From: a virus
Reading direction: 5' to 3' (one strand)
Virus record (IMG/VR): IMGVR_UViG_3300002920_000061
Span: 8,496 to 72,495 of that record
DNA: 64,000 bases
Shown here: piece after piece, positions 1 through 64,000 of the stretch
How positions within the stretch are numbered: position 1 is the first letter of the stretch
Layout of the letters: every line of letters starts with the position of its first letter
Translations under genes and position numbers: made by a program
Notes under the pieces: generated by a model
The model's database searches: none
What the model saw: the letters and a program-made list of their open reading frames with translations, nothing else
What the model was told of the DNA's origin: nothing

Positions 1-268
1 TGTTTAAATCAATAGTATGCAAAAAACACTGTATGTATCCACCAACGTTAAAGCCTAAAGTAAAAATCCTACCGTTTTCAGAAATAAAAACCATGTAAGG
101 ATACTGACCCACAGTGTCTGTAACAACGTCAATAAATTTATTAAGTGAAGGTCCTAACACCTGTTGGCTGCCAATAACTTTCTGGTAAATCCTACCCTGA
201 ATTGTCGTTCTTGTCTGGTCATATGTGGTACCTATTGACGCCATTAAGTCTGCATTTATGTATTTCAT
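1..268 (-). CDS. Hypothetical virion-module protein, partial (runs off the window start)
   Basis: ATG at 268 behind AAGGAG; my translation MKYINADLMASIGTTYDQTRTTIQGRIYQKVIGSQQVLGPSLNKFIDVVTDTVGQYPYMVFISENGRIFTLGFNVGGYIQCFLHTIDLN is open to base 1. Not in the ORF track. Confidence 0.7.
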   Translation of the reverse strand, partial: MKYINADLMASIGTTYDQTRTTIQGRIYQKVIGSQQVLGPSLNKFIDVVTDTVGQYPYMVFISENGRIFTLGFNVGGYIQCFLHTIDLN

Positions 269-290
269 GTTTTTCCTTTCTCCTTAAACA

Positions 291-1268
291 CTAAACTAAC
301 GACCAGTCTCCCGGTGTGTCTCTTCTATATTTGTTTCCCACAAGAGTGTATGTAAATGTTTTAACCGCAGTATAGCCCGCCCCAGTCCCAATACTAGGAG
401 CTGTGTAGGTTATCTGCGTAATCCTTTGGTTTTTTGTACCAAAATCGGCGTATGTGATTGTTCCTACCCTATCCTTTGCCTTCAGTATCTGTTGAAGACG
501 ATTGTTTACAAAAGTAAACTCTGTACCGTTTGGTTGTCCATTCTCAGTACCTGAAATCTTGATAGGTTCATCAACAAGCGATACTGGAACTGGACCAACT
601 GTTAATTTATTCAGTATGGAGTTTAATGATGTCCTAGCAACAGAGTCGATAACTGAAAGCTCACCTGTAGTATTTACATTAGCTTTATTTGACCCATTAC
701 TGATGCCAACTCTAAGATCTAAGTTAGAATCTACACGCATTACGTGTCTAATGCCAGTTGGAGTACCATTCTCAGAGCCTACACCTAATACGCTATCTGG
801 GTTTGGATTGTCAAAAGCATTAAGATTTACAGCCAAACTACCACTAAAAGATGCCTCGATAGGTAGAGGATTGGTGCTGTTGTAATAATTACCAAACTCA
901 TCAACCATAATGACACGCTTGGCGACAATAGGCTCTTCTGCGTAGGTGGCCCTATTTATTTCGTCAGGTTTTATTCCCGGCCTGTCTTGCTCATCTGCTG
1001 ATATAGTAGCTGAGTCTGCTACAAGGTAGCCAGAGATGTCTGCGTATGACCTAATATTGTCTCCTACAGGCCCTACCTTAAAAGAATTATTTGTTACAAA
1101 TCTTTTTATCTCTAGCTGTTTAGGATCTGGAAGAGCATTGGATTTGATATAGACTTTTTGTTTTACGAAGAAATCACGAGCGTCTGCAACGGTTACAACA
1201 CCGTTTGAGGTTCCATCAGCCGTAAATAGGCGTGGAGAAACGCCTTTTCGTTTTTTCTCTATAAACAT
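291..1268 (-). CDS. Putative virion structural protein
   Basis: ORF 291..1301; likely start MFIEKK at 1268; beta-rich Gly/Thr/Val composition; late motif at 1333-1342 upstream. No family recognised. Confidence 0.55.
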   Translation of the reverse strand: MFIEKKRKGVSPRLFTADGTSNGVVTVADARDFFVKQKVYIKSNALPDPKQLEIKRFVTNNSFKVGPVGDNIRSYADISGYLVADSATISADEQDRPGIKPDEINRATYAEEPIVAKRVIMVDEFGNYYNSTNPLPIEASFSGSLAVNLNAFDNPNPDSVLGVGSENGTPTGIRHVMRVDSNLDLRVGISNGSNKANVNTTGELSVIDSVARTSLNSILNKLTVGPVPVSLVDEPIKISGTENGQPNGTEFTFVNNRLQQILKAKDRVGTITYADFGTKNQRITQITYTAPSIGTGAGYTAVKTFTYTLVGNKYRRDTPGDWSLV

Positions 1269-1332
1269 TGCCCAATCCGTCCCGATACACCCCCTAGCCA
1301 TCTAGGGAATGGCAGCGTCGCCCGCTACATCT

Positions 1333-1342
1333 TAAAGATTGC
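1333..1342 (-). promoter_or_regulatory. Late-promoter motif GCAATCTTTA
   Basis: One of about 11 YAAT(C/A)TTW copies in front of structural genes. Confidence 0.55.
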
Positions 1343-1345
1343 CTC

Positions 1346-2893
1346 TTAAATATTCATTACCCAGCGTTTCTTACCACAATCCCATATTTTTGAATAGCCT
1401 AATGATTTAACCATCTCTGATTCCGTATTGCCAATAGCACCTCTTTTCAAAAGGTCCTTTTTTCTACAGCATTGTTTTGAAATTCTTCCCCCATCTTTTT
1501 TTACATATGAATAATCAGGGCCTAGCTCATCTTCTAAAAAGAAGCCAAGAGCTGCATAGACCTTCCCCTCAGACCACCTATTGTCAGACCAAGACAAGAT
1601 TTTTTCGTATCCCATAGGCTTTAGTAAACTTATAGCAAAAGATAAAAGCTTTGATGCCCCTCCATGAACAGTGTGGTTATGAAGGAAAGCCAATCGGTTA
1701 AGAACCACTACCTTGCTTTCAGAACCTCTATGATGAGGGCCAAAGCTCATACAACCCACCATGGTTCCGTCTTTTGTATATAGGCCAATATGCAATATGG
1801 TAGTTGAAGGCCTACCTTGGATATGGTTATCTTCATAAAACTTGTTAGCCATTTCTTTGTCTGCGACTTTAACCACAGTATTTCGTCCATGAATCTTATA
1901 TTGGTTTTGATTCATAACAGATAGTAAAAAGTTTTTGACCTGATCTTGTCTTTCTAGCCATTCATCTTCAAAGATCGTTATAAGACGAATTCCTTCTGAG
2001 TTTGCTTCTTTCATTTTGTTTATGTGGTAGGTGCGATTTTTACCAGATTCTTCTGTATGCCAATGAAGGCCACAGTATTCTATGCCTAGTTTTAAAGACG
2101 GGATAAAGATGTCGATTTCTTTCTTTTTTGTAGTATTGTTTGGAAATTTATATTTACAAGTTGTAAATCCTAAAGATTCAATCCAACTTTTTACCTGCTC
2201 TTCTTGCCTAGAAACTCCTCTATTAGAGCAGGTAGGGCATTCCTGAGATTCAAAAAGTTTTAATCTGGTTTCTCTTATATTCCCACATTTCTCGTGACGA
2301 GCCTTAAGAGGCTTTCCTATTTTAGTGAAACCCTCAACATATTCATATCCTAAATTTTTAAGGAACGCAGTGACCATAGAAAGGTCCCAGCGAGTACCGC
2401 TTTTACCTCTAGGGTCGCCTTGGTACAATTTTGATGAGCTTTTTCTATAAATAAAACCATCTTCAGTTTGTATTATGTATTTTTTATTTTCAAAGCCAAT
2501 AACTTTTCCACTTCCAGCTGGCATTCTTTTAGTGGCCTCTTCAAATGATAAAACCTTGTCTTCGATTGCTGCTTGTGCTCTAGTTCTGACTTTATCCCTA
2601 ACACCTAACAAATCTGCCCATTTCTGAGCTGTGCTAGGACTAATTCCTACTTTTATACGAGCTTCTGTTATGGTTTTACCTTCTTCCAAAAGCTTCTTAA
2701 ATTCCTCTTTTTTAAGATCATTTTTTGATTCTTGGCGATTTGAAGGATTTAAATTAAGTTTTTTACACCAATAGCGTATCGTTTCCTTATTAAATCCCAT
2801 AATTTGGGAAATTTGAAGTTTGCTATGGCCATTCTCAACTAAATTTCTTAATCTTGTCTCTGTTTCTATGTCTAACTTAGAATTTCGTGGCAT
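1346..2893 (-). CDS. Homing-endonuclease-like protein: HTH repeats, Zn ribbon, Vsr/DUF559-like PD-(D/E)XK nuclease, C-terminal GNAT(Mom)-like domain (Hef-like architecture)
   Basis: EKCG..CPTC; SRQEEQV; EIDIFIPSLKLGIEYCGLHWH; LITIFEDEW; VLNRLAF..GGASKLL..SWSDNRWSEGKVY..LGF. Confidence 0.75.
   Translation of the reverse strand: MPRNSKLDIETETRLRNLVENGHSKLQISQIMGFNKETIRYWCKKLNLNPSNRQESKNDLKKEEFKKLLEEGKTITEARIKVGISPSTAQKWADLLGVRDKVRTRAQAAIEDKVLSFEEATKRMPAGSGKVIGFENKKYIIQTEDGFIYRKSSSKLYQGDPRGKSGTRWDLSMVTAFLKNLGYEYVEGFTKIGKPLKARHEKCGNIRETRLKLFESQECPTCSNRGVSRQEEQVKSWIESLGFTTCKYKFPNNTTKKKEIDIFIPSLKLGIEYCGLHWHTEESGKNRTYHINKMKEANSEGIRLITIFEDEWLERQDQVKNFLLSVMNQNQYKIHGRNTVVKVADKEMANKFYEDNHIQGRPSTTILHIGLYTKDGTMVGCMSFGPHHRGSESKVVVLNRLAFLHNHTVHGGASKLLSFAISLLKPMGYEKILSWSDNRWSEGKVYAALGFFLEDELGPDYSYVKKDGGRISKQCCRKKDLLKRGAIGNTESEMVKSLGYSKIWDCGKKRWVMNI
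1370..1453. repeat. 84-bp dispersed repeat, copy 1 (copy 2 at 6839-6922)
   Basis: 81/84 identical by direct comparison; encodes the shared C-terminus GAIGNTESEM.KSLGYSKIWDCGK. Confidence 0.95.
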
Positions 2894-2908
2894 CTGGTCA
2901 CCTCAAGT

Positions 2909-2918
2909 ACAATATTGC
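2909..2918 (-). promoter_or_regulatory. Promoter of endonuclease 1 (GCAATATTGT late-motif variant; also TTGACT-17-CAATAT)
   Basis: Directly upstream of the GAGGTG RBS and ATG 2893. Confidence 0.45.
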
Positions 2919-2942
2919 CACTTTTAATATGAAAAGTCAAAT

Positions 2943-2974
2943 AAAAAACCCCAGATATTTTCTATCTGGGGTTT
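2943..2974 (-). terminator. Intrinsic terminator after the major capsid gene
   Basis: 12-bp inverted repeat AAACCCCAGATA/TATCTGGGGTTT followed by a T-run on the minus strand. Confidence 0.85.
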
Positions 2975-2995
2975 ACGCCTAACTATGCGAATTTA

Positions 2996-4387
2996 TTAGG
3001 CTAATTGACCAGTAATGTTATCTAAGATCACATTCTTGCGTGGCTGGTACACTGCCAAGCATAAGAATCGGAAGTGCGCCTCAGGCAAGCTAAGATCGCT
3101 AACAGCGAGCTTAAGTTTGCTGTATGGAGCTAACTGATGTAATGCCATTGTGTCTTTTTGTAAGAGGTAAGCAGTTACGAAACCGGGAGACTTATTGCCT
3201 AGGTCAACAAATACTGGGTTACCAGATCCTTGACGGATACGACCGATAAACTTAACATCATTAGCAGATCCATTTTTATTTGAACGATATACGTTGTAGT
3301 ATTGTGCGCCTGAAACAGCAACGATAGTTAAATTAACTGCGTCACCAGTAGTAGTGACGGTTGCAGAAACAGCAGCAGATATAGCTGATTCGCCACGCAT
3401 ATTAACCGCAGTTACTCGGTATTGGTAAGTACCAGCTTCAAGCAATGATCCAGCACCTGTAGTAATAGTAGGTGTATTAAGAGTAGGAGCAGCAGGGCTG
3501 CCAGCACGACTACGAGCAGGTCTAGTCTTACCAGATAAGAATCTGCTAGGCTCAAGTTGGATTGCCCCTGAAGCAGTCCATTGTTGGCGCAAGCTCGCAC
3601 CTGTAGACTCTTGAGGAGATCCAGCAAGGATGATTCGTTCTTTAGAGTTAGCGATCTTGTTGTAAGTTGATAAACTGATTGGGTCAAGGTGAAGACTATC
3701 AGCAGCACCCATGTTCATAGCAGATCGAACTGCGGCATCTTCAATGATAGATTGAGAAAGACCGCCATTAACTGCTAAAACAACAGATTGGTCAGATCCA
3801 AACTCAGCAAACATTAAATCTTGAGTGTTTGACTGGTCGTCAGATTGACGAATCTGTTGGTCAAGACCAACCATGTTTGGAATTTGCGCAACAGCTAATG
3901 GGTTTCCATCAAACTGTCCAGCGTTTGAGAAGTGAGCCTGACCGTGGAAGATATCAAACTCAATATCGCCTGCTAGTTTTTTAGTAGCGTCTTCAGCAGC
4001 ACGATCTTCAGCTTTAACACCATCAAATGGTGTGATCATGTTGGCAGCTATAGTCACTCGACGAGTAGTGCTGTAGTATGCCATAGGAACAACGGCTCGT
4101 ACATAAGAGCTGGTTTCTTCCTCTCCAATTCCGCCTTCAAACTGAGCAGAACCACCAAAAATTCCGTAGTCAAGTTGTCTGTTGAATTGAATCAACTGAG
4201 ACTTGCTATCTTTTACTGCTAGAGACTTTTGCATTTTAATATGCTGGTCTCCAAAAGTTACGTTATGCATTACTGGAGAGAGGTCTTCAATTTGTAACGC
4301 AGCACCTTGCACCAAAGTACTAGGTGCGGCATTTTGAGAGCCTGCTTCCAATGCTTTCATTAGGGATTGTAAATTTTCTGTAAGCAT
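2996..4387 (-). CDS. Major capsid protein (phage K/A511/SPO1-like, with FN3/Ig-like insertion)
   Basis: 463 aa; QGAALQIEDL, DIEFDIFHG, PAAP..YQYRVTAVN.RGES insertion and LAVYQPRKN C-terminus parallel Herelleviridae-type MCPs; follows an acidic scaffold-like gene. Confidence 0.9.
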   Translation of the reverse strand: MLTENLQSLMKALEAGSQNAAPSTLVQGAALQIEDLSPVMHNVTFGDQHIKMQKSLAVKDSKSQLIQFNRQLDYGIFGGSAQFEGGIGEEETSSYVRAVVPMAYYSTTRRVTIAANMITPFDGVKAEDRAAEDATKKLAGDIEFDIFHGQAHFSNAGQFDGNPLAVAQIPNMVGLDQQIRQSDDQSNTQDLMFAEFGSDQSVVLAVNGGLSQSIIEDAAVRSAMNMGAADSLHLDPISLSTYNKIANSKERIILAGSPQESTGASLRQQWTASGAIQLEPSRFLSGKTRPARSRAGSPAAPTLNTPTITTGAGSLLEAGTYQYRVTAVNMRGESAISAAVSATVTTTGDAVNLTIVAVSGAQYYNVYRSNKNGSANDVKFIGRIRQGSGNPVFVDLGNKSPGFVTAYLLQKDTMALHQLAPYSKLKLAVSDLSLPEAHFRFLCLAVYQPRKNVILDNITGQLA

Positions 4388-4407
4388 TTTATTCGCTCCT
4401 TTTGTTG

Positions 4408-5181
4408 CTATTTAAGCAGGTGCGCGATTTTGTCGACACCAGCATTGGTTAAATAGAATGAGTTTATTGCCGCTCGGTCTTGAGGTGAAGTTTTGGGATC
4501 TTGGGCTTTTTTTGTCAAGATCGCATCGATCTCAGACTTAGTAAGCTTTTTCTCCACACTTCCCTCCTCAGACTTCTTCACGAACTCAATTTCCGTGATG
4601 GCCTTGCGGACAGGGGCCTGTTTTTTGGTCACATATGTGTTAATTGCAGCAACGAGTCCCTCAATATTCTTTTTAAGAGTTTCGTTTTCTTTCTTAACAC
4701 TTTCTAGCTCAGACTTAAGAAGAGTAGATACGTCGTTTTTAGCAGAGGCTGCTTCAGATTTAGCCATCTGAGTCATCTCTCCACATTTTGCCATCCAGCA
4801 TTTTTCAATGGCGTCTTTGTGAGCTTTTAACTCACCTTTTGACATAGAGCTGTACATCTTGTGCATTTCTTCCATGTCTTCTTCGTCGTATCCATGAGAC
4901 TCATCGTCTTCTTCTTCTTCTTTTTCTTTTTTCTCTTCGTCCTTTTTATCTTCAGTTTCTGACTCTTCTTTTTTCATTTCAGACTCAGCTTCTGATTTAG
5001 ATTCTTCCTTGGACTCTTCTTTTTTCTCTTCTTCTTTTTTCTCTTCTTCCTCGGCCATCTCTTCAGACTTTGCCAAGAGCTGAGCTGCTTCTTGTTCTGA
5101 CTTCAAAAGTTTCATGAACTCAGATTCAAGATCTGCGACCATTGCTTGGAATTCTTCTTTGCTATAGGTCTTTTTTTCCAT
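4408..5181 (-). CDS. Capsid scaffold-like protein
   Basis: Very acidic, coiled-coil, immediately upstream of the MCP; contains seven KSE motifs. Confidence 0.7.
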   Translation of the reverse strand: MEKKTYSKEEFQAMVADLESEFMKLLKSEQEAAQLLAKSEEMAEEEEKKEEEKKEESKEESKSEAESEMKKEESETEDKKDEEKKEKEEEEDDESHGYDEEDMEEMHKMYSSMSKGELKAHKDAIEKCWMAKCGEMTQMAKSEAASAKNDVSTLLKSELESVKKENETLKKNIEGLVAAINTYVTKKQAPVRKAITEIEFVKKSEEGSVEKKLTKSEIDAILTKKAQDPKTSPQDRAAINSFYLTNAGVDKIAHLLK

Positions 5182-5211
5182 CTCAGCCTCCTTAAGGGTT
5201 GGTATTTATAT

Positions 5212-5694
5212 TTATACGCCCTTAGTAGGCCATTGTAACCAGTCAAGTTCTAACGCAATTGCGGCAGAGTTGACGTTAGTTTCTGTAACTGCACCAGAAA
5301 GTTCTTTAACTTGAACTTTAACGCCAAGTTTGGCAATTTCAAACATAACTTTAGTAAGGTCTAAATGAGACGGGTAGAGCTTAGCGGTAGTAGTAGCAGT
5401 AGCATTGTTATACTCATAAGCTAACTCGCACAAGTGAGGTGCGTAAGCTTTTAAATCATTACCAAAAATATCTTTAGATATTGCATCGATTTGTTTGATG
5501 CGGATAAAAATTACAGGGTTTGTTGCTGTTTCAGTTCCGTTATCGGAAAGAACTAGGTAAGGATACCCTTCAGAATCCCTTGCTTCTCGAACCGTGTCAA
5601 CAAAACCTGATGAGGTACCTGCAATACGTACCTTTAGGTTTTCGGCCAACTGGCGAACGAGAGCATCAGCTTTAGCAAGATTTTTTATTGCCAT
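5212..5694 (-). CDS. Head-module protein (possible capsid decoration protein)
   Basis: First gene of the scaffold-MCP operon, strong AAGGAG RBS; function inferred from position only. Confidence 0.45.
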   Translation of the reverse strand: MAIKNLAKADALVRQLAENLKVRIAGTSSGFVDTVREARDSEGYPYLVLSDNGTETATNPVIFIRIKQIDAISKDIFGNDLKAYAPHLCELAYEYNNATATTTAKLYPSHLDLTKVMFEIAKLGVKVQVKELSGAVTETNVNSAAIALELDWLQWPTKGV

Positions 5695-5755
5695 CTTATA
5701 GCTCCTTTTTGTTTGTTATATAGGCAAAGCACCACGCCATGCCTGTTTGATATTG

Positions 5756-5765
5756 TAAATATTAC
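5756..5765 (-). promoter_or_regulatory. Late-motif variant GTAATATTTA upstream of the capsid operon
   Basis: Best motif match in the 5695-5930 intergenic region. Confidence 0.4.
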
Positions 5766-5838
5766 CGTCCGACGATAAAAGCGCACAATTTCAATTATTT
5801 ACGTTAAATTTTCAAAAAACTCCCCGTCATTACAATTA

Positions 5839-5881
5839 CATAAAAATTTATGATTCTTATAAGAAGCAAACTATAGTTTGC
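5839..5881. promoter_or_regulatory. Cluster of adjacent palindromes (operator- or origin-like)
   Basis: CATAAAAATTTATG (imperfect, 5839-5852), TTCTTATAAGAA (5854-5865) and GCAAACTATAGTTTGC (5866-5881) in an AT-rich divergent intergenic region. Confidence 0.45.
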
Positions 5882-5932
5882 AGTTTCTATGAAGCTTATA
5901 TATTCTTATTGTAAATCATGATATTATACCCA

Positions 5933-6106
5933 ATAGGTTTTATAACCCTAAGGGTGCTCTAAGGCAGGTCTGCATTATGCCAAGCCCTTTTATAGGTAAA
6001 GGCTCTGGCATTAAGAGTAAGCTCAATGCAAAACCAGCCTTTCTGTGAAGCAGGAATTTATCAGGAGATTTGCCCAGTAATGGGCAAGTTTGCATAGGTA
6101 TGATGG
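5933..6106 (+). ncRNA. Structured RNA element, copy A (tmk leader)
   Basis: Follows TGATATTAT (5919-5927); 5994-6106 is about 80% identical to 38645-38754; ends in an AGAUUUGCCCA-GUAA-UGGGCAAGUUU hairpin. Confidence 0.6.
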
Positions 6107-6780
6107 AACAACAAAAACGAAGCATTATTAAAATTGATTTTGAAGGGATAGATGGCGCAGGGAAAACCACTGGTCTGAAATTCTTTATTAATCTAGCCAA
6201 GGAAATTGGCTTAAATGTGGTAGAAACTAGGGAGGTTGGTAATCCACATATCCCAGTTTGTTTAAAGTTGCGTGAGGTTGTATTAGCTCCTGAAAACAAT
6301 TTATCAGGTGAAGCAATGGAGTGTATCTTCTCTGCTATGAGGATCGAAAATGACGCTTGGTTAAAGCGTTTGGAGAGCACTGACAATAGCCCTGACTTAA
6401 TAGCGTCTGATCGAGGCTGGCTTTCACATTTGGCGTATACAGACCATAATGTCTCTCCTCAATTTACTGAGGCCTTGTATGAGAATTTTATAGGGAACAT
6501 AACAATGCTGCCTGATGCCATAATTTACTTTGACGTAAGTCCTGAAACTTCCCTTAAAAGACGAATAAATCGTGGAAAGTCTATGGATGTCATTGAAACA
6601 AAGGGTATAGAGTTTCAAGATAAAGTGCGTCAATCTTTCCACAAATATATTCAAATATATCAGGATAAGATACCGATCTATGTGGTAGACGCTAATAAAG
6701 ACATAAAAGATGTGAAAGTGCAATTAACGTCTATTTTTATAGAGATTTATAAGGTTTTAGTATTGCCAGAAAAAATATAA
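6100..6780 (+). CDS. tmk: Thymidylate (dTMP) kinase
   Basis: FEGIDGAGKTT P-loop, TREVG, SDRGWLSHLAY, lid SLKRRINR; start probably MMEQQ at 6100 or 6103. Confidence 0.9.
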   Translation: MMEQQKRSIIKIDFEGIDGAGKTTGLKFFINLAKEIGLNVVETREVGNPHIPVCLKLREVVLAPENNLSGEAMECIFSAMRIENDAWLKRLESTDNSPDLIASDRGWLSHLAYTDHNVSPQFTEALYENFIGNITMLPDAIIYFDVSPETSLKRRINRGKSMDVIETKGIEFQDKVRQSFHKYIQIYQDKIPIYVVDANKDIKDVKVQLTSIFIEIYKVLVLPEKI

Positions 6781-6814
6781 AAATAGGGGCATTAACGGCG
6801 CTTAAATTGCGTTT

Positions 6815-8245
6815 TTATAATTTCAAAGACCATTTGACCTTACCACAATCCCATATTTTTGAATAGCCTAATGATTTAGCCATTTCTGATTCCGTATTGC
6901 CAATAGCACCTTTTTTCAAAAGATACTTCTTTTGACATGATTGCTTTGATAAGCGTACTGGGTTTCCTAGTTTGAAATATGAATAATCGGGTCCTAACTT
7001 TTCAGGGGTCATGCCTAATTCTCTATAGACGTTCCCCTTAGACCACCTATTGTCAGACCAAGACACTAGATAATCAAAGCCTAATTTGCGTGATTCTATA
7101 ATAATTTGCTTTAAAAGCTTCCCAGTGCCTCCAACAACAGCTTTATCAGCAAAACATACCCTACTCAAAACAGCTTCAGATCTGCTTGGCCTGTGGTGTT
7201 TAGAAATAGTGGCGCAAGCGACAATTTCTCCTTCAAATTCCAAACCTAGGGCAATCAGAAAATTGCACGCACTTTGTAAGTGGTGCTGGTTTAGAAAATC
7301 TATCGCTGTCCTTTTATCTAAAAAGACTGTTTTTGTTTTTCTGGCGTATATTTTAGGCAACAGATTAAGCTTTGCCTTTAAGATAGTTTTTATTTGATTT
7401 TTGCGCTCAAACCATTCGTCTTCAAAAATCGTTATTAGCTGTATGCCATTTTTAGCGCACAAATCATGCTTATCTTTGTGATAATTTTTTCCCTTTTTTT
7501 CTTCGGAATGCCAGTACAATCCGCAATATTCTATTGCAATCTTTTTAGAAGGTATATATATGTCTAGTTCCTGCCCATCTAGGATGGTTCGGTTGTTTTT
7601 TTCAATTTGAAGACCTAAAGATTCAATAAAAAGCGATAGTTCGATCTCTCCCTTAGAGCCAAAAGAAGAGCATCGATAACATTTGTGCCCTTGGTCTAAT
7701 GAATTGTAAGTAGTTTCAAACTCACCATGCTTAGAGCATATAGCAACAAATTTGGTTTTGGTATTTTTTATATTTTGATTATCCTTGATAGTGTAGCCAA
7801 GCTCTTTTGCTTTCTTTAAATAGGCATCGTAACTAAGTTGGTTGGGGTGCCCATTGCGATATCTGCATTTTATGCATCCTGTCGAGTTTCTTAGCTGAAA
7901 AGATGTTTTTTTATGTCTATGGCCACATTGACACGTTACGTCGATTTTCATTTTTTTAGAATGACTTTTCTCGTACTCTTCCTTAGTGGTGTGCACTAAA
8001 AAATGGTTCTTTGCAGCAAGGTCTACTAAAGTGTTGTAGGGTATTTTTTGTAATGCTGCTTTTGCTGCTTTGCAAGAAGGGCAACCGGAATTTCTATGTC
8101 TAAAATTAGACCAGCTGGCTTTGAATTCCCCATGTTTTGTACATAACAACGTTATTTTGTTATCTGGACCTGAGTCTGAGATTAATTTATAGCCACGGCT
8201 TTCTGCAAATATTTGTTTTCTTTCAAAAGAAATTTTTATTCCCAT
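6815..8245 (-). CDS. Second endonuclease-GNAT protein with CxKHGEF zinc-ribbon repeats
   Basis: CTKHGEF..CPSC and CSKHGEF..CYRC; ELDIYIPSKKIAIEYCGLYWH; LITIFEDEW; LSRVCF..GGTGKLL..SWSDNRWSKGNVY; start MGIKIS at 8245. Confidence 0.75.
   Translation of the reverse strand: MGIKISFERKQIFAESRGYKLISDSGPDNKITLLCTKHGEFKASWSNFRHRNSGCPSCKAAKAALQKIPYNTLVDLAAKNHFLVHTTKEEYEKSHSKKMKIDVTCQCGHRHKKTSFQLRNSTGCIKCRYRNGHPNQLSYDAYLKKAKELGYTIKDNQNIKNTKTKFVAICSKHGEFETTYNSLDQGHKCYRCSSFGSKGEIELSLFIESLGLQIEKNNRTILDGQELDIYIPSKKIAIEYCGLYWHSEEKKGKNYHKDKHDLCAKNGIQLITIFEDEWFERKNQIKTILKAKLNLLPKIYARKTKTVFLDKRTAIDFLNQHHLQSACNFLIALGLEFEGEIVACATISKHHRPSRSEAVLSRVCFADKAVVGGTGKLLKQIIIESRKLGFDYLVSWSDNRWSKGNVYRELGMTPEKLGPDYSYFKLGNPVRLSKQSCQKKYLLKKGAIGNTESEMAKSLGYSKIWDCGKVKWSLKL
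6839..6922. repeat. 84-bp dispersed repeat, copy 2
   Basis: 81/84 identical to 1370-1453; a second shared block (7032-7065 vs 1563-1596) is 33/34 identical. Confidence 0.95.
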
Positions 8246-8249
8246 GTAT

Positions 8250-8259
8250 AAAAGATTAT
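8250..8259 (-). promoter_or_regulatory. Late motif ATAATCTTTT, 6 nt before ATG 8245
   Basis: AATCTT-TTATAC-ATG; no Shine-Dalgarno visible. Confidence 0.5.
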
Positions 8260-8273
8260 ATCTTACATGGGCA

Positions 8274-8300
8274 TAAAAATAAAGCCCCAATTAAGGGGCC
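8274..8300 (-). terminator. Intrinsic terminator after the tail tube gene
   Basis: GCCCC/GGGGC stem followed by TTTATTTTT on the minus strand. Confidence 0.75.
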
Positions 8301-8329
8301 TAGATAAAAGCTGTAAGTATTTGAATTTA

Positions 8330-8776
8330 TTAAGGAAGTGAAGTAGCGCCAGATTCTTCTTGATCACCCGATTCGTCGGTGACCTTCAATCCAACATAAG
8401 TTATTGATATACGAGAAGTCGCACGGGCGTTTACACCTGTGCTGTAACTGTTCGGTATACAACCAGTGGCAGTCATGATAAGCTCACCAGTCTGACGATC
8501 TCGGATAGAGATTGTCACAGGACCTAGATTCAAGAGGTCTTGAAGCTTAGGCATTTTAGGAAGTATGTGAACTCCCTGACCAACAACCCTGAAGCCAGAA
8601 CAGTTAATAGTTACGGCTTCGTAGGAAGTCGGAGCGATCTCGTCTGCGCCGAATCTGCCAAGAATGTGTATAGGTTCAGTACCGATGTTTACTCCGTAGG
8701 AGCAGCTCTCAAATAGCCCTACGACTTGGTTGTCTACGCTAACTACTGCTCTGGGGCCTGTAAGTGTCTTTGCCAT
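8330..8776 (-). CDS. Tail tube protein
   Basis: 148 aa directly after the sheath; VVGLFESCSYG..GTEPIHILG..IMTATGC pattern matches phage K/SPO1-type tubes. Confidence 0.8.
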   Translation of the reverse strand: MAKTLTGPRAVVSVDNQVVGLFESCSYGVNIGTEPIHILGRFGADEIAPTSYEAVTINCSGFRVVGQGVHILPKMPKLQDLLNLGPVTISIRDRQTGELIMTATGCIPNSYSTGVNARATSRISITYVGLKVTDESGDQEESGATSLP

Positions 8777-8793
8777 TTTAGTCTCCTAATTAC

Positions 8794-10929
8794 TTATGCA
8801 GTCTGTTGTACTTGGCTAATATCAATAGTTATTGGGATGAAGAATATTGTAGTAGCAAGCTTGATCTCAACTTTAACAGTCATAATTGGACCATTGATAG
8901 TTATGTCTTCATTTTTATAACCAAGAGGAGCATCATCGCTAGAAGCAATAAGTTTCATTCTTCGGTAAATATCCATCTTCTGGGCCAAGAAAGCTAAACC
9001 ATCAGCACGTGTAACATCAGCCAAAGACTTACCAACAAAAGCAGTTTGGTAGCTTTCAGCAAGATCAAGAGCAAGAACGTCAGCAGCATACACAGCTTGT
9101 AGGCTGTTGTAAACAAAGTTTGAATCAATTCCGTATGTAGACTGATCGCTTACCCATTTTACTCCTGCGGTAGAAGATTGTAACAACAGAAGACCAGCAA
9201 GAAGAGCTTGCTCTACATCGCCCGGTGAACCGCTATCAAATCCAGATGGGTCCCGATAGCTGATTACGTTAGCAAGTTTGTTGGTGAATGATTTATAAAA
9301 TCCAGCAGCTTGCATTCCAGCAGCAATACAAGCTGAGTACCAAGGGGCAAAAGTCTTAACCTCGCCCTTAGAATTTACTTGGTCAACATCTTGGAAAGTG
9401 AGGTAGCATCGATAGTGTGCTAACGCAGCAGCTTTTGCTTCAGCGTCAGAATAATTACCTTTATATGATAACATAGCAACTCGATGACGCTTAAGTTTTG
9501 CGGTGCTCATCTTAAGAACGTGGCTTTTAGTGGCAGCGTGAATAGCGTCAATTGTATAAGTAGATAAAGACTCAGTCAAGCCATCAGTAATATCGTCAGA
9601 AGCATTTCGACTGAAAAGAGGTACTACAAAGTTAACAGCAATACCCTCAAGTTTTGTGAGAGCATCAACTATGTCAGCAACCGAAGTAGAACCTTTAGTA
9701 CCACCATTTAAGAAAACAGCAGTAGTCATTGGAGTAGGAAGACCGTCTACATCTGTAGGTGTGAACTCTACAGCAGAGCTTGTTGCAATAGCATCTTTGA
9801 AATTTTTTAAAGATTTTTTAATACGTCCCGGCTTTAAAGAAGCACCAGAAGCGCAGATTCCGATGTTTGTCACCTTATCAAGGTCACGAGGAGACATTTG
9901 AGCACCAAATGTTGTAGCAGAAGCAGAGTATCCGGGTTGTGCTGAGATGTAAGATGCAAGGTCATTCACTGTTGTAAACTGGGTAAGATCGATAGAAAGG
10001 TTAGATCCTGCACCGCCTGTTACAGTAGTAGTAAGTGTATTGCCAGAGATAGAAAGAGTAGCGGTAGTTCCTGCATATCCAATCTCTAGAGCAATCTGAC
10101 CTTTTGCTTCTAATGTCTCGTTTAGGCCAATGTCAGAACGGATAACTGAAACCTCAATTTCTGATTCAGCAGCAGACTTGTAGAGTCCAGCAGTCAAAGA
10201 AAGTGCTGCACTGGTAGAAGATAGGATTTCAAGAGTTTTACCCCAACCTTTTCTATAATTTGAAGGGTCAGGATTTACGGTCAATACGAATGTGTTAGCA
10301 ACAGTGCCAACAGACGCAGAGATGCCAGTAGGCAAAAGAGAGTTAAGCTCAGTGACAAGACCATTAATGTCTGAATGGCTTGTAGCTGTACTGCCAAGAT
10401 TTATAGTGGTGACTGGACCGCCATTCAATCTAAATTCTAATACCGCATTGTTAAGAGCAGTACCAAAAGCAGGTACAACTCCTGATGTAACAGAAGGAGC
10501 GACTTCTAACTGGGTTGCTATCACTTGGTACTTTATCTTGTTCCCATCTTTGCCAAAGTTTTTAGATTTTAAAATTCCGTAGTCTGTATCTACGATTGCT
10601 TGAGCCTTGGTTCCAGCATTGGTCTTAAGGATGTAAACCCTATTAACAGAACCAGTGATATCTGCATCCGCAGAAGGTGCGCTTAATGCACGAAAAGCCT
10701 CAACAATAGGGCCAGCAATGTATTTTTGCTGAACCTGAGAAACCTGATCTGGAGTAAAAAAGTTGTTTTTCAAACTTTCGTTTGCAAAACTTTCTCCACC
10801 ATCAGCCTCACCGATGATTGCAATAACACCAGTGGCCCCAATTCCTACTGGAGTTGATCGAACGTTTTGTTCAAAATAAGCTCCGGGGATAACTGTATTG
10901 ATAAATGATGTAGTAAGTCTGATTGCCAT
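8794..10929 (-). CDS. Tail sheath protein
   Basis: 711 aa; IPGAYFEQ..IAIIGEADGG N-terminus; sheath C-domain AGMQAAG..SFTNK..VKWVSDQST..YNSLQ..FIPITIDI. Confidence 0.9.
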   Translation of the reverse strand: MAIRLTTSFINTVIPGAYFEQNVRSTPVGIGATGVIAIIGEADGGESFANESLKNNFFTPDQVSQVQQKYIAGPIVEAFRALSAPSADADITGSVNRVYILKTNAGTKAQAIVDTDYGILKSKNFGKDGNKIKYQVIATQLEVAPSVTSGVVPAFGTALNNAVLEFRLNGGPVTTINLGSTATSHSDINGLVTELNSLLPTGISASVGTVANTFVLTVNPDPSNYRKGWGKTLEILSSTSAALSLTAGLYKSAAESEIEVSVIRSDIGLNETLEAKGQIALEIGYAGTTATLSISGNTLTTTVTGGAGSNLSIDLTQFTTVNDLASYISAQPGYSASATTFGAQMSPRDLDKVTNIGICASGASLKPGRIKKSLKNFKDAIATSSAVEFTPTDVDGLPTPMTTAVFLNGGTKGSTSVADIVDALTKLEGIAVNFVVPLFSRNASDDITDGLTESLSTYTIDAIHAATKSHVLKMSTAKLKRHRVAMLSYKGNYSDAEAKAAALAHYRCYLTFQDVDQVNSKGEVKTFAPWYSACIAAGMQAAGFYKSFTNKLANVISYRDPSGFDSGSPGDVEQALLAGLLLLQSSTAGVKWVSDQSTYGIDSNFVYNSLQAVYAADVLALDLAESYQTAFVGKSLADVTRADGLAFLAQKMDIYRRMKLIASSDDAPLGYKNEDITINGPIMTVKVEIKLATTIFFIPITIDISQVQQTA

Positions 10930-10942
10930 TTTAGTCTCCTAC

Positions 10943-11245
10943 CTACTTCTTAAGTCCAAAATGTTCTAAACCCTTTTCAAAAAGCTCAGGCTTATCATGC
11001 CCAGATGCCTTTAGATGGGCCCAGATAATGTCCTCAAGGTCTTTTGTTTTTTTATAATCTTTCTTAGCAAGTGCCCAGAAAGCAGCAAAAGCTGCTCTAG
11101 CATCCTGCTGAGAATCCGCAGGTGCTTCAAAATTTGACTGACGAGCCGCTAAAAACTCTGTGTGTTCTTTTTCTAGAGCTTCTCTCACAATCTCCTCTGT
11201 CGTTTTTTTATAAGGGTTTCTCTTTCTTCCCATCTTATTTCTCAT
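10943..11245 (-). CDS. Hypothetical protein (tail/neck module)
   Basis: Coupled between flanking genes in the late operon. Confidence 0.6.
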   Translation of the reverse strand: MRNKMGRKRNPYKKTTEEIVREALEKEHTEFLAARQSNFEAPADSQQDARAAFAAFWALAKKDYKKTKDLEDIIWAHLKASGHDKPELFEKGLEHFGLKK

Positions 11246-11537
11246 TCTTCTTTGCCAGTTTTTTAGCGTGGCATTTTTCTAAAAACTTTTTCAACTGTAA
11301 TGGTTTTTTAGCAATGGCCTTTGGCTGTCCTTCTGTACCTTTAGGCTGCGGAACTTTAATTTCTGCCATCTGAGCTGTGGTTTGATTTCTTGGATCGGCC
11401 TTATCCATCTTATTTTCTTTAACAGCCTCTTTTGTGGACATTTCGGCCTTTTGAAGGTGGTGCTCAGCTAATTCCTTAGCTCGAGCAAGGATGCCTTCTG
11501 CGACCTCTTTTGCTGTGTATTCTTTTTTTCGTTCCAC
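11235..11537 (-). CDS. Small charged protein, candidate internal head protein
   Basis: GTG start with AAGGAG RBS; LQKAE motif and C-terminal KPLQLKKFLEK. Confidence 0.6.
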   Translation of the reverse strand: MERKKEYTAKEVAEGILARAKELAEHHLQKAEMSTKEAVKENKMDKADPRNQTTAQMAEIKVPQPKGTEGQPKAIAKKPLQLKKFLEKCHAKKLAKKNEK

Positions 11538-11554
11538 CTTCGCGCTCCTTACAT

Positions 11555-11564
11555 CAAAGATTGA
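11555..11564 (-). promoter_or_regulatory. Late motif TCAATCTTTG
   Basis: 6 nt upstream of the AAGGAG RBS of 11537; probably drives the sheath/tube genes. Confidence 0.55.
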
Positions 11565-11604
11565 TGCCCTATTTGGAGGGCAATAATTTCAATAATTTAC
11601 AATA

Positions 11605-12000
11605 CTATTTTAGTTGTTTTTTTACCTTTTCTTTTTTCTTCAAAGACAAAGTTTCAATAAACATTTTTAGCTTATCAATCCCTTTTTGTCCCATCTTATT
11701 ATCGTATCCTACTTTCTTCATAGAGGGGACTTTAGGGGTCATGCCTAGCTTTGCTTCAGCTTGGGCTTGTTTCTGCTGATGAATTTCTGCTGGAGAGATA
11801 TCCTTATGAAGAACACTTTCTTTTGGCGCTGGTACTTCGCTAGGCGGGGTATTAACTATCATATTGGAGTCATTAATATCCAATGCTATATCATTTGCGG
11901 CCTGTGCTATGCCCTGCTTAGAACCCAAAGCCTTTTTAAAAGCTTTATATAGTGACTTTTTCAAATTCTCATAAGCCATACAGTAAAGATTACCTGCCAT
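11605..12000 (-). CDS. Small basic protein, candidate internal head protein
   Basis: Start either 12000 (TAATG coupling) or 11979 (6 nt after the late motif at 11984-11993); C-terminal IDKLKMFIE. Confidence 0.55.
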   Translation of the reverse strand: MAGNLYCMAYENLKKSLYKAFKKALGSKQGIAQAANDIALDINDSNMIVNTPPSEVPAPKESVLHKDISPAEIHQQKQAQAEAKLGMTPKVPSMKKVGYDNKMGQKGIDKLKMFIETLSLKKKEKVKKQLK

Positions 12001-13007
12001 TAGGTGTTATTCTTCTTATTTCCATCGGTTGTCGTCCATATATCGTTCTCAGTATCCAATGAATCAGGGCTGTCTAGATTAGAATAAATCTTGATCCCTG
12101 AACGAAATCCGCTTTCAGTTTCCTCATCAATTTCAATTGCTTCAATGGTTCTGTAAGGAGTTTTCAGCCAACTATGCTCTACTTGGCCTGTCAGGGTGAT
12201 GTACCTGCTAAACACATTTTCTCCTCCCGGACCATCAAAATTAGGATTCTGTATAAGGTCACTACTACTTACAGAACTTTGCATGAATTGTCTTCCTTCT
12301 AGGAGACTTTCACGATACCTTAAAATTGTATAAAGTACAATCGCGTGCAGCCAAAGCAGGGGCGCTGGATCCCCATGTACATGACAGCCAATAGAATAGG
12401 TTTCTTGAAAAAAGGAATGTTCTCGTCTCGCCTTATAAATTTGATATTTAGGGACTATACCAGCACGAGTAAGGGTAAGGTCAAGGTCTTGTTCAAGACG
12501 GACACCTTCAGTAGTTACTTCTTGGATAATGTACCCGTTGCCAGTGTCTGGATCCACAAGGATTTGACCAGCACGCACACCTCTTTTTTTTATAGTACTA
12601 GGCATAGTAAGTATGCCAGTTGTTGGATCATACGATACAGGAACGAATGGTTTTATAATATAAGGTATTGGCTTACCTATTTGGTTTGGCATCAAAGTTT
12701 CTACTTCAGTAGAAAGATCCCCAAGGTGCTTCATGTCCTCTTTTTCTGAGGATGAACCCAAGGCTATAGTTACACAAGGAAAATGGTCCTTGTCGTTTCT
12801 AAATCTTAAATTTACCTCAATCTTGTTGTTGACAAACCAGTCTTTGGCTGCATCTATTTCTTTTTGGCCATACTTGTTTTTTAATGCAGGTTCTGTTCTG
12901 AAGCTTGCAAAGACATCATCAAGAAGCCATAGGTTTTTTCTCATATCCTCTAAACCTTGGCGGATGGCTTCAGCGATTATGACATCACCAGCAAATATCA
13001 TGAACAA
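12000..13007 (-). CDS. Putative tail completion/terminator protein
   Basis: FPCVTIALGSSSE..FQETYSIGCHVH..VFSRYITLTG pattern of tail-terminator-fold proteins; typical position between neck and sheath; late motif at 13020-13029. Confidence 0.55.
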   Translation of the reverse strand: MFMIFAGDVIIAEAIRQGLEDMRKNLWLLDDVFASFRTEPALKNKYGQKEIDAAKDWFVNNKIEVNLRFRNDKDHFPCVTIALGSSSEKEDMKHLGDLSTEVETLMPNQIGKPIPYIIKPFVPVSYDPTTGILTMPSTIKKRGVRAGQILVDPDTGNGYIIQEVTTEGVRLEQDLDLTLTRAGIVPKYQIYKARREHSFFQETYSIGCHVHGDPAPLLWLHAIVLYTILRYRESLLEGRQFMQSSVSSSDLIQNPNFDGPGGENVFSRYITLTGQVEHSWLKTPYRTIEAIEIDEETESGFRSGIKIYSNLDSPDSLDTENDIWTTTDGNKKNNT

Positions 13008-13034
13008 CTCCTATATTTTTTAAGATTGTTGCGT

Positions 13035-13793
13035 TTATTTTGAATATTTATCCAAGATAGAGGGCAATATTTCATCGTTAAATATCTTTTCTGCCCACTC
13101 TAAAGCTTCATCCATAAACTTTTTTGGCTCTATTCCCGGGTGAATCCATTTTGATCCTTTCATCTTACTACTTACTGTTCTAAATGTCAGGATGTCACGG
13201 CGAATTTTACCAGAGGGCAGTCTTCTTTGATAGATAGTTAAACTATCCAAAGCACCGTGGGATGCTCTTGCACTTGGTTTGGGAGAGTTTATGTCTCTTA
13301 TAGTGTGCAAACGCCCAAGGCGGGGGCTGCCATCAGCATTATATTCAATTTTCTTGTAGGGAATTTTTCTTGCTTTTAGTTCGGCTTTTATCTGGTTAAC
13401 TAACATTAAAGCATTAGCTGAAGTTTGACTTGGCGATTTTCCATGTTCAAATGGTATTGCTTTATACCTAGAGCCATCCTTGGCTATTTTCGCATTCTTT
13501 CGAAGTAGATCCTCAGTCATGTCTCCAGCTTTTCTTCCTTCTTCTAGCCAGAGTGCTGGTTGGTCGAGGCTAACAACCCATATCCCTTGCCCAACCTCTT
13601 GAAATGAAAGATTGTCTAGATATAACTGCCTAGTAGATCGTAGTTTAGATGATGCTAGCTCTTGAGTTTTTGCATAGGTCATAGAAGCTACCTGTTTAAC
13701 CCCTAGGGTTATAGCTTCCTCGACCTGCTTCTTAAGCTCTCCAAACTCTTTAGCAAGAGCTTCGGCGTCTATAAAAAACTTAAGATTGATCAT
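13035..13793 (-). CDS. HK97 gp10-like neck/virion morphogenesis protein
   Basis: N-terminal helices, LWLEEG, C-terminal WIHPGIEPKKFMDEAL. Confidence 0.6.
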   Translation of the reverse strand: MINLKFFIDAEALAKEFGELKKQVEEAITLGVKQVASMTYAKTQELASSKLRSTRQLYLDNLSFQEVGQGIWVVSLDQPALWLEEGRKAGDMTEDLLRKNAKIAKDGSRYKAIPFEHGKSPSQTSANALMLVNQIKAELKARKIPYKKIEYNADGSPRLGRLHTIRDINSPKPSARASHGALDSLTIYQRRLPSGKIRRDILTFRTVSSKMKGSKWIHPGIEPKKFMDEALEWAEKIFNDEILPSILDKYSK

Positions 13794-13810
13794 AAGTGAC
13801 TCTTTTAGCT

Positions 13811-14026
13811 TCAGAAGCGATCATGTGTCGCGTCCCCGCTATTATCCAGTGCCAGCCCTATCTTTGCATCTATGTATTTTATTCTTCCAGTTTGGCGATC
13901 TATAATTTTCATTCTTCCATCAGACGTAACTGCGCCAACAGGAAGAGGTTGTTTTGCGACGTGTTTTGTGGTTTGTTTGGCTGGTAGGCGTCGCAGATTT
14001 ATCCCTATCAGCCTTTCTGCTTTGGG
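13811..14026 (-). CDS. -1 frame extension of the mCpol-like gene (69 new aa after LPK)
   Basis: Open -1 frame from CCC AAA at 14026 to TGA at 13813-13811: AERLIGINLRRLPAKQTTKHVAKQPLPVGAVTSDGRMKIIDRQTGRIKYIDAKIGLALDNSGDATHDRF. Only an internal ATG; fills the 214-bp gap to the next gene. Confidence 0.7.
   Translation of the reverse strand, partial: PKAERLIGINLRRLPAKQTTKHVAKQPLPVGAVTSDGRMKIIDRQTGRIKYIDAKIGLALDNSGDATHDRF
13955..14026 (-). other. Candidate -1 programmed ribosomal frameshift signal (slippery heptamer plus H-type pseudoknot)
   Basis: C CCA AAG (14026-14020), 6-nt spacer, S1 GGCUGAUAGG/CCUACCAGCC (9/10 pairs), S2 UGCGACG/CGUCGCA (7/7), 17-nt A/C-only loop 3. Confidence 0.8.
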
Positions 14027-15069
14027 AGAATCTCCTGCTCCTTACCCTTATGATGCTCAGAGTCGTTCCCAGAAGGCACATAAATTACTTCTTTCTCCTC
14101 TTCCTCAGAAGAGACCCCTTCAGGGCTAATCATTTTAGCCAGCTCAATCATGTTGTAAAGCAGACCAAGAATAGCGGCATAAAGCTCAGGCTTTGTTTCT
14201 TTAATCTGGTCCATTAAATCCTTATTTTGTTTAAACGCATCTAAGTTTGCAGCAATCCTTTGTAGAATTTCCTCGTTCCCATCAGTATCAGCTAGATCAG
14301 CATCCAAGCTGTCTTCTTCTGTGGCCATCTCTGGGTCTACTTTCTCTGTATTTTGGTCCTCTAGATTTTCATCTAGAGCTTCTTCGCCTTCAAGGGCAAT
14401 AGAGGGTTCTTGTTCAAATTCAGAAGGTTTTTCCTGTTGTTGTTCTTTATCATCTTCTTCTTGTTCTTCTTCTAACATTTCTTCATATGGCATATGATCT
14501 TCTGAAATGAAATCTTCAGGCTTCTGAATCATATCCTCTAGTGAAGTCTCATGAGCTTTAGGGTGTTCACTAGACATATCTTGATTTTCATGGTTTTGTT
14601 CATAAGACATGGTGGCCTCAATATAATGCTCATCCATTTTCTTTTGCTCTTCATCAGCAGACCCATCATGCACTTCTTGGTGAGTTCGATTAATAATGTC
14701 CTCCACAGAATGATCGTATCGAACAACTCGGTCTTTTCCTGTAATTTTTGCTACAATCAAAGCTTTTCCAGCTTGGCTTAAACTGTCTCCTAGACCAATA
14801 GAGATTGTATTATTGGTTAATTGAAGATATTTAGCTCTCAAATCTTCAATTTGATCTATAAAAGATTCATCAATCTCCCCAACTATCTCGTCCCCCTCGT
14901 TATTAAAAACCTTTCCAGCAGAATTTTCAATCCATTGGGAGATTAAATTATTTCCATCTCTTATGCGTTTTGACTGAGCGATAAAACCTTCCAAGTCATT
15001 TTGGAGGACTTTTTGTCCAGCCATTGAACCGATATTATCTCCATCTGCAAAAATATAAACTTTACCCAT
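14008..15069 (-). CDS. mCpol-like (minimal CRISPR polymerase, Cas10/GGDEF palm) domain protein with a long acidic tail
   Basis: VYIFADGDNIG..L.ND..NEGDEIV..TISIGLGDSLSQAGKALIVAKITGKD over residues ~1-120, then an Asp/Glu-rich linker and a C-terminal helix. Confidence 0.75.
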   Translation of the reverse strand: MGKVYIFADGDNIGSMAGQKVLQNDLEGFIAQSKRIRDGNNLISQWIENSAGKVFNNEGDEIVGEIDESFIDQIEDLRAKYLQLTNNTISIGLGDSLSQAGKALIVAKITGKDRVVRYDHSVEDIINRTHQEVHDGSADEEQKKMDEHYIEATMSYEQNHENQDMSSEHPKAHETSLEDMIQKPEDFISEDHMPYEEMLEEEQEEDDKEQQQEKPSEFEQEPSIALEGEEALDENLEDQNTEKVDPEMATEEDSLDADLADTDGNEEILQRIAANLDAFKQNKDLMDQIKETKPELYAAILGLLYNMIELAKMISPEGVSSEEEEKEVIYVPSGNDSEHHKGKEQEILPKQKG

Positions 15070-15086
15070 ATTATAAACCTCAATTT

Positions 15087-16070
15087 TTATTTCTTTTTTC
15101 TGTTCCTTTGTTCTCTAAGAATCTCTAGCAACATTTCGATGTTTTCTTTGTCCCATTGCTTAGAAAAGCTCAGTTGTACAGAGTTTTCACTTTTACGAAT
15201 ATGGATCTTTTTGTTCCTATCAGGGCCAAAACAGAGGCATCCATAAAAGCCTTTATCATCGAAGATCTTATTACCACAATCTGGGCAATTTACGGATTCG
15301 CTTTTTTCAATCTTAATTTCATAAGACTGATTCTTAGCTTTTGCTGCCTTTCTATCTAGAAATTGTTTTAATTTTAAAGGCTTCTTTTCAGAAGAAGCCT
15401 TTTGTTCTATAGAAGGCTTTTGTTCTATAGAAGCCTTTTGTTCTATAGAAGGCTTTTGTTCTTCTTCCTTATCTAAATTTTTCTTTTTTTCTAAAGAACT
15501 CAAACTTTCAAGCAGCATCTGAGAAAGTCTCATTCTTACAAGCTCTTCAATAGCTTGTCTTTCTGACAACTTTTCGTCAACTACTTTGGATACTAAGTCT
15601 CGAAGCCTGAGCTTCTCGTCTATAATATCCTGCACTTTATCGAGATCCAAAAGATCGGAATAAGATTGCTTACCTATGCGGTTAAGATCATTTATGTCGT
15701 ATAACTCGAAAGCCGACATAATGACTAGACCGACCCCGGGTAAGGACCGATATTTAAATGAGCTTACAATTTCGCCCTTTTGTCGGATTTCCCCCGAATA
15801 AACATCGTTTGCAAACTTCGTTACATTCAAAAAGGCTTCTGGCTCTATCGGGATTTTGATTTCCTTTCCTTCGTTCTCCTTCATTTCTCCGAGTTCTTTT
15901 TGAAGAAAACTCAGAATTGTTCTTGGTACAATCTGAAGAGCTGTTTTGATTTCTTCAGGGTCTAAGACTGTATTGGTCTTTTTCTTAAACAGCTCTATCT
16001 TGTTCAGCTCCTCAAAGCCGTCTTCTCCTAAAGTCTTTTTAAGAAAAATAACCGCTTGAGGCTTATACAT
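15087..16070 (-). CDS. Head-module protein with C-terminal Zn-finger
   Basis: CPDC..CLC; KSE motifs; KPLKLKQFLDRK; tandem K(P/A)SIEQ repeats. Confidence 0.6.
   Translation of the reverse strand: MYKPQAVIFLKKTLGEDGFEELNKIELFKKKTNTVLDPEEIKTALQIVPRTILSFLQKELGEMKENEGKEIKIPIEPEAFLNVTKFANDVYSGEIRQKGEIVSSFKYRSLPGVGLVIMSAFELYDINDLNRIGKQSYSDLLDLDKVQDIIDEKLRLRDLVSKVVDEKLSERQAIEELVRMRLSQMLLESLSSLEKKKNLDKEEEQKPSIEQKASIEQKPSIEQKASSEKKPLKLKQFLDRKAAKAKNQSYEIKIEKSESVNCPDCGNKIFDDKGFYGCLCFGPDRNKKIHIRKSENSVQLSFSKQWDKENIEMLLEILREQRNRKKK
15393..15462. repeat. 18-bp tandem repeat, about 4 copies (two 36-bp units)
   Basis: AGAAG(C/G)CTTTTGTTCTAT units encoding KPSIEQ/KASIEQ. Confidence 0.95.
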
Positions 16071-16482
16071 AGGTATGCACCCATTCTATAATATTTTGTA
16101 ATTGCTCTTTAGGCTGGGATTTAAAATCTTTTCCCAAAACCTTCACAGTATTTAAGATTTCAAGCTCTGGCCTAGAATAACTAGGGCGTGCCATGTGTTC
16201 TAAGCATTGTGATATCCAGCCGTTTCTGGAAGCTGCATCATAACTTTTAGGCGATCTTTCAAGGCAATCAGAAATACTTGACAATTTAGAAGCTTCATCG
16301 AGAATGCTTTCTTCTGTCCATTTTGGAGGCCTGTTTTTATGGACCATGCGACTTGTGCATTCTTCAAAAATGCCACGACGTTTAGCTAATTCATAAGTCG
16401 TGTTGCTAAATTTAAACCAATCTGATTTAGTAGAATACTTTTTAGCTTCTTTATAAATCGATTGGTTGGTCCAGATCTTCAT
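16063..16482 (-). pseudogene. Truncated homing-endonuclease remnant
   Basis: Two (K/I)WT..SI..EA.K repeats, then SYSRPELEIL (equivalent to SRQEEQV and SKGEIEL in the intact paralogues) and a stop before the nuclease motif. Confidence 0.6.
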
Positions 16483-16486
16483 TATT

Positions 16487-16939
16487 TTAACCTTGTTTTT
16501 GAGATGTGATGTACGTTTCGTCTTCAACAATAAAAGTTAATAATGTTATAGCTGTTGTTTTGATAAACTGTTTGTCGTTAGTTGCTATATAAGTCCAAGC
16601 GTTTGGAGGGCATGGAATGCCAACGTTTCCATTAGAATCGGTGGCACCAGCAGCAAGAGCTGTCATGGTGGGAGAATCTCCGCAGGTTATAGCACCTAAA
16701 ACTGATGAGTTGTTGTATACTGCTATGATTGAACCCTTCCTCACACTACGAGCAGTCGTAGCATCGGTAGTGTAAGAGTTAGTTGCAGCAAGAAAGATTG
16801 GTTTAAGAAAAGGTCCAATATTAAGGTTTTTAAAACCTCCTGATGCCTCATTGTAAGTAAGGTTATTTATATTTGATGGGTCTGTAATGCCACGCCCATC
16901 CATCTGCCTGATTTTATTGTCTGGTTTTATTACGGCCAT
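16487..16939 (-). CDS. Putative virion protein
   Basis: GGGAG RBS and late motif at 16963-16972; small beta-rich, Thr/Ala-rich. Confidence 0.55.
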   Translation of the reverse strand: MAVIKPDNKIRQMDGRGITDPSNINNLTYNEASGGFKNLNIGPFLKPIFLAATNSYTTDATTARSVRKGSIIAVYNNSSVLGAITCGDSPTMTALAAGATDSNGNVGIPCPPNAWTYIATNDKQFIKTTAITLLTFIVEDETYITSQKQG

Positions 16940-16971
16940 TTTAAGCTCCCACTATTTATTAATAAAGATTG

Positions 16972-17895
16972 TTATTGGCCATCACCTTCGTCAATGTCGC
17001 TCATATTAACCCTAATCTGGGCCGAATTGGGGGCTATACTTTCAGTAGGCTCTTCTCTAACTCTTCGCTTTTCCTCAGGTTTTAGGTTGGACATTTTAGA
17101 ATTGATTTGGTTCTGATAGACATATTCTCTCTGTATGACGGCGTGTGAAGCCATTCTCTCTGGAGATCGAACATCGCCATTAGTTATGTTTGTAATTCTT
17201 ACCTCATTAGGTATTTGGACAACATACCAAAAGGCCTTATATAGATATCTAACAGAGTAGATTCTTCCTCTTTTAGTATCTGGGTCGATTCCGGGATTTT
17301 TTCCGCTAGGCAGCCACCTGATGTTTCCACAAGGAGTAATTATAAAATCTGCACCCTCTTGAAATGTTCTACCCTGACTATCCTCTATGTATTCCATCTT
17401 GCAAATAGGAAACATAGGACGGTTGTCCTGATCAGGTTCGTAATCCATTCTTTGGAAGTTTGGAACTAGAACATCAGCGTTAGGGTCTGCTATGTACACT
17501 CGGTCCCCGGGACTTAGGTAGATTCTACTTCCACCAGCAACCTCTTGACCTTTATCATAAAACCTAGGCATGATTAGCCTAGCTATAGACTCATCTAAAA
17601 AACCACCATCTGAAGACTTCTTTCTATCAGAATTACCCACCATGGTTGCTGTAAAACATCCAGCTTTTTTGTATATAAATCCGTTTGAACTAATTGTGTC
17701 TATACCATCAGATCGTCGATAGTCCCCTTTGTCTTTTAGACCAATAGGCGAAGGAAGTGCTTTGTAGTGTATAAATTGCACGCCAAGAGACGTGACAAAT
17801 TGATCCTGCTTTCGTAGGTCGAATGAGCTCTGAAAGAGATCGCCCTCTCTAGGGATCGTATCTAGTTGTTGGCCCTTTGGTGGACGTTTAGGCAT
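16972..17895 (-). CDS. Putative head-closure (stopper) neck protein
   Basis: Position in the neck cluster; pattern resembles Herelleviridae neck proteins; no exact motif. Confidence 0.45.
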   Translation of the reverse strand: MPKRPPKGQQLDTIPREGDLFQSSFDLRKQDQFVTSLGVQFIHYKALPSPIGLKDKGDYRRSDGIDTISSNGFIYKKAGCFTATMVGNSDRKKSSDGGFLDESIARLIMPRFYDKGQEVAGGSRIYLSPGDRVYIADPNADVLVPNFQRMDYEPDQDNRPMFPICKMEYIEDSQGRTFQEGADFIITPCGNIRWLPSGKNPGIDPDTKRGRIYSVRYLYKAFWYVVQIPNEVRITNITNGDVRSPERMASHAVIQREYVYQNQINSKMSNLKPEEKRRVREEPTESIAPNSAQIRVNMSDIDEGDGQ

Positions 17896-18277
17896 TTTTT
17901 ATAGCCTCCCCAGACTTAATGGCATCGCCTACAGCATGGATTTCCATAATAATATCACTGAGTTTCGACTCTAGATTAGCTTGGTTCTTTATTATCTCCT
18001 TGACTAACCACGCAAAAGCTGTGCGTTTGCTTATGGATTTTGCTTTTCTTGCCAATTTTGCACCAACTATAGTGTCTTGGTGGTTAACCTTTATAGTTAC
18101 AGGAGGAAGTATAATATAACTTGGGATGTCACAAACAGCAGAAAGAAAATTATTAGCTTTTTCAGGATTATCTATCCCTATTTCAACAGTCGAGGCATTG
18201 TCTAATTGAGAAATTAGATCCTCGTTTTCAGAGTATTCTCGCTCTTTCCCATCTAGGTACAATATTTTTACGCTCAT
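17888..18277 (-). CDS. Hypothetical protein
   Basis: Translationally coupled at both ends. Confidence 0.6.
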   Translation of the reverse strand: MSVKILYLDGKEREYSENEDLISQLDNASTVEIGIDNPEKANNFLSAVCDIPSYIILPPVTIKVNHQDTIVGAKLARKAKSISKRTAFAWLVKEIIKNQANLESKLSDIIMEIHAVGDAIKSGEAIKNA

Positions 18278-18834
18278 ATCTTTTTTAATACAGCTTTAGG
18301 ATTATATCGTTTGTTTTCGTGTACAATCCCTGTCTTATCCTCTTCTATAGCAACCATAGCAGCCGCAGCCGTTACAGCAGACATAGCTTGAGCGATATCT
18401 TTAGTGACCACCTTATCGCTCTTAAAAAGAACAAGGTCTGAATCAGTTATATAACCCGGGAAATTAATAACCTCAATCTGGGATTGAGTCAAAACAAAAT
18501 CAACTTCATTAGATTTTCTCAGTACATAAAGATCGTAGCCGCTTTTTCTCATATTGGCAGGTAGTAGATCCGACATACCTGTAACTATGCTTTCCTCACC
18601 AGCTTCGCTCTTCATCATAGCTGGTCTAAACTCAGCAAATGATTTCTCGATGTTATATTTTACTATGGCTGGATGAGAGCCAGCAGCAATCACTTCTTCT
18701 CTTTTCTTACCACGCAGACGTCCAACTGCAATATAAAGTCCACCTCTGGTCTTAACAAGTTTGACTTCGTCTCCGTATAGCTCTCCAATAGAGTCTACAG
18801 ATTCTATTTCGCTGGGTTTGATTTCTATTGACAT
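18274..18834 (-). CDS. Head-module protein rich in K-S motifs
   Basis: Start MSIEIKP at 18834; IEKS, MMKSE, MRKS, LRKS, LFKS. Confidence 0.6.
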   Translation of the reverse strand: MSIEIKPSEIESVDSIGELYGDEVKLVKTRGGLYIAVGRLRGKKREEVIAAGSHPAIVKYNIEKSFAEFRPAMMKSEAGEESIVTGMSDLLPANMRKSGYDLYVLRKSNEVDFVLTQSQIEVINFPGYITDSDLVLFKSDKVVTKDIAQAMSAVTAAAAMVAIEEDKTGIVHENKRYNPKAVLKKI

Positions 18835-18860
18835 ATTTAATACACCCCACATTATTTTTA

Positions 18861-21044
18861 TTAATAGTCATGATGGTATATTCCAACGATATTCCTCATG
18901 TCCTCATTTGGATGATTAGAGGCAATAAAACCATGATATCCACCTTGCTTAATAAGCTCATGCATCATGTCTATATCCAAAATACCGTTGTTCAACTCAC
19001 GTACCTGTTTTTCGTACCCCATAGGGTCATGACTAATATCATAGATTCTAGCTTCTTCAGGGATCTCTATTACGCATTTTGCACTAGCACCAGAAGCTGC
19101 TATATGTTCAGGCTCGGTTCCAGCAATGTAGTAAAAACTGTGTGGATGAGCAGTGCTCACTATATTCATGCTAGTTTGCTTGTTTTCTTCTTTTTCTTCT
19201 GGTTGTATTTCCAATTCTGCCTTATTCATTTGGCCAAATCTAGTTAAATGCTTAATTTTATCCATCTCACTAGCTGCAAGCTTTTTAGGGGCTAGCTGTT
19301 GGCTATAACGCTGTTGAGCACGTGCTTTTGCTTCCTCAACCTTACCACGCCCACGAAGATTAATTAATGAATCTGGGCTGTTATCTTTAAACCATCCAAC
19401 TGATGGATGGAACTTAAGCGAACCCTCACGGATTTGTTCGACACGCTCCCTTGTTTCAGGAGTCATTAATCTTGATTGTCGATCATAAAATACCTTTTTA
19501 CCTGTTGAATCTTTACCTTCAACAAAACGATAGCCTTCATAGTCAAGTGCCTTTTCATTCTGCTTTACAGGCTTTGTGGCTCTGTTAGCAGGAAGTCCAA
19601 GCTCTCTTCTAATTGGGTTTTCTACAGACATAGGCTGGATTTCCCCATATGTCTTTTTTTGTTGCATATGTCCATATTTCTTCTGAGACTCTCCCCAAAG
19701 CTCATCCATATGTTCTTGAAAGGCCGCAGGATTCATGCCTTCTGGAGCAAGATAAAGATGGGCAAGTTCATGGACAGCCGCATCTGGTGAGGGCTGGGTC
19801 TCAAGTCTTCCTGATCTCCAGTCAGGTTTAGGGTCTGTCCTTTTAATGCCTTTTTTCTTGTATTGCTCAAGAAGTTTTTTCTCTTTACGAACGCCTTCTG
19901 GTGAGAATATATTATAAGCTGGTTGGTTGTCTTTATCTTCTCTTAACTTTCCAGAATTGTCTCGCTTTCCTTCCGCTATTTCCATTGGCATACCAAACTT
20001 TTTTTGAGCGAAGTTTCTGATTTGTTGCATCATTTTTATTCGTTTATCTGACAAGCGAGGGGCATTTGCATCTGTGCCAAATATTTTTCTTCTTTGTTCC
20101 CTGACGTTTTTAGACTTATCTAAATCCTGTTGGGCCATTTTTTCAAGAGCCTCTTCAGCCTTAATCATAGCTCTGGCTGTAAAGTATTTGGCCATTGCTT
20201 CAGCCTCGTTTTTAGACATATTAGGATACTTACTTTGGATAAATTTCAAGAATTTCTCAAAGTTAGGAAGTTTTTTAATATCTTTTTCGATAGATTCTGG
20301 AACAAGGGCCGCCCCACCCATTTTGGCAGAAGGGGCCGTTAGACCAGAGTCTGCGGTAATAGTTTTTTTAACACCATTATAGCTGCTCATTGTAGAGCTA
20401 AGATTTTTATTAGGTTTTGCAACATTTTGAGCTGTTGGCAGTTTTAATTCCCTAACGTTTTCTTTTGACATTCCTACTCCTAGGTTTTCTGACTTTGTAA
20501 AATCTAAAATACTCTCTTTTTTCGAGAACTTAGCAGGGTCGTAAAGTTCGGCCACAGCAACTTTATTGCAGGCCGCAGTGGTGATTGTCACTTTTCTAGC
20601 TAGTGCTCTTGTAATTTCTTGACCTTCTTTGCTAAGTTTTGAACCTTCTATGGAAAAATTGACCACATTTAACCCTGACCGATTTTGTTGTCTGGCTATA
20701 TGGTCATATTTAAGCATGGCGGCAATTTCCTGAGCACCTTTGTGGCCTACACCATCAAATAGCTCGCCCATAACATATACATAAGGTGCTTGGGACTTAT
20801 GCCAAAAATAAAGCTCTTCGGGGGTTTCGCAGTCTTCTTCGCTGAAGATTTTTTTGGCTTTTAAAATTTTCCCCACAATTTGGTCAGGGACTTCGTTTTT
20901 ATGCTCATGATTAAATATTCCATCACGCTCAAGCGATGAGACATCTAAGCCTCTAATTGAAATCCTTTCTCCTGAACTATCTAGATGCTCAGAAGCGGCT
21001 ATTCCGTGAATTAATGTACCTATAGGCTTAAATTTAGGGTCCAT
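18861..21044 (-). CDS. Prohead protease with C-terminal cargo domains (HExxH zincin-like; possible ART-like)
   Basis: IHGIAASEHLDSSGE..FNHEH..FSIEG..ACN protease core (~1-175), then AVHELAHLYL and a final FYY..PE..IYD..DP..GYHG domain; late motif at 21098-21107. Confidence 0.8.
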   Translation of the reverse strand: MDPKFKPIGTLIHGIAASEHLDSSGERISIRGLDVSSLERDGIFNHEHKNEVPDQIVGKILKAKKIFSEEDCETPEELYFWHKSQAPYVYVMGELFDGVGHKGAQEIAAMLKYDHIARQQNRSGLNVVNFSIEGSKLSKEGQEITRALARKVTITTAACNKVAVAELYDPAKFSKKESILDFTKSENLGVGMSKENVRELKLPTAQNVAKPNKNLSSTMSSYNGVKKTITADSGLTAPSAKMGGAALVPESIEKDIKKLPNFEKFLKFIQSKYPNMSKNEAEAMAKYFTARAMIKAEEALEKMAQQDLDKSKNVREQRRKIFGTDANAPRLSDKRIKMMQQIRNFAQKKFGMPMEIAEGKRDNSGKLREDKDNQPAYNIFSPEGVRKEKKLLEQYKKKGIKRTDPKPDWRSGRLETQPSPDAAVHELAHLYLAPEGMNPAAFQEHMDELWGESQKKYGHMQQKKTYGEIQPMSVENPIRRELGLPANRATKPVKQNEKALDYEGYRFVEGKDSTGKKVFYDRQSRLMTPETRERVEQIREGSLKFHPSVGWFKDNSPDSLINLRGRGKVEEAKARAQQRYSQQLAPKKLAASEMDKIKHLTRFGQMNKAELEIQPEEKEENKQTSMNIVSTAHPHSFYYIAGTEPEHIAASGASAKCVIEIPEEARIYDISHDPMGYEKQVRELNNGILDIDMMHELIKQGGYHGFIASNHPNEDMRNIVGIYHHDY

Positions 21045-21134
21045 TGATTTTTTTCCTTAATGCTGCTAGATATTTTTTTAATGCATAATCCACCTCATTA
21101 AGATTACCGCAGAGCGTGTGGCGTAAAACTCTGC

Positions 21135-21163
21135 TTGTAAACTGTATATATCTATGATAATAA
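21135..21163 (+). promoter_or_regulatory. Sigma70-type promoter TTGTAA-17-TAATAA with extended -10 TG
   Basis: Same layout as 38551-38579. Confidence 0.65.
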
Positions 21164-21168
21164 AATTA

Positions 21169-21326
21169 ATAAGTTAGGCCAATATAAACGGCCCATACGA
21201 CGCATTTGGCCAAATTAAAACCTGTGGAGAGTAAGCTATGGCAGCCGAGGTTAAGCAGGTACGAAGTCCATGCCATTAGATATCCCCAGTGATGGGCAGA
21301 TGCATATCTATTACAGAGCATGGAAA
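21169..21326 (+). ncRNA. Structured RNA element, copy C (diverged)
   Basis: Shares AATAAGTTAGGC, AAACCTGTG(A/G)AGAG, AAGCAGG and CCCA-GTGA-TGGG with copy B; stems GGCCAA/UUGGCC, ACCUG/CAGGU, UCCAUGC/GCAUGGA. Confidence 0.5.
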
Positions 21327-21336
21327 GCAATCTTTA
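21327..21336 (+). promoter_or_regulatory. Late motif GCAATCTTTA
   Basis: Upstream of the AGGAG RBS of the plus-strand virion genes. Confidence 0.6.
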
Positions 21337-21358
21337 AGGTACACTTATAGGAGTATAT

Positions 21359-21745
21359 GTGAGACTAAGCGCCACCCCTCTAAAAAATTTTCAAAACATT
21401 AATTCCTTTCAAAAAGCAACTGAATGGACTATTAGGCTTGATGAGCCTAATACTCTTTATTTACAGCTAGTGGATTTGGAACAGGATGGTCTGAGATATA
21501 TACCTACTGGCGCATCTCCATCTGTCCAAGTCGTTTTTCCAGCAGTGAATCCAGATAATGTTATTACCAAAACAGCAACAGTAGTCTCTTCCTTGGATGG
21601 CTCTATTTGGAAGGTTGATCTTCTTAGTACCGATAAGCCTAGCTCAGGTAATGTTCAGGTGATTTTTACAGAAGGAGGGGTCACTAGACGTTTTGTTATC
21701 CTTCAAGGACTGGTCGTAGAGTTGTTTAATCAGGGTGGATGCTAA
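21359..21745 (+). CDS. Putative virion protein (Ig/BppU-like beta sandwich)
   Basis: GTG start; all-beta pattern. Confidence 0.5.
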   Translation: MRLSATPLKNFQNINSFQKATEWTIRLDEPNTLYLQLVDLEQDGLRYIPTGASPSVQVVFPAVNPDNVITKTATVVSSLDGSIWKVDLLSTDKPSSGNVQVIFTEGGVTRRFVILQGLVVELFNQGGC

Positions 21746-22575
21746 TGGCAGACTATACACAATCAAAACCCATTGCGACAAACGTATATCCAGTTCAAGC
21801 CAATGACACATCTGGTCTCCTTACTAGGGTAGAGCCACTTCTCACACCTGCTAAGTTAAAAAGTAGATACTTAAAAGGTATACTTGATAAGCTGCCACCG
21901 GGTGTTAGCTATTCAAATGAAGAGCTAAAAGATCAGATCAATCTTGCTATTAATGAAATCGAGATTGATTTAAAGGTCCCTGTTTTTGCTGAGCAGTTTA
22001 AAGAGCGCCTTCCCTTTCATTATAATGATTATAAATCCTATATCCATCTTAGAACAAACGCAGGCCCTATTATATCTATAGAGGACCTTTCTATTGTTTC
22101 GGCCAACATGGCAAATATTTTTAGGATACCAGCCGAATGGATTGATACTGCCAATTTTCATCAAAGACTTATCAATGTTGTGCCTCTTTTAGCTGCTTAT
22201 GGAGTAAACACTGTAAATGGCGCTGTTGGGAATGGCGGTATTGCATTTTTGACTGTTTTAGGAGGTTTACTGTGGGTTCCAGCATACTGGACCGTCACCT
22301 TTACGGCCGGTCTTTGTAAAGATGCTGGCCAAGTTCCTGTTGTGGTGAACAACCTTATTGGCATTTATGTGGCTTTGAATATACTTAGCAGTATTGCCCC
22401 TAACAATCAAAACACTTCTGTTAGCCTTAGCCAAGACGGTATTGGACAGTCTAGTAGCAACCCGGGCCCTGCATTATTTCAAATCAGACGCGCTGAGCTA
22501 GAAGAAAAAAGAAGAGATATTCTAAAACAATTACAACGTATATTTGGACAGAAAATGTTTGTAACAACGATTTAA
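21739..22575 (+). CDS. Head-tail adaptor protein
   Basis: LLTPAKLKSRYLKGI..LAINEIEIDL..PFHYNDYKSYIHLRTNAGPIISIE resembles phage K/SPO1-type adaptors. Confidence 0.65.
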   Translation: MLMADYTQSKPIATNVYPVQANDTSGLLTRVEPLLTPAKLKSRYLKGILDKLPPGVSYSNEELKDQINLAINEIEIDLKVPVFAEQFKERLPFHYNDYKSYIHLRTNAGPIISIEDLSIVSANMANIFRIPAEWIDTANFHQRLINVVPLLAAYGVNTVNGAVGNGGIAFLTVLGGLLWVPAYWTVTFTAGLCKDAGQVPVVVNNLIGIYVALNILSSIAPNNQNTSVSLSQDGIGQSSSNPGPALFQIRRAELEEKRRDILKQLQRIFGQKMFVTTI

Positions 22576-22609
22576 TAAGAGATTTGTAAGTTTGGGAGAT
22601 AAAAAGATT

Positions 22610-23941
22610 ATGAAACATTTAATTCGCCAGCCTCACATTATCTTCTCTGTTGAGAACTCTTCTTATCCAGATAAGGTAGAAATCCCATTATCTCATGATG
22701 ATGCCATTGAGTTTTTAAAACAATTTTTAGGCGGAACGATCCATTCGATAAATGGCCATTATGGTAAGCCTGAAAAGTGTATCCTGATTTCAGATCCTTC
22801 AGATGACCAAAAGGAAGCTGCACGTGCTCTGGCCCATATGACAGGTCAGGAGTCACATGTCGAATCTGATGGCTACACACATAAAATGATATATAATCAC
22901 GGCCCTGATGCTGGAAAGGTGGTTATGGGCCAAGGAACTAAATTTCACCAAACTAAACCTGAGGATTATTACTCTATTCTGCCAGATGGAACTATTTTTA
23001 CTCATAATTTTAATCATTATATGGGTTCGCCTTTTAAGAAAGCTCGTGTTGACGAAGGCAAAACCCCTGAGGAGAAGAGAGCTGCTCGTGAAGAGCGGCA
23101 AAGCTCTTGGGAAAGAGAAAACTACGGAATGAGATCAGGAGCATCTAAAGATCCTTTCATTGCTGGGTTTATGCACAGGGCAAAACTTTATCAGATTAAA
23201 AACTCTCCTAAGCCTAAGCTAACAAAAGCTAGTGAGAAGACAAGTTTAAATAATTTTCCTGCTGCGGTACAAAAACCGCAACACAATAACCCACCCCAAA
23301 CACCCACTCCTTCAGCTCCTAAGGTTAACATTAATCCAGTGCATGGTAGAATAATAGCCGATGCCTACCATGAAATGAAGCATGATCCTAATCATCCAGA
23401 AGTTAAAGCTGCTTATAACGCCTTGATAAATGAGACTAAGCAGCAGTTTAAGGATCTGCTTAATAAAGGGCTTAAAATATCCAAAATAAAAGACCCAAGT
23501 CATAACCCATACCCAACTTCTAAACATCTACATGCTGATGTGGATAAAGGGCATATGTGGCTGTTTCCAACAGAATTGGGATTTGGTAGCGAAGACGACA
23601 TTCCTAAAGATCATCCTATGCTACAACCCACAGAATTCATTCATGAGGGTAAGCCGCTTTTAGCTAATGATCTATTCAGAATAGTTCATGATAGTATTCA
23701 TCATAAGTTGAGGAACGGCTTCGGCCCTAAAGGAGAGCATGAAGCATATCTTGAGCATAAAAAAATGTATAGCCCATTAGCACAAAAAGCATTAGCCACA
23801 GAGACGATGGGCCAGAATTCTTATGTAAATTTTTCACGCCAAATAGGCCATCTAAATCAAGCAAAACCCGGCTCTGCTTATGCCCCACAAAAAGCTGGCC
23901 TACTTCCTGACCATATTATTAATGGAAAATGGCATGAATAA
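22610..23941 (+). CDS. Multidomain virion-module protein: SAM-lyase-like N-domain plus HDxxH metal-binding C-domain
   Basis: INGHYGKPEK..ARALA..GQES; NDLFRIVHDSIHH..GFGPKGE..ATETMGQNSYVNF; linkers FKKA and LTKA. Confidence 0.55.
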   Translation: MKHLIRQPHIIFSVENSSYPDKVEIPLSHDDAIEFLKQFLGGTIHSINGHYGKPEKCILISDPSDDQKEAARALAHMTGQESHVESDGYTHKMIYNHGPDAGKVVMGQGTKFHQTKPEDYYSILPDGTIFTHNFNHYMGSPFKKARVDEGKTPEEKRAAREERQSSWERENYGMRSGASKDPFIAGFMHRAKLYQIKNSPKPKLTKASEKTSLNNFPAAVQKPQHNNPPQTPTPSAPKVNINPVHGRIIADAYHEMKHDPNHPEVKAAYNALINETKQQFKDLLNKGLKISKIKDPSHNPYPTSKHLHADVDKGHMWLFPTELGFGSEDDIPKDHPMLQPTEFIHEGKPLLANDLFRIVHDSIHHKLRNGFGPKGEHEAYLEHKKMYSPLAQKALATETMGQNSYVNFSRQIGHLNQAKPGSAYAPQKAGLLPDHIINGKWHE

Positions 23942-23971
23942 ATAATAAACTTTAAAACAAAGGGTGGTAAA

Positions 23972-24154
23972 ATGTCTAGATTACATAGGTTTCATAGAAT
24001 GAATACGAAAGAGTATCAACAGGAATTGCATCAGATAATTAATGGGACTGAAAAATCTGATAAGATTCCTGCCCAACAAGAAAAAGTGGAAAATCATATC
24101 ATTAATAGTGATAAGTTCTTGAAACAGAAAGAAAAACAAATTATTAAAAAATAA
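23972..24154 (+). CDS. Small hypothetical protein
   Basis: GGGTGG RBS, 60 aa, contains TEKSD. Confidence 0.45.
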   Translation: MSRLHRFHRMNTKEYQQELHQIINGTEKSDKIPAQQEKVENHIINSDKFLKQKEKQIIKK

Positions 24155-24159
24155 ATATA

Positions 24160-24792
24160 TTAAACATCCAAATCTTTTTCATACTTCCCATCCCAGAAAG
24201 ATGGGTTCGGATTAGGCTGTGTAGAAGGTATAAAAAACCTCTTCTTTGACCTTGGGGCTTTTGTTTGTATATGAACCCAAGTTCCGCCCTTGTGATGCGT
24301 CCAGCAAGGGTGCTCAACATATAGGCCAAGCTCTTTAAGCTTGTGCCGATTAGCCCATACATATTTCCACGTGATTCCAGACTCATCGTCATCTAAATCT
24401 ATAGCAGCTCCTTTAAAGTGCCAACTAGTGGCTGATCCATTCTTAGGGTTGTCTTGAGGTCTTCGATATCCATCGTTGACTTTTTTTGGTAGCTGCTTTG
24501 GCCAAGCGTACCCTTCAAAAAACTTGTTGATCTTATCAACCAACTCCACTATGTTTTTTTGATGCTCTTCAGGCAAATCTTCGAACTTAGCTCTTCCCAT
24601 TAGGATCTCATCGATAGTGACCAATTTATTCACGTTAACCTCAGGTTGATTATGTTTTTCTTCTTCTTCTTTTGGGTGTTCTTTTATTTTATTGGATTCT
24701 GGCATTTTTTCGACAGCTGCAATAGCTTCTGAAGCTGCGGACTGGGAGTTCCCCAAAAACATTTTCATAATCTCAATTATGAACTTAATCAT
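24160..24792 (-). CDS. Peptidase M15-family cell-wall hydrolase (probable endolysin)
   Basis: DGYRRP..SWHFKGAAIDL..WVHIQ zinc-binding pattern. Confidence 0.8.
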   Translation of the reverse strand: MIKFIIEIMKMFLGNSQSAASEAIAAVEKMPESNKIKEHPKEEEEKHNQPEVNVNKLVTIDEILMGRAKFEDLPEEHQKNIVELVDKINKFFEGYAWPKQLPKKVNDGYRRPQDNPKNGSATSWHFKGAAIDLDDDESGITWKYVWANRHKLKELGLYVEHPCWTHHKGGTWVHIQTKAPRSKKRFFIPSTQPNPNPSFWDGKYEKDLDV

Positions 24793-25556
24793 CCCAGTCC
24801 CCTTTGAGCCTTATACTCGTCGTGTCCTTCTCCTATCCATGAAACACGGCCAGCTTTAAATCCAAAGCCGGGAGCAAGGAATGCAAGGCTACACCTACAG
24901 TGTGGATGTAGTCCCGAAATCTTAGGGTTTGATTGCCCCTTTTTATGATAATTAAATCCAATCTCACTTAGTTTCCAAACCCTAGGGGTGATTAGATCAT
25001 CCATTAAATGGAGTCTAATGCATTCACTGCACGTCTTGCCATCTTTTATTACAACATAATAGACATTAGGGTCTTGAACGCCTTGCGAAGTGGCTACTTT
25101 GCCGATCTGTAAAGCCTTGCCCATATTTCTGGCTTTAGTACTTTCGGCTTCAGCTATAGTTTTAAAATGATCTCTGGCCTTGTTTAAAGTTTCATTTATC
25201 AGATTTTTAATATCTGCTGTTGAAGGTGTTTGGTTTTTTAGGTTTTGCTCTTTCACATAGCTATCTATGTTCTCTGTGAGCTGAGCTTTTGTTTTCGCTC
25301 TAAGAGAAGAGATGTATTCCTCTGCTGTGGACAGTAGATTTTTAAGAGCCTCTTTCTCCTGTGGTAAAAGTCTTTCTGATCCTAGAGACTTAAGGAAAAG
25401 ATGAGACAATGTAAGGTCTGGCTTGCTTGTAAAAATTATAGATTTTTTATTCTTTAAAGAAGGAACTTCTCCAATAAGTTGGAGAGACATCCTGTCGAAT
25501 AATTCGTCTACAAGCTCATGTATTTTGTTTTTAGTGGACGAACTGATGCCACGCAT
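24789..25556 (-). CDS. MuF/SPP1 gp7-like head morphogenesis protein
   Basis: IAEAE..D.KTCSEC..GLHPHCRCSL; next to portal; no toxin extension. Confidence 0.85.
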   Translation of the reverse strand: MRGISSSTKNKIHELVDELFDRMSLQLIGEVPSLKNKKSIIFTSKPDLTLSHLFLKSLGSERLLPQEKEALKNLLSTAEEYISSLRAKTKAQLTENIDSYVKEQNLKNQTPSTADIKNLINETLNKARDHFKTIAEAESTKARNMGKALQIGKVATSQGVQDPNVYYVVIKDGKTCSECIRLHLMDDLITPRVWKLSEIGFNYHKKGQSNPKISGLHPHCRCSLAFLAPGFGFKAGRVSWIGEGHDEYKAQRGLG

Positions 25557-25565
25557 GGATACTTA

Positions 25566-26156
25566 TTACTCTTTCTTTATTAACGCCTCTGTACCGAGGA
25601 TAGAAGCGATGTCTCTTGCTGAGTTTTGAGCCTCTTGCTCCCATTTATTTAGGATATCGCTAACAATCTTCGACTGCATCGAAACTGCCTGCTTAGATTC
25701 TTCTGGTAAGTTTACTTTATAAGATAAAGATAATGGCTTGGGAGGCAAGTGAAGCTTTTTATTTGCTTCTTTTGTGGCCCTTTGTAATTTTTGATTCATT
25801 CGGCTATTCTTTAAAGCCTCTATAGATTTTTTCATATCCTCAAGTGAGGGTTCTGACTTGTTAACAAGACTTTCCAACTCAGCTATAGCTGCATCCATTT
25901 CACTACCAGTAGCTTCTGAAGCTTCCGTATCTTCAGAGCTAGCAGACTGGTCCGTTACAGGTACACCTGCCATCTGACCCTGCATCATAGCTAGTTGCTG
26001 AGCTTGTGTCTGTACTTTCTGTGCCATGTCCTGAATCTGTTGTTCGTTAGCACCTTGTTCGTAACCTGCACGGAAAGCTACATCAAGAGCTTCGATGAAG
26101 CGTGCTCTTAGGTCTAAGTACTTTCTTTTGTAATCAACTCCATCATTTCCTTGCAT
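25566..26156 (-). CDS. Hypothetical head-module coiled-coil protein
   Basis: Between portal and MuF; LVNKSE, MKKS. Confidence 0.6.
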   Translation of the reverse strand: MQGNDGVDYKRKYLDLRARFIEALDVAFRAGYEQGANEQQIQDMAQKVQTQAQQLAMMQGQMAGVPVTDQSASSEDTEASEATGSEMDAAIAELESLVNKSEPSLEDMKKSIEALKNSRMNQKLQRATKEANKKLHLPPKPLSLSYKVNLPEESKQAVSMQSKIVSDILNKWEQEAQNSARDIASILGTEALIKKE

Positions 26157-26157
26157 A

Positions 26158-27978
26158 TTATGTCCTTTCCATGTCTTCGTCTAGGTAATCTTGAATCATC
26201 ATTTTTAATATGTCCATAGTGTATGGTTTTGTAGCATAATAGGCCTTAACAGCCGCAGGGTTTGTTTGCATTAAAATCTGCAGATTTTGGATAAAGAAAG
26301 GATCTCTCTTATATTTTAAGAGAGGGTCTGCAAGAGCAACAGGGCTTTTCATAAATTCCGATATTACGGTCGCAACATCTACATATTTATCTACTATGAC
26401 TTGGTAGCGTTCGTTCATTGGAACTTTACCAGCCATTCTTTCGCCTACAGGTTTCTTGTCAACATCAGCCAATACTTGGTCATAATCCATATGTATTGGC
26501 ATATCTTGCTGAAGGCGTAAAGACTCTTGCTCCCTAGACTGGGCATCCAAGCCAGACAGCTCTATAACGCAAAGTTGAGCAAGTTCTGGGTCAATGATGT
26601 TGAAAAGCTTCTCATTCAAAAATGATTGAAACTGTAAAATAAGAGGCCTTAAACCTGTATCGCGAGCAGCAGTAAGTTTGAACTCGTTTGAGCTTTCAGA
26701 TAGCGTCTGCTGATTCGTACCTCGTGAAAGATGACCATAACCCGGAAGCTCATCTGGCGACATACTGAAGGTAGAAAGTATGTTTCGAGCAACAGAGTCA
26801 TACAAGAACTGGAACTCTCCATCCCCTGAGCTTGAAACCATTGGAGTCCAGCCAACCTCATCCTCTTTTCCAATACCAAAAACAGGAACCCTGAAAGCAT
26901 TACCTACATTGTTGATAGAGGCCATGAAATCCTGTTTTAATTGGTTTAGTGTATTTTGGTCAAGCTCTTCTGATTTGATAACTAAGATACCTTTTGCCGC
27001 TCTTCCGTTTTGAAAATAAAGCTTGTTATAGGCATCAATTGATAAATGGGTCGTAATTGAGCTAATACAAGTGTCGATTGGGGTTACGGGATATCCATTG
27101 TGATCAATATCGTTTGAAGGATAGAGATTGTGAACAATAAGCTCATCTGGAGCAAATGCCTGCTTAGGCATACCATCTATAACTTGAACATACGCATACT
27201 CGTCTTTTTCAAAAATCTTAGAGTCAATCCTATTTCCTGTAACTTGTTCTAGAAGTTTGATTCCAGCTTGCCTTAAGCCTGTCGCAGACTCTCCCTTTTT
27301 TACTGTTTTATAAATTGTCCCAGCGTCAACAGGTCTGAATCTGTTAAATTTCTTCGGACGATCTTTAAGATCTCTTGGGTCTCCGTCATCCATATCTTCG
27401 TAAACAATCTCAGTAGCAAATCTTCCCAAAGAAAGACCGTCTATAGTTTGTAGATAGAAGAATTCTGAAAGACTCATCTTTTCATTATCATTTAAGCCTT
27501 CTGTGTGGCCGCAATTAATGAGTATTTTCTTGAATCTCTCAATACGATCTCTAATCTTAACCATCTGTTCGGGTTTGATGTGTCCCTCAAATTCTGATTT
27601 TATAGAGATGTTAATACCGATATCGAATCGGTCTCGCTTGATATGCCCAAACATGGACATAGTGTTTGCTCTAGCTCTTAAAATAGAGGCCACAAGGTGG
27701 TTCTGGACACGTACAAGTTTTAATACAGAATCAGGCAAAAGCCTCTTTTTAAGCTTGTAAACACCAGCAAAATTATCATTAGATACTGGATCTTCTGTAA
27801 ATCCAATTCTTGGAACCGAGTTTTTCTTGGCCGTACCCATTGCCCTTTTGATGGCGTAAGTAAGTGGCCCCTCACCTTCATTTTTCATTAGGTTGTTTGC
27901 TTCAAGAACAGCAGCGTCTATTTCGCCTGCTGCAAATATAATTTGTTGTTTTTGTTTATTTTTTTGTTCTTCTGACAT
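26158..27978 (-). CDS. Portal protein
   Basis: DGLSLGRFATEIV, PVDAGTI, GYPVTPID, YFQNG..KGILV, VPV, MSPDEL, LRPLI portal pattern. Confidence 0.9.
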   Translation of the reverse strand: MSEEQKNKQKQQIIFAAGEIDAAVLEANNLMKNEGEGPLTYAIKRAMGTAKKNSVPRIGFTEDPVSNDNFAGVYKLKKRLLPDSVLKLVRVQNHLVASILRARANTMSMFGHIKRDRFDIGINISIKSEFEGHIKPEQMVKIRDRIERFKKILINCGHTEGLNDNEKMSLSEFFYLQTIDGLSLGRFATEIVYEDMDDGDPRDLKDRPKKFNRFRPVDAGTIYKTVKKGESATGLRQAGIKLLEQVTGNRIDSKIFEKDEYAYVQVIDGMPKQAFAPDELIVHNLYPSNDIDHNGYPVTPIDTCISSITTHLSIDAYNKLYFQNGRAAKGILVIKSEELDQNTLNQLKQDFMASINNVGNAFRVPVFGIGKEDEVGWTPMVSSSGDGEFQFLYDSVARNILSTFSMSPDELPGYGHLSRGTNQQTLSESSNEFKLTAARDTGLRPLILQFQSFLNEKLFNIIDPELAQLCVIELSGLDAQSREQESLRLQQDMPIHMDYDQVLADVDKKPVGERMAGKVPMNERYQVIVDKYVDVATVISEFMKSPVALADPLLKYKRDPFFIQNLQILMQTNPAAVKAYYATKPYTMDILKMMIQDYLDEDMERT

Positions 27979-27981
27979 AGA

Positions 27982-28923
27982 TTACTCGATACTTATAAAG
28001 TAAAGGGTAGCTGTGTCGGTACTATTGTTTGTGATGGTCATGCTCCACATGGTGGATCGCTTTAACAGCATACCGGGAAGTGAGTTATTGCCTTCTATAA
28101 ATGGCTCAATCTTTGATTCAGCCACACCGTTAATATTCACATCAACAGGTTTGTTGGTTTCAGCATAAATCAGTTTTTTTGCTGATGAATATATTACAAC
28201 TGAAGGGTTTACAAGACCTGTTTCGTTAGGTAAAACCGATGCTGAAAAGAATTCAACAAGGTTGTCCTGCACTCCTGTAACTGTGTAGGTGTTTTGTGCA
28301 GTTAGGGAAAAGCCAGAACCAAGACGAATTTTATCGCCCTTTTGTACACCTGAGGCTGAGTATATACGCATATCTTCTGTATAATCTGAGCCTAAAGTCA
28401 CAGGACCTTCTGCCAAAGCAGAAGCGTTTTCTACTGTAATACTATTTGCTGTTTTGGAAATAATCTTAAATCTACCTCTATTGGCTGCGTTAAAACCTAC
28501 ACCCACAGACACCTCATCGCCAACTAATACAGAAGTGGTTGTGATAGGGGTTCCACCAGTGGAAGTCAAAGTCATAAGACTGCCTGAAACCGTAACTGTG
28601 ATCTGTGTGGTGGCGTCGTAACCAATATTTCGTAAAGTCCTAAAAGCGGGGGCAGTACCTGCTGTATGTTTCAATACATAAATACTTCCAGCTTGAAGAG
28701 TAAGAGAATATGTAGTTGTACTATCTGACAAAAGTGCCCTTTGCCCATCAAACATGACTTTAGATTCGCCGGGCGCCAGAGTGAACTCAATACTTTGAGG
28801 CTCTTTAGCAGAAAGGCCTTGAAGCTCCCTTATCCATTTAAAATTATTCATGGATGGGTTATTAGAAGGATTAGAGTCCTTATAGGCGTTTAAATAAACA
28901 AATACGTTCATTTTAGACATCAA
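27982..28923 (-). CDS. Putative virion structural protein
   Basis: AGGAG RBS, late motif at 28965-28974, Thr/Ser/Gly-rich beta composition. Confidence 0.55.
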   Translation of the reverse strand: MMSKMNVFVYLNAYKDSNPSNNPSMNNFKWIRELQGLSAKEPQSIEFTLAPGESKVMFDGQRALLSDSTTTYSLTLQAGSIYVLKHTAGTAPAFRTLRNIGYDATTQITVTVSGSLMTLTSTGGTPITTTSVLVGDEVSVGVGFNAANRGRFKIISKTANSITVENASALAEGPVTLGSDYTEDMRIYSASGVQKGDKIRLGSGFSLTAQNTYTVTGVQDNLVEFFSASVLPNETGLVNPSVVIYSSAKKLIYAETNKPVDVNINGVAESKIEPFIEGNNSLPGMLLKRSTMWSMTITNNSTDTATLYFISIE

Positions 28924-28976
28924 AACCTCTCCTAAAGGAACCTGAAGCTAGGTTTATACTATTTATAAGATTGCCA

Positions 28977-30896
28977 CTAATCAGTGTTCCAAAATATCTT
29001 TCTGTTTTTTATTTTATCATCGATTTGGGATGAAGAAGACTGGGTGGCCCTTTTATAAATTTCCTGCTTCATAAGTTCCGTATTGGCGTTTTGGGCTATC
29101 TGGGCTAGGCTATTAGTATTTTGGATTGTTTTTTGCTGGATGGTCTTAGGCTCTATATTTTGGCCTGAAAGTGGTTTTGAAGTGCTTGTAGCAAATACAT
29201 TCTGACCAATATACCTTAGCGCGTCCATTATATCTGCGTATTCTTCATCATCTGGGGTGGTTGTTGGATTCCCTGCCATATCTAATTGAAAGTGATGGAC
29301 CTTGAACCCCTGTACAATTTTTTCGTTTTCAGGGGTGGCCAAGACCAAAAGCCTCCTAGATCCTGTAGAAGTTACAATCTGACTTCTGATTGCCTCAATA
29401 CCGCCTAGAACATCCTTTTTAAAGTCAGGCACCACTACATGGGCAGCTATCTGTTTTAGACGCTTTTTAAGCGTTTTTATGTTTGCTGGGGCCGCGTTAT
29501 CGCAAAACCAACGACCTATGTAGTATTTTTCTTGGTAAGATGCGCAAACCTCAACAAAATCATGAATCTCAAGACCCGGGCTGCCATAAACATCTATAAT
29601 AAAAGAATACCCTGAGGCAGTGACTGCCATAACCACTATAGTGCTTTCATGGGTATATCCCCAGTCGACACCAGCATAGAATTTTGCTCCAATATCGTGT
29701 AGCATACTTACGAATTGTGTAAGATTTGCATCTTCTTTTTGTTCGCCAGTTACGATTTCCCAAGCCTTGGGGATAGACACTATGTTCCCATTTTGTTGTG
29801 TAGCTTCAAATCTTGGATAAATTAAACCCTTAGTTGAAGGCCTCCAACACATAAGCTGGGCCTCTGCCATATCTGGTGGGATCTTTTTGAAGCTATTAAT
29901 AACTGATTTAATAGGCTTGTAAAGAGTTGATTTAGTAGACTTTGCCGTTAATGGCTTGTCTGCAAGTCTGCCCTTACAAACAGCAACCAGAGAACACTCT
30001 ACGCAACCCGGGTGTACTTTGACCTTTTCCCATTCTGTTTTTTGGGCTTCTGGAAGTGCCTCATAATCACTTTCAAAAGAAGATCTCAAAGGAAGCTTCC
30101 TATGCACGTAAAGTTCTACCTTGCTTCCATCTTCATTTGGTTTATGTCTTTCTGGTGGGCATCTTTCTGTTACATCTATTATATTCCATTTCTTTATTAT
30201 TTCTCCAGTAGTACTTGCAAGATCGATCTCCCTCTGCATCATACCGAAAGCAAACTTTCGTGTGGAAAGCTTAACTGTGATGGGAAAAGTTCCTCTTTCC
30301 ATGCCGGGAATCATTTTGGCTTCGTCATAGGCCTGAGGGTCACGAACAACATCCACCTCATCAAGGAACATTATAGGTACGTGCTCTGAGTTTGCACCCT
30401 GTAACGTACAGATGATGACTGTTATATATGGGGAATTGCCTTGTGGTGTTTGGAATTGAATTTTTGTCTTTGAATCGCCAACTTTTACCCAACCATGATG
30501 GTCATAATAAGGCTTTAGCTTTACAAGAAAAGACTGAATATAGCTAATAGCTTTACTACTTTGCGATGCAATGGCAGCCATATGAGCAATAGATAGCTGA
30601 AAGTGTGTAAGTATTAAAACCTCAAGTATAGAGCTAGATAATGTCTTGTATGCCTCTCGAGCTGAGAGCATAATATAGCCCGGGATGTCCTCCCCTTTGT
30701 TTAGCTTCACAGCTTCATATATGCTCCACATTGCATCTATTGGATTACTATTAGAGTCAGGATCTACCGTGTCAGAAGGTAAGCGTATGCCTAAATAGGC
30801 ATAAACCCATTCTTCCAAATCCTTAGGGCTTTCTAATACCTGAAGGAAGAGCGCTTTTTTTAGCTCTTCAGCTTCCAACTCAGTCTTAATCTCCAT
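28977..30896 (-). CDS. terL: Terminase large subunit
   Basis: SAREAYKT (variant Walker A), IMFLDEVD Walker B, STRK motif III, AGVDWG nuclease motif, DIMDALRY. Confidence 0.9.
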   Translation of the reverse strand: MEIKTELEAEELKKALFLQVLESPKDLEEWVYAYLGIRLPSDTVDPDSNSNPIDAMWSIYEAVKLNKGEDIPGYIMLSAREAYKTLSSSILEVLILTHFQLSIAHMAAIASQSSKAISYIQSFLVKLKPYYDHHGWVKVGDSKTKIQFQTPQGNSPYITVIICTLQGANSEHVPIMFLDEVDVVRDPQAYDEAKMIPGMERGTFPITVKLSTRKFAFGMMQREIDLASTTGEIIKKWNIIDVTERCPPERHKPNEDGSKVELYVHRKLPLRSSFESDYEALPEAQKTEWEKVKVHPGCVECSLVAVCKGRLADKPLTAKSTKSTLYKPIKSVINSFKKIPPDMAEAQLMCWRPSTKGLIYPRFEATQQNGNIVSIPKAWEIVTGEQKEDANLTQFVSMLHDIGAKFYAGVDWGYTHESTIVVMAVTASGYSFIIDVYGSPGLEIHDFVEVCASYQEKYYIGRWFCDNAAPANIKTLKKRLKQIAAHVVVPDFKKDVLGGIEAIRSQIVTSTGSRRLLVLATPENEKIVQGFKVHHFQLDMAGNPTTTPDDEEYADIMDALRYIGQNVFATSTSKPLSGQNIEPKTIQQKTIQNTNSLAQIAQNANTELMKQEIYKRATQSSSSQIDDKIKNRKIFWNTD

Positions 30897-32665
30897 TAGA
30901 TTCTCTCGTTTGCCTCGTTTTGGAAAGCGGTGGGATTTTCAATAATCCTTCTCATTTCTGCATCAGCAGCAGCTTCTTGTCTTTCAAATATCTCATCCCT
31001 AGGGTAAGCAATAAGCCCACCTAATGTACCCATTACTGTTGCTATCGAAGTTGCATTCTTAAGAGACTCTTCAACAGCAGGTAGGGAGTCAAAAATTCCA
31101 AGTTCCTCAGCAGTGCCAAATCTCTGGTTTTCAACATCGTATACAAGATTCTCATTAGCTAAAAGCTTCTCGATAATCTCCTGAGATTCTTCATCATTTA
31201 CGCCTGCGTTATTAAGCAAACGTGTGATTGGAACCATAAGAGAAGGTGCTAGTACACTTTTAACGTGTGAAGGAACATCCTGTGTAGATATTATATAATT
31301 GAAAAGGTTGAGTAAAATTCTGCATCCCCCCGGAAGGGCACCCTTGCTGATAGCGGCTCGCACAGCACACACCGCATCTTCGCATCGGTCGTGAGCTTCT
31401 TTTAGTTCTCCATTAGAACCACCATATATAGTAAGCTTTGCAATACCTGATGTTAATTTACCCAAACGCTCCTCTAACCATATACCCTCTTCCTTGCTTT
31501 CTGCAACTTTCTTTTGTTGAGCAAGCTGCTCAGCTCTTACTTCAATGTTTACTGGATCAGGATCCCCAACTACTGTAGATCTAAAGCGATAAGCTTCAAA
31601 AGAATTCATGCCATAACCTAGGTCTTGAAGAGTTGCTTTTGCCAAACTGTCCTTTAGACCAAAAACTTTTGCGCCAGTAAAAGCTGCAAGGTCATGTAGA
31701 AAATGGGTCTGGGCATTCATGAATGGCGCCTTAGGCGTAACCATAGGGACTACATTTATAGTTATAGGATCTGCAAAGTTGTATGCAAGGGCATTCAGTA
31801 CTGATTCGCTATACCCATGGGCAAAAATTACAAGATTCTTATATTCAGCATCACCATCGTTGTATTTTTGCCCTACCTGATCTGTAATATTTTGTAGGGA
31901 AATAAGATCTCCAATCTGTCCGTCGTATAGAAGGAATTTTGGATTTTCTAATATACAACGCTGGTTTCCCGGGTCGTTAATAAAAACAGGATGAAACTTA
32001 CCTATTGACTCTTCATATCCTATTGGGATAGGAAAACCTTCTATCAAACCTACCTCATAACCATATGGGCCACTAACCTCCTTGATAGTGACATGGGCAT
32101 TTTCTCCATAACCAAGCTCTTCAAAAGCTTTCATAACTGCATCGGCCATATCATCGTCTCCGTTTGCAGAGACGCGTGCGACAAGTCTTAATAAATCGAT
32201 GTTTTCGGTAGAAATAGGTATAGCGTATTTACGTATTAAAGGAACAAGCTTCTTTCTAACTACAGCAGACACATCTCGTGCGACCTTTTGGGGACTAAAC
32301 TTGGGGTTTTTATTACAAAATTCGTAAAGATAAGTCACAAGTGCAGCAGATAAGATAGTCGCTGTTGTTGTACCATCACCAGCTTCTGTTGCGGTTCTTT
32401 TAGCAGAATCCCGGGCTTGCTCTATGATTAGGTGTTCGTATGGGTTTGCAGCCCCAAGTGCTTGGAAAACCGTAACTCCGTCCTTAGTATTTTTGTTTGG
32501 AATACCGGGAATATCGCTCTCAATTAATATGTTACGACCACCCGGTCCGTAGGTTGCCCCTACAATCTCGCTGATTCGGCCCATCGTTTTTAACACAATA
32601 TCTTGAAGATGTTTTTGATCTGAAATGAACATTTTAGCCGATGTTTTTGCTTTTCTAATAGACAC
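30896..32665 (-). CDS. groEL: GroEL-like chaperonin
   Basis: TYGPGGRN, TKDGVTV, AGDGTTTAT, DRCEDA, LPGG; stop overlaps the terL start (TAATG). Confidence 0.92.
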   Translation of the reverse strand: MSIRKAKTSAKMFISDQKHLQDIVLKTMGRISEIVGATYGPGGRNILIESDIPGIPNKNTKDGVTVFQALGAANPYEHLIIEQARDSAKRTATEAGDGTTTATILSAALVTYLYEFCNKNPKFSPQKVARDVSAVVRKKLVPLIRKYAIPISTENIDLLRLVARVSANGDDDMADAVMKAFEELGYGENAHVTIKEVSGPYGYEVGLIEGFPIPIGYEESIGKFHPVFINDPGNQRCILENPKFLLYDGQIGDLISLQNITDQVGQKYNDGDAEYKNLVIFAHGYSESVLNALAYNFADPITINVVPMVTPKAPFMNAQTHFLHDLAAFTGAKVFGLKDSLAKATLQDLGYGMNSFEAYRFRSTVVGDPDPVNIEVRAEQLAQQKKVAESKEEGIWLEERLGKLTSGIAKLTIYGGSNGELKEAHDRCEDAVCAVRAAISKGALPGGCRILLNLFNYIISTQDVPSHVKSVLAPSLMVPITRLLNNAGVNDEESQEIIEKLLANENLVYDVENQRFGTAEELGIFDSLPAVEESLKNATSIATVMGTLGGLIAYPRDEIFERQEAAADAEMRRIIENPTAFQNEANERI

Positions 32666-32691
32666 TTAGGCACCTCCATGACTTTATAAAA

Positions 32692-32703
32692 TATGATATC
32701 ATA
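32692..32703. promoter_or_regulatory. Palindromic bidirectional extended -10 element TATGATATCATA
   Basis: Reads TG-A-TATCAT on both strands in the 58-bp gap between divergent groEL and helicase genes. Confidence 0.55.
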
Positions 32704-32723
32704 GTTTTTGGGAGCAAGATAAA

Positions 32724-34340
32724 ATGATAAAAGCTACAATCATTTCTGGATCAAAAGCTATTCTTGACTTTTCCTCATCTACAGAGGAAGAGTTTAAAAA
32801 ACTTGAGGCTTATACTAAATACAGGAACAATTCTATTGCGTTTCAGTATAAACGTCATATGAAAAATAAGCGATGGCTCTCCTATGACCCAGAGGGTTGG
32901 AAAGCTCATGGTGATATGCTTCAATCTAAGATCGAGCGATCAGTGATGTTTGAGGACGATGATGGCCAATTATGCATAAGACCGGGCTTTCTTCCATATT
33001 TACAGGAAAAGTTTGATGTAGAAGTTGTAAACAACATAGTTTACCCAGTACCTAGACCATATCCATGGTATAGAAAGATGGATATGTCTCCATATCCTTA
33101 CCAATCAGACTCTATAAATGAGCTGCTAAATATTAAGCATGGTAATGTAGAGCTTTGTACTGGAGCTGGAAAGTCTCTTATTATATTGATGATTGCCCAG
33201 AAACTGGGTCTTAAGACTGTTGTTATGGTTCCTTCTGCTTCTATCTTTTCTGAGATGGTTGATAGGTTTCAGCATTATCTAGGAAATTCCTCTGTGGGTA
33301 TGATTGGGGATGGTAAGAAGAAATTTGGTAAAAAATTTATGATTTGTATCTCAGATTCTTTAACTAACCTCAAACAGGGGACAAAAGAGTATGAGGAGAT
33401 AGCAAAAGCCGATGTGCTTCTTGCTGACGAATCTCATACAATCCCCGCAGAAACTCTTGAGAGTGTTTGTCATGGAATCCTTAAGGATATCCCTTATAGG
33501 TTTTTCTTATCTGGAACACAGACACGAGGTGATGGAACAGAGAAATTGCTTCAGGCCATTATTGGCAAGACGGTTTACAGATTAAGCACTGAGGATGCTA
33601 TCAAAGGTGGATATATTTGCGATCATTCATTTAAGATAGTACCTGTTGACACTCCTGCCCCATCTTTTTATAGTCAGGACGTGCTAGAGATAAAGCGGGT
33701 TCATTTTTTAAATAACCCAAACATTGCAGCTTTTGCTGCAAAGCTTGCAAACTCAGTGGCCATAGCTAGGAACGAATCAACACTCATTTTAATTGATGAG
33801 CTTTCCCAAATACTTTTACTTACCCCTCATCTTAAGGTGCCATATGCCTTGGCTACAAGCGCAGACGATAAGATTAATATTATTTCAGTCGTTATGGGCA
33901 TAGACAAAGCTAAGATAAAAAAGGCCATGAAGAATAACCCATATATAGTAGACCATCTTATAAACTCCATGACAGAAGAACAGAGAAAAGTTTATGAAGA
34001 GATTAAGAATAGCAACCCTATAGAGGCAGTAGAGAAATTCAATAATGGATCTGTTAAGGTATTAATTGGAACTTCATGTATTTCTACTGGTACAAACATT
34101 TATCCTACACATCACACTGTGAATTGGCAGGGCGGAACTAGCGAAATAAAGACAAAACAAGGTGCTGTGGGTAGGAGTGTAAGAAAATTAGAAGTAAGTA
34201 AGTACGCAGACAAACATCCCCCAAAGAAAAAAGCAATAATTTATGATTTTTATGTTAATGGTGCTGAGGTTATGATTAGGCATCTAAAAGCCAGAATTGA
34301 GTTTTATAAGTCCTCTGGGACGGTGATAGAATATCTATAA
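32724..34340 (+). CDS. SF2 DNA helicase (UvsW-like)
   Basis: CTGAGKS, LADESH, LSGT, STGTNI, QGAVGRSVR. Confidence 0.9.
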   Translation: MIKATIISGSKAILDFSSSTEEEFKKLEAYTKYRNNSIAFQYKRHMKNKRWLSYDPEGWKAHGDMLQSKIERSVMFEDDDGQLCIRPGFLPYLQEKFDVEVVNNIVYPVPRPYPWYRKMDMSPYPYQSDSINELLNIKHGNVELCTGAGKSLIILMIAQKLGLKTVVMVPSASIFSEMVDRFQHYLGNSSVGMIGDGKKKFGKKFMICISDSLTNLKQGTKEYEEIAKADVLLADESHTIPAETLESVCHGILKDIPYRFFLSGTQTRGDGTEKLLQAIIGKTVYRLSTEDAIKGGYICDHSFKIVPVDTPAPSFYSQDVLEIKRVHFLNNPNIAAFAAKLANSVAIARNESTLILIDELSQILLLTPHLKVPYALATSADDKINIISVVMGIDKAKIKKAMKNNPYIVDHLINSMTEEQRKVYEEIKNSNPIEAVEKFNNGSVKVLIGTSCISTGTNIYPTHHTVNWQGGTSEIKTKQGAVGRSVRKLEVSKYADKHPPKKKAIIYDFYVNGAEVMIRHLKARIEFYKSSGTVIEYL

Positions 34341-34347
34341 TTGGAAT

Positions 34348-35400
34348 ATGAAAAAGAAAACAACGAATAATCAGGAATTTGATAACAGTTTAAGGCGGTT
34401 TGCAGAGGAAGTCACCTCTGTCCTTAATTTTAATAAGGACGGAACTGACCAGAAAGCTCAGGTAGAGCGTTTGATGAATCTTGAAGAGAGGTTCCGCAAG
34501 AGTATTATTGTGTTTGCTCAGGCTCGTGAGGTTTATAAGCAGTTTATTTTGCTAGTGGCTGTCACTAATAGGCAGATATTAAGCGCACGCCCTTATTTTA
34601 GAGAGAAAGCAAAGGTATTTAGCAGCCGAATCACTCCAGCCATAAGAAATGGCGATATCAAAGAGCTTCAAAGCTTCCATATAAACTACAACCTAATTAA
34701 GTTTATTAGAGACAATTGGAAAGGTCCGTTCCCAGCGCGCTCAGAAAAACTATACCACCAAGTTGTTGAAGCTAGGCGAAAACTCATAGAAAATAATATT
34801 CCATTAGCGATTAATCGGGCTAAACTTTTCTATAGAAAGGTGCCCAGAAGTCATCTTACTTTAATGGACTTAATCGGCATTGCATCAATGGGCCTTGTCT
34901 CTGGTGTTGATAAGTGGGTTGGAGAGTATACTAGAGTATTTAATGGTGTATGTATAGGCCGAATGACAGGAAATATGATTGATAGCTACTCAGAAACCAT
35001 GATACATTTTTACCCTTCCGATAGTGCAATTCTTTACCGTGCAAATTCTCTACGATTTAAATACGACATACAAGACCTTAACCAGCTTGCTGAGGCAATA
35101 AACAAAAGCTTTATCGAAGACGAGAAGAACGGCATGAAAGTGCCAAAACACAAGATAACCGTCGACCAACTATCACATTTACTTAACGCAGCAAGTCCTG
35201 TGGCCCTTGATTCATCTCCTAACGACGAAGATGATGGAGATACTTACTATACGCTACTTGATAATACACCAAATGAGATAGTGGAATCTCCTGAGGAAGC
35301 ATTAGTGAAGCAAGACCTTGTATCTAAGCTTGTTGGAGCTGCACGAAAGCTTCCTATCATTCAAAGAAAAGTTTTAAGACTAAAGGGGGTTAAAGTATGA
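34348..35400 (+). CDS. Sigma-70 family factor lacking region 4.2
   Basis: RRKLIENNIPLAINRAK..LMDLIGIASMGLVSGVDKW (regions 2.1-2.2), VALDSSPNDEDDG (3.2), LPIIQRKVLRLKG (4.1), then stop. Confidence 0.85.
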   Translation: MKKKTTNNQEFDNSLRRFAEEVTSVLNFNKDGTDQKAQVERLMNLEERFRKSIIVFAQAREVYKQFILLVAVTNRQILSARPYFREKAKVFSSRITPAIRNGDIKELQSFHINYNLIKFIRDNWKGPFPARSEKLYHQVVEARRKLIENNIPLAINRAKLFYRKVPRSHLTLMDLIGIASMGLVSGVDKWVGEYTRVFNGVCIGRMTGNMIDSYSETMIHFYPSDSAILYRANSLRFKYDIQDLNQLAEAINKSFIEDEKNGMKVPKHKITVDQLSHLLNAASPVALDSSPNDEDDGDTYYTLLDNTPNEIVESPEEALVKQDLVSKLVGAARKLPIIQRKVLRLKGVKV

Positions 35401-35699
35401 TTGCTTTAAACGGTCTTTTCATTCTAGAGCCATACGCCCAAGGGCAGGGTATTAGGCCAGAGATTAGAAACGGATTGGCCCTTCCGGGTCAGAAGCTAAA
35501 TCTGGTTCCATTGAAGCTTTTGGTAGACTCTAAAGTTGATGGGCAGGTTTTCCCTGCTGGGTCTATTGCATATATTCCAGAAGACCTCTTAATGACCTCA
35601 CAATGGGCTAAGATGGTTCGAAAAGCAGAAGGTATTGATGGTCAATTTATTATGGTAGAAAGCCGTCATGTTTCTGTGGTAAAGATAAAAGGCGAATAG
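35397..35699 (+). CDS. GroES-like co-chaperonin
   Basis: ALNGLFILEP..NGLALPG..AGSIAYI..DGQFIMVES..VSVV matches the GroES strand pattern; 100 aa. Confidence 0.65.
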   Translation: MIALNGLFILEPYAQGQGIRPEIRNGLALPGQKLNLVPLKLLVDSKVDGQVFPAGSIAYIPEDLLMTSQWAKMVRKAEGIDGQFIMVESRHVSVVKIKGE

Positions 35700-36656
35700 A
35701 TGAAGTCTATTTTTATAGGAGATCCACACGTTCAGCCCTCTAATTTAGAGGATATGAAAAAGATCTTTGATCTTGTTGAACGCACTCAGAACACATTCAA
35801 AGCAGACACTTTGATAGTATTGGGTGATTTGTTTCACACTCACGCTGTCTTGCGACTTGAGGTTGTAAACTTCTGGCAGCGAACCATCATTCGTATGTCT
35901 GGTGTGTTCTCTAATGTCATTCTGCTTGTAGGCAACCACGATCTTATTGGCGATAAGCAAAGGGAAGGGCATATGTCAGCTCTTGACACCTTAAAGATAG
36001 GCCTTAAGAACGTAAAGATTATAGATAGGCCAACAATTCACGATAGTTGGGGATTTATGCCCTATTTTTCTGATAGTGAGAAGTTTATTGAAGAAGCTAA
36101 TAAGCTATCAGAAGTAGGGGTAAAAACTCTTGTTTGCCATCAAACATTTCAAGGGTCTCAATTCGAAAATGGGTTCTATGCCCCTGAGGGTATTGACCAG
36201 AATAGGCTACTTTTTACAAATATAGTTTCTGGGCACATCCACAAAACCCAGACAATAGGAAAAGTATTTTACCCCGGCACACCCAAGTGGGACACCTTAT
36301 CGGATGCAAACGAGATAAAAGGGATATGGACATTTGATGGACAGTGGAATATGGTGGACACTTCACAAGTGGTTGAGCCTATTAGAACAATTTTGTTAAC
36401 TCCCGATTCCGATACACAAAATCTAAAGCTAGGCCCAAAGACTTTTATTGAGCTAATTGGTCACTCTACTTGGATTAAACAGACAAGCAAAAATCTTAAA
36501 GGTAGGTGCAAAATCGTCGCACGTCCTACAGACAGTATAGAAAGAAAGGCCAAGTCCAAAAGCTCAAAAACGATTTTTGAATACCTTGAAAATTACAATG
36601 GAGTTACAAACAAAAATAGTGTACGATCTTACTTGGAGAACTTATGCGTCAAGTAA
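35700..36656 (+). CDS. Mre11/SbcD/gp47-like metallophosphoesterase nuclease
   Basis: GDPH, GDLFH, GNHD, CHQ, GHIH. Confidence 0.9.
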   Translation: MKSIFIGDPHVQPSNLEDMKKIFDLVERTQNTFKADTLIVLGDLFHTHAVLRLEVVNFWQRTIIRMSGVFSNVILLVGNHDLIGDKQREGHMSALDTLKIGLKNVKIIDRPTIHDSWGFMPYFSDSEKFIEEANKLSEVGVKTLVCHQTFQGSQFENGFYAPEGIDQNRLLFTNIVSGHIHKTQTIGKVFYPGTPKWDTLSDANEIKGIWTFDGQWNMVDTSQVVEPIRTILLTPDSDTQNLKLGPKTFIELIGHSTWIKQTSKNLKGRCKIVARPTDSIERKAKSKSSKTIFEYLENYNGVTNKNSVRSYLENLCVK

Positions 36657-37009
36657 ATTCTGAAATTCTTAAAGACCTAAAAAAGGGGGCAATCCTTACA
36701 GGTCGTTTATCTGAAGTTCATGTTAAAACCTTACAAAGCGCCCCATTTGTTTTCTTTGATGGTCTTATAGAGGTCAAGGTTTCCTACAACCTAGTTTTTG
36801 ATAGCGCAGCCGAGGTGCCCGGTATAGGATCTACAGTAAAGTTTACTTTAGATTTTGGCTCACCATATGAACCTGACCAATACCACGAGCAGAGATTGAA
36901 TGCTCTTATAGCTACAGTACACACCTTACTATGGCCTGAGGTAGAGGTTATAGTTGTAGACCAAGAAGGGAATGTTTTGAAAAATGTCGCAGATAGAAAA
37001 AAAGGATAG
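36644..37009 (+). CDS. Hypothetical protein
   Basis: Overlap-coupled ORF, 121 aa. Confidence 0.6.
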   Translation: MRQVNSEILKDLKKGAILTGRLSEVHVKTLQSAPFVFFDGLIEVKVSYNLVFDSAAEVPGIGSTVKFTLDFGSPYEPDQYHEQRLNALIATVHTLLWPEVEVIVVDQEGNVLKNVADRKKG

Positions 37010-37643
37010 AAAATTCCCACCAGACATGACCCCTAAAGAGATCGCAGATCTTGAGCGATTTATAGAACAGGGGCTGCCCGGTGTTGCTTTAAGGCCAGAC
37101 CAAATTGCAACAGCTCTTCAGTTGTACATAAACGGTGCTTCGTATCATGAGATATCCATAAAGCTAGGCGTAAAGAAATACGTTGTCACATTCCATAGTT
37201 GGAAATACAACTTTTACGAAACTAAAATGGAAACCTTATCAAGGATTGCTGAGTCTGTTCAGAATAAGGTTGAGATTGCAGGTATGAAGGGTATTGATTT
37301 AATGACGGATGTTATGGGTATTCTTGAACTATACTATAGGGATGTCCTTAACAAATATATGCTTACTAAAGATCGTCGTGTAATTGAAAATGCGGATTTT
37401 GAAAAATTTAAGTTATTTATGAAATGCTTGGAAACCATACATAAACTCAAAAATCCCGACGGTGGAAACAATAACAAGACACCTGCAATGGGATTAAATT
37501 TGCCAAATGGCGGTATTTTAAAGAAAATCGATGATAATACAGTAGAAGTGTCGCCATTAAACACTAACACAAACACCATGAGCAAACTTGGAGATGTCTT
37601 AAAAGCATTATCTGAGTTTAGAGAAAAAAAGGAGAGTAAATAA
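36984..37643 (+). CDS. HTH plus helical protein (terminase-small-subunit-like architecture, uncertain)
   Basis: ALQLYINGASYHEISIKLGVKK HTH followed by long helices. Confidence 0.45.
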   Translation: MSQIEKKDRKFPPDMTPKEIADLERFIEQGLPGVALRPDQIATALQLYINGASYHEISIKLGVKKYVVTFHSWKYNFYETKMETLSRIAESVQNKVEIAGMKGIDLMTDVMGILELYYRDVLNKYMLTKDRRVIENADFEKFKLFMKCLETIHKLKNPDGGNNNKTPAMGLNLPNGGILKKIDDNTVEVSPLNTNTNTMSKLGDVLKALSEFREKKESK

Positions 37644-38542
37644 TGACCAAAGTTCAGCAAAGAGCCAACAAGATGAAACAGCGTATAAAGAAGCGTTTAA
37701 ACAAGGCAAAGAAAAAAGTCAATTTGATTTATAGAAAAGTCAAAAAAATCTTATTTAGCTTTATCCCCTCTACTGTAAATTACATTATTGTGGCTGTCTT
37801 AGCAATAGCTCTAATAGGTCTTGTTGGTTACATATACTACAAAATCAAAACACCACACCCTTCTAGCTATACCGTAATGGTTACAGATATGGTAGGAAAT
37901 CGTGGTGGTTCTGGTGTTGTTATCAAAAACACGCCAAGTGAGTCTTTCATTTTAACCAACCAACACGTATGTGATGGGGCCCTAAAGATGGGCGGAAAGA
38001 TTAAGCGCACTAACGGAGAATATCATGTAGTGACTGGATATCTTACAGACATAGAGCATGATCTGTGTGTTTTGACTGTTGCTGCGGATCTTGAGCAAAG
38101 TATTCGGATTGCTGATTCAGCTCCTGCTATTTACACAGAAGCAACTATCACTGGTCATCCCGATTTAATGCCAAATATTATCACAAAAGGTCATTTTGGA
38201 GGCCGAGAAATTATCAAGTTAGTAGTTGGCTCTAGAAAATGTACTGATTCTGACCTTACAAACGTAAACATTTCTTTATATTGTATGTTTTTTGGCGCAG
38301 TTCCAGTCACCAGACTCTATGAATCTCAAGTAGTTTCTGCTACAATCATGAGCGGGTCAAGTGGGAGTGCCGTTCTAAATGAGCGCGGTGAGCTTGCAGG
38401 GCTTGTTTTTGCTGGAAACGATAAAGGTCTAAGCTATGCTTACATCGTACCATACGAGGCTATTAAAAACTTTGCAGAAACTGCTATAATTAAAATGTCT
38501 AAGGGAAACAAAAAGAGACCTTGGTTAGAATTAGGGCTTTAA
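37643..38542 (+). CDS. Membrane-anchored trypsin-like serine protease
   Basis: Basic N-terminus, TM YIIVAVLAIALIGLVGYIYY, GSGV, TNQHV (His), DLCVL (Asp), GSSGS (Ser). Confidence 0.85.
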   Translation: MTKVQQRANKMKQRIKKRLNKAKKKVNLIYRKVKKILFSFIPSTVNYIIVAVLAIALIGLVGYIYYKIKTPHPSSYTVMVTDMVGNRGGSGVVIKNTPSESFILTNQHVCDGALKMGGKIKRTNGEYHVVTGYLTDIEHDLCVLTVAADLEQSIRIADSAPAIYTEATITGHPDLMPNIITKGHFGGREIIKLVVGSRKCTDSDLTNVNISLYCMFFGAVPVTRLYESQVVSATIMSGSSGSAVLNERGELAGLVFAGNDKGLSYAYIVPYEAIKNFAETAIIKMSKGNKKRPWLELGL

Positions 38543-38579
38543 CATTTTTCTTGTAAACTATGCAAATCTATGATAGTAT
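38538..38579 (+). promoter_or_regulatory. Promoter TTGTAA-17-TAGTAT (extended -10)
   Basis: 38538-38567 is 29/30 identical to 54261-54290. Confidence 0.75.
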
Positions 38580-38584
38580 AATCA

Positions 38585-38760
38585 ATAAGTTAGGCAGCCA
38601 TAAACGACCTTTATGGCTAATTTAGCCTAATTAAACCTGTGAAGAGGTAAAGTCTCTAGCCTTAAGAGTAATCTAAAGTAAAAACAACCTCTGTGAAGCA
38701 GGAAGTTAGCAGGAATTTTGCTCAGTAATGGGCAGGTTTGCGTAGGTATGACGGGAAATC
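38585..38760 (+). ncRNA. Structured RNA element, copy B
   Basis: UUAGGC-AGCCAUAAA/UUUAUGGCU-GCCUAA hairpin; CCUG/CAGG enclosing AGAGGU/ACCUCU; UGCUCA-GUAA-UGGGCA hairpin. Confidence 0.6.
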
Positions 38761-38763
38761 ATT

Positions 38764-39018
38764 ATGCCATTAGTTAGGTATATTTGTTCAGATCAAAACT
38801 GCAACACATCTTTCCCGATACTTTATCGCTCTGGTAAAGATGTAAAGGATAATGTTCCTTGTAAGAAATGTGGAAAAGAATCCAAAAGGATTTTATCAGC
38901 GCCTACATCTTCATCTAAAATAACAATAGACAACGGCCAACCTAGAGCTGTTGAGGTTAACGCAAATATTATTGAGCTACAAGAGGACAGAATAAAGCCG
39001 CCAAACCGAGGAGACTAA
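38764..39018 (+). CDS. FmdB-like zinc-ribbon protein
   Basis: MP..Y.CSDQNC..PCKKCG..RILSAP. Confidence 0.75.
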   Translation: MPLVRYICSDQNCNTSFPILYRSGKDVKDNVPCKKCGKESKRILSAPTSSSKITIDNGQPRAVEVNANIIELQEDRIKPPNRGD

Positions 39019-39019
39019 A

Positions 39020-41071
39020 GTGCTTAAATTAAAAAAATTAAGCCTGAAAAACGTAGGTCGGTTTGTTGGACAGCACGAGGTTGTATTTGACGGCAGGCCT
39101 ATGTTGGTCCAAGTAGACGCTCAAAATAACAACACTGGGGGCTCTTCTGGTGCTGGCAAAAGCACACTATTCAATTCGCTTGAATATCTTCTAGGTATAA
39201 ACAGTCTTCCTGCTACAGTTTTACAATCTCGCCTAACCAAAGATGCTATGTCTGTTTTTGGAGAGTTTGACTACGAAGGCAAAAGCATTGCGATAAAAAG
39301 GTCAAAATCAGATGGGTTGTCTATCTCTATTGATGGGGTTGAGATTGTTAGTGGAAATAACAAGGCAGCAGAGGAAAAGCTTGATGAGATTTTGGGTATT
39401 CCAAGAGACTTATTAAGGAAGATGATACACAAGCGTCAAAAAGAAGGTGGTTTCTTCTTAAACCTTACGCCTAAAGAGTGCCATGCTTTTCTTGCAGAAG
39501 CTCTTGATCTTAAGACATGGGCACAACGCCTAGCGATAGCAGAGCAGGACTATAAGAAATTCGACCAAGAAGTACAAACAACACAAGCTGCCTTGGAAGC
39601 TACGAAATCTGCTTTGGATTCTTCGCGCCAGAGCCTTTCTATGCTTCAGGAGCCTGTGCTTGACTGGGACCCTGCCATTTTGCCATCTCTAAAAAATAAC
39701 CTTGATAGAGCCGAAAACTTACTTAAGGACGAGCTATTAAAGCTTGACCAAGCTTTGGCTGCTATAGACAAACCCAAGGCGCCTACTAATATTGACAGGT
39801 CTTCTTTAGAACATCTTTCTAAGAAAATTCAGGATTTAAAAACCCAAGAAGCTAATGAAAGACAAATTGCTTTAGACAACTGGAACATTAAAACAAAGGA
39901 ATTAGCTCTTTTAGAATCCAAGCTTTCTGATTACAAAAAAATCATAGAGCTAGGAAAATCTTCGGCTTTACAGCTAGAAGATATTAAGTTAAAAATCGTT
40001 TCCATCAAGAATAATATCTGCCCTACTTGCAAACAGACATGGCATCAAGGCCATAGTGAGATCAACACATTGTTATTAGAAGCCAAAAAGAAAGCACAGG
40101 AGATACAACAGGCTAAGGCTTTAGAGCAGGAGATTCCAACACTTATAAAGCAGATACATGATAAGAAACTAGAGATTGAAAATGCAAAGAACGATATGAA
40201 CCTAAACAAGTTTTCCTTTCTTATCGCCAATGCTGAAGCAGAATACAAGGCAGAGAATGAGCGTTTAGAAAAAGAGCAACAGCTTATAAACCAAGCTTAT
40301 ATACAGGCTCTTGAGAGAGTAAGGCAGCAAGAAGAGTCTATACGTTCGAAGTTTTCAGAGACTATAGCCAACCTATCATACAACAGAGATGAACACAGAA
40401 AGCTATTTCTTCAAAAGAGTTCTGAGTTTGAGTCTTTTCAAAAGAACAAAGAGCTCTTTCTTAAGAATAAGGAATCTTTAGAGTTGGCTGTTAAAACACA
40501 GGAAAAACAGATATTGGATTTGACCGAAAAGAATAAAAAAGCTTTTGAGATGAGGGAAGTATCTACAGAGGCCGCAAAACTTATCAGAAGCTATATGAAC
40601 TATCTGTTCCAAGACGCCTTAGATTCAATAGCTGTAAAGGCCACACAGATATTGTCACGCATCCCCAATATGTCTACTGCCACTATATCTTTTGAGGGTT
40701 TTAAGGAAACAAAAGCAGGAGCAATAAAAGACGAGGTCACCGCAATCCTCACAATGGATGGAGAGGTTGACATACCAGTAAAGAGTATGTCTGGAGGCGA
40801 GAGAACTTCGATTGACCTTGCTGTTGATCTTGCTGTTATCGACATGATTGAAGAAAGGGCTGGGAAGGGCTTGGATATATTCATTCTAGATGAGCCTTTT
40901 GATGGCTTAGACTCTATTTGCAGAGAACAATGTCTGCAAATTTTACAAACTCATGTTTCTGGCAAGAGAATAGTGATTGTTGACCACTCAAATGAAACTA
41001 AAGAACTTGTCCACGACAGAATCGTGGTTATTAGAGATGGGCAAGAAAGTCGGATATGTGATACACTGTAA
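39020..41071 (+). CDS. Rad50/SbcC/gp46-like ATPase
   Basis: GSSGAGKS, coiled coils with CPTC zinc hook, MSGGE, ILDEPF, VDH. Confidence 0.92.
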   Translation: MLKLKKLSLKNVGRFVGQHEVVFDGRPMLVQVDAQNNNTGGSSGAGKSTLFNSLEYLLGINSLPATVLQSRLTKDAMSVFGEFDYEGKSIAIKRSKSDGLSISIDGVEIVSGNNKAAEEKLDEILGIPRDLLRKMIHKRQKEGGFFLNLTPKECHAFLAEALDLKTWAQRLAIAEQDYKKFDQEVQTTQAALEATKSALDSSRQSLSMLQEPVLDWDPAILPSLKNNLDRAENLLKDELLKLDQALAAIDKPKAPTNIDRSSLEHLSKKIQDLKTQEANERQIALDNWNIKTKELALLESKLSDYKKIIELGKSSALQLEDIKLKIVSIKNNICPTCKQTWHQGHSEINTLLLEAKKKAQEIQQAKALEQEIPTLIKQIHDKKLEIENAKNDMNLNKFSFLIANAEAEYKAENERLEKEQQLINQAYIQALERVRQQEESIRSKFSETIANLSYNRDEHRKLFLQKSSEFESFQKNKELFLKNKESLELAVKTQEKQILDLTEKNKKAFEMREVSTEAAKLIRSYMNYLFQDALDSIAVKATQILSRIPNMSTATISFEGFKETKAGAIKDEVTAILTMDGEVDIPVKSMSGGERTSIDLAVDLAVIDMIEERAGKGLDIFILDEPFDGLDSICREQCLQILQTHVSGKRIVIVDHSNETKELVHDRIVVIRDGQESRICDTL

Positions 41072-41162
41072 AAGTGAGGGTTCAGGTGCGTGTGTATTTC
41101 ATCACTGAATCTGTGATATTTTTATGGCATAAGAAAAAAGTTTATTAAAAAGGGAGACAATA

Positions 41163-41465
41163 ATGGCTACAAAAGGAAAGAAAAGTTTTCGCGAAATAGT
41201 AGAGAGTGAGCATTCAGAATGGGTTTCAACAGTACAAGGACTCTCTATAGAAGAGCTTGATAATATGATCCTACGATATGCAAAGTATCGTGAAGAGATT
41301 AAGGAGTCCCGTGAGAAGGACGAACAGTTAAATGAAGCAAAAGAGCTTGTAAAAGAGCTTAGCGCTCCTTATCGAGAGAATCTAAAAATTAACGAGCAAA
41401 AGACTAAATATCTAATCATGCTTCTTGGCGAAAAAGGCGGAAACACTTCGGGCGCTATTAAGTAA
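41163..41465 (+). CDS. Hypothetical coiled-coil protein
   Basis: GGGAG RBS, 100 aa. Confidence 0.7.
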   Translation: MATKGKKSFREIVESEHSEWVSTVQGLSIEELDNMILRYAKYREEIKESREKDEQLNEAKELVKELSAPYRENLKINEQKTKYLIMLLGEKGGNTSGAIK

Positions 41466-41471
41466 GTAGAA

Positions 41472-42065
41472 ATGGCCAAAAAAGATAGGTCGCCCTATGA
41501 TGATAACGGTCGCTGGGTAGAAGAAAGAGCCCGAGTAAAAGGCGCTATTCGTCGTGTTTTTCGTCTATCTCCACAGATGAAAGAAGTTCTTCAAGCAGCT
41601 CGCGTAGAGCTGCCGCCAGCTTTGAAGAAAGACGGAACACCCGGGTCTAGAAAACAAGTAAGGTATCGTTGTGCCTGCTGTGGTGGCTTGTTTTCTCAAA
41701 AGCACGTTCAGATTGACCATATAGAGCCAGTGGTGCCTTTATGGATGAGTGAAGCTGATATGTCGTACGATGATATTGTTAGAGGTATCATCTGTGATAA
41801 GTCAAATCTTCAGGTTATTTGTTCAATACCACTTAAACTAAATGGGGGCAAGCCAAGCTGTCATAGGCTTAAAACTAATGAAGAAAATTTTATTCGTGAC
41901 TATTTGGCAAAAATAGATCGTGATAAACTAAACATAGACATTCATTTGGAAGAAGCAAGGAATGCTTACCAAGACTACCTTAAAAAGAAGGAAGAGGAAA
42001 GAAAAGCTAAGGAAGCTCGTAAATTGGAAAGATTACGCAAGAAAAAACAGAATAGAGGTAAGTAA
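41472..42065 (+). CDS. HNH endonuclease
   Basis: CACC..QIDHIEP..NLQVIC..CHRLKT. Confidence 0.85.
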   Translation: MAKKDRSPYDDNGRWVEERARVKGAIRRVFRLSPQMKEVLQAARVELPPALKKDGTPGSRKQVRYRCACCGGLFSQKHVQIDHIEPVVPLWMSEADMSYDDIVRGIICDKSNLQVICSIPLKLNGGKPSCHRLKTNEENFIRDYLAKIDRDKLNIDIHLEEARNAYQDYLKKKEEERKAKEARKLERLRKKKQNRGK

Positions 42066-43021
42066 TGAAACTTTGTGATAAAAGATTGGTGTACGCACCT
42101 TTTGTTTATCCGCAAGCATACGAATATTTTATGAGACAAAATCAGGCGTTTTGGCTTCATACAGAAATATCGATGGTTTCTGATATGAACGACTGGAATC
42201 AAACATTAACAGAGGCCCAGAAAATGATATTGGGCAACACTTTAAAAGGATTTGTTCAGCCAGAGACTATTGTTGGTGATTATTGGAGAAAGGTGGCACA
42301 ATGGTTCCCTCATCCTGAAATCGGCATGATGTCTGCGGCTTTTTCTGGTATGGAAGCTATCCATACTGCTGGATATGCATATCTTAATCAATCCATGGGG
42401 TTAGAGGATTTCGAATCCTTCATGAAAGAACCTGCCGCAAAGGCAAAAATTGATAGATTGCTTTCAACTAAAGACGAAGATCTTTCATCAATTGCAAGGT
42501 CACTAGCCGTCTTTTCTGGATTTACTGAAGGTGTTAGCTTATTCTCTAGCTTTGCCATTCTTATGAATTTTTCTCGTTATAACCTGATGAAGGGCTTAGG
42601 CCAGATTGTTACATTCTCGGTACGTGACGAGTCGTTACACAGCGAAGGGGGCTGCTGGCTTTTTAGGCAGTTAATAAGCGAGTATCCAGAGCTATGGGTA
42701 GATGAACTTAAAAAAGACATATACGACGCTGCTAGGCTTACGGTTCAGCTTGAAGATGACTTCATAGACTGGGTATTCTCTAAGGGTGAAATGGAAGGTT
42801 TAAACTCGCACGATCTCAAAAACTATATAAGACATCGTGCCAACACAAAACTTATAGACCTAGGCCTTAAATCAAACTGGAAGAACATCGATAAAGAGGC
42901 AGTGTCTAGAATAACAGAATGGTTTGATTTGATGGTTGCTGGCACAGAACATCAGGACTTCTTTGCTCAAAGGGTTTCTGCATACGGTAAAGCTACGATT
43001 AACTTCGATGATGCGTTTTAG
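42065..43021 (+). CDS. nrdB: Class I ribonucleotide reductase beta subunit
   Basis: FWLHTEI, EAIH..Y, EGVSLFSSF, RDESLH, DFF. Confidence 0.95.
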   Translation: MKLCDKRLVYAPFVYPQAYEYFMRQNQAFWLHTEISMVSDMNDWNQTLTEAQKMILGNTLKGFVQPETIVGDYWRKVAQWFPHPEIGMMSAAFSGMEAIHTAGYAYLNQSMGLEDFESFMKEPAAKAKIDRLLSTKDEDLSSIARSLAVFSGFTEGVSLFSSFAILMNFSRYNLMKGLGQIVTFSVRDESLHSEGGCWLFRQLISEYPELWVDELKKDIYDAARLTVQLEDDFIDWVFSKGEMEGLNSHDLKNYIRHRANTKLIDLGLKSNWKNIDKEAVSRITEWFDLMVAGTEHQDFFAQRVSAYGKATINFDDAF

Positions 43022-43029
43022 GAGACAGT

Positions 43030-44754
43030 ATGGATTTATTGCAAACTTTAAAAGATAAGGGTGATGCGCCTGAGTGGTTGACTATAGAAGGATTAAAAAC
43101 TTTGCAAGGTGGATACCTACTTGAAGGTGAAACTCCACGCGATGCATATCGCAGGGTGGCAAACGCTGCTGCTAAGGCTTTAGTGTTGTCGGGGTATAAG
43201 TCTCACACCCAAAGCTTTCTTGAAGATAAATTTTTTGATATGATGTGGAAGAACTGGCTCTGTCCAGCTACTCCTGTGTTGGCAAATATGGGGACAGAGA
43301 GAGGGCTTCCTATATCTTGTTTTGGTTCTTATGTAGAAGATACCTTGGTTGGCATCATGGACGCCCAGAAAGAGGTTGCCATGATGTCCAAGTATGGCGG
43401 AGGAACTTCGGGATACTTTGGGGATGTAAGACCTGCTGGCTCTATTGTTAGGGGTACAGGCGGCATTTCAAACGGAACTATAGCATGGCTTAAAATGTTT
43501 GACTCTATGATAGCATCCGTTTCTCAGGGCGGAGTTCGTAGAGGTGCTTTTGCAGGCTATGAGCCAATTGAACATAAAGACGCTCCTGATTTTATGCGTA
43601 TACGCCGACCAGAAGGCGACCCCAATAGACAATGCTTAAATCTCCACCACGGTTTTTCTATTGGTGATGATTTCATGCACAAGGTTTTGGATGGCTCAAA
43701 ACACGAAAGAAAGCTATGGCTTGATGTCTTAAAAACACGGTCTGAAACTGGTGAGCCTTATATCTTTTTCCGTGATACTGCCCAAAGGTCAGATCCTCCT
43801 TGGTATAAGGCCAAGGGATGGTCTACAAAAAATTCCAACCTTTGCACTGAAATCATGTTGCACGTAGATAAAGATAGGAGTTTTGTTTGTTGTCTTAGCT
43901 CTATTAATCTGGTTAGGTGGAACGAGTTTAAAGATAATACTGATTCCATTTTCTTTATGACTCTTTTCCTTGATGGTGTTATGACAGAGTTTATTTATAA
44001 AGCTAAACATCTTGTTGGTATGGATAGGGCTGTGAGATTTGCAGAAGAATCTAGGGCTTTAGGTCTTGGTGTTCTTGGTTATCACACCCTACTTCAAGAA
44101 AACATGATTCCTTTTGATAGTTTTGAAGCTATGAGACTAAATGCGGAGATATTTAGAACCCTACAATCTGAGGCTATTAGAGCATCTGAGCATTTAGCAA
44201 AAGAGCTTGGTGAGCCTGAGCTTCTTAAAGGCTTTGGCCGAAGAAATTCTCATTTAATAGCTGTGGCTCCTACAGCCTCAAACAGTATTATTAGCGGTAA
44301 TGTGTCTCCGGGTATTGAACCGATTGCGGCCAATGCTTTTGTTAAAAAAACGGCCAAAGGGGTTTTTATACAGTACAATCCTACATTGAAAAAATTACTA
44401 GCTTCAAAAGGTAAAGATAATGAGGATGTGTGGAAAACGATTATTAAAAACGAAGGTAGTGTTCAGAGTCTTTCTTTCTTAACCAAGGAAGAGAAAGAGG
44501 TTTTCCTTACTGCTAGAGAGATAAACCAGTACGCTATTATAAAACAGGCAGCTCAAAGGCAGAAATGGATTGATCAGGGCCAGTCTGTAAATTTGTTCTT
44601 TGCTAGTAATTCTGACCCTAAATATATTAATGGAGTTCATATAGCCGCTTGGAAAGAAGGCTTAAAAAGCTTATACTACTTTAGGTCATCCTCACCGCTT
44701 AGGGCAGACATGGCATCTAGGGATGAGTCGGAATGTAAGGCTTGTGAAGGATAA
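43030..44754 (+). CDS. nrdA: Class I ribonucleotide reductase alpha subunit (short, no ATP cone)
   Basis: PATP, PISCF, GEPY, SNLCTEI, CCLSS, APTAS, DQGQS, SLYY. Confidence 0.95.
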   Translation: MDLLQTLKDKGDAPEWLTIEGLKTLQGGYLLEGETPRDAYRRVANAAAKALVLSGYKSHTQSFLEDKFFDMMWKNWLCPATPVLANMGTERGLPISCFGSYVEDTLVGIMDAQKEVAMMSKYGGGTSGYFGDVRPAGSIVRGTGGISNGTIAWLKMFDSMIASVSQGGVRRGAFAGYEPIEHKDAPDFMRIRRPEGDPNRQCLNLHHGFSIGDDFMHKVLDGSKHERKLWLDVLKTRSETGEPYIFFRDTAQRSDPPWYKAKGWSTKNSNLCTEIMLHVDKDRSFVCCLSSINLVRWNEFKDNTDSIFFMTLFLDGVMTEFIYKAKHLVGMDRAVRFAEESRALGLGVLGYHTLLQENMIPFDSFEAMRLNAEIFRTLQSEAIRASEHLAKELGEPELLKGFGRRNSHLIAVAPTASNSIISGNVSPGIEPIAANAFVKKTAKGVFIQYNPTLKKLLASKGKDNEDVWKTIIKNEGSVQSLSFLTKEEKEVFLTAREINQYAIIKQAAQRQKWIDQGQSVNLFFASNSDPKYINGVHIAAWKEGLKSLYYFRSSSPLRADMASRDESECKACEG

Positions 44755-44796
44755 ACTCAGAACTATATGATATATATTTTGTAATAAGGAGTTTGT

Positions 44797-45696
44797 ATGG
44801 CAGAAGATAGTTTCTGGGAAACAGAAGACGTAATGAGCGAAGAAGAGGCTAGGCAGGCCATGGAGAGTATTTCAAACAGAGAAGAAGAGTCAGAAGAAAA
44901 GTACGAAGAGCAACCACAAGGTCAGTACAATCAGCCCCAACAAGAAGAGGATTATGACGACGAAGAGTTCGATAAGCTTGTGCTAAAAGATGCTAGCCTG
45001 CGCCTTGAGCAAGGCAATCTCTATAAAATGCTCCTAAAGCACGACCTTTTTGAAGGGGTTGATGCCGACCCTCGTGCTATAGCAAATGTGCAGCGTGAAT
45101 TACGATCCTTTATACGTGAGCGTTTAGAGATATTGGTTGGTTTAAAACCAGATCCAAAGATTGTACCCAAAACTGTACAGGTGCAGCTACCTTTTACCGA
45201 TCTGGAAATTCAACTTTTAAAAGAGTTTCTGTCAAAAGTTACAAGCAAAACAGAGCAACCTAAGCCTGCAACATTGCGGCCATCTACTATCGAAAAGCCT
45301 GTGCAAGCAAAAATAAAACCTGTAATTGGAAATAGCAATGTGAAAGTTTCGGCCCCTAAGAAAGCTAATTCCCAACCTCAGCCCGTTAAAACAAATCCTA
45401 CAGTAAACGAAGAGCCAAGGCTTTCAAAGCCTCCTTATGAGATGACCCCTCAGGAACTTATAGAATATAATAAGAAAATAGTGACGTCACGTCAACAAGG
45501 CAAGAAAGCAATATCCCCAAAACGTATACCTATGCCTGATGCTCAACAGATAGAAAATATGTACGCTACACGTATTCAGACTAACGAGGGATCAAATCTG
45601 ATTAGCGCTATCCTTACCAAGATGGGTAAAGGGCCTCCTTCACTGATAGAAAATGTGGGAGGCTCTTATGATGATTATAACGACGGAAGAATATGA
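44797..45696 (+). CDS. Hypothetical protein (acidic N-terminus, Pro/Lys-rich linker)
   Basis: AAGGAG RBS, 299 aa. Confidence 0.7.
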   Translation: MAEDSFWETEDVMSEEEARQAMESISNREEESEEKYEEQPQGQYNQPQQEEDYDDEEFDKLVLKDASLRLEQGNLYKMLLKHDLFEGVDADPRAIANVQRELRSFIRERLEILVGLKPDPKIVPKTVQVQLPFTDLEIQLLKEFLSKVTSKTEQPKPATLRPSTIEKPVQAKIKPVIGNSNVKVSAPKKANSQPQPVKTNPTVNEEPRLSKPPYEMTPQELIEYNKKIVTSRQQGKKAISPKRIPMPDAQQIENMYATRIQTNEGSNLISAILTKMGKGPPSLIENVGGSYDDYNDGRI

Positions 45697-45735
45697 TACA
45701 ATAAGTTTATAAATAAACATTAAAGGGAGACGAAA

Positions 45736-46326
45736 ATGTCTAAAGAGAAAGATAAGCAACAGTTAACAGCAGGACAACGACTTATAGGTTTAGAGCAGTC
45801 AGTAGCGACACTAGACCATGCGTTGTATAATCAGACTAAACAACTATCGATGATACGTGATGCTTTATCATTGCTTCATGAAAAAGTTAATGCAATGATT
45901 ACGCTTATGTCTCTTGGCCATACAGTTACGGACCAAGCTATCGATCAATTGATTGAGCAAAAACGCATCGAGGATATGAAAAAGAAAGTAGAGGATCTAG
46001 TTTCTGCAAGCTCTTTGGAAAGAGCAGAAGAGGTTTCTGAAAAATCTTTTCTAGTAGTTCGAGAGATGAATGGTGAAACTGGAACGGTGATTAACCCACG
46101 CCTTCAGTTTGCAGTGAGCATACTCAATCAAGAATCTATACAAAAACTAATCGGTAAAAAAGTCGGCGACTCAGTCAAGTTTGTAGAGGATAACCCCGCT
46201 ATCATAGAAATTGAAGAAATCTACAATGTAGTGTTACAGGGTGCTGAAGAAGAAAAAGTGGCCGAACAAAATGAAAATTCAACCACTCAAGAACAAGCTA
46301 AAGAAAAAGAACAAATTACTCAATAA
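45736..46326 (+). CDS. Coiled-coil protein with FKBP/GreA-C-like domain
   Basis: QKLIGKKVGDSVKF motif after a long N-terminal coiled coil. Confidence 0.5.
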   Translation: MSKEKDKQQLTAGQRLIGLEQSVATLDHALYNQTKQLSMIRDALSLLHEKVNAMITLMSLGHTVTDQAIDQLIEQKRIEDMKKKVEDLVSASSLERAEEVSEKSFLVVREMNGETGTVINPRLQFAVSILNQESIQKLIGKKVGDSVKFVEDNPAIIEIEEIYNVVLQGAEEEKVAEQNENSTTQEQAKEKEQITQ

Positions 46327-46341
46327 CAATATGGGTGCAAT

Positions 46342-47931
46342 ATGTCTACAGTGGTGAGTCGAAAGGATCAGATTGCATTGACATATGCAAGGCTTACAAA
46401 AAAGCTTAATAAATATCCTTCACGATCTGACCTCCTAAAAGAAGTAGGTATATCTAGAGATATGATTAGGGACCATTTTGGCAATATGGAAGCCCTAAGA
46501 CAATATGCTAAAAAATTAAGTCCTAAGAATTTTGAGAACATCATCTCACCTGAGACCTACTCTTCTGAAGTGTTCTTTGACCTAAAAGAACAGACCAAGA
46601 AGTATAAGAGGTTTGTGGTTACGACTGCTGTAGCTGGTGCACCAGTTCATGAGAATTTCTTAAAATCTTTAAAAGGGTACTGCTCTATTAACAAAGCTAT
46701 GTTGCTGGTTATTCCAGCAAACTACGCCATTTACGAGATAGACCCAAATCTTGTTGCAGATCCAGATGTCCACATCGTATTTAAGCCATTAAAGCTTAAC
46801 TCCAATATCCATATTGACCCTATCAAAATCGACCCTAAACAAGTAGATCCCGTTGTCGGACTTGACGCCCTTGGCAAGACAGAAGGAACTGTTTTAATAG
46901 GTAGTCCAAAACAACGACGTGTGCCAGTGGCCAATTCAAACACCAAGCTTGCAAGGATTATCCAGTCCACAGGAGCGATTACACGTGCTCGCTATATTCC
47001 TTCTGATAGAATTCCAAAACGTCGAGATAGATTAGCAGAAGCCCACCACAAAATGGGAGCTGTTGTTGTTGAGATCGTCAATGACACGCTTTATCATTTC
47101 AGAGTTGTCCAGATGTGTAAAGACGGTTCTTTTAACGATCTATTTTATAAGTACACCCCAAACGGAAAGAAATCCTTTATTGGATGCGAAGCTATCGTCC
47201 AAGGAGATTTTCATGTTACAGAAACTGATCCTTTGGTTGATAAGGCTGTTGATGAGATGTGCGCTATTGGCAAACCGACTTACAGAATTTTCCATGACTT
47301 TTTTAGTGGTGTGTCTATCAACCATCATGAGATTCACAATAAAGTTTTACGTGCTCGTCTTGCAAGAGAGAATAAGATCAGCTTAGAAGCAGAAATGAAA
47401 GCTGCCGCAGAAGCTATTAATTCAAAAAAGAAGCTTAAAACAGCAAAAAAGCTTGTTTTTTCAAAGTCCAATCATGATGAATTTCTTGATCGTTATTTGG
47501 CAGAAGGCAATTTTGATGACCATAACCGTATATTTTCTACCAAGCTTCAGGTTTTGGCTATGGAGGGCAAAGATCCTCTAAAGGCTGGACTTGAGATGAT
47601 GGGAGTAAAGTTCGAATCAGATATCATATGGCTTGAGAGAGATCAGGACTTTAGAGTAGCTGGTATAGAGCTTGGGGCGCATGGGGATCTTGGAGCAAAT
47701 GGGAAAAGAAACCCGGGTGCAAAAGGTATGTATAAGGCTTATGGAAAAGTGATATACGGTCACTGTCATTATGGTGAGATGTGGCACGAAGCATGGTCTG
47801 TTGGAACCTCTACATACAGAAAACTATCTTATAACAGAGGGGCCAGCTCTTGGGATAACTCTCAAGCGATTGTTTACTCTGATGGCACTAGGCAGTTGAT
47901 AAATGTAATTGAGGGTAAGTGGAGATTGTAA
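46342..47931 (+). CDS. T5 A1-like metallophosphoesterase-fold protein with N-terminal HTH
   Basis: FVVTTA..STGAIT..HHKMGAVVVE..GDFH..HDFF..NHH..SNHD..HGD.G.NG..GHCH..SSW. Confidence 0.6.
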   Translation: MSTVVSRKDQIALTYARLTKKLNKYPSRSDLLKEVGISRDMIRDHFGNMEALRQYAKKLSPKNFENIISPETYSSEVFFDLKEQTKKYKRFVVTTAVAGAPVHENFLKSLKGYCSINKAMLLVIPANYAIYEIDPNLVADPDVHIVFKPLKLNSNIHIDPIKIDPKQVDPVVGLDALGKTEGTVLIGSPKQRRVPVANSNTKLARIIQSTGAITRARYIPSDRIPKRRDRLAEAHHKMGAVVVEIVNDTLYHFRVVQMCKDGSFNDLFYKYTPNGKKSFIGCEAIVQGDFHVTETDPLVDKAVDEMCAIGKPTYRIFHDFFSGVSINHHEIHNKVLRARLARENKISLEAEMKAAAEAINSKKKLKTAKKLVFSKSNHDEFLDRYLAEGNFDDHNRIFSTKLQVLAMEGKDPLKAGLEMMGVKFESDIIWLERDQDFRVAGIELGAHGDLGANGKRNPGAKGMYKAYGKVIYGHCHYGEMWHEAWSVGTSTYRKLSYNRGASSWDNSQAIVYSDGTRQLINVIEGKWRL

Positions 47932-47932
47932 G

Positions 47933-48310
47933 GTGTCTTCCATAGAAGATAGCATAGCAGATATTGAAAAGAGTATCGAGCAGCTACGTAAGAGCTTAGA
48001 AGAGACTGTTAAATTTAAAACAAAATTGGAACTCAATAAATCAGATTTGCTTCATTTTATGAAGATGGCCGAACAGAACATGAAATATTTAAAAAAGAGG
48101 AATACTATTGTGATAGTATCTGAATATCAGAAAGTTGTTAAGTCTCATGCTTCCGCAGTAAGGCAGATTGAAGATCTTGAACAACAGATATTTGATATAG
48201 AGCAAGCTATTAATAAGCTTACGAAAAACCTGACTGAACAAGTTGATTTACTTGAGTCACTCAAAAAAGCAGCAGAGCCAAAAGTTTTACAGTTTAACAG
48301 GAGATCCTAG
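47933..48310 (+). CDS. Coiled-coil hypothetical protein
   Basis: GTG start behind GGAG. Confidence 0.65.
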   Translation: MSSIEDSIADIEKSIEQLRKSLEETVKFKTKLELNKSDLLHFMKMAEQNMKYLKKRNTIVIVSEYQKVVKSHASAVRQIEDLEQQIFDIEQAINKLTKNLTEQVDLLESLKKAAEPKVLQFNRRS

Positions 48311-48540
48311 TGAACAATAAAGACAAGCTTAAAGAGCTAATACTTACAGACCCTGATTTTATATATAGTCCTAAGTATGGCAATTCTTTAGAGAAGTTTA
48401 TGTATCGACACGATGAAGGTGTTGAGTCTTCTCACGCTGCCAAAGTCCTTCTAATGGAAGAGAAGGAGGTTGAGGAGATTTATCAGGAAGCTATAGCCAA
48501 TTTGAAAGCTATGATGGGGGCAGACGAGGATGCAAACTAA
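48310..48540 (+). CDS. Stand-alone sigma region-4.2-like HTH protein
   Basis: EGVESSHAAKVLLMEEKEVEEIYQEAIANLK aligns without gaps to the hydrophobic pattern of sigma70 [31 protein letters not shown]. Confidence 0.5.
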   Translation: MNNKDKLKELILTDPDFIYSPKYGNSLEKFMYRHDEGVESSHAAKVLLMEEKEVEEIYQEAIANLKAMMGADEDAN

Positions 48541-49153
48541 ATACATAGCCTTTGATTTTGAAACAGGCGGTCTTGACCCAGCAAAAAACCCTATACTTAC
48601 AGGATATTTTGCAGCACTTGACCAAAATTTAAATGTAATTGGTGATCTTGAGCTTAAGATTAAACCAGAAGAGCCTTTCTCAATCCTTGATAAGGGGGCA
48701 ATGGAGGTTAATGGTATTAACATAGAGGAGCATCTGGCTGACCCAAAAACACTTAGCAGAGTAGAGGCTGGGGCTAAACTACTAGCCTTCCTTAAGGAAT
48801 TTAGAGGCAAGCAAAAAGCTAAACCTCGCCCTTTGGGACATAATGTAGTGTTTGATGTGGAGTTTACACGCCAACTAATTCCTCAGGCTGAATGGGAAGC
48901 AAATGTACACTATGGTGTGATTTGTACCTCAATTATGACAAACGTACTTAAGGAAGTTGGTATGCTTCCAGAGTCATTAGGAAATCTAAGTAGTCTTGTA
49001 AAGTATTTTGGCGTCCAAGAAAGAAAAGCGCATACTGCTAAAGACGATGTCTTGATGATGATCGATGTTTATGCTAAAATGATCCAGATGTTGAAAGCAA
49101 ACACTGAAGGCGGTGGACTTTCAGTAGATGTTCTTTCAATGCTGGAGAAATAG
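48530..49153 (+). CDS. DEDDh 3'-5' exonuclease (DnaQ/epsilon-like)
   Basis: AFDFETGG, GHNVVFD, AHTAKDD. Confidence 0.9.
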   Translation: MQTKYIAFDFETGGLDPAKNPILTGYFAALDQNLNVIGDLELKIKPEEPFSILDKGAMEVNGINIEEHLADPKTLSRVEAGAKLLAFLKEFRGKQKAKPRPLGHNVVFDVEFTRQLIPQAEWEANVHYGVICTSIMTNVLKEVGMLPESLGNLSSLVKYFGVQERKAHTAKDDVLMMIDVYAKMIQMLKANTEGGGLSVDVLSMLEK

Positions 49154-49154
49154 C

Positions 49155-52100
49155 ATGAAATTCAGAGTAAGTCCCCATACACACCCAGAGTCGCCAATCT
49201 CTGGTTCTACGGTAGAATCTATGATAGATCAAGCTGTAAAGCTTGGTAGAACTCATTTTGCCTATACAGACCCTGCTTACATGACAAGTCTTTTTAGAGC
49301 TTATGAGTATAGTAAAAAGTACGATGGTAAACTAGACAAAAATGGGAACCCAGTACCCAAACTAGGGTTTATCCCGGGTCTTGAAATCTTTTTTAAAGAT
49401 AAAAACTGCGATATTATAAAAAATACAAAAGCCGAAAAAGCCTCATACTTTAAACTCACTATATACGCACAAGATCAGAAACAGTTTCAGAAGTTGTCTG
49501 AGCTTTCTTCAAAAGAGCGAAATACTCAGATCACGCACTATGGCGAAACGTATCCAGCTTGGGATTGGGACGATTTAAAAGAGTGTGCCGATGCGGGTCT
49601 TGTGGCGTGTTCTAGTGACGTTCACGACATGGTGGCAAAACATTTGGTGACTGGTACGCCAAAGCTGGGAGAGAAGGTTTTATTAAAGTTGAAGTCTATA
49701 TTTGGGGATAACTTCTATATTACCTTGGTAGGTAATGAGGTCACTCATACTTGGGTAAACCTAATCGAATTCAAACTTGCAAACGGCAAGAAAGATGTTA
49801 TTTTCTCAAACTCTCGTGTATCAACTAACGCAGCACACTTTGCCCAAGCAAAAGAGCTTGTATTGAACCCAAACAAGCACCACATTTTAAAATCATATCA
49901 AAGAAATTATGCATTAATAAGTTTTCCTGAGCCCGGGGTTAAAATCCTTGATGCAAAAGCCCATAATGGGTTTTTTAGGTTTCCAGAGGGAGATCTTCAG
50001 TTAAGAGCTAATAAATTTTTATATGCACTAGCAAAAAAGCATGGGATTAGAGTCTTATACTCAGACTATGCTTTTTATAGTACACCTGAAGATAAGGCTG
50101 TTCAAGATGTTAGGCTATCTCAAGACGACATCAAAGAGCACACCAAAAGACATATGCAAACTTCTGAAGAGGCAGTGTCACATCTGAAAAAGATTGGTAT
50201 TTCAGATGAAGAAATATTGAAAATTTTGTTAGAAAACGATGAGTGGGCAAAGCGTTTTGATAACTTTAGCCTAAAGTTTGAATATAGATTACCAGAAGTT
50301 CCAAAAGGCAAAACTCCACTTGAGGCTTGTCTTGATATAATAAAAAACACAGGACGCCTACCAAACGACCCTGTCTACTTTGAGCGTTTACAATATGAGA
50401 TCTCTGTTATAGCAAAGAACGGAAAGATTGATTTAACCCCTTATTTTCTACCCATCAGAGATGTGTTTGACTTTTATGAGAAGTCAGGAAGGCTAACTGG
50501 CCCCGGGCGTGGTTCTGCTGGTGGTTCATTGTTTTTATATCTAATGGGGATAACACACATTGACCCTATTAAGTATAAGCTCAGTTTTGAGCGTTTTCTT
50601 TCTATAAACCGTATCCTTAATGGTGATATGCCTGACGTGGATGTTGACCTAGTTGATAGGGAGCCTTTAGTAGGTCCTGATGGGCGTTCTGGCTACCTTT
50701 ATGGACGATGGGGAGATAAGGCCGCTCAAATATCTACACGCATCCAGTTAAGGCTTAAGAGCGCAATACGTGACGTCAATAAATACCTTAATAACGGAAC
50801 AATAGATCCAGAAATTGAGAAGCTATCCAAGGCTCTTCCTCCTCCTCCACAAGGAGTTTCAGATAAGGACTTCGCCTTTGGTTTTGAAGACTCTGATGGC
50901 AACCATATCCCGGGACTTATCGAGGTTAACCCTGATCTTCAAAGGTATGCAGCTGAGCGACCTAAGGAGTGGGAACTTGTCCAGAGATGCTTAGGTATTA
51001 GCCGACAAAACTCAAAACACGCCTCAGCATTTGTTATAGCTGATGTTCCTATTAAATCTATAGTCCCAATTTTTATGGGCAATATAACTCAGTATGAAGC
51101 TAAAAGTGTTGAAAAATGTAAGTTAATTAAATACGATTTTCTTGTCGTAAACCAGCTAAAAGATATTGAAAGCTGTATAAACAGAATTAATAAAAAGCAT
51201 GGTTCGAAGCTTAAGACTGGTCACTTCATGCATAAAGGTAAAGACATTTATATCTGGGATTTGCCTGAAGAGCAAGAGGTGTTTCAATCAATATGGGAAG
51301 GCGATACTCAAACGCTTTTCCAGATAAACACCCAGTCTATGGTGCCATTTGTGATGAAGATTAAGCCGAAATCAATAGTAGATCTAGCTATTATATTGGC
51401 CCTTGTACGTCCGGGCCCTCTTGATTTTGTAGACCCAGACACTGGTCTTACGATGGCAGATGAGTACATTGAGCGTCGTAATGGTCGTGGTACTATAAAA
51501 ATTCCTGAGCTTGTTGATTTACTTCCTGAAACCTATGGAGTTCAATGTATAGCAGAAGGATCGCTTGTAAAAACCGATGAAGGTTTAATTCCTATTGAAA
51601 AAGTAAAAGTAGGGCAAAAAGTACAGACAGAAAATGGGAAGTGGCACAAGGTTTTAAAAGTTATAGATCAAGGACACAAGGCGACTTACCGTATCTGCAC
51701 TGACCATGGACAAGACTTAATAGCTACTGAAGACCATAAGGTTTTAACAAAATTTGGATGGAAAGAAGTTAAAGATTTAACAAACAATGATCTAATAAAA
51801 GCTTTTTGGCTTAATGATGAACCGTTATCAGAGGGAGATGAAAAAGATTATTTTATAGGCATTCTATTAGCTATATTAGATAAAGAAAACCCAGTAGGGG
51901 AAGACTACTGCTACACAATAAAATGGCCATCATACATATCTAAGAAAATGATTCTTGGCTTTATTGATAATAAAGGAGGCCATAAAAACAGAACTATCAA
52001 AACGGCCAATAAAGACCTAGCCACTGGACTCCTAGTAGGACTTCATAGAATGAAAATAAAAAGCTATATGACTGAAGACGAGCATGGTGTGTATAGGGTT

Positions 52101-53465
52101 AGCTGGTCTATTGACTTAACACCAACCAGAATAGCCATTAATGATGGCTTTGATACTACTTCACAATGGGCAAAAGTTATTAAAGTAGAAAAAGAAAATA
52201 ATAACCAAAAAGTGTGGGACTTATCTATTGAAGAAGTTCACAGTTTTGTAGTGGGCGGACTTGTTGTCCACAATTGCTTTCAAGAACAGACAACACTTGT
52301 AGCTAAAGAGATTGGTAAGATGAAACCAACTGATGCAGAAGAGCTTCGTCGTATATTTTCTAAAAAGCAAAAAGCAAAAGCTCTTGCAATGAAGCCGCTA
52401 TTTATGGAAGGTGCTGTTAAGACTGTTGGTCAGGAAAAAGCAGAGATGATATGGTCGCAGATGGAAACATCATCACGGTACTCATTTAACTTATCCCATG
52501 CTTCTGCATATGCCATGATTACATATGCTTGTATGTATCTTAGATATCACTACCCCATGGAATGGTGGGCGTCTGTTCTAACAAACGCAGATGAAAGTGA
52601 GATATCTACAACACTTTTTAAACACGTCCGTGATAAGGTTGTTCCTCCTGACATCAACACACCATCTAACGAGATGGAGATTGATTACGAACAGAACAAA
52701 ATCAGGGCAAAAATGACCATGCTTAAAGGTCTTGGAGAGGCCGTAGCAGAGCCTATTGTAAAAGGTGCCCCATATAGCGATATTAAAGACTTTGTCAGAA
52801 AAAAAGTAGCAGGACCCTCTCTTACACGCAGACTTATCCATGTTGGTGTTATGGACAGTCTATTTCCCAAGGGGGCTTCTCTGCTTGAGAAGATGCAAAT
52901 ATACGAAGATGCTGTTTTAGAGGTGGCCTATGAAGAAAGGATCGCATCTGGAAAGAAAGCAAAAGCACCAGTTAAGGGTAAGGTTGACCCCCAATACTTA
53001 TCCATGGGACCTCTTCAAGATTTCAAAGCAAAAAAGATGATTCTGCCCACTTTGCCTATGAATCTGTCTGAGCTTGTAGTAAAATTTTCACCCATTATGA
53101 ACGAGGGCACACTAGAAAGACCTATGTTTGCTGATGATAAGGGGCGAGCCCAGCCCATGCTCACAGGTGACCAGTTTGATGAAGTAGAGAAAAGAGCTCC
53201 TTTTGAACGCCCTATGTCTTTTTGTGTGCCTGCCTATATTGTTGATATGAAAGAGTTTAACTTCAATAAAAACGAAAAGAAAGCTCTTAAAATGACTGTG
53301 GATATAGACGGTAGAATTTCAGAACGAGTCATGTGGCCTGTTTGGGGAGAAAACGTAGTAGTTTACCCCAAAGAACTGAAAAAACACTCGATAGTCCTTT
53401 TGTTTATGGTACTTAAAGAAGGCCGAACTGAAGTAAAAATCTATAGTATAAAAATTTTATCTTGA
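49155..53465 (+). CDS. dnaE: DNA polymerase III alpha subunit (C-family) containing an intein
   Basis: PHP HTH..S, GPGRGSAGGSL, FERF, MPDVDVD, KHASA, KYDFL, RPGPL, TYG|FQEQ, YSFNLSHA.AY, OB fold. Confidence 0.95.
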   Translation: MKFRVSPHTHPESPISGSTVESMIDQAVKLGRTHFAYTDPAYMTSLFRAYEYSKKYDGKLDKNGNPVPKLGFIPGLEIFFKDKNCDIIKNTKAEKASYFKLTIYAQDQKQFQKLSELSSKERNTQITHYGETYPAWDWDDLKECADAGLVACSSDVHDMVAKHLVTGTPKLGEKVLLKLKSIFGDNFYITLVGNEVTHTWVNLIEFKLANGKKDVIFSNSRVSTNAAHFAQAKELVLNPNKHHILKSYQRNYALISFPEPGVKILDAKAHNGFFRFPEGDLQLRANKFLYALAKKHGIRVLYSDYAFYSTPEDKAVQDVRLSQDDIKEHTKRHMQTSEEAVSHLKKIGISDEEILKILLENDEWAKRFDNFSLKFEYRLPEVPKGKTPLEACLDIIKNTGRLPNDPVYFERLQYEISVIAKNGKIDLTPYFLPIRDVFDFYEKSGRLTGPGRGSAGGSLFLYLMGITHIDPIKYKLSFERFLSINRILNGDMPDVDVDLVDREPLVGPDGRSGYLYGRWGDKAAQISTRIQLRLKSAIRDVNKYLNNGTIDPEIEKLSKALPPPPQGVSDKDFAFGFEDSDGNHIPGLIEVNPDLQRYAAERPKEWELVQRCLGISRQNSKHASAFVIADVPIKSIVPIFMGNITQYEAKSVEKCKLIKYDFLVVNQLKDIESCINRINKKHGSKLKTGHFMHKGKDIYIWDLPEEQEVFQSIWEGDTQTLFQINTQSMVPFVMKIKPKSIVDLAIILALVRPGPLDFVDPDTGLTMADEYIERRNGRGTIKIPELVDLLPETYGVQCIAEGSLVKTDEGLIPIEKVKVGQKVQTENGKWHKVLKVIDQGHKATYRICTDHGQDLIATEDHKVLTKFGWKEVKDLTNNDLIKAFWLNDEPLSEGDEKDYFIGILLAILDKENPVGEDYCYTIKWPSYISKKMILGFIDNKGGHKNRTIKTANKDLATGLLVGLHRMKIKSYMTEDEHGVYRVSWSIDLTPTRIAINDGFDTTSQWAKVIKVEKENNNQKVWDLSIEEVHSFVVGGLVVHNCFQEQTTLVAKEIGKMKPTDAEELRRIFSKKQKAKALAMKPLFMEGAVKTVGQEKAEMIWSQMETSSRYSFNLSHASAYAMITYACMYLRYHYPMEWWASVLTNADESEISTTLFKHVRDKVVPPDINTPSNEMEIDYEQNKIRAKMTMLKGLGEAVAEPIVKGAPYSDIKDFVRKKVAGPSLTRRLIHVGVMDSLFPKGASLLEKMQIYEDAVLEVAYEERIASGKKAKAPVKGKVDPQYLSMGPLQDFKAKKMILPTLPMNLSELVVKFSPIMNEGTLERPMFADDKGRAQPMLTGDQFDEVEKRAPFERPMSFCVPAYIVDMKEFNFNKNEKKALKMTVDIDGRISERVMWPVWGENVVVYPKELKKHSIVLLFMVLKEGRTEVKIYSIKILS
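51546..52274 (+). mobile_element. Intein (243 aa) with a degenerate LAGLIDADG remnant
   Basis: N-junction YGVQ|CIAEGSLV, block B ATEDHKV, C-junction VVHN|CFQEQ; eroded blocks YFIGILLAILD, ILGFIDNKG, TANKDLA. Confidence 0.92.
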
Positions 53466-53490
53466 CACACGTTATATTTTGCATTACGAT
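53462..53490 (+). promoter_or_regulatory. Consensus sigma70 promoter TTGACA-17-TACGAT
   Basis: Exact spacing; GTG start 6 nt downstream. Confidence 0.75.
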
Positions 53491-53496
53491 GGCGAT

Positions 53497-54252
53497 GTGG
53501 TTAAATGTTTATGTTTAATATTATTATCTATAATTGGCTGGTCAAAACCAATTAGAATTGCGGTTATTGACACTGGGTATAGCAACACCACATCAAGTAA
53601 AGATGTGAATCTTTGCCCAGATGGTCATGCAGATATGATAGAGGAGAAACTATATTTAAAACAACCTCCAACTGACTCTATGCCTAACAAGCATGGGACT
53701 AACGTAGCTTTTTTAATTGATAATCAGTTAGGTCAGGAATATAAAGAAGATTATTGTTTAGTAATCATTCGCTATTATGATGGAAAAGAAAATACAAATT
53801 ACTTACGTAAGTCAAACAAGGCTATAGCATACGCCATATCTATTGGTGTTGATTTTATCAACTACAGTGGCGGAGGAACCAATGAAATAGAGAGCGAAAC
53901 AAAGCTAGTGAAGAAAGCACTTGATAAAGGAATAGTTTTTGTAGCCGCAGCAGGAAACCAAGGAAAAAATTTAGATAACCACACATTTTACCCAGCCATG
54001 TCTGATCCTCGTGTTATTGTTGTAGGTAATATAAATAAAAACGGTAAGCGTGTAAGCTCTTCAAATTACGGCAAGGTGGTTGATATTTGGGAAGTAGGCT
54101 ATGAGGTAAGTGCTGGCGGTGTAACCATGACAGGTACAAGTCAGTCAACGGCTATAGCAACTGGTCGATTAGTGAAACTAAAGATTGAACAAAGACTTAA
54201 AAATATAAACAGGCGCAGGGCAAGAACTACTGTTTATGATGAGGAAGAATAA
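53497..54252 (+). CDS. Subtilisin-like (S8) serine protease with signal peptide and no propeptide
   Basis: MVKCLCLILLSIIGWS signal; AVIDTG, HGTNVA, AAAGN, GTSQS. Confidence 0.85.
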   Translation: MVKCLCLILLSIIGWSKPIRIAVIDTGYSNTTSSKDVNLCPDGHADMIEEKLYLKQPPTDSMPNKHGTNVAFLIDNQLGQEYKEDYCLVIIRYYDGKENTNYLRKSNKAIAYAISIGVDFINYSGGGTNEIESETKLVKKALDKGIVFVAAAGNQGKNLDNHTFYPAMSDPRVIVVGNINKNGKRVSSSNYGKVVDIWEVGYEVSAGGVTMTGTSQSTAIATGRLVKLKIEQRLKNINRRRARTTVYDEEE

Positions 54253-54260
54253 TGTGGGGT

Positions 54261-54303
54261 TTTAACAGTTTTCTTGTAAACTATGCAAATATTTTGATAT
54301 TAT
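54261..54303 (+). promoter_or_regulatory. Promoter TTGTAA-18-TATTAT (duplicate of 38538-38567)
   Basis: 29/30 identity over the upstream and -35 block; TG extended -10. Confidence 0.75.
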
Positions 54304-54321
54304 AGTCAAAATGGAGGAACC

Positions 54322-55074
54322 ATGCTCAAACTTATAGAAGAAATTAAAAGACAACGACAATTTGCTGAGGACACACTCGAAGACGCCACACCACAGACAA
54401 TAAAAGCTCGAAAAAGTAGAAAGCTAAACGCTCAAATGCGTTTAAAAGAACTCTTTTTTGAATACCGACAAGCCATAAGATCAAAAGTTTTTGCTATAAT
54501 TGTTATAGGATCTGAAACTGATGAGTTTGAAAGAATTGCATCATCAATATCAGGTCTTCAAGGTCTTGATGCAGACGCTTTTTATGAAGAGTTGGTATCC
54601 AAGATGGATGAGCGACTTTTCACACAAAAAGAACAAAATGCCTACTTAATCCAGATCGCTTCTAGGTATCTGGAAGATATAGCCCGTGATATAGGAGTGA
54701 TTTCATACCCACAAATAATATATAAACAAAAATACGATGGTAGGACATCGACAAGACAAGAAGCTTTGAAGCTTATTAAGCGTGTTATAAACGAGCAGGT
54801 TGGTGCTGAAATGGCAGCTATTTTTTTAATTGACCAAGCTGTTCGTACTGCTTACGAACACGATATTGATGCAAAGGTTCACCCCTTGCTTATTAAAGTA
54901 AAAGATGATGGGGAATCTTTGCCGACTTTACTTTCTAGCTTAAAAACTCTTGGCAACAAGAGTATTGTTGTATCAGCAGGTAATTCGTCTGCCGACGCCG
55001 AGATGAAACTTGATGAGGTGAACGAAAAATCTGTGCTTGACATTTTAAAGAAAATCAAGAAAAAATTAAAATAA
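54322..55074 (+). CDS. Hypothetical protein, possibly a degenerate NMP-kinase-like fold
   Basis: AIIVIGSET..LDADAFY resembles an eroded P-loop; no GKS/T. Confidence 0.4.
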   Translation: MLKLIEEIKRQRQFAEDTLEDATPQTIKARKSRKLNAQMRLKELFFEYRQAIRSKVFAIIVIGSETDEFERIASSISGLQGLDADAFYEELVSKMDERLFTQKEQNAYLIQIASRYLEDIARDIGVISYPQIIYKQKYDGRTSTRQEALKLIKRVINEQVGAEMAAIFLIDQAVRTAYEHDIDAKVHPLLIKVKDDGESLPTLLSSLKTLGNKSIVVSAGNSSADAEMKLDEVNEKSVLDILKKIKKKLK

Positions 55075-55103
55075 GTCTTAAAACATAAAAGGAGGTAAGA
55101 CAA

Positions 55104-56144
55104 ATGTCTATCAATGAAGTGTTCGGTGAAGCAAAGTTTGGTGGGAGCAAAACTAACTGGTTTAAGTTTCCAAAAGAAGGCGGGAGCCTGATTCTTAGAA
55201 TCTTGCCTCCATATGGATCTTTGCGAAAATCAGGACGTTGGAATCATTATTACGCTGTCCATTTTGGATATCGTGATACTAAAGGAAATCTACGCCCTTT
55301 TCAGAGCTGCGAAGTTATCAACCGCCGTACTAATATGGTAGAGGTGGTTGACCCTGCTGTTGAGCGCATCAAGAAAATCAAGATGGCACAAGACAAGGCT
55401 AGGCTAGAGGGTAATGAGGAGCTTGTAAAAAAGCTTGGTGAACAGCTTAAGATTTTCAATCTTAAAAAGGCTTACTACATGAACGTTATGGATCTTCAAG
55501 GTAAGATCGGAGTTATCTCTATTCCTTATCGAATGAAAGAAGCATTGGACGCTGAGATCAAAAGCCTTCAGGCTAAAGGTATAAATCCTATTAGTATTGA
55601 CGATGGTCGTTTTTTTGTATTCACACGAACAGGATTTGGCCCCAACACCTCACACAAGGTGTCTGTGTATAAAGAAGAAGTTATGATGAACGGTATGCGA
55701 GTTGAAGTTGACAAGAAGCATGCTTTGACGGCTGATGTAGCTGAGCGTATACAGACAGAAGGTGCTGATCTTGGCAAACTTTACATTGCTCCTACACCTG
55801 AAGAGATTGCCCAAATCGTATCAGGAGATGCTAGAGCTTTGGAAGAAGTTTTTGCCAAATACCGTGCGTTAGATAACAACTATGATGGATACGACGGATC
55901 TGAAGAAGGAGATAGCAGCTCAACAAGTGCTCATGATTCTTCTTACAACTCTGTTCAATCAGTAGCTTCTTCAACAGCAGCTATCATAGCTCAAGCTGTA
56001 GCTCAAAAGGTTGAGCAAACAGTGACCCAACCTGTAGTTGAAACAAAGCAGGAAGCAACTAATGCCAAGGTCGCAGATATTTCTTCTCAGGATCTTGCTA
56101 ATATGTCTACAGAAGAATTCTTAAAGAGTTTAGGGTTACAATAA
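55104..56144 (+). CDS. Single-stranded DNA-binding protein (T4 gp32-like)
   Basis: WFK..ILRILPP..VHFG..YYMNV..G..F...RTG; low-complexity acidic tail. Confidence 0.75.
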   Translation: MSINEVFGEAKFGGSKTNWFKFPKEGGSLILRILPPYGSLRKSGRWNHYYAVHFGYRDTKGNLRPFQSCEVINRRTNMVEVVDPAVERIKKIKMAQDKARLEGNEELVKKLGEQLKIFNLKKAYYMNVMDLQGKIGVISIPYRMKEALDAEIKSLQAKGINPISIDDGRFFVFTRTGFGPNTSHKVSVYKEEVMMNGMRVEVDKKHALTADVAERIQTEGADLGKLYIAPTPEEIAQIVSGDARALEEVFAKYRALDNNYDGYDGSEEGDSSSTSAHDSSYNSVQSVASSTAAIIAQAVAQKVEQTVTQPVVETKQEATNAKVADISSQDLANMSTEEFLKSLGLQ

Positions 56145-56147
56145 AAA

Positions 56148-56702
56148 ATGAGCAATCACTCCATACCCACCAATACATTTAACAAGGACCATATTGAGGT
56201 GGTCCTCCCTGCGTTTCGAGGATTGGATGCGGTTACTATTAACCTAACAGCGCTAAAAGAAGCAGAGCGTAGGCTGATTGAGGCAAAAACAGTGACACCT
56301 TCCACATACACAGAACTTGAGTATGTGATGGGAGAAGCTTATCGAGAGATCAAAAGGAACCTAGCTACAATTGGCTATCAGATTCTTAAAACCGAAAACG
56401 AGCTGGAGAAATCAAAAGCCTCAGCTCTTTTGGATAGGTATCCAGCCTTTTTAGAGGGCAAGCCTTCTAAATTTGATAATGCGGCCATTAGGGATGCTTT
56501 CTTGGCTAGGGATCCTGAGGTGCAGGAAGCAAAGGAAAGACTTGATTCTTTAAAGGCTATTGAAGTTTTTCTAGAGGGTAGAGTGAAAGTTATGGAGAAC
56601 GTTTGTCATTATATGCGTAACGCTATGCGCCTTATTATAAGAAGTGGCGTTCCAACTGATATCTACTATAATCAAATAAACAATGGAGGAAACGATGAGT
56701 AA
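56148..56702 (+). CDS. UvsY-like recombination mediator
   Basis: Long helices with AIRDAFLARDPEV; lies between the SSB and the recombinase. Confidence 0.6.
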   Translation: MSNHSIPTNTFNKDHIEVVLPAFRGLDAVTINLTALKEAERRLIEAKTVTPSTYTELEYVMGEAYREIKRNLATIGYQILKTENELEKSKASALLDRYPAFLEGKPSKFDNAAIRDAFLARDPEVQEAKERLDSLKAIEVFLEGRVKVMENVCHYMRNAMRLIIRSGVPTDIYYNQINNGGNDE

Positions 56703-57750
56703 TAAATGGACCAAAATGCTTAGGCAGTTTGAGGATGTTGTTAGATATGAATACGACGCTTTTGCGCCTGAAAACTGTATTTATACACCAAGTCCTTCGG
56801 TCAATTGGATATTTGCTAACAAATCTATGGGTATTCCCAAAGGTACAGCTACCTTGTTCTTCTCTGAACCTAAGGCAGGTAAATCTTTACTTATCCAAGG
56901 AATTGTGGGCCAGATGCACCAAGACGACCCAGAGGGTATTGCTGTCATTTTTAACACAGAAATGCGAGGTTTTATTCAGTCAGGGCTTTTTAGCTCTATA
57001 GACCAAGACCGTCTTACTGTCTATGACACCAATCGTCCTGAAGAAATTTTTGACCGTATGGAGAGAGATATATTGCCGCTTATACAGGAAGGAATGCCTC
57101 TTAGAATAGTTGCTATCGATTCATTGACCAACATAGCAGGTACTAAGTCTATGTCAGCAGATCGCTCAGTAAACGATCACCTAGTTGGCGACCATGCACT
57201 TACGGTACAGCGAGGGCTACAAAAACTCATGCCTATTATCAGAAACTACAAAATTAACCTTTTTGCCTCTGCTCAAATCAGATCAAACGTGGACGCCAAC
57301 AATCTATACGCCCCTAAAGAGAAGATGGCGGCTAGTTGGGCCGTAAAGCATGCATTTGAATACTTTGTCTCTGTCCGACGCGCAAATGCCGCAGAAGACA
57401 AGGTTGATATAGAAGGTAATAAGTTCGAAGATGATACGATAAAAGACCTGCGCGGAAATAAAGAGATTACAGGACATCGTATAGTTGTGAAAATGGATCA
57501 GTCATCTATAGGAACCGCAGGACGAAGTGGTGTTATAACCCTAGACTATTCCAAAGGTATAATTAATCAGCACGAAGAAATCTTTTACTTGGGCTATAAC
57601 ACTGGCGTTATAAAAAGAGAAGGTACAAGCAATTATGTATTTGGTGATTTAAAAATAAATGGCAAAGCAAACTTTGCTAAACAAATTAAGGAAGATAGCA
57701 CGCTTGCTAGTAGGATTTTAAAAGAGATTCGTAAGCTTGATGAAAAGTAA
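56695..57750 (+). CDS. RecA/UvsX-like recombinase
   Basis: TPSPSVNW..GIPKG..SEPKAGKS, VAIDSLT, AQIR. Confidence 0.88.
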   Translation: MSNKWTKMLRQFEDVVRYEYDAFAPENCIYTPSPSVNWIFANKSMGIPKGTATLFFSEPKAGKSLLIQGIVGQMHQDDPEGIAVIFNTEMRGFIQSGLFSSIDQDRLTVYDTNRPEEIFDRMERDILPLIQEGMPLRIVAIDSLTNIAGTKSMSADRSVNDHLVGDHALTVQRGLQKLMPIIRNYKINLFASAQIRSNVDANNLYAPKEKMAASWAVKHAFEYFVSVRRANAAEDKVDIEGNKFEDDTIKDLRGNKEITGHRIVVKMDQSSIGTAGRSGVITLDYSKGIINQHEEIFYLGYNTGVIKREGTSNYVFGDLKINGKANFAKQIKEDSTLASRILKEIRKLDEK

Positions 57751-57808
57751 GGTCACTTATTAGCGATTGTAGATAAATGTTTTTAACCAAATAACAGTGA
57801 GGTGGGCT

Positions 57809-58825
57809 ATGCAGCAGCAATACAAAAGACCATTGCCAGCAGGTCATGAAAAAGTGACCTACCAAGACCATCTAGAGCTTAGATATCTGCGTTGGGACTA
57901 CTTGGTAAAGGTTGCCAATCCTGACGAGGTTTTACTACAAAGTAAGGATAGGATTGTTCGCTACGCTGCACGACGTGCCTACTACAAATATCTTCACGAA
58001 TTTAGCTTCATGAATATGGAGCTTGAGGATGTTGAAAACATTGCGCGTGTCTACACTGTAAGCTACTTAGGGCTATACTCTATGGATAAAGACCAAGCTA
58101 AACGTAAGCGTTTTAAGGACACGTTTCAGAATGAAAAAAAGCGTGAGGCTTCAAAAGAAGATATAGATAAAAAGGACAACTACTCTCTCATGGCTTTTTT
58201 GGAACAAAGATTACTAGAATGTGCTCACGTACTTAGACAGTATTGTAAGGGTGAAGCAGGGTTCACCTACAACTGTGTATTTTATAGGGTATCAGGAAAT
58301 TGTTGGCCCACAGATGACGAACTGATACAAACACCTAGTAGGTATGGTTGGGCCCGTCTGCCTTGGTCTGAGTTCACTAAAATACGTGATATGTTTGTAA
58401 CGATGGCCCCGGGATACTCAATAGAGATCAATGGTAAACTATACAGGATAGCGGCACCTAACACGTCTATCGTATCCCAAAATGAAAATACTTCAATGCT
58501 TATCGAGACAGTGGACAACTCCCCTATGACTCCAGAAGAGGAGATAATAGATAGAGAAGAAAAGAGAACGCGCAAAGTCACTGTAAAAGGTGTAACCTTA
58601 GAAATTTCATTACAAGAAAGACTCTCAAGACTTGTGGAACTATATAAGAAGCGAGCTCCAGAACAACAGATGCGCATACTTGAGTTATTTATGAAATGGC
58701 TAAAAAGACGAAACGGTGATCAGAAAGAGATGCAAGAAGAGATTAATCAGGTTAGACGCATGATATATAATTTAAAGAAGAAAATAGCAAAATCGAAGAG
58801 TGCTAATAATTTAGATAAAAACTGA
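57809..58825 (+). CDS. Hypothetical protein, possibly a very divergent sigma region-2-like factor
   Basis: IVRYAARRAY..MELEDVENIARVY..FLEQRL; GAGGTG RBS before ATG 57809. Confidence 0.4.
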   Translation: MQQQYKRPLPAGHEKVTYQDHLELRYLRWDYLVKVANPDEVLLQSKDRIVRYAARRAYYKYLHEFSFMNMELEDVENIARVYTVSYLGLYSMDKDQAKRKRFKDTFQNEKKREASKEDIDKKDNYSLMAFLEQRLLECAHVLRQYCKGEAGFTYNCVFYRVSGNCWPTDDELIQTPSRYGWARLPWSEFTKIRDMFVTMAPGYSIEINGKLYRIAAPNTSIVSQNENTSMLIETVDNSPMTPEEEIIDREEKRTRKVTVKGVTLEISLQERLSRLVELYKKRAPEQQMRILELFMKWLKRRNGDQKEMQEEINQVRRMIYNLKKKIAKSKSANNLDKN

Positions 58826-58850
58826 CTGCTTAAGCACAATAATATATATC

Positions 58851-58880
58851 TTGCAAGGTAGGAAAGAATTTTGATATGAT
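58851..58880 (+). promoter_or_regulatory. Promoter TTGCAA-18-TATGAT (extended -10)
   Basis: Intergenic, upstream of the helicase operon. Confidence 0.65.
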
Positions 58881-58891
58881 GGAATTTTGAG

Positions 58892-59560
58892 ATGAAAAGC
58901 TTAGGCCAGATTATCAAAAAATGGGGAGAGGCAAATCTCACCGATTTCAAAGGGACAGGAACAAACATCCATCCTGACGACCAAGAAATGGCATTTGCTA
59001 TCCTTTTTGATGAAGCTGTGGCCAATGGCTTTACTCTTGCAGATATTCGTAGGCGAGAAAGAGATATTCTAAACTTTTGTGTGCCAGAAAACCCAAAAGC
59101 TATGAGCTATGGTTTCTTTTTCCATAGCATGAGAAGATATAAACAGATTCTTGAGCTTAAGTTTCCAAATGAAAACCATGATTGGGACTTATACGAAAGA
59201 ACCAAAGAGCTTGCAAAGAGTTTTGGGATAAAGGTACCAGAGAAAAAGCAAAAGAATATCATAAAAAGAAGAAGAATCATAATAGAAGACGATAACAATC
59301 TTCCTGTAGAGAATGAAGTATCGCCTACTCCAATTGATGATACTTTATCTGCAAAGAAAGCTTCAAAAGAACAGAGAGAGAAACTTAGACAAGAAATAAT
59401 TGCTAAACAGTTAAAAGAAGAGCTGATTGATCCAGAGAAAGCACTTAGTGAAATATATAGGCTTTCTGAGGAAGAGATTGAAGAGAATTTTATTCCTGAT
59501 TTAGACCCAGAGGTGCAGAAGTTGTTGGGTCTGAATGATAAAGGGGAACTTATTAAATGA
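58892..59560 (+). CDS. Hypothetical protein upstream of the helicase
   Basis: ATGA-coupled to the DnaB-like gene. Confidence 0.65.
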   Translation: MKSLGQIIKKWGEANLTDFKGTGTNIHPDDQEMAFAILFDEAVANGFTLADIRRRERDILNFCVPENPKAMSYGFFFHSMRRYKQILELKFPNENHDWDLYERTKELAKSFGIKVPEKKQKNIIKRRRIIIEDDNNLPVENEVSPTPIDDTLSAKKASKEQREKLRQEIIAKQLKEELIDPEKALSEIYRLSEEEIEENFIPDLDPEVQKLLGLNDKGELIK

Positions 59561-60705
59561 GCGAGCAGCAAATTAAACTATCTCCTGAAGAGCAGGCTAA
59601 GAAACTTAGTGAGTTTAAGCAAAAAGAGCTTGAAGTTAAAGCTGCTAGACTAGAAAGAGAATACCAAAGAATGGTTCGAGATAGGAGCCAAGCTCAGGAT
59701 CTCGAAAAACTCACTTTTGATATAACAGATGTTTATATAAAGAAGATATTGGAGAAAAATAATAAGAAATTTAAAAGCGCAGATAAGAAAATGCAGTTAA
59801 TCCATGGATTGCCAGAGCTTAGCGTTCCAATCCCTTTCTATGCTGGCGAGATGATATTAATGGGTGCTAGAACAGGCACAGGTAAAACCACGGCTTGTGT
59901 TAACATTGCATACTCATTGATCAGACAAGGGAAAAAACCGATTGTTATAACAAACGAGGAATCTACAGAAGATTTTATTAACCGTTTAGCGGCTTTATTT
60001 CTTGAGAAAAGATATGCGAATCTAGAAAAGCTAGATCAGGAAACAAGAGATAGGATAAACGGTATTGTTCCTAAATTGTTAAAATTGGTGCGTGTGATAG
60101 ATGCTGACTTTGCAAAAATGAATGGACTTAATATTGAAAAACTTACAAACTCAATCGAAGGTCTTAAGTTTATAGAGAAGAAGCTTTTACAGGAAGCTAA
60201 TCAGGGTAATGTTTTTGATGCTATCATCATAGATTACTACCAGAAGTTTAACTTTTCTATAGAGAATCCAGAAATGAGGCCATACGAATGTCAGGAACAA
60301 GCTGCGGCCATTATAGAGAATTTGCGAGTTAACTACCCAGCCCCTATTATTATGTTTGTACAGATGAGCGATGGGAAAGATGACGAAGACGGAAATGATG
60401 CGCCTTTTGAGCACAGGATTCAAGGGCGAAAGATAATAGCCAACTACGCAACAGTGATTCTTGAGATTACAGTAAACAGAAAAGAATCGACTACAGAATT
60501 TAAGCTGCACAAAGGTCGAAACATGGAGTATATTAACGGGAAGATCAAGGTTGGATGGGACAATGGGAAATATGTAAGATTCGACAAGGAATTTATCGAA
60601 AAGGTAAACCAAAGAAAAATCGAAGCTTTTAAACAAAAAGCAGGGCTTAACGGATCTTTAAATGACGAGGAAGAAAAAGAAGAGAATCATGGATACAAAC
60701 TTTAG
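59557..60705 (+). CDS. DnaB-like (SF4) replicative helicase
   Basis: GARTGTGKT, ITNEE, IIIDYYQ, FVQ, HKGRN. Confidence 0.85.
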   Translation: MSEQQIKLSPEEQAKKLSEFKQKELEVKAARLEREYQRMVRDRSQAQDLEKLTFDITDVYIKKILEKNNKKFKSADKKMQLIHGLPELSVPIPFYAGEMILMGARTGTGKTTACVNIAYSLIRQGKKPIVITNEESTEDFINRLAALFLEKRYANLEKLDQETRDRINGIVPKLLKLVRVIDADFAKMNGLNIEKLTNSIEGLKFIEKKLLQEANQGNVFDAIIIDYYQKFNFSIENPEMRPYECQEQAAAIIENLRVNYPAPIIMFVQMSDGKDDEDGNDAPFEHRIQGRKIIANYATVILEITVNRKESTTEFKLHKGRNMEYINGKIKVGWDNGKYVRFDKEFIEKVNQRKIEAFKQKAGLNGSLNDEEEKEENHGYKL

Positions 60706-60779
60706 CTTATTAATAGGGCTATATGATAATATATGGTAGCTGTTAAAACTTTTAAGTATCCTAAAATATAGGAGCTAAA

Positions 60780-61643
60780 GTGAATCCAAGCGGGCAAAAA
60801 CAACTAGATATTATGTTTGAGCCTGATGAGCAGGTGTGTGTAAGTCCAGATGGCTATGGGTGGATGAGTATTCCTTTGTCTGAAATTTCCATGGGTTCTT
60901 TTGTCCTAACACCTCAAACAGATAGGATGCGGCCCAGATTCTGCACTCCACAAGATATTCAACTTGTTGCAATAAACCCAATAGTAGGGGCAAGAAGAGA
61001 CGAGAACGTAACGGCTTATCGAACCTTTATGGTGGAGCTTGATGAAGGCAGCCTTAGCGAACAGTTTCAATATGTAAAAGATATGGGTATGCCCTACTCT
61101 ATATGTGTTTTCTCAGGCGGTAAATCGCTACATTTTGCGATCACACTAACCAAACCACTTCCAGACTCCAAGATCTGGAGGTTTTATTCTGAATGGATAT
61201 TATCCATAATGTCTAGGGCTGACCAACAAACGAAAAACCCATCTCGTAGCATCCGTATGGCAGGAAACTATCGAAACGGTATTGAAATGAAGCTTATAGA
61301 CTGCAAGGGCCGTATAGAACTTGAAGAACTTACAAACTGGCTATCTAAATATCTAGGGCTTGCACCTAAAAAAGAGGAGCGAAAGGTCCCACTAAGCTCA
61401 GATACCCCCGGAGATATTATGTGGCTGCCAGTATGGGTACAAAACGAGTTAACAAGGGGTATAGATAAGTCTAAGGGCCGAAACAACCGATGGTTTGCTA
61501 TAGGCATACAATGTGGTTTGTTAGGCTGGTCAGAAGATGATACAATACGTACGTTGAGTTATTTTTTCTCAGAAGAAGAAGATTTTAGAAGACGTGAATG
61601 GGAAACGGCTGTTAGAAGTGGTGTAAAAAAAGCTAGGAGCTAA
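60780..61643 (+). CDS. Archaeo-eukaryotic-type primase with PriCT-like C-terminus
   Basis: MVELDE, FSGGKSLH, KNPSRSIR, GRNNRWF. Confidence 0.8.
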   Translation: MNPSGQKQLDIMFEPDEQVCVSPDGYGWMSIPLSEISMGSFVLTPQTDRMRPRFCTPQDIQLVAINPIVGARRDENVTAYRTFMVELDEGSLSEQFQYVKDMGMPYSICVFSGGKSLHFAITLTKPLPDSKIWRFYSEWILSIMSRADQQTKNPSRSIRMAGNYRNGIEMKLIDCKGRIELEELTNWLSKYLGLAPKKEERKVPLSSDTPGDIMWLPVWVQNELTRGIDKSKGRNNRWFAIGIQCGLLGWSEDDTIRTLSYFFSEEEDFRRREWETAVRSGVKKARS

Positions 61644-61648
61644 GTGAA

Positions 61649-62200
61649 ATGATTAGAGATGAGGAAATTGAAAGACTTGTTCACTACGCCAAAGGACTTG
61701 GTGTAGAAGTCGTTTTTTCTAGAAAAGATAGTGGCAACACCTCTGCTCAGTGGGCTCTGGATGGAAGCCAAATAACTATATTTGTCAATAAACAAGATTC
61801 AAAAACCGATATGATTCTATCGTTGATTCATGAAATTGGCCATCATGTGTGGTTTATTCATGAAAAGAATAGACAACCAGACCTTAAGTTTAGTGAAGCT
61901 ATATCAGTACAGAATCTAGTAGAGACAGAAGACAGGGATAGGCCCACACCTAAGAAGCTAAGAAAGAAAATATATGAGGTAGAGCTTGCAAGCTCTTACT
62001 GGTGGGAAACTATATACAAAGAGACCAACTTAAAGTTCCCAATATGGAAACTTTATGCGCAAAGAGAGTTTGATGTATGGGTTTACGAGCATTTTTACAA
62101 AACAGGACATTTTCCTAGTAGGGCTGAAAAAAGAGAAAAATGGAAAGCTATAAGCCAGCTACACCGACCTAAAGGCGAAACCCGTAAAAAGATAGGCTAG
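61649..62200 (+). CDS. HExxH zincin-like metallopeptidase-domain protein
   Basis: LSLIHEIGHHVW..YEVE. Confidence 0.65.
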   Translation: MIRDEEIERLVHYAKGLGVEVVFSRKDSGNTSAQWALDGSQITIFVNKQDSKTDMILSLIHEIGHHVWFIHEKNRQPDLKFSEAISVQNLVETEDRDRPTPKKLRKKIYEVELASSYWWETIYKETNLKFPIWKLYAQREFDVWVYEHFYKTGHFPSRAEKREKWKAISQLHRPKGETRKKIG

Positions 62201-62215
62201 GTAATAAGGAAACTT

Positions 62216-63232
62216 ATGACTAAGCATGGCGCAAATTCCAAGATCCAGTCTGTGGAGTATGCTAAACTCGATTTTGGCTGGGGCGACACTAGAGGACTTC
62301 GAAAAAAGCTGCTGTCTATCTACAACAATCTTAACATGATGCAAACAATGCCTCTTGAATCATATGGATACCCTCCATATGATGGAGATGCAGAGCTTGT
62401 CGATATGCTTAGAAAGCTCACCAAGATGCTCACTGGCAAAACTTACCAGCATATTTGTATAACCGCAGGCTGTACGCACGCTGTAAATGCTTCTATCTAT
62501 GCCCTTGCAGGGAGCCAGACTAGAAGTGTAAATACACGAAAACCCTACTACCCACGTTATCCAGACATGATAGGACTGACACCCTATACCCATCAAACAT
62601 GGGACCTTTGTCACACAAAAAATTGCATCGTTATTGTTGATAGTCCTTCAAATCCACTAGGTTTGATAGGTCATGACCATGAATTTGCCACAGATAAGGT
62701 GATTTGGGATGCTGCCTACCACACACCAACTTATGGCATGACACTTGGTATAAGCAACGTAAATCATAGGGTTTTCTGTGGAAGCTTATCAAAGCTAACT
62801 GGAATAAATGGCATTAGGCTTGGTTGGACTGCTACAGACGAAGACGATGTACACAGACGAATTCAATTATACAACACAAACTCTGTTTGTGGTATTAGCT
62901 ACCCAAGCCAGTATATAGCCAAAGAGATACTAAAGGATGAAAACAGATTACTTATGTACTTCTTGCAATCAAGAGCATTGATTGATAATAATAGGGAAGA
63001 AGTGTTGAAATTAAAGCACATCTTTGGGCAGGATCATATATCGCCTTTTGGAATGTTTGCGTTTTTTAGAACTGATGATAGGATGGAACAAATATTTAAA
63101 AAGGCAAATGTTGAATTTACCTCTGGTAAAGAGTGTGGTGCTGATTTTCAATCTGTTCGTATTAATTTAGCCAACACTAACGAAATGACAAAAGAGATGG
63201 TGGAGAGAATAATTAAAGCTGACAGGGGATAA
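62216..63232 (+). CDS. PLP-dependent aminotransferase class I/II fold enzyme
   Basis: ITAGCTHAV, DSPSNPLG, WDAAYH, GSLSKLTGINGIRLGW, VRINL. Confidence 0.85.
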   Translation: MTKHGANSKIQSVEYAKLDFGWGDTRGLRKKLLSIYNNLNMMQTMPLESYGYPPYDGDAELVDMLRKLTKMLTGKTYQHICITAGCTHAVNASIYALAGSQTRSVNTRKPYYPRYPDMIGLTPYTHQTWDLCHTKNCIVIVDSPSNPLGLIGHDHEFATDKVIWDAAYHTPTYGMTLGISNVNHRVFCGSLSKLTGINGIRLGWTATDEDDVHRRIQLYNTNSVCGISYPSQYIAKEILKDENRLLMYFLQSRALIDNNREEVLKLKHIFGQDHISPFGMFAFFRTDDRMEQIFKKANVEFTSGKECGADFQSVRINLANTNEMTKEMVERIIKADRG

Positions 63233-63358
63233 ATTCGTAGTGCGCAGATTGAACATTGGTCAGTGCGTATTGTCATATAGGTATTTGTGATAAAATATAG
63301 AAAGGAGATGCGGGTTGTAAGTGCCAATAATAATACCGATATCCCGCAGACAAAGAAT

Positions 63359-64000
63359 ATGAAAGTGAGATTAATAGCTAAAACAGTAATTAGTGATGAA
63401 GACCTTGAAAAGGCACTAGGTTCTATAAGTCCTGAAAATCTTATTATGTACTGTGCCAGAGTTTCAAATCCCAAAAACCAAACTTCTAATAATCCTAAGC
63501 TTATAGACTATTGTATTCGTAACGGTCACTGGTCAGTGTTTGAAATGGCGCACATGACAGTAGAAATTACTACTAGTAGAGCTATTGCCGCCCAGATTCT
63601 TAGGCACCGTTCTTTTTCCTTCCAAGAATTCTCTCAACGCTATGCAGAAGTTCAGGAATTTGAAACCTACCCAGCTAGGCGGCAAGATAGTAAAAATAGG
63701 CAGAATTCTATAGATGATATGAGCCAAGAAGATAAGCAATGGTTTGACAACGCCCAAAAACAAGTTCAAAACTTAGCTATGAACTTATATAAAGAAGCCT
63801 TAGCGAAAAGTATTGCTAAAGAGCAGGCTAGATTTCTGCTGCCTTTGAGCACTCAAACTAAATTATACATGACTGGTAATATACGTTCGTGGATTCATTA
63901 TTTACAGCTTCGTTCTGGCAATGGCACTCAAAAAGAACATCAGGAAATAGCTATTGCAATTCGTGAGATTTTCGTAAAGGAATTGCCTATTATAGCCCAA
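63359..64000 (+). CDS. thyX: FAD-dependent thymidylate synthase, partial (runs off the window end)
   Basis: My translation gives [38 protein letters not shown]. In-frame upstream ATG at 63308. Not in the ORF track. Confidence 0.95.

Follow-up and report, generated by a model that had tools for sequence, protein, structure and literature searches.

The closest described counterpart of the phage gene analyzed here is the OptS/mCpol protein of Panoptes, which corresponds to Pfam family PF18182, is represented by the solved chains 9mnr, 9pd0 and 9nwn in the PDB, and is known from types I and II of the system (PMC12657218, PMC12657230, PMC13577387). OptS is a dimer of dimers, and Asp6 and Asp57 belong to its active site (PMC12657218). 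Among phages, 'polyvalent proteins' include GGDEF and other nucleotide enzymes; mCpol is not mentioned in the paper that describes them (Iyer et al. 2017, PMC5512222), and the Panoptes and mCpol papers searched make no mention of a phage mCpol.

The gene lies in a window of 64,000 nucleotides taken from the 74 kb record of a large uncultured phage, a relative of Myxococcus phage Mx1. Aspartate and glutamate make up 25% of its zero-frame product, which has a net charge of -56. The reading frame, its domains and its two neighbors are laid out as follows.

15087..16070, minus strand: upstream gene p327, the conserved left neighbor according to the synteny of loci
14008..15069, minus strand: zero-frame open reading frame of 353 aa, the short isoform, comprising mCpol, acidic tether and three-helix domain
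14716..15069, minus strand: mCpol palm domain, aa 1-118, recognized by Pfam, OptS sequence match, Foldseek and residue conservation
14575..14715, minus strand: two conserved helices after the palm, aa 119-165, with the motif ADEEQxKMDEHYI (pLDDT >90)
14305..14574, minus strand: hyper-acidic disordered tether, aa 166-255 (pLDDT 42-51)
14125..14304, minus strand: three-helix domain, aa 256-315 (pLDDT 85-95)
13035..13793, minus strand: downstream gene p252 (phrog_16819), which always adjoins this gene

Amino acids 1-118 are a true mCpol domain with both catalytic aspartates. The three motifs that the original prediction had placed, with mCpol spacing, in the N-terminal ~120 residues all occur in the translation, where VYIFADGDNIG occupies aa 4-14, GDE aa 59-61 and SIGLGDSLSQAGKALIVAKITGK aa 90-112, and a profile search bore the assignment out: PF18182 matched aa 5-118 over its whole length (positions 1-114 of 114; E 2.4e-15), scoring 57.4 bits against a gathering cut-off of 26.4 bits. 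A sequence search with aa 1-160 retrieved the solved OptS/mCpol chains 9mnr/9pd0 (E 3.4e-5) and 9nwn (E 5e-5), and in the resulting alignment D9 and D60 of the phage protein match OptS Asp6 and Asp57, in agreement with the proposal that the acidic metal ligands are present. The domain carries catalytic D9/D11 and G59-D60-E61 together with conserved K102, K108 and K112. Structure prediction led to the same family, as the AlphaFold2 model (pLDDT >90 over aa 1-165) has a palm fold whose best Foldseek match in the PDB is OptS 9pd0 (TM 0.89 by target, rmsd 2.1 A), followed by GGDEF domains and then by Cas10 (Csm1). The domain architecture of the 353-aa reading frame is shared by 25 close homologues.

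A modeled homodimer of aa 1-165 reached an ipSAE of 0.73, versus 0.15 for the best control, although the model may here be reproducing solved OptS structures that it had learned; in a benchmark, 0.73 was attained by 21 of 30 proteins with a homodimeric solved structure and by 0 of 23 with a monomeric one. The predicted interface would involve the active-site face (residues 14-40, 55-63 and 96-101), with a contribution from the helices that follow the palm (residues 148-155), in which H130, K144 and Y149 are invariant in alignment A1. Like Panoptes OptS, the phage protein has a minimal Cas10-like palm, an aligned pair of aspartates and a nucleobase-contact serine (S33, aligned with OptS S30); its homo-oligomeric state is a prediction. 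Unlike OptS, it is encoded by a phage and not by a bacterium, lacks a 2TM-beta or CARF-TM effector, both beside the gene and anywhere in complete relatives, is fused to a tether and carrier of 230-300 aa, and belongs to a block of virion genes, with two isoforms predicted to arise by frameshifting.

With aa 1-125 as query, 729 clusters at 50% identity were retrieved; of the 150 that were listed, most have mCpol at the N-terminus of a protein of 350-600 aa; other family members join it to GNAT, NUDIX or SAM-lyase-like domains. Among 182 members with an overall identity of 25-45%, D11, D60 and K108 are conserved in 181 apiece, K112 in 180 and G59 in 179. The mCpol active site is intact, with strong purifying selection acting on it. 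Variation across the phage family at the residue aligned with OptS Asn34 means that the product of the phage enzyme may differ from that of OptS. Within the folded part of the protein, a K-S/K-A dipeptide occurs only in the invariant mCpol motif GKAL and is uninformative on processing. The INPHARED phages gave no match to a 4 kb DNA query by megablast or to the whole protein by tblastn; with aa 1-125, tblastn found only Mx1, marginally (E 0.8), a match confirmed by a family-specific HMM (E 5.6e-14). None of the cultured family members has an active mCpol domain.

Past its zero-frame stop, the gene appears to continue in a second frame.

14020..14026, minus strand: slippery heptamer C CCA AAG at Pro349-Lys350, with the zero-frame stop 16 nt further on
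13979..14013, minus strand: stem-loop, the likely frameshift stimulator, 6 nt past the heptamer, in which GGCUGAUAGG pairs with CCUACCAGCC
13814..14020, minus strand: -1 frame extension of 69 codons with its stop at 13811-13813, predicted to form a basic, beta-rich C-terminal domain (pLDDT 91-95)

From this arrangement we predict a programmed -1 frameshift that would give rise to two protein lengths, a prediction supported by the conserved heptamer, the conservation of the -1 frame as protein, natural fusions, a narrow slip window and a covarying stem. Pro349 and Lys350 are invariant in alignment A1, and the equivalent heptamer in 22 related loci reads CCCAAAG, CCCAAAA or AAAAAAG, with AAAAAAT/AAAAAAA in two rows. 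Across the window and these loci the heptamer stands 7-22 nt from the stop, and upstream of it, across the related loci, the -1 frame stays open for 2-40 codons only, which leaves the ribosome little room to slip elsewhere. The extension is conserved as protein in about 30 loci (27 sequences in alignment A5, with 27-74% identity to the window's copy) and is fused in frame, with no shift needed, in loci L020, L021, L022 and L037 and in Mx1. Only the long isoform, of about 419 aa, would contain the 69-aa domain, whose coding sequence occupies an apparent intergenic gap; we rejected an independent small gene, as no start codon precedes its conserved N-terminal RLPAKQTT motif. RNAalifold on 10 loci gave a stem of 9 pairs with compensatory double changes in 4 of them. 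Since the single-sequence fold of the region is not significant (z -1.04), support for the stem comes from this comparative fold; in the minimum-energy fold a second stem is nested and does not form a proposed pseudoknot. The arrangement resembles the programmed sites of lambda G/GT and E. coli dnaX: the X XXY YYZ heptamer has A AAG at its end, a short spacer and a downstream stem come next, and the two products would have a common N-terminus. Neither the gene family nor the added domain is related to those of G/GT or dnaX, and the frames are fused in several relatives.

The original prediction had also noted an acidic tail. The region is strongly acidic, but it is a tether leading to a conserved three-helix domain and to the frameshifted 69-aa domain, which lies beyond the reading frame first considered. 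The tether varies in length and sequence among relatives (columns of A1), except for a conserved short motif, SEFEQEPxIxLEGE. The three-helix domain is conserved in the A1, A2 and A4 alignments, in P0170, P0172 and P0197 and in Mx1, and it is present as part of the carrier core in relatives that lack mCpol. In two of these, L052 and L053, the genomic slot is kept along with the helix and C-terminal domains, and mCpol is absent in every frame; in the Mx1 homologue (WNM70340.1), D9, D60, E61, K102, K108 and K112 are lost and the carrier is kept. The three-helix and C-terminal domains make up the conserved core of the gene, and mCpol is an optional N-terminal payload on it. Since the cyclase is absent in L052 and L053 and catalytically dead in Mx1, the core job of the gene is not nucleotide synthesis. 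Mx1, the sole phage with a dead mCpol, has a separate gene for a GGDEF-domain protein, of which the 74-kb record holds no homologue; a literature search found no study of the Mx1 genome or virion.

The gene occupies a fixed, single-copy slot in the neck/head-completion block of Mx1-like myoviruses. The order p192-p307-p150-p327-(this gene)-p252-p335-sheath-tube is kept in about 40 of 48 loci, which upholds the proposed location among neck and head virion genes, and in most relatives the ATG of p252 overlaps or abuts the stop of the extension. Sheath, tube and a tail-terminator-like protein are encoded nearby, with the portal and major capsid protein further away. PDB sequence searches with the neighbors p252, p307, p335 and p327 found nothing. 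A role as head scaffold was considered and rejected, a separate 257-aa, 26% acidic reading frame (4408-5181) being located directly upstream of the major capsid gene. The carrier module gave no informative match with Foldseek in the PDB (best E 2.3), only an uncharacterised protein of an uncultured phage in BFVD, and only generic helical hairpins in a wide VIA-align search (Z <=6.3); its profile retrieved nothing informative from PDB sequences, PHROGs, Pfam or the ESM Atlas, and tblastn with the C-terminal module gave zero matches. With no informative relative of the carrier in the PDB, BFVD, PHROGs or Pfam, it is the position of the gene that points to virion association. The idea that the extension is a targeting signal common to several cargo proteins was discarded, as its HMM matches exactly once per genome in the record itself and in four near-complete relatives.

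The orphan status proposed for the enzyme held up in the record and in near-complete relatives, where no receptor or effector was recognizable. The 74-kb record contains no SAVED, GGDEF or Tad2 domain. The PADLOC model PDLC01967 matches solely through its mCpol part, its CARF-HEPN part being unmatched in the record and in four relatives; CARF was probed through this model only, since PF09659 is the Csm6 HEPN family and not CARF, and the Csm6 HEPN model had no match in four near-complete relatives. SAVED and Cap15-type (Cap15_CD_rec) domains are absent from five relatives that are 96-100% complete, with control genomes likewise silent for PF18153 and PF18145, so that the sensitivity of these searches is uncertain. 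Panoptes requires an adjacent effector of the S-2TM-beta/Cap15-type or CARF-TM kind, and both neighbors here are conserved virion-block genes. The survey of homologue neighborhoods that had been suggested revealed the conserved neck-block slot and no linked receptor candidate in the loci examined.

Our preferred reading, to which we assign a probability of about 0.55, is that the gene product is a cyclase produced late, tethered to an assembly intermediate or to the virion, and interfering with nucleotide signaling in the host. By analogy with OptS, the N-terminal 165 residues would be a catalytically competent mCpol-type cyclase that dimerizes and converts NTPs into a cyclic di- or oligonucleotide. 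A flexible hyper-acidic tether of roughly 90 residues would link the cyclase to the three-helix domain, and ribosomes slipping by -1 at C CCA AAG would add the 69-residue basic beta domain; helix and beta domains together may form a carrier that docks the protein on an assembly intermediate or on the virion. The tethered cyclase could then act late in the infected cell, or just after delivery into the next host, and its nucleotide may perturb host nucleotide-based signaling or immunity without a phage-encoded receptor. For the mCpol protein, we infer the enzymatic activity, the virion association and the target pathway. The fusions of mCpol with GNAT, NUDIX and SAM-lyase-like domains have a flavor of host manipulation and were counted in favor of this reading. 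Counted against it were the poor suitability of a very acidic protein for a place beside packaged DNA, the resemblance of an acidic body with a basic frameshift extension to chaperones of the lambda G/GT type, which are not known to be packaged, and the fact that the carrier functions without the cyclase in some phages.

Two groups of phage proteins offer partial parallels. Like polyvalent proteins, which are predicted to be delivered with DNA, this is a nucleotide-signal synthase fused to other domains and encoded among virion genes; unlike them, it is joined to a carrier that is conserved, single-copy and equipped with a frameshift of its own, and there is no MuF or portal fusion and no giant multi-enzyme chain. 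The parallel with T4 Alt and other capsid-packaged host-modifying enzymes is that the enzyme would be made late with the structural proteins and that, for it too, early action after injection is conceivable. In contrast to T4 Alt, the protein has no T4-type capsid-targeting sequence and is strongly acidic, and its packaging is only putative.

A possible but unlikely alternative is that the protein is a G/GT-like chaperone for neck or head completion, discarded after use, so that mCpol activity is confined to the late stage of infection in the producing cell, where it could silence a host guard such as Panoptes or reprogram host physiology until lysis. Scaffolds and assembly chaperones are usually acidic and unpackaged, and lambda G/GT-type assembly chaperones, which are frameshifted and not known to occur in virions, are built from an acidic body and a basic extension. 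The fixed two-isoform design predicted here corresponds to that build, as does the translational coupling of the extension to the next neck gene. Against such a role, the gene is not found between the tube and tape-measure genes, the usual chaperone site, and many relatives have the fused long form alone, whereas in G/GT the ratio of the two forms matters.

We regard as doubtful, and put forward only tentatively, the possibility that the long isoform anchors the cyclase in or on the virion and that the enzyme enters the next host with the DNA, where, ahead of phage gene expression, it fills the cell with a cyclic nucleotide acting as decoy or antagonist and thereby silences Panoptes-type guards or jams CBASS or type III receptors. 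The Tad2-like family PF11195 and the 2H phosphodiesterase family PF13563 are absent from five complete relatives; for these two families, the proposal that the phage tops up a Panoptes signal depleted by its own sponge therefore loses ground, and the lack of a Tad2-like or 2H partner to make a Panoptes-quenching cyclase useful also counts against our preferred reading.

It is improbable that the protein is purely structural, with the mCpol fold serving as a dimerisation knob and no nucleotide signal made or needed. The Mx1 protein, which retains the domain with a destroyed active site, and the relatives without the domain would fit such a role; dimerisation alone would not demand catalytic Asp and Lys residues that are almost invariant (181/182) at 25-45% identity, and the only phage with a dead domain carries a separate GGDEF-domain gene. 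Equally improbable, and speculative, is a phage-to-phage or phage-internal signal that times lysis or assembly or excludes superinfecting phages through a phage or host receptor that has yet to be recognised: expression late, alongside the structural genes, would suit it and the failure to find known receptor families leaves room for a new one, but no candidate receptor gene is linked in any examined locus.

Strong selection on the active site, together with the lack of a receptor, suggests that phages make immune-type (cyclic) nucleotides of their own, an arms-race move missing from the Panoptes and mCpol papers searched. Descriptions of mCpol have so far been confined to its part as constitutive signal synthase in the Panoptes guard of bacteria, and here it constitutes a large viral family. 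The optional-payload design provides natural controls, since some relatives have mCpol, some lack it, one has a dead copy and others combine it with GNAT, NUDIX or SAM-lyase-like domains, and the frameshifted carrier would itself be an uncharacterised core component of Mx1-like virion assembly. If the cyclase does travel as virion cargo and counters host guards, this would be the first virus known to synthesize an immune second messenger as a counter-defense, and to deliver that activity with its virion.

The gene analysed here encodes an mCpol domain at the head of a longer, modular protein, the parts of which were delimited from a structural model and alignments:

14008-15069, minus strand: mCpol gene, zero-frame ORF of 353 aa
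aa 1-118: palm domain
aa 119-165: pair of conserved helices in which H130, K144 and Y149 are invariant
aa 166-255: hyper-acidic, disordered tether whose length varies and which contains a single conserved short motif
aa 256-315: three-helix domain, confidently predicted
after aa 315: second disordered stretch
14026-14020, minus strand: slippery heptamer C CCA AAG, encoding Pro349-Lys350
14020-13814, minus strand: -1 frame extension of 69 codons, with its stop at 13811-13813

The motifs on which the original prediction of an mCpol-like synthase rested are present in the ORF product at aa 4-14, 59-61 and 90-112, and the Pfam mCpol model PF18182 matches over its whole length (aa 5-118; E 2.4e-15; score 57.4 bits, cut-off 26.4); of the PADLOC model CARF_HEPN_mCpol (PDLC01967), only the mCpol end matches. 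A sequence-only search with aa 1-160 retrieved solved chains of OptS/mCpol, the nucleotide synthase of bacterial Panoptes defence (9mnr/9pd0 and 9nwn; E 3-5e-5). The alignment with OptS contains one gap of a single residue, well past the catalytic motifs and preceded by phage numbering equal to OptS plus 3, and it pairs D9, D60 and S33 with Asp6, Asp57 and Ser30; in OptS the two aspartates are active-site residues and Ser30 contacts the nucleobase (PMC12657218). The palm active site is intact by this comparison. When the long isoform is modelled with AlphaFold2 (single X at the frameshift junction, window:13814-14020~14020-15069:-, with numbering to residue 350 that of the zero-frame protein), aa 1-165 have pLDDT above 90, and the closest PDB folds are OptS (TM 0.89, rmsd 2.1 Å), then GGDEF domains and Cas10, so that the palm/mCpol assignment also survives structural comparison. 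Modelling supports a homodimer of aa 1-165 joined through the active-site face (ipSAE 0.73 versus 0.15 for the best control; 21 of 30 homodimers of solved structure reached that mark, and none of 23 proteins solved as single chains). The score may partly reflect memory of solved structures, since OptS forms a dimer of dimers (PMC12657218). As a family member, the phage domain would by analogy work like OptS/mCpol and make a cyclic nucleotide.

Downstream of the enzyme, comparative evidence establishes a predicted two-isoform design, in which a -1 frameshift would append a basic, beta-rich C-terminal domain (pLDDT 91-95) to the short product. Pro349-Lys350 is invariant in 22 of 22 close homologs despite its position in a disordered tail, and about 30 related loci carry a CCCAAAG, CCCAAAA or AAAAAAG heptamer 7-22 nt before the stop. 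The extension fills an apparent 'intergenic' gap of ~200 nt ahead of the next gene, and its peptide is conserved at the protein level (27-74% identity to that of the window). In L020, L021, L022, L037 and Myxococcus phage Mx1 the domain is fused in frame, and the downstream gene begins 0-6 nt past the stop, versus about 200 nt otherwise. The -1 frame is open only 2-40 codons upstream of the heptamer, with no start codon found there ahead of the conserved RLPAKQTT motif. Ten loci preserve a stem 6 nt past the heptamer, and 4 of its 9 pairs show compensatory double changes; folding the single sequence by itself gives no significant structure. In the window record and four near-complete relatives the C-terminal domain was detected exactly one time each, which rules it out as a shared address tag.

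The tether differs in another clade: in L020, L021, L022, L014, P0170, P0172 and P0189 the window's SEFEQEP...LEGE motif is replaced by three to six cysteine-rich, zinc-knuckle-like repeats of DDCPYC type and a conserved short GNVSRPxGFxxNTPxDMG motif. These disordered elements may bind a partner or metal.

The 64-kb window comes from a 74-kb IMG/VR record that is 46% complete by CheckV, near-complete relatives measure 155-176 kb, and the nearest cultured phage is Mx1, with a major capsid protein 55% identical. The gene lies among those for virion assembly:

2996-4387: major capsid protein
4408-5181: acidic scaffold candidate, a separate gene
8330-8776: tube
8794-10929: sheath
12000-13007: tail-terminator-like protein
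24789-25556: MuF-like minor head protein
26158-27978: portal
28977-30896: large terminase
30896-32665, minus strand: GroEL-like chaperonin (phrog_5725, E 4e-76), immediately upstream of large terminase

The order p192-p307-p150-p327-[mCpol gene]-p252-p335-...-sheath-tube is kept in about 40 of the 48 loci examined, and the carrier (three-helix plus C-terminal domains) is a conserved part of this neck block. Several minus-strand neighbours deserve mention. Two large HNH/homing-endonuclease genes (1346-2893 and 6815-8290; phrog_3339, E 1e-85 to 1e-95) interrupt the structural block, and a 155-aa ORF between p150 and p327 (16063-16530; phrog_20046) looks like a mobile insertion because relatives L002 and L003 have nothing at that site. 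The neighbour p327 (15087-16070) has a C-terminal KKPLxLKxFLxxxxAKK-type motif in common with two small basic proteins (11235-11537 and, more loosely, 11605-12000), which may be a docking peptide; p327 additionally carries a zinc-ribbon-like CPDCG...C.C motif and a KPSIEQKA repeat. The operon opens with a 727-aa ORF (18861-21044) lacking Pfam or PHROGs matches, where relatives have proteins of 662-828 aa followed by a DUF6321 gene, and Mx1 has proteins of 1479 aa ('NUDIX hydrolase') and 619 aa ('kinase'); all look like polyvalent head-cargo proteins.

We favour, at a probability of roughly 0.55, a composite reading in which the enzyme would make a cyclic nucleotide, the carrier would dock it to the virion or to an intermediate of assembly, and the product would act on host signalling or immunity. 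Packaging into the virion, as part of this reading, stands at about even odds: gene position, polyvalent-type relatives and the neighbouring 727-aa protein speak for it, and the extreme acidity (net charge of the zero-frame product, -56) and G/GT-like layout, an acidic body with a basic frameshift extension, against it. Such a layout is typical of non-virion chaperones. That the protein is a discarded assembly chaperone, its enzyme active only in the producing cell, would suit the acidity and layout, but we regard it as rather unlikely.

No SAVED, GGDEF or Tad2 domain was found in the 74-kb window record, and no SAVED or Cap15-type receptor domain, Tad2-like sponge or 2H phosphodiesterase in five relatives 96-100% complete; the window record and four of these five also lack a Csm6 HEPN domain and any match to the CARF-HEPN part of PDLC01967. 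The negatives are soft, because control genomes gave no signal for some families, and on them the gene is an orphan without a cognate receptor. Nor is it a Panoptes system, since the defining effector linkage was looked for and is absent. A phage-internal signalling role seems improbable to us. The mCpol domain was reportedly defined in a 2015 paper, which lies outside the literature compared here. Nucleotide synthases in virion-delivered polyvalent proteins have been suggested for GGDEF and RelA/SpoT, with no mention of mCpol (PMC5512222), and the Panoptes papers and reviews PMC12657218, PMC12657230, PMC13577387 and PMC13712596 do not mention phage-encoded mCpol.

A search with aa 1-125 gave 729 clusters (50% identity, E < 1e-3); in most of the 150 listed, mCpol forms the N-terminal part of a protein of 350-600 aa. 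Active-site residues are strongly conserved among 182 family sequences (D11, D60 and K108 in 181 each, K112 in 180, G59 in 179; position 9 carries Asp in 149 sequences, Asn in 31), which contradicts the idea of a purely structural knob and leaves it little probability. The position equivalent to OptS Asn34 varies, so the product is not predictable and could vary from one member to another.

Sequence comparison gives the decisive result: the cyclase is optional on its carrier. Among 38 proteins found with the C-terminal module, 20 have no mCpol match; two of these 20 (P0172 in L052 and P0197 in L053) fill the same genomic slot as the mCpol gene, and their loci lack mCpol-like sequence in all six frames, the positive controls being detected. 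Other arrangements include two GNAT domains inserted between the helix and C-terminal domains (L027, L040) and, outside the carrier, mCpol fused to NUDIX and SAM-lyase-like domains (L042), to GNAT (L026) or within a 1992-aa multi-enzyme chain with a GGDEF motif (L050). The 3516-aa P0026, in which 31 distinct segments matched the query, is a giant tandem array of mCpol-like units unless it arose as an assembly artefact. The Mx1 homolog WNM70340.1 retains an mCpol domain, recognised by the family HMM at E 5.6e-14 but below the Pfam threshold, that has lost D9, D60, E61, K102, K108 and K112, and keeps the helix and in-frame C-terminal domains. Just upstream of its capsid module, Mx1 encodes a separate 243-aa GGDEF protein annotated 'nucleotide cyclase' (L051:174-905; OR576727.2, 17173-17904; Pfam E 1.3e-9), of which the 74-kb window record has no homolog, and which may functionally replace the catalytically dead mCpol.

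Follow-up and report, generated by a model that had tools for sequence, protein, structure and literature searches.

A candidate dnaX-type programmed -1 frameshift cassette near the end of a phage mCpol cyclase gene

The copA gene of E. coli carries the slippery heptamer C CCA AAG with a pseudoknot downstream, and its shift yields a short chaperone by early termination; in phage lambda, G/GT slips on G GGA AAG, where stimulatory structure is slight or absent. The -1 frameshift of copA is efficient (PMC9548414), and C_CCA_AAG has been reported as highly shift-prone in E. coli (PMC5009743). In E. coli dnaX, whose products tau and gamma share their N-terminus, a Shine-Dalgarno-like (SD-like) element lies 9-14 nt upstream of an X XXA AAG-type heptamer, at the spacing that favours a -1 shift, and a stem-loop follows after a spacer of ~6 nt (PMC5009743). 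The dnaX shift, on A AAA AAG, truncates the protein to gamma; a 'reversed' arrangement has been reported for a few bacteria, and such polarity reversals lie one base change away (PMC5009743). In the late gene G/GT, slipping by -1 shortly before the ORF ends adds a C-terminal domain at a fixed ratio (PMC5009743).

The protein closest to the one described here is OptS of the Panoptes system, the mCpol protein of the solved structures 9nwn and 9mnr. Bacterial OptS is ~125-130 aa long and is encoded beside a 2TM-beta or CARF-TM effector. It works as a dimer or tetramer whose protomers share active sites, and its catalytic aspartates are D6 and D57 (PMC12657218).

We analysed a stretch of 64,000 nt of viral DNA, here called the window, which is part of a 74-kb IMG/VR contig. 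An mCpol gene lies in its minus-strand late block, which includes the following genes:

28977-30896, minus strand: terminase
26158-27978, minus strand: portal
14008..15069, minus strand: zero-frame mCpol gene, 353 aa (ORF 15069..14008)
13035..13793, minus strand: gene 3' of the cassette, 252 aa, phrog_16819, a conserved downstream neighbour
12000-13007, minus strand: tail-terminator-like gene
8794-10929, minus strand: sheath
2996-4387, minus strand: major head protein, 55% identical to its counterpart in Myxococcus phage Mx1

The phage, an uncultivated one, is placed near Mx1 by its capsid protein only. A phrog_16819-type protein is also next after the cassette in the related loci L021-L023, L048 and L060 (L-numbers denote related loci throughout). 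Neither blastn nor tblastn of the cassette region matched any of 50,697 isolate phage records, and the gene is found in no isolate phage there. The structural module also holds two large homing/HNH endonuclease genes (1346-2893 and 6815-8290, minus strand; phrog_3339/559, E 1e-85 to 1e-94), one adjoining the major head gene and the other sitting between the sheath and head genes. PHROG and Pfam searches of a 727-aa ORF at 18861-21044 (minus strand), termed a prohead protease polyprotein in a separate preliminary note, yielded nothing with an E-value of 0.001 or below; the corresponding place in Mx1 is occupied by a 1239-aa 'putative prohead protease'.

The 353-aa product is predicted to be a member of the mCpol (PF18182) nucleotide cyclases, with a profile score above the cut-off and both catalytic aspartates kept. 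Its N-terminal mCpol palm domain (residues 5-118) is joined by an acidic linker to a helical C-region, which is conserved, and the protein ends in an acidic tail of variable sequence. Residues 5-118 match the Pfam family at E 2.4e-15 (57.4 bits against a curated cut-off of 26.4), and a family profile built from 25 homologs matches the two OptS/mCpol structures over the whole domain at E ~1e-15. D6 and D57 of OptS align with D9 and D60 here, D60 being invariant in the alignment of the 25 homologs (A1). The N-terminal ~120 aa are thus homologous to OptS; unlike the short bacterial protein with its effector, the domain here heads a phage protein of 353 or 419 aa. No Panoptes-type effector (2TM-beta or CARF-TM) was found among the neighbours of the gene by PADLOC, Pfam or PHROG, and in place of the adjacent effector gene that marks a Panoptes system there are portal, sheath, tail-terminator-like and head genes.

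The tail of the protein is where the frames meet. In A1 its sole invariant residues are P349-K350, and the zero frame ends GAG ATT CTC CCA AAG CAG AAA GGC TGA, with a slippery heptamer three codons before the TGA. The elements of the putative cassette are:

14038..14043, minus strand: SD-like AAGGAG, 11 nt upstream of the heptamer, anti-SD pairing -8.2 kcal/mol
14036-14032, minus strand: second AGGAG
14026-14020, minus strand: slippery heptamer C CCA AAG, which fits X XXY YYZ when read in the zero frame
14014..14019, minus strand: 6-nt spacer CAGAAA
14004..14013, minus strand: 5' arm of stem 1, GGCUGAUAGG, which includes the first zero-frame stop
13979..13988, minus strand: 3' arm of stem 1, CCUACCAGCC, which in the -1 frame encodes L-P-A of the conserved RLPAK motif
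14010-14008, 14007-14005 and 13999-14001, minus strand: zero-frame stops TGA, TAG and TAA
13814..14020, minus strand: -1-frame extension of 69 codons (AERLIG...THDRF), with G14020 read twice
13811..13813, minus strand: -1-frame stop TGA

The -1 frame opens just 5 codons 5' of the heptamer (TAA 14044-14042) and has no ATG, GTG or TTG ahead of the conserved domain in the window; the ATG of the next gene (13793) begins 17 nt past the -1-frame stop. The predicted products are 353 aa and 350+69 = 419 aa, and the tryptic peptides predicted within the -1 extension include LIGINLR and IGLALDNSGDATHDR. A preliminary description of this locus had given the heptamer, spacer, stops, stems, loops, 69-codon -1 frame and both product lengths as they stand here, and all were confirmed to the base. 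The features of the dnaX type are present together: an in-frame heptamer, a conserved -1 ORF with no start of its own, a stem-loop 6 nt 3' of the heptamer and an SD-like element 11 nt upstream of it. We consider it highly likely, from these signals, that a programmed -1 ribosomal frameshift cassette of the dnaX type is located near the end of the mCpol gene, and one message very probably gives the 353-aa and the 419-aa proteins by a -1 slip.

Conservation of the arrangement carries most of the weight. We gathered related loci by a profile-driven scan of viral and metagenome contigs together with look-ups by protein, which gave ~70 loci beyond four close relatives. In the four close relatives the 69-aa extension is 66-68% identical over its full length, always in the -1 frame and behind an unchanged heptamer. 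The HMM of the extension domain matches in ~45 loci (E 1e-26 to 1e-36, locus-scan E-values being relative to the candidate sets), and in 37 distinct loci, which are not phylogenetically independent, the same domain of ~70 aa is encoded in the -1 frame, downstream of a slippery heptamer that is in the zero frame. The heptamer is CCCAAAG in 27 of these, CCCAAAA in 6, GGGAAAG in 2, and AAAAAAG and AAAAAAA in 1 each, all of them shift-prone, and the zero-frame stop follows 2-6 codons on. The residue ahead of the proline varies (L, D, A, G, S, F, I, N), while the last base of its codon always equals the X base of the heptamer.

The same domain also occurs covalently joined to mCpol. It is fused in frame at the C-terminal end of the mCpol protein in L021, L022, L023 and L038. 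When the domain profile was searched against 1.84 billion cluster representatives, it was found only at the C-terminal end of ~18 long proteins or in short -1-frame ORF fragments; seven of the long fusion representatives were scanned with Pfam, giving an mCpol domain in 4 and no Pfam match in 3. The preliminary description had asked whether the heptamer and the -1 ORF persist in homologous loci, and both are kept in the 37. It had also taken an in-frame fusion in homologs as evidence against the shift; such fusions do exist, only in lineages that lack the frame offset, and they support a single polypeptide. Its core reading, a programmed -1 shift at C CCA AAG giving 353 and 419 aa, is strongly supported by the 37 loci and the natural fusions.

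Two putative stimulators flank the heptamer. The upstream one, the SD-like element, was absent from the stimulators listed in the preliminary description, and across the family it is conserved 8-12 nt upstream. With the anti-SD sequence and the tRNA-Lys set taken as typical, the family mean of anti-SD pairing has its peak, -5.7 kcal/mol, where 8-mers end 9-11 nt upstream of the heptamer, against about -1 in the remainder of the preceding 90 nt. A pairing of -4 kcal/mol or lower is reached in 33 of the 37 loci; the element is missing from the two GGGAAAG loci and from two others. The region is rich in Glu and Gly, which raises the background of GGAG-like words, and the positional peak at 9-11 nt argues against this richness as the source of the signal.

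The downstream stimulator is stem 1, which in the window has 9 of 10 pairs with one A.C mismatch and starts 6 nt downstream of the heptamer, the hairpin having a predicted energy of -13.2 kcal/mol. In most lineages the hairpin starts 5-6 nt past the heptamer. The 50 nt 3' of the heptamer are more stable than ~94% of windows in the locus itself, the median over 27 loci being ~98%, and in 24 of the 27 this stretch is among the top ~10% in stability; weak hairpins were seen in the closely related L030, L040 and L054. RNAalifold returned no consensus on the 26-sequence alignment, because stem registers differ between lineages, and counts of pairs in the named structures replaced it. By this count stem 1 is 68% paired in the 26 sequences, against at most 47.5% for slid partners, and its covariation score is 0.274, against at most 0.154 for slid controls, a value that none of 500 shuffles reached. 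In the clade of 15 sequences to which the window belongs, pairing in stem 1 amounts to 90%, with the invariant A.C mismatch as the sole exception, and a U-A pair is replaced by C-G as a compensatory change. No Rfam family was found over 13700-14200.

From these signals and the conservation of the -1 domain we infer the following mechanism. A ribosome whose P and A sites carry CCA and AAG would be held by two elements, first by the upstream AAGGAG, pairing with 16S rRNA 11 nt from the heptamer, and second by the stem-loop beginning 6 nt downstream. A fraction of ribosomes would slip back one base to CCC AAA and then read the -1 frame. Unshifted ribosomes would stop three codons on and release the 353-aa form, and shifted ones would add a 69-aa basic beta domain to give the 419-aa form. 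Both isoforms would share the catalytic mCpol domain. As OptS forms a dimer or tetramer with shared active sites, short and long forms plausibly co-assemble, and the efficiency of the shift, or the fixed ratio of isoforms, would determine the number of subunits per oligomer that bear the basic domain. This domain may act as an anchor, a targeting signal or a regulator.

Compared with the described systems, the cassette is most like that of E. coli dnaX, with the same order of elements and a shared N-terminus of the products; unlike dnaX of E. coli, where the shift truncates, the shift here would extend the protein, in the manner of the 'reversed' arrangement, the heptamer is C CCA AAG rather than A AAA AAG, and the gene is a phage mCpol gene. 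With copA it has in common a -1 frameshift, predicted here from the sequence; the copA product, though, is a short chaperone made by early termination, and here an SD-like stimulator is present and the pseudoknot is unproven. As in lambda G/GT, a slip near the ORF end of a late gene would add a C-terminal domain; unlike G/GT, the mCpol gene belongs to another family and is not placed between the genes for the tail tube and the tape measure, and its extension has no match among chaperone families.

The alternative that survives best concerns the stimulator rather than the shift: the frameshift would be real, and an H-type pseudoknot would drive it, stem 1 and the SD-like element being insufficient alone. 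The additional elements in the window are:

13989..13995, minus strand: candidate 5' arm of stem 2, UGCGACG, inside the stem 1 loop
13955..13961, minus strand: candidate 3' arm of stem 2, CGUCGCA, in the His-Val-Ala codons of the extension
14003-13996, minus strand: loop 1, 8 nt
13978-13962, minus strand: loop 3, 17 nt (there is no loop 2)

In the window stem 2 is fully paired (7/7) with loops of 8, 0 and 17 nt that are sterically feasible, just 1.7% of loop shuffles (a fraction of 0.017) match the downstream 45 nt as well, and the RNAfold minimum-energy fold includes the helix. The helix is kept in the window, L074, L075, L076 and L006, and partially, with one C-G to G-C flip, in L078; E. coli copA, moreover, pairs an identical heptamer with a pseudoknot. 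Against this, the helix is missing from L072, L077 and L013, loop-shuffle tests are unremarkable for most lineages, and family-wide stem 2 is 48% paired, within the 34-57% of slid controls (26 members). In the 15-sequence clade it is 72% paired, the invariant pairs joining the CG of an Arg codon to the C-G of His-Val codons, all of them codons that the protein sequence constrains, and the wobble base of the Val codon breaks a pair in 3 of the 15 sequences. Of the pseudoknot stimulator that had been proposed for this locus, stem 1 is supported, being conserved and covarying, and stem 2, no better than slid controls family-wide, is still a candidate. We doubt that the shift depends on a pseudoknot. 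The structure, unproven as it is, appears not to be a feature of the whole family, the full stem 2 being seen only in the nearest relatives; that it forms and matters within the sub-clade of the window is a tentative suggestion.

It is far less probable that the 69-codon ORF is a separate small gene, translated from a non-canonical start or by termination-reinitiation at the CTGA overlap, with AAGGAG as its ribosome-binding site. An SD-like element does lie shortly upstream, a CTG overlaps the TGA stop in the clade of the window, and in some contigs gene callers place an ORF of 44-96 aa at this position. A GTG, TTG or ATG is present in the linker in 5 of 26 loci; in the other 21, however, no canonical start occurs between the upstream -1 stop and the conserved motif. 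The distance of the SD-like element is fixed to the heptamer and not to any start codon, and reinitiation needs no heptamer, yet five kinds of heptamer are kept at one site while neighbouring residues vary. In many in-frame homologs, moreover, the domain is covalently C-terminal to mCpol. The recurrence in 37 loci, together with the fusions, makes an independent gene very unlikely.

That the gene is a single 419-aa ORF broken by a mistake of sequencing or assembly, or by an indel that recently made it a pseudogene, is for practical purposes excluded by the comparison: in-frame versions of the architecture do occur in other lineages, but 37 distinct contigs, which come from many samples and several assemblers, share the -1 offset, with protein identity falling to ~30%, and the heptamer, the stop 2-6 codons on, the SD-like element and the hairpin are all retained. 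Transcriptional slippage was rejected, the A run being just 3 nt in 27 of the 37 loci, as was stop-codon readthrough, the extension domain sitting in another frame.

Programmed -1 shifting into the extension is thus our preferred reading for the window, and the family holds further layouts of the same parts. In L021 and L022 (4380-4470 in each) the extension is in frame with mCpol, giving proteins of 722 and 721 aa, and both loci retain AAGGAGG together with C CCA AAA in the reading frame. Only three codons precede the stop of their -1 frame, and the product of a slip would be the short form, with the reversed polarity, that of E. coli dnaX. Four distinct contigs have the extension in the +1 frame (L015:3790-3860, L060:2480-2600, also seen in L061, L062:270-400 and L063:1210-1340), with a conserved layout of an SD-like element, 9-11 nt, CC CCA CAG, a 6-nt spacer and a stem-loop. 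At CC CCA CAG the P- and A-site tRNAs can re-pair the first two positions after a -2 move, and the SD spacing fits a backward shift. We read these loci as a probable -2 form of the cassette, in preference to a +1 site; -2 frameshifting is known in phage Mu and arteriviruses (PMC5009743). One locus, L017:2130-2180 (identical in L053), has the -1 layout with neither a canonical heptamer nor an SD-like element (GGC CCC CAG GAA ACA GCC CAG TAG), and may reflect either a real mechanism or an error of contig assembly.

The extension itself is a basic domain of ~70 aa with the motif (K/R)LPxKxTTxH ... G ... KxxD ... I(D/N) ... G in an alignment of 32 sequences (A3). AlphaFold2 on A3 predicts a small domain rich in beta-hairpins (mean pLDDT 81). 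Sequence searches with Pfam, PHROGs, PADLOC and PDB found no relatives, the ESM Atlas gave no usable hit, and no match to the model reached E 0.001 when PDB and BFVD were searched with Foldseek. WW domains were the top PDB rows of Foldseek at E ~2 and were discounted, and weak profile matches to NHL/BNR propellers were set aside as beta-hairpin noise. The K-A-E junction that the shift would create had been likened to a motif of the head proteins; it is confined to the clade of the window, other loci having PKASG, PKDVK, GKVEQ and so on, and so seems a by-product of the heptamer and stem 1.

Within 17173-18320 of Mx1 (OR576727.2, L081), in the head module and directly after the prohead protease, a gene annotated 'nucleotide cyclase' encodes 243 aa with an NGGDEF motif. 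Compared with the mCpol family this protein is a remote palm-domain relative only (hhalign probability 78%), and the extension domain is absent from the 417 unannotated bases behind its gene.

The public gene calls for L074-L080 leave ~200 nt uncalled after the mCpol gene or place there a 58-61-aa ORF from an internal start. With such calls the long isoform is systematically missing from protein databases.

In the literature on mCpol and phage we found no description of a recoded mCpol gene, and the word 'frameshift' is absent from the main Panoptes papers. The mechanism proposed here is of the known dnaX type, and the mCpol gene family is not described as recoded. The locus would add a well-supported recoding family outside tail chaperones and transposases, one whose longer product annotation pipelines overlook, leaving a ~200-nt gap or a spurious ORF of 44-96 aa in related contigs. 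The natural 'experiments' within one family, namely five heptamers, a probable -2 site, a reversed layout and fusions, suit asking why a fixed ratio of isoforms is selected.

Throughout a clade of Mx1-like phages, the virion genes include one for a Cas10-like cyclase whose catalytic residues are intact. As a highly speculative reading, a phage-made and possibly virion-delivered cyclic-nucleotide synthase might feed decoy nucleotides that silence Panoptes-type guards or other nucleotide signalling, the basic domain anchoring a set fraction of it to the capsid or neck, in a ratio important enough to be reached by -1, probable -2 and reversed layouts. After the Panoptes papers of 2025, a phage-side role in cyclic-nucleotide warfare is directly testable.

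Follow-up and report, generated by a model that had tools for sequence, protein, structure and literature searches.

Solo copies of a putative IS607-type TnpB guide-RNA scaffold behind promoter-like sites of a large myovirus

In the usual description, the guide RNA of a TnpB nuclease belongs to the same transposon as the nuclease gene. In the IS607 family, the guide RNA (reRNA or omega RNA) has been shown to consist of a 5' flank of ~50 nt, a core of ~73 nt and a 3' flank of ~60 nt, and the guide of 20 nt comes after this scaffold; the RNA known as RAGATH-18 forms the core of this reRNA (PMC11061315). Shine-Dalgarno (SD)-like TAMs, AGGAG and GAGGG, have been reported for IS607 TnpB. A sizeable share of RAGATH-18 RNAs (36%) do not adjoin TnpB, and protein-less elements carrying omega RNAs that need TnpB in trans have been described (PMC10055086).

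The window analysed here is a stretch of 64,000 nucleotides (G000:C1:8496-72495) from a 74,152-bp IMG/VR virus record whose completeness is estimated at 46%. The phage is a large myovirus, with genes for tail sheath, portal, GroEL, ribonucleotide reductase and a sigma factor of its own. Three plus-strand stretches of the window had been predicted, from the letters alone, to form an undescribed family of structured RNA. They are named here by position as 6k (5932-6111), 38k (38584-38760) and 21k (21168-21327), corresponding to copies A (5933), B (38585) and C (21169) of the original prediction. On the covariance-model and alignment evidence set out below, the family is real and is not undescribed: the three stretches are one intact and two decayed copies of the known guide-RNA scaffold of IS607-type TnpB, with RAGATH-18 as its core. 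The RNA family is known and solo copies are known in outline; for the stand-alone, promoter-fused arrangement, a literature search found no description of promoter-fused, dispersed solo reRNA genes serving a phage TnpB.

Scaffold family and state of the three copies

Exactly three copies were found in the whole 74-kb record by blastn and a covariance model. Copies 6k and 38k are 85% identical over 6042-6113 / 38690-38761 and 80% identical over 5994-6034 / 38645-38685, and 21k matches 38k at 75% identity over 96 nt (21124-21219 / 38540-38635). When each segment was locally aligned and compared with 1000 shuffles, the observed score was reached in 0/1000 for the core and 3' part of 6k/38k and for the 5' part of 21k/38k, in 17/1000 and 5/1000 for the core of 21k, and in 3/1000 and 0/1000 for its 3' part. 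The colinear similarities are above chance module by module, save for the 5' module of 6k, which shows no relation to 21k or 38k (472/1000 shuffles reach the score). All three copies share one register, in which ATGATA is followed after 8 nt by AATA(A/G)GTT. The original prediction of three colinear copies in the same register behind a TGATAnTAn extended -10 was therefore correct, as direct reading, alignments and shuffles all indicate, and direct reading also recovers two further elements that it described, the CCCA/CUCA-GURA-UGGG hairpin of the copies and the CCUG...CAGG-closed domain of 21k and 38k. Comparison of the three copies shows that changes in the GNRA hairpin (C-G to U-G, U-A to U-G) preserve pairing.

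At gathering score, no Rfam family matches anywhere in the window. At a relaxed threshold, RF03064 (RAGATH-18) matches 38k at 38636-38704 over its full length (model positions 1-71 of 71; 29.5 bits, E 0.026), which falls below the gathering score of 44.9 bits, and it does not match 6k or 21k. However, RF03064 also leaves five bona fide TnpB-linked members of this subclass unmatched at E<=1 and gives a sixth only 26.7 bits. The Rfam model is too narrow for this subclass, and a sub-threshold score is thus no argument against membership. Such a model misses a whole environmental subclass, so that RNAs of this kind are easily mistaken for new families.

A pattern scan of IMG/VR for the two conserved strands of the core returned more than 119 loci. 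Among 115 distinct matches in viral contigs, tblastn placed a TnpB homologue within 1.5 kb upstream of 74, and about 25 were solo, having no TnpB upstream; one subclass of the matches ends GUARGU...GAACGG. In a separate pattern scan of metagenomes, the matches belong mostly to another TnpB family or are chance matches in coding sequence, and only those of the L150/L164/L190/L211 type are relevant here. Two covariance models were built from other viral contigs or a wider sample: R1 from 13 reRNAs of the GUARGU...GAACGG subclass, none of them from the window and the majority located immediately after a TnpB C-terminus in other viral contigs, and R2 from 26 sequences that include short-core variants. 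The consensus of the 13 has a 5' hairpin with an invariant AGUU loop, a k-turn core and two covarying 3'-flank helices; P-a and P-b covary strongly within the family. In the wider family alignment 94.4% of cells pair, compared with 70.4% in shuffles, slid controls collapse, and compensatory change occurs at 21/26 pairs; the family structure covaries. The 5' loop GUU(N) and the tail (N')AAC also covary (GUUC/GAAC, GUUA/UAAC, GCU/AGC), in agreement with the published pseudoknot (PMC11061315).

Run over the window with filters off, R1 matches 38k along the full model (38604-38755) with 61.0 bits and E 3.7e-15; R2 gives 63.1 bits and E about 1e-15. Copy 6k is matched at full length by R1 (22.1 bits, E 1.8e-4) and by the full R2 model over 5952-6111 (29.1 bits, E 2.7e-6). 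Copy 21k receives only a partial match of 8.8-8.9 bits (E about 0.7); it is not recognised on its own, the wider R2 does not rescue it, and its assignment to the family would run solely through its likeness to the other two copies. The three copies, in the order 38k, 6k, 21k, are the top three R1 matches in the whole record. For calibration, L164, a complete IS607 element outside the training set with a resolvase-type TnpA and a TnpB bearing all three Pfam domains, scores 66.8 bits under R1, and other non-training members score 58-111 bits. RAGATH-18 and R1 have no match in the sibling and distant-relative records G001-G005 and G011-G015. A further full-model R1/R2 match at 57319-57496 (+) is weak (9.7-10.5 bits, E 0.2-0.5); it sits within the ORF at 56683-57750, has AGUU as its hairpin loop, and is probably due to chance.

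These scores bear on whether the copies could represent an undescribed class of non-coding RNA, ribozyme or riboswitch. Such a reading could appeal to the lack of any Rfam family at gathering score, and it is barely credible given a full-length, highly significant match to a model made from TnpB-linked guide RNAs, together with the failure of RF03064 on bona fide members. The original prediction had suggested a comparison with known Rfam families; Rfam itself yields no more than the sub-threshold score, and it is the model of TnpB-adjacent guide RNAs that matches decisively. Riboswitch and ribozyme readings have no support; the window has no match to a riboswitch, ribozyme or intron family at gathering score, and the surroundings of the copies have none at E<=10.

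Copy 38k is an intact member with all family features kept, and its three-part layout and sizes, like those of the window copies generally, agree with the published reRNA; it is a complete reRNA-like scaffold and the best preserved of the three. Its 5' hairpin, GGCU-AAUUU-AGCC (38615-38627), aligns in the covariance model with the family hairpin CCGnn-AGUU-nnCGG, and the loop AUUU could pair with AAAU of the tail (38756-38759), as GUUC pairs with GAAC in the family pseudoknot. The RAGATH-18-like core (38636-38704), delimited by the RF03064 match and the R1/R2 alignments, comprises a CCUGU/GCAGG closing helix, a k-turn-like GAAG...UGAAG and inner stems; in the k-turn GAAG replaces GGAG, giving A-A at one sheared pair, and locus L029 shows the same variant. 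In the 3' flank (38705-38752), the R1/R2 alignments place helix P-a (GUUA 38705-38708 with UGAC 38749-38752), the GNRA hairpin UGCUCA-GUAA-UGGGCA (38719-38734) and the conserved GUAGGU (38742-38747). The tail GGGAAAU(C) at 38753-38760 is equivalent to the family tail GGGACGG/GGAACGG when compared with those of L051 and L036; the model ends at 38755, and the end of the scaffold is uncertain by about 6 nt. Altogether 38k keeps 21/27 family-invariant positions and forms 22/26 pairs, the family mean being 24.2 pairs.

The scaffold of 6k is degenerate. It shares homology with 38k over its 3' two-thirds (5994-6111); a different 5' module stands in for the original one, and nothing is left of the 5' strand that forms the core helix and k-turn. 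Of the family-invariant positions 19/27 remain and of the pairs 21/26, and the tail GGAACAA (6105-6111) still has AAC. Copy 21k is strongly diverged. It has the same 5' module as 38k and a core that is short, like that of the L164 type (CCUGUGGAG...AAGCAGG, 21221-21259), in which the 3' GA of the k-turn is lost (UUAAGCAGG); its GUAGGU box is altered. In the MFE fold its 3' domain is fully paired despite sequence divergence, with a helix of UCCAUGC (21267-21273) and GCAUGGA (21318-21324) around the hairpin CCCCA-GUGA-UGGG (21284-21296). Of the k-turn (tandem G-A/A-G beside a 3-nt bulge), 21k is without the 3' GA and 6k without the 5' strand; these two copies are probably decaying or now serve as mRNA leaders only. 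At the right end, the terminal GG is not kept in 6k or 38k, whose tails GGAACAA and GGGAAAU correspond to GGAACGG and GGGACGG of related elements. Read in an alternative register, the ends would be GAUGG, GACGG or CAUGG. The flanks are native gene starts.

Decay of this kind raises the possibility that all three copies are pure relics, in which recombination scattered an IS607-type element, or a fragment of one made up of promoter and reRNA, that is now decaying, and the RNAs have no role other than as tolerated 5' leaders. The loss of a k-turn strand and of family-invariant positions in 6k and 21k, and the loss of the terminal GG, are what this reading would lead one to expect, and relatives carrying the same cassettes were not found by the IMG/VR pattern search. 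Against it, the score of 38k resembles those of bona fide members, pairing in the GNRA hairpin survives the sequence changes, and the 3' domain of 21k remains fully paired. We regard the relic reading as a possibility of some weight, if not the one that we favour; it is taken up again below.

Promoter-like sites, empty sites and gene starts

Each copy lies directly behind a promoter-like site on the plus strand. At 38k (38551-38579), TTGTAA (38551-38556) is separated by a 17-nt spacer from the extended -10 TGATAGTAT (38571-38579); at 21k (21135-21163), TTGTAA (21135-21140) precedes TGATAATAA (21155-21163). The extended -10 box of 6k, TGATATTAT, was read directly at 5919-5927, and the related phage L132 has TATGATATGGTAT at this site, where the element is absent. 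The motif TGATAnTAnA occurs nine times in the window, always on the plus strand, and five of the occurrences are intergenic. The fuller class cTTGYAA-N17-TGATAnTAT precedes 21k, 38k, ordinary genes at 54274-54303 and 58851-58880, and the TnpB gene discussed below. We infer promoter status from these motifs; a generic sigma-70 scan did not flag the sites of the copies, and the class may be read by the phage's own sigma factor. Stretches of this class extend over 54257-54303 and 58840-58880 in the window and 1545-1580 in L004, and 38534-38567 is 94% identical to 54257-54290 over 34 nt. In siblings that have no element, a palindromic box ATGATA-nn-TATCAT stands at the 6k and 21k sites (L132 1290-1310; L135 2548-2565; L139 2540-2560), and this box could act as an operator as well as a -10 element.

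In sibling phages all three sites are without the element, and blastn of the three elements against all sibling loci gave no match. Judged by this comparison, all three copies are insertions relative to related phages, in keeping with the link to mobile elements that had been suggested. At the 38k site of L005 and L008, whose Rad50 is 71-74% identical, the protease gene is ~45 codons longer and abuts the Zn-ribbon gene, with neither promoter nor element between them. At the 21k site, nine siblings have an 88-nt intergenic region in which TATGATATnnTATCAT is followed by CAATCTTTAAGG. Homology with these element-free loci (L133-L141) resumes at 21328, and the native box CAATCTTTAAGG at 21328-21339 is, by this alignment, the right limit of the 21k insertion. 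In the one sibling compared at the 6k site, tmk has an ATG of its own, with a -10-like box, a leader and a purine-rich SD. In the window the start of tmk lies instead within the element, and its first eight codons are new. More widely, the 38k region has no blastn match among 50,697 phage records, and the IMG/VR pattern search for close copies (core end plus GNRA hairpin) found none beyond the record itself.

The genes that follow the copies are unrelated: tmk after 6k, a virion gene after 21k and the Zn-ribbon/Rad50 genes after 38k. The idea that the RNA is a leader of unrelated genes holds as to position; transcription into these genes is presumed from the promoter-like sites. The thymidylate kinase gene tmk (6100-6780, +; Pfam PF02223, 4.4e-23) has its ATG at 6100, inside the 3' end of 6k as originally noted, and its start codon and first ~8 codons (MMEQQKRS) fall within the end of the scaffold and the guide position; the sibling tmk aligns from residue 10 only. 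In 38k the predicted guide position, if TnpB uses the RNA, is 38761-38780 by the family architecture and spans the start codon (38764) of the Zn-ribbon gene, which is also overlapped by a 9-codon uORF at 38748-38777 that the original prediction had read correctly. Copy 21k is set apart from the gene start by a native late-promoter box and about 30 nt.

These overlaps invite the explanation that the copies are cis-acting translational leaders independent of TnpB, whose fold either masks or frees the start codon. The AUG of tmk (6100-6102) is indeed part of the 3' strand of P-a in 6k, and the uORF of 38k overlaps the real start. We nevertheless consider such leaders very unlikely: there is no conservation of a ligand type and no Rfam riboswitch match, the late-promoter box and spacer intervene in 21k, and siblings express the same genes without the element.

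Positions next to start codons are also seen in canonical elements of this class, whose right end ...AACGG is followed within 0-10 nt by the next gene's start codon (L023, L059, L068, L072, L092, L111). This is as expected if an SD-like TAM (AGGAG/GAGGG) directs insertion between SD and ATG. A sibling carrying a guide-matching target with a TAM was not found among those compared, which at 65-86% identity are too divergent, and the 11 matches to a 16-mer of the 38k guide position in IMG/VR all lie in unrelated contexts and are due to chance. In L111 (4633-4830, -), the tnpB frame stays open across the entire RAGATH-18 domain as far as the conserved GUAAGU box, where it stops; at this one locus the box may double as the tnpB stop codon.

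TnpB in the same record and the proposed mode of action

No tnpB adjoins any of the copies by Pfam TNB/OrfB_IS605 searches or by tblastn of the record; the promoter stands there instead. The record does, however, end inside a TnpB gene. The Pfam TNB/OrfB_IS605 searches missed it, as only the N-terminus is present, and tblastn with 17 reRNA-linked TnpB proteins found it at G000:73698-74150 (L004:1618-2076), 1.2 kb past the window. The 153 aa before the contig end are 50% identical to residues 23-180 of the L064 TnpB (E 5e-41, tblastn) and 38-44% identical to the TnpBs of L164, L120 and L072; they match Pfam HTH_OrfB_IS605 (30 bits) and ISFba1 TnpB (PDB 8IAZ, E 1.4e-10), and the RuvC part falls beyond the contig end. 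The L064 reRNA is of the same class, with the GGCUCUGGC...GAAACCAGCC core seen in 6k and 38k. A TnpB of the cognate lineage, represented by this gene start, is encoded in the same genome as the copies, at a distance of 26-59 kb from them.

Several other genes were considered as TnpB and rejected. The minus-strand genes at 1346-2893 and 6815-8290, which looked inserted, are not TnpB. They share 90-95% identical stretches near their 3' ends (1370-1480 / 6839-6949 and 1556-1596 / 7025-7065) and differ elsewhere; one has HTH and GNAT matches and the other weak REase-like matches, the gene at 6815-8290 lies directly after tmk, and both may be mobile or duplicated. Weak TNB matches in four siblings are due to the Zn-ribbon of a 324-aa virion or scaffold-like protein. 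The Zn-ribbon of the sibling orthologue of the 327-aa gene at 15087-16070 (-) gives such false weak TnpB-TNB matches, and this gene of the window contains four tandem 18-nt units at 15377-15466. Finally, the 361-aa TnpB of the distant relatives G003 and G005 is of another type, with 24% identity to the IS607 one and no R1-type RNA.

Directly upstream of the TnpB promoter, at about 1510-1557 of L004, is a relic of a second TnpB C-terminus (VHDRDLNAAINLKKVA), which points to repeated insertion and decay of TnpB elements in this phage and so adds to the case for pure relics. That case is weakened in turn by two features, namely that all three copies are joined to the promoter start site in the same way and that a TnpB gene with the same promoter class is present. 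If relics are all that remain, the locus records ordinary mobile-element decay.

We lean, if only slightly, towards the reading that the copies are, or formerly were, stand-alone guide-RNA genes that serve the phage's TnpB in trans. Their ancestor would be the guide-RNA scaffold of an IS607-type TnpB element, with the RNA part since separated from tnpB. The RNA would begin within the canonical 5' hairpin, in its loop (AGUUAGG), which is where the closest full element has the end of tnpB, and would have been fused there to the start site of the phage promoter class that also drives the phage's TnpB gene. Each copy is an insertion that separates a promoter from the start of a gene unrelated to it; because it lies directly before the gene start, its guide position is the 5' end of the neighbouring gene. 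Copy 38k would be transcribed together with TnpB from the same class of promoter, and TnpB would bind its RNA in trans and trim it to the scaffold and a guide of about 16-20 nt. The complex could cut TAM-bearing, cassette-free alleles of the locus, either in co-infecting siblings or in the genome itself after loss of the cassette, and recombinational repair would copy the cassette back, amounting to homing or retention without a linked nuclease gene. The phage's own locus would be safe, since the scaffold and not a TAM is 5' of the target.

A bolder extension, which we put forward only tentatively, is that a single phage TnpB works with an array-less multi-guide system, made up of several guide-RNA genes that are dispersed and each have a promoter of their own, to give RNA-guided intronless homing at several loci. 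It is similarly speculative that each guide, fixed to the start of its neighbouring gene, would direct the cutting of cassette-free sibling alleles and so drive in the cassettes together with the flanking genes.

The nuclease might also be sought in the host, the phage RNAs loading onto or soaking up a host IS607 TnpB as guides or decoys. In a collection of genomes from 185,579 species, the closest scaffold subtype, that of L164 (GGAAGUWAG...CCAGUGAUGGG...GUAAGUCUUAUGUAACGG), is found only in the cyanobacterium Hormoscilla, in several TnpB-linked copies, which would suit this explanation. Against it, the phage has the start of a TnpB gene of its own, and IS607 TnpB is not known to act in defence; we judge the host reading quite unlikely.

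Comparison with known systems

The reRNA of IS607 TnpB, as in ISFba1 (Ren et al., Cell Res 2024, PMC11061315; PDB 8IAZ; RF03064), has the same three-part scaffold as the window copies. Common to both are a 5' hairpin, a CCUG/CAGG-closed, k-turn-like core, a 3' flank with two covarying helices and GUARGU, a tail that can pair with the 5' loop, a length of ~150-180 nt and a guide position directly 3' of the scaffold. Unlike that reRNA, the window copies neither lie downstream of tnpB nor overlap it, a phage promoter replaces the 5' strand of the canonical hairpin, the terminal GG is missing, the Rfam score is below gathering and two of the copies are degenerate.

The closest scaffold subtype is the L164 type of IS607 element (resolvase TnpA, TnpB and reRNA), known from metagenomes and Hormoscilla genomes, which shares with the copies the AGUUAGG 5' motif, GGAAGUWAG, the CCAGUGAUGGG hairpin and the 3' end GUAAGU...AUG...GG. 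Elements of this type are fully autonomous, with a right end ...GUAACGG followed by variable flanks, whereas the window copies are without both genes. In the Hormoscilla/L164 type, the last codons of tnpB, ...AGT TAG, fall in the loop of the 5' hairpin. This is precisely the point at which the window copies start (AAUA-AGUUAGG), which suggests that the RNA part was cut away from tnpB at the end of the gene. In a Hormoscilla MAG (L223, about 5529-5720, -), a solo reRNA follows ~60 nt of a tnpB 3' end and a TATAAT box, and would be a bacterial counterpart of the promoter-fused solo copies.

Detached, promoter-fused scaffolds at several loci would, if the proposed action is correct, mark a move from a transposon with a single fixed guide towards an effector with several guides, which is the logic behind the rise of CRISPR-Cas12. 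They would also give phages an RNA-guided counterpart to the marker exclusion and homing of the T4 Seg/Mob endonucleases.

Guide scaffolds without a linked nuclease gene are also the hallmark of the PATE-like protein-less IS200/IS605 elements (Meers et al. 2023, PMC10055086). Those elements have retained both transposon ends and depend on a Y1 TnpA for their mobility, whereas the window copies belong to the serine-recombinase family IS607 and are fused to phage promoters. No PATE- or MITE-type left end is recognisable at the window copies, whose left junctions are phage promoters of the kind that also serve ordinary genes, and the copies are 75-85% identical and mosaic rather than near-identical. 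A phage-borne TnpB-family protein with a separately expressed guide has likewise been described for the nuclease-dead TnpB proteins (TldR) of prophages (Wiegand et al. 2024, cited in PMC13622181). TldR guides match host promoters (fliC, oppA) and the proteins are without RuvC residues; in the present phage, the guide positions are the starts of its own genes.
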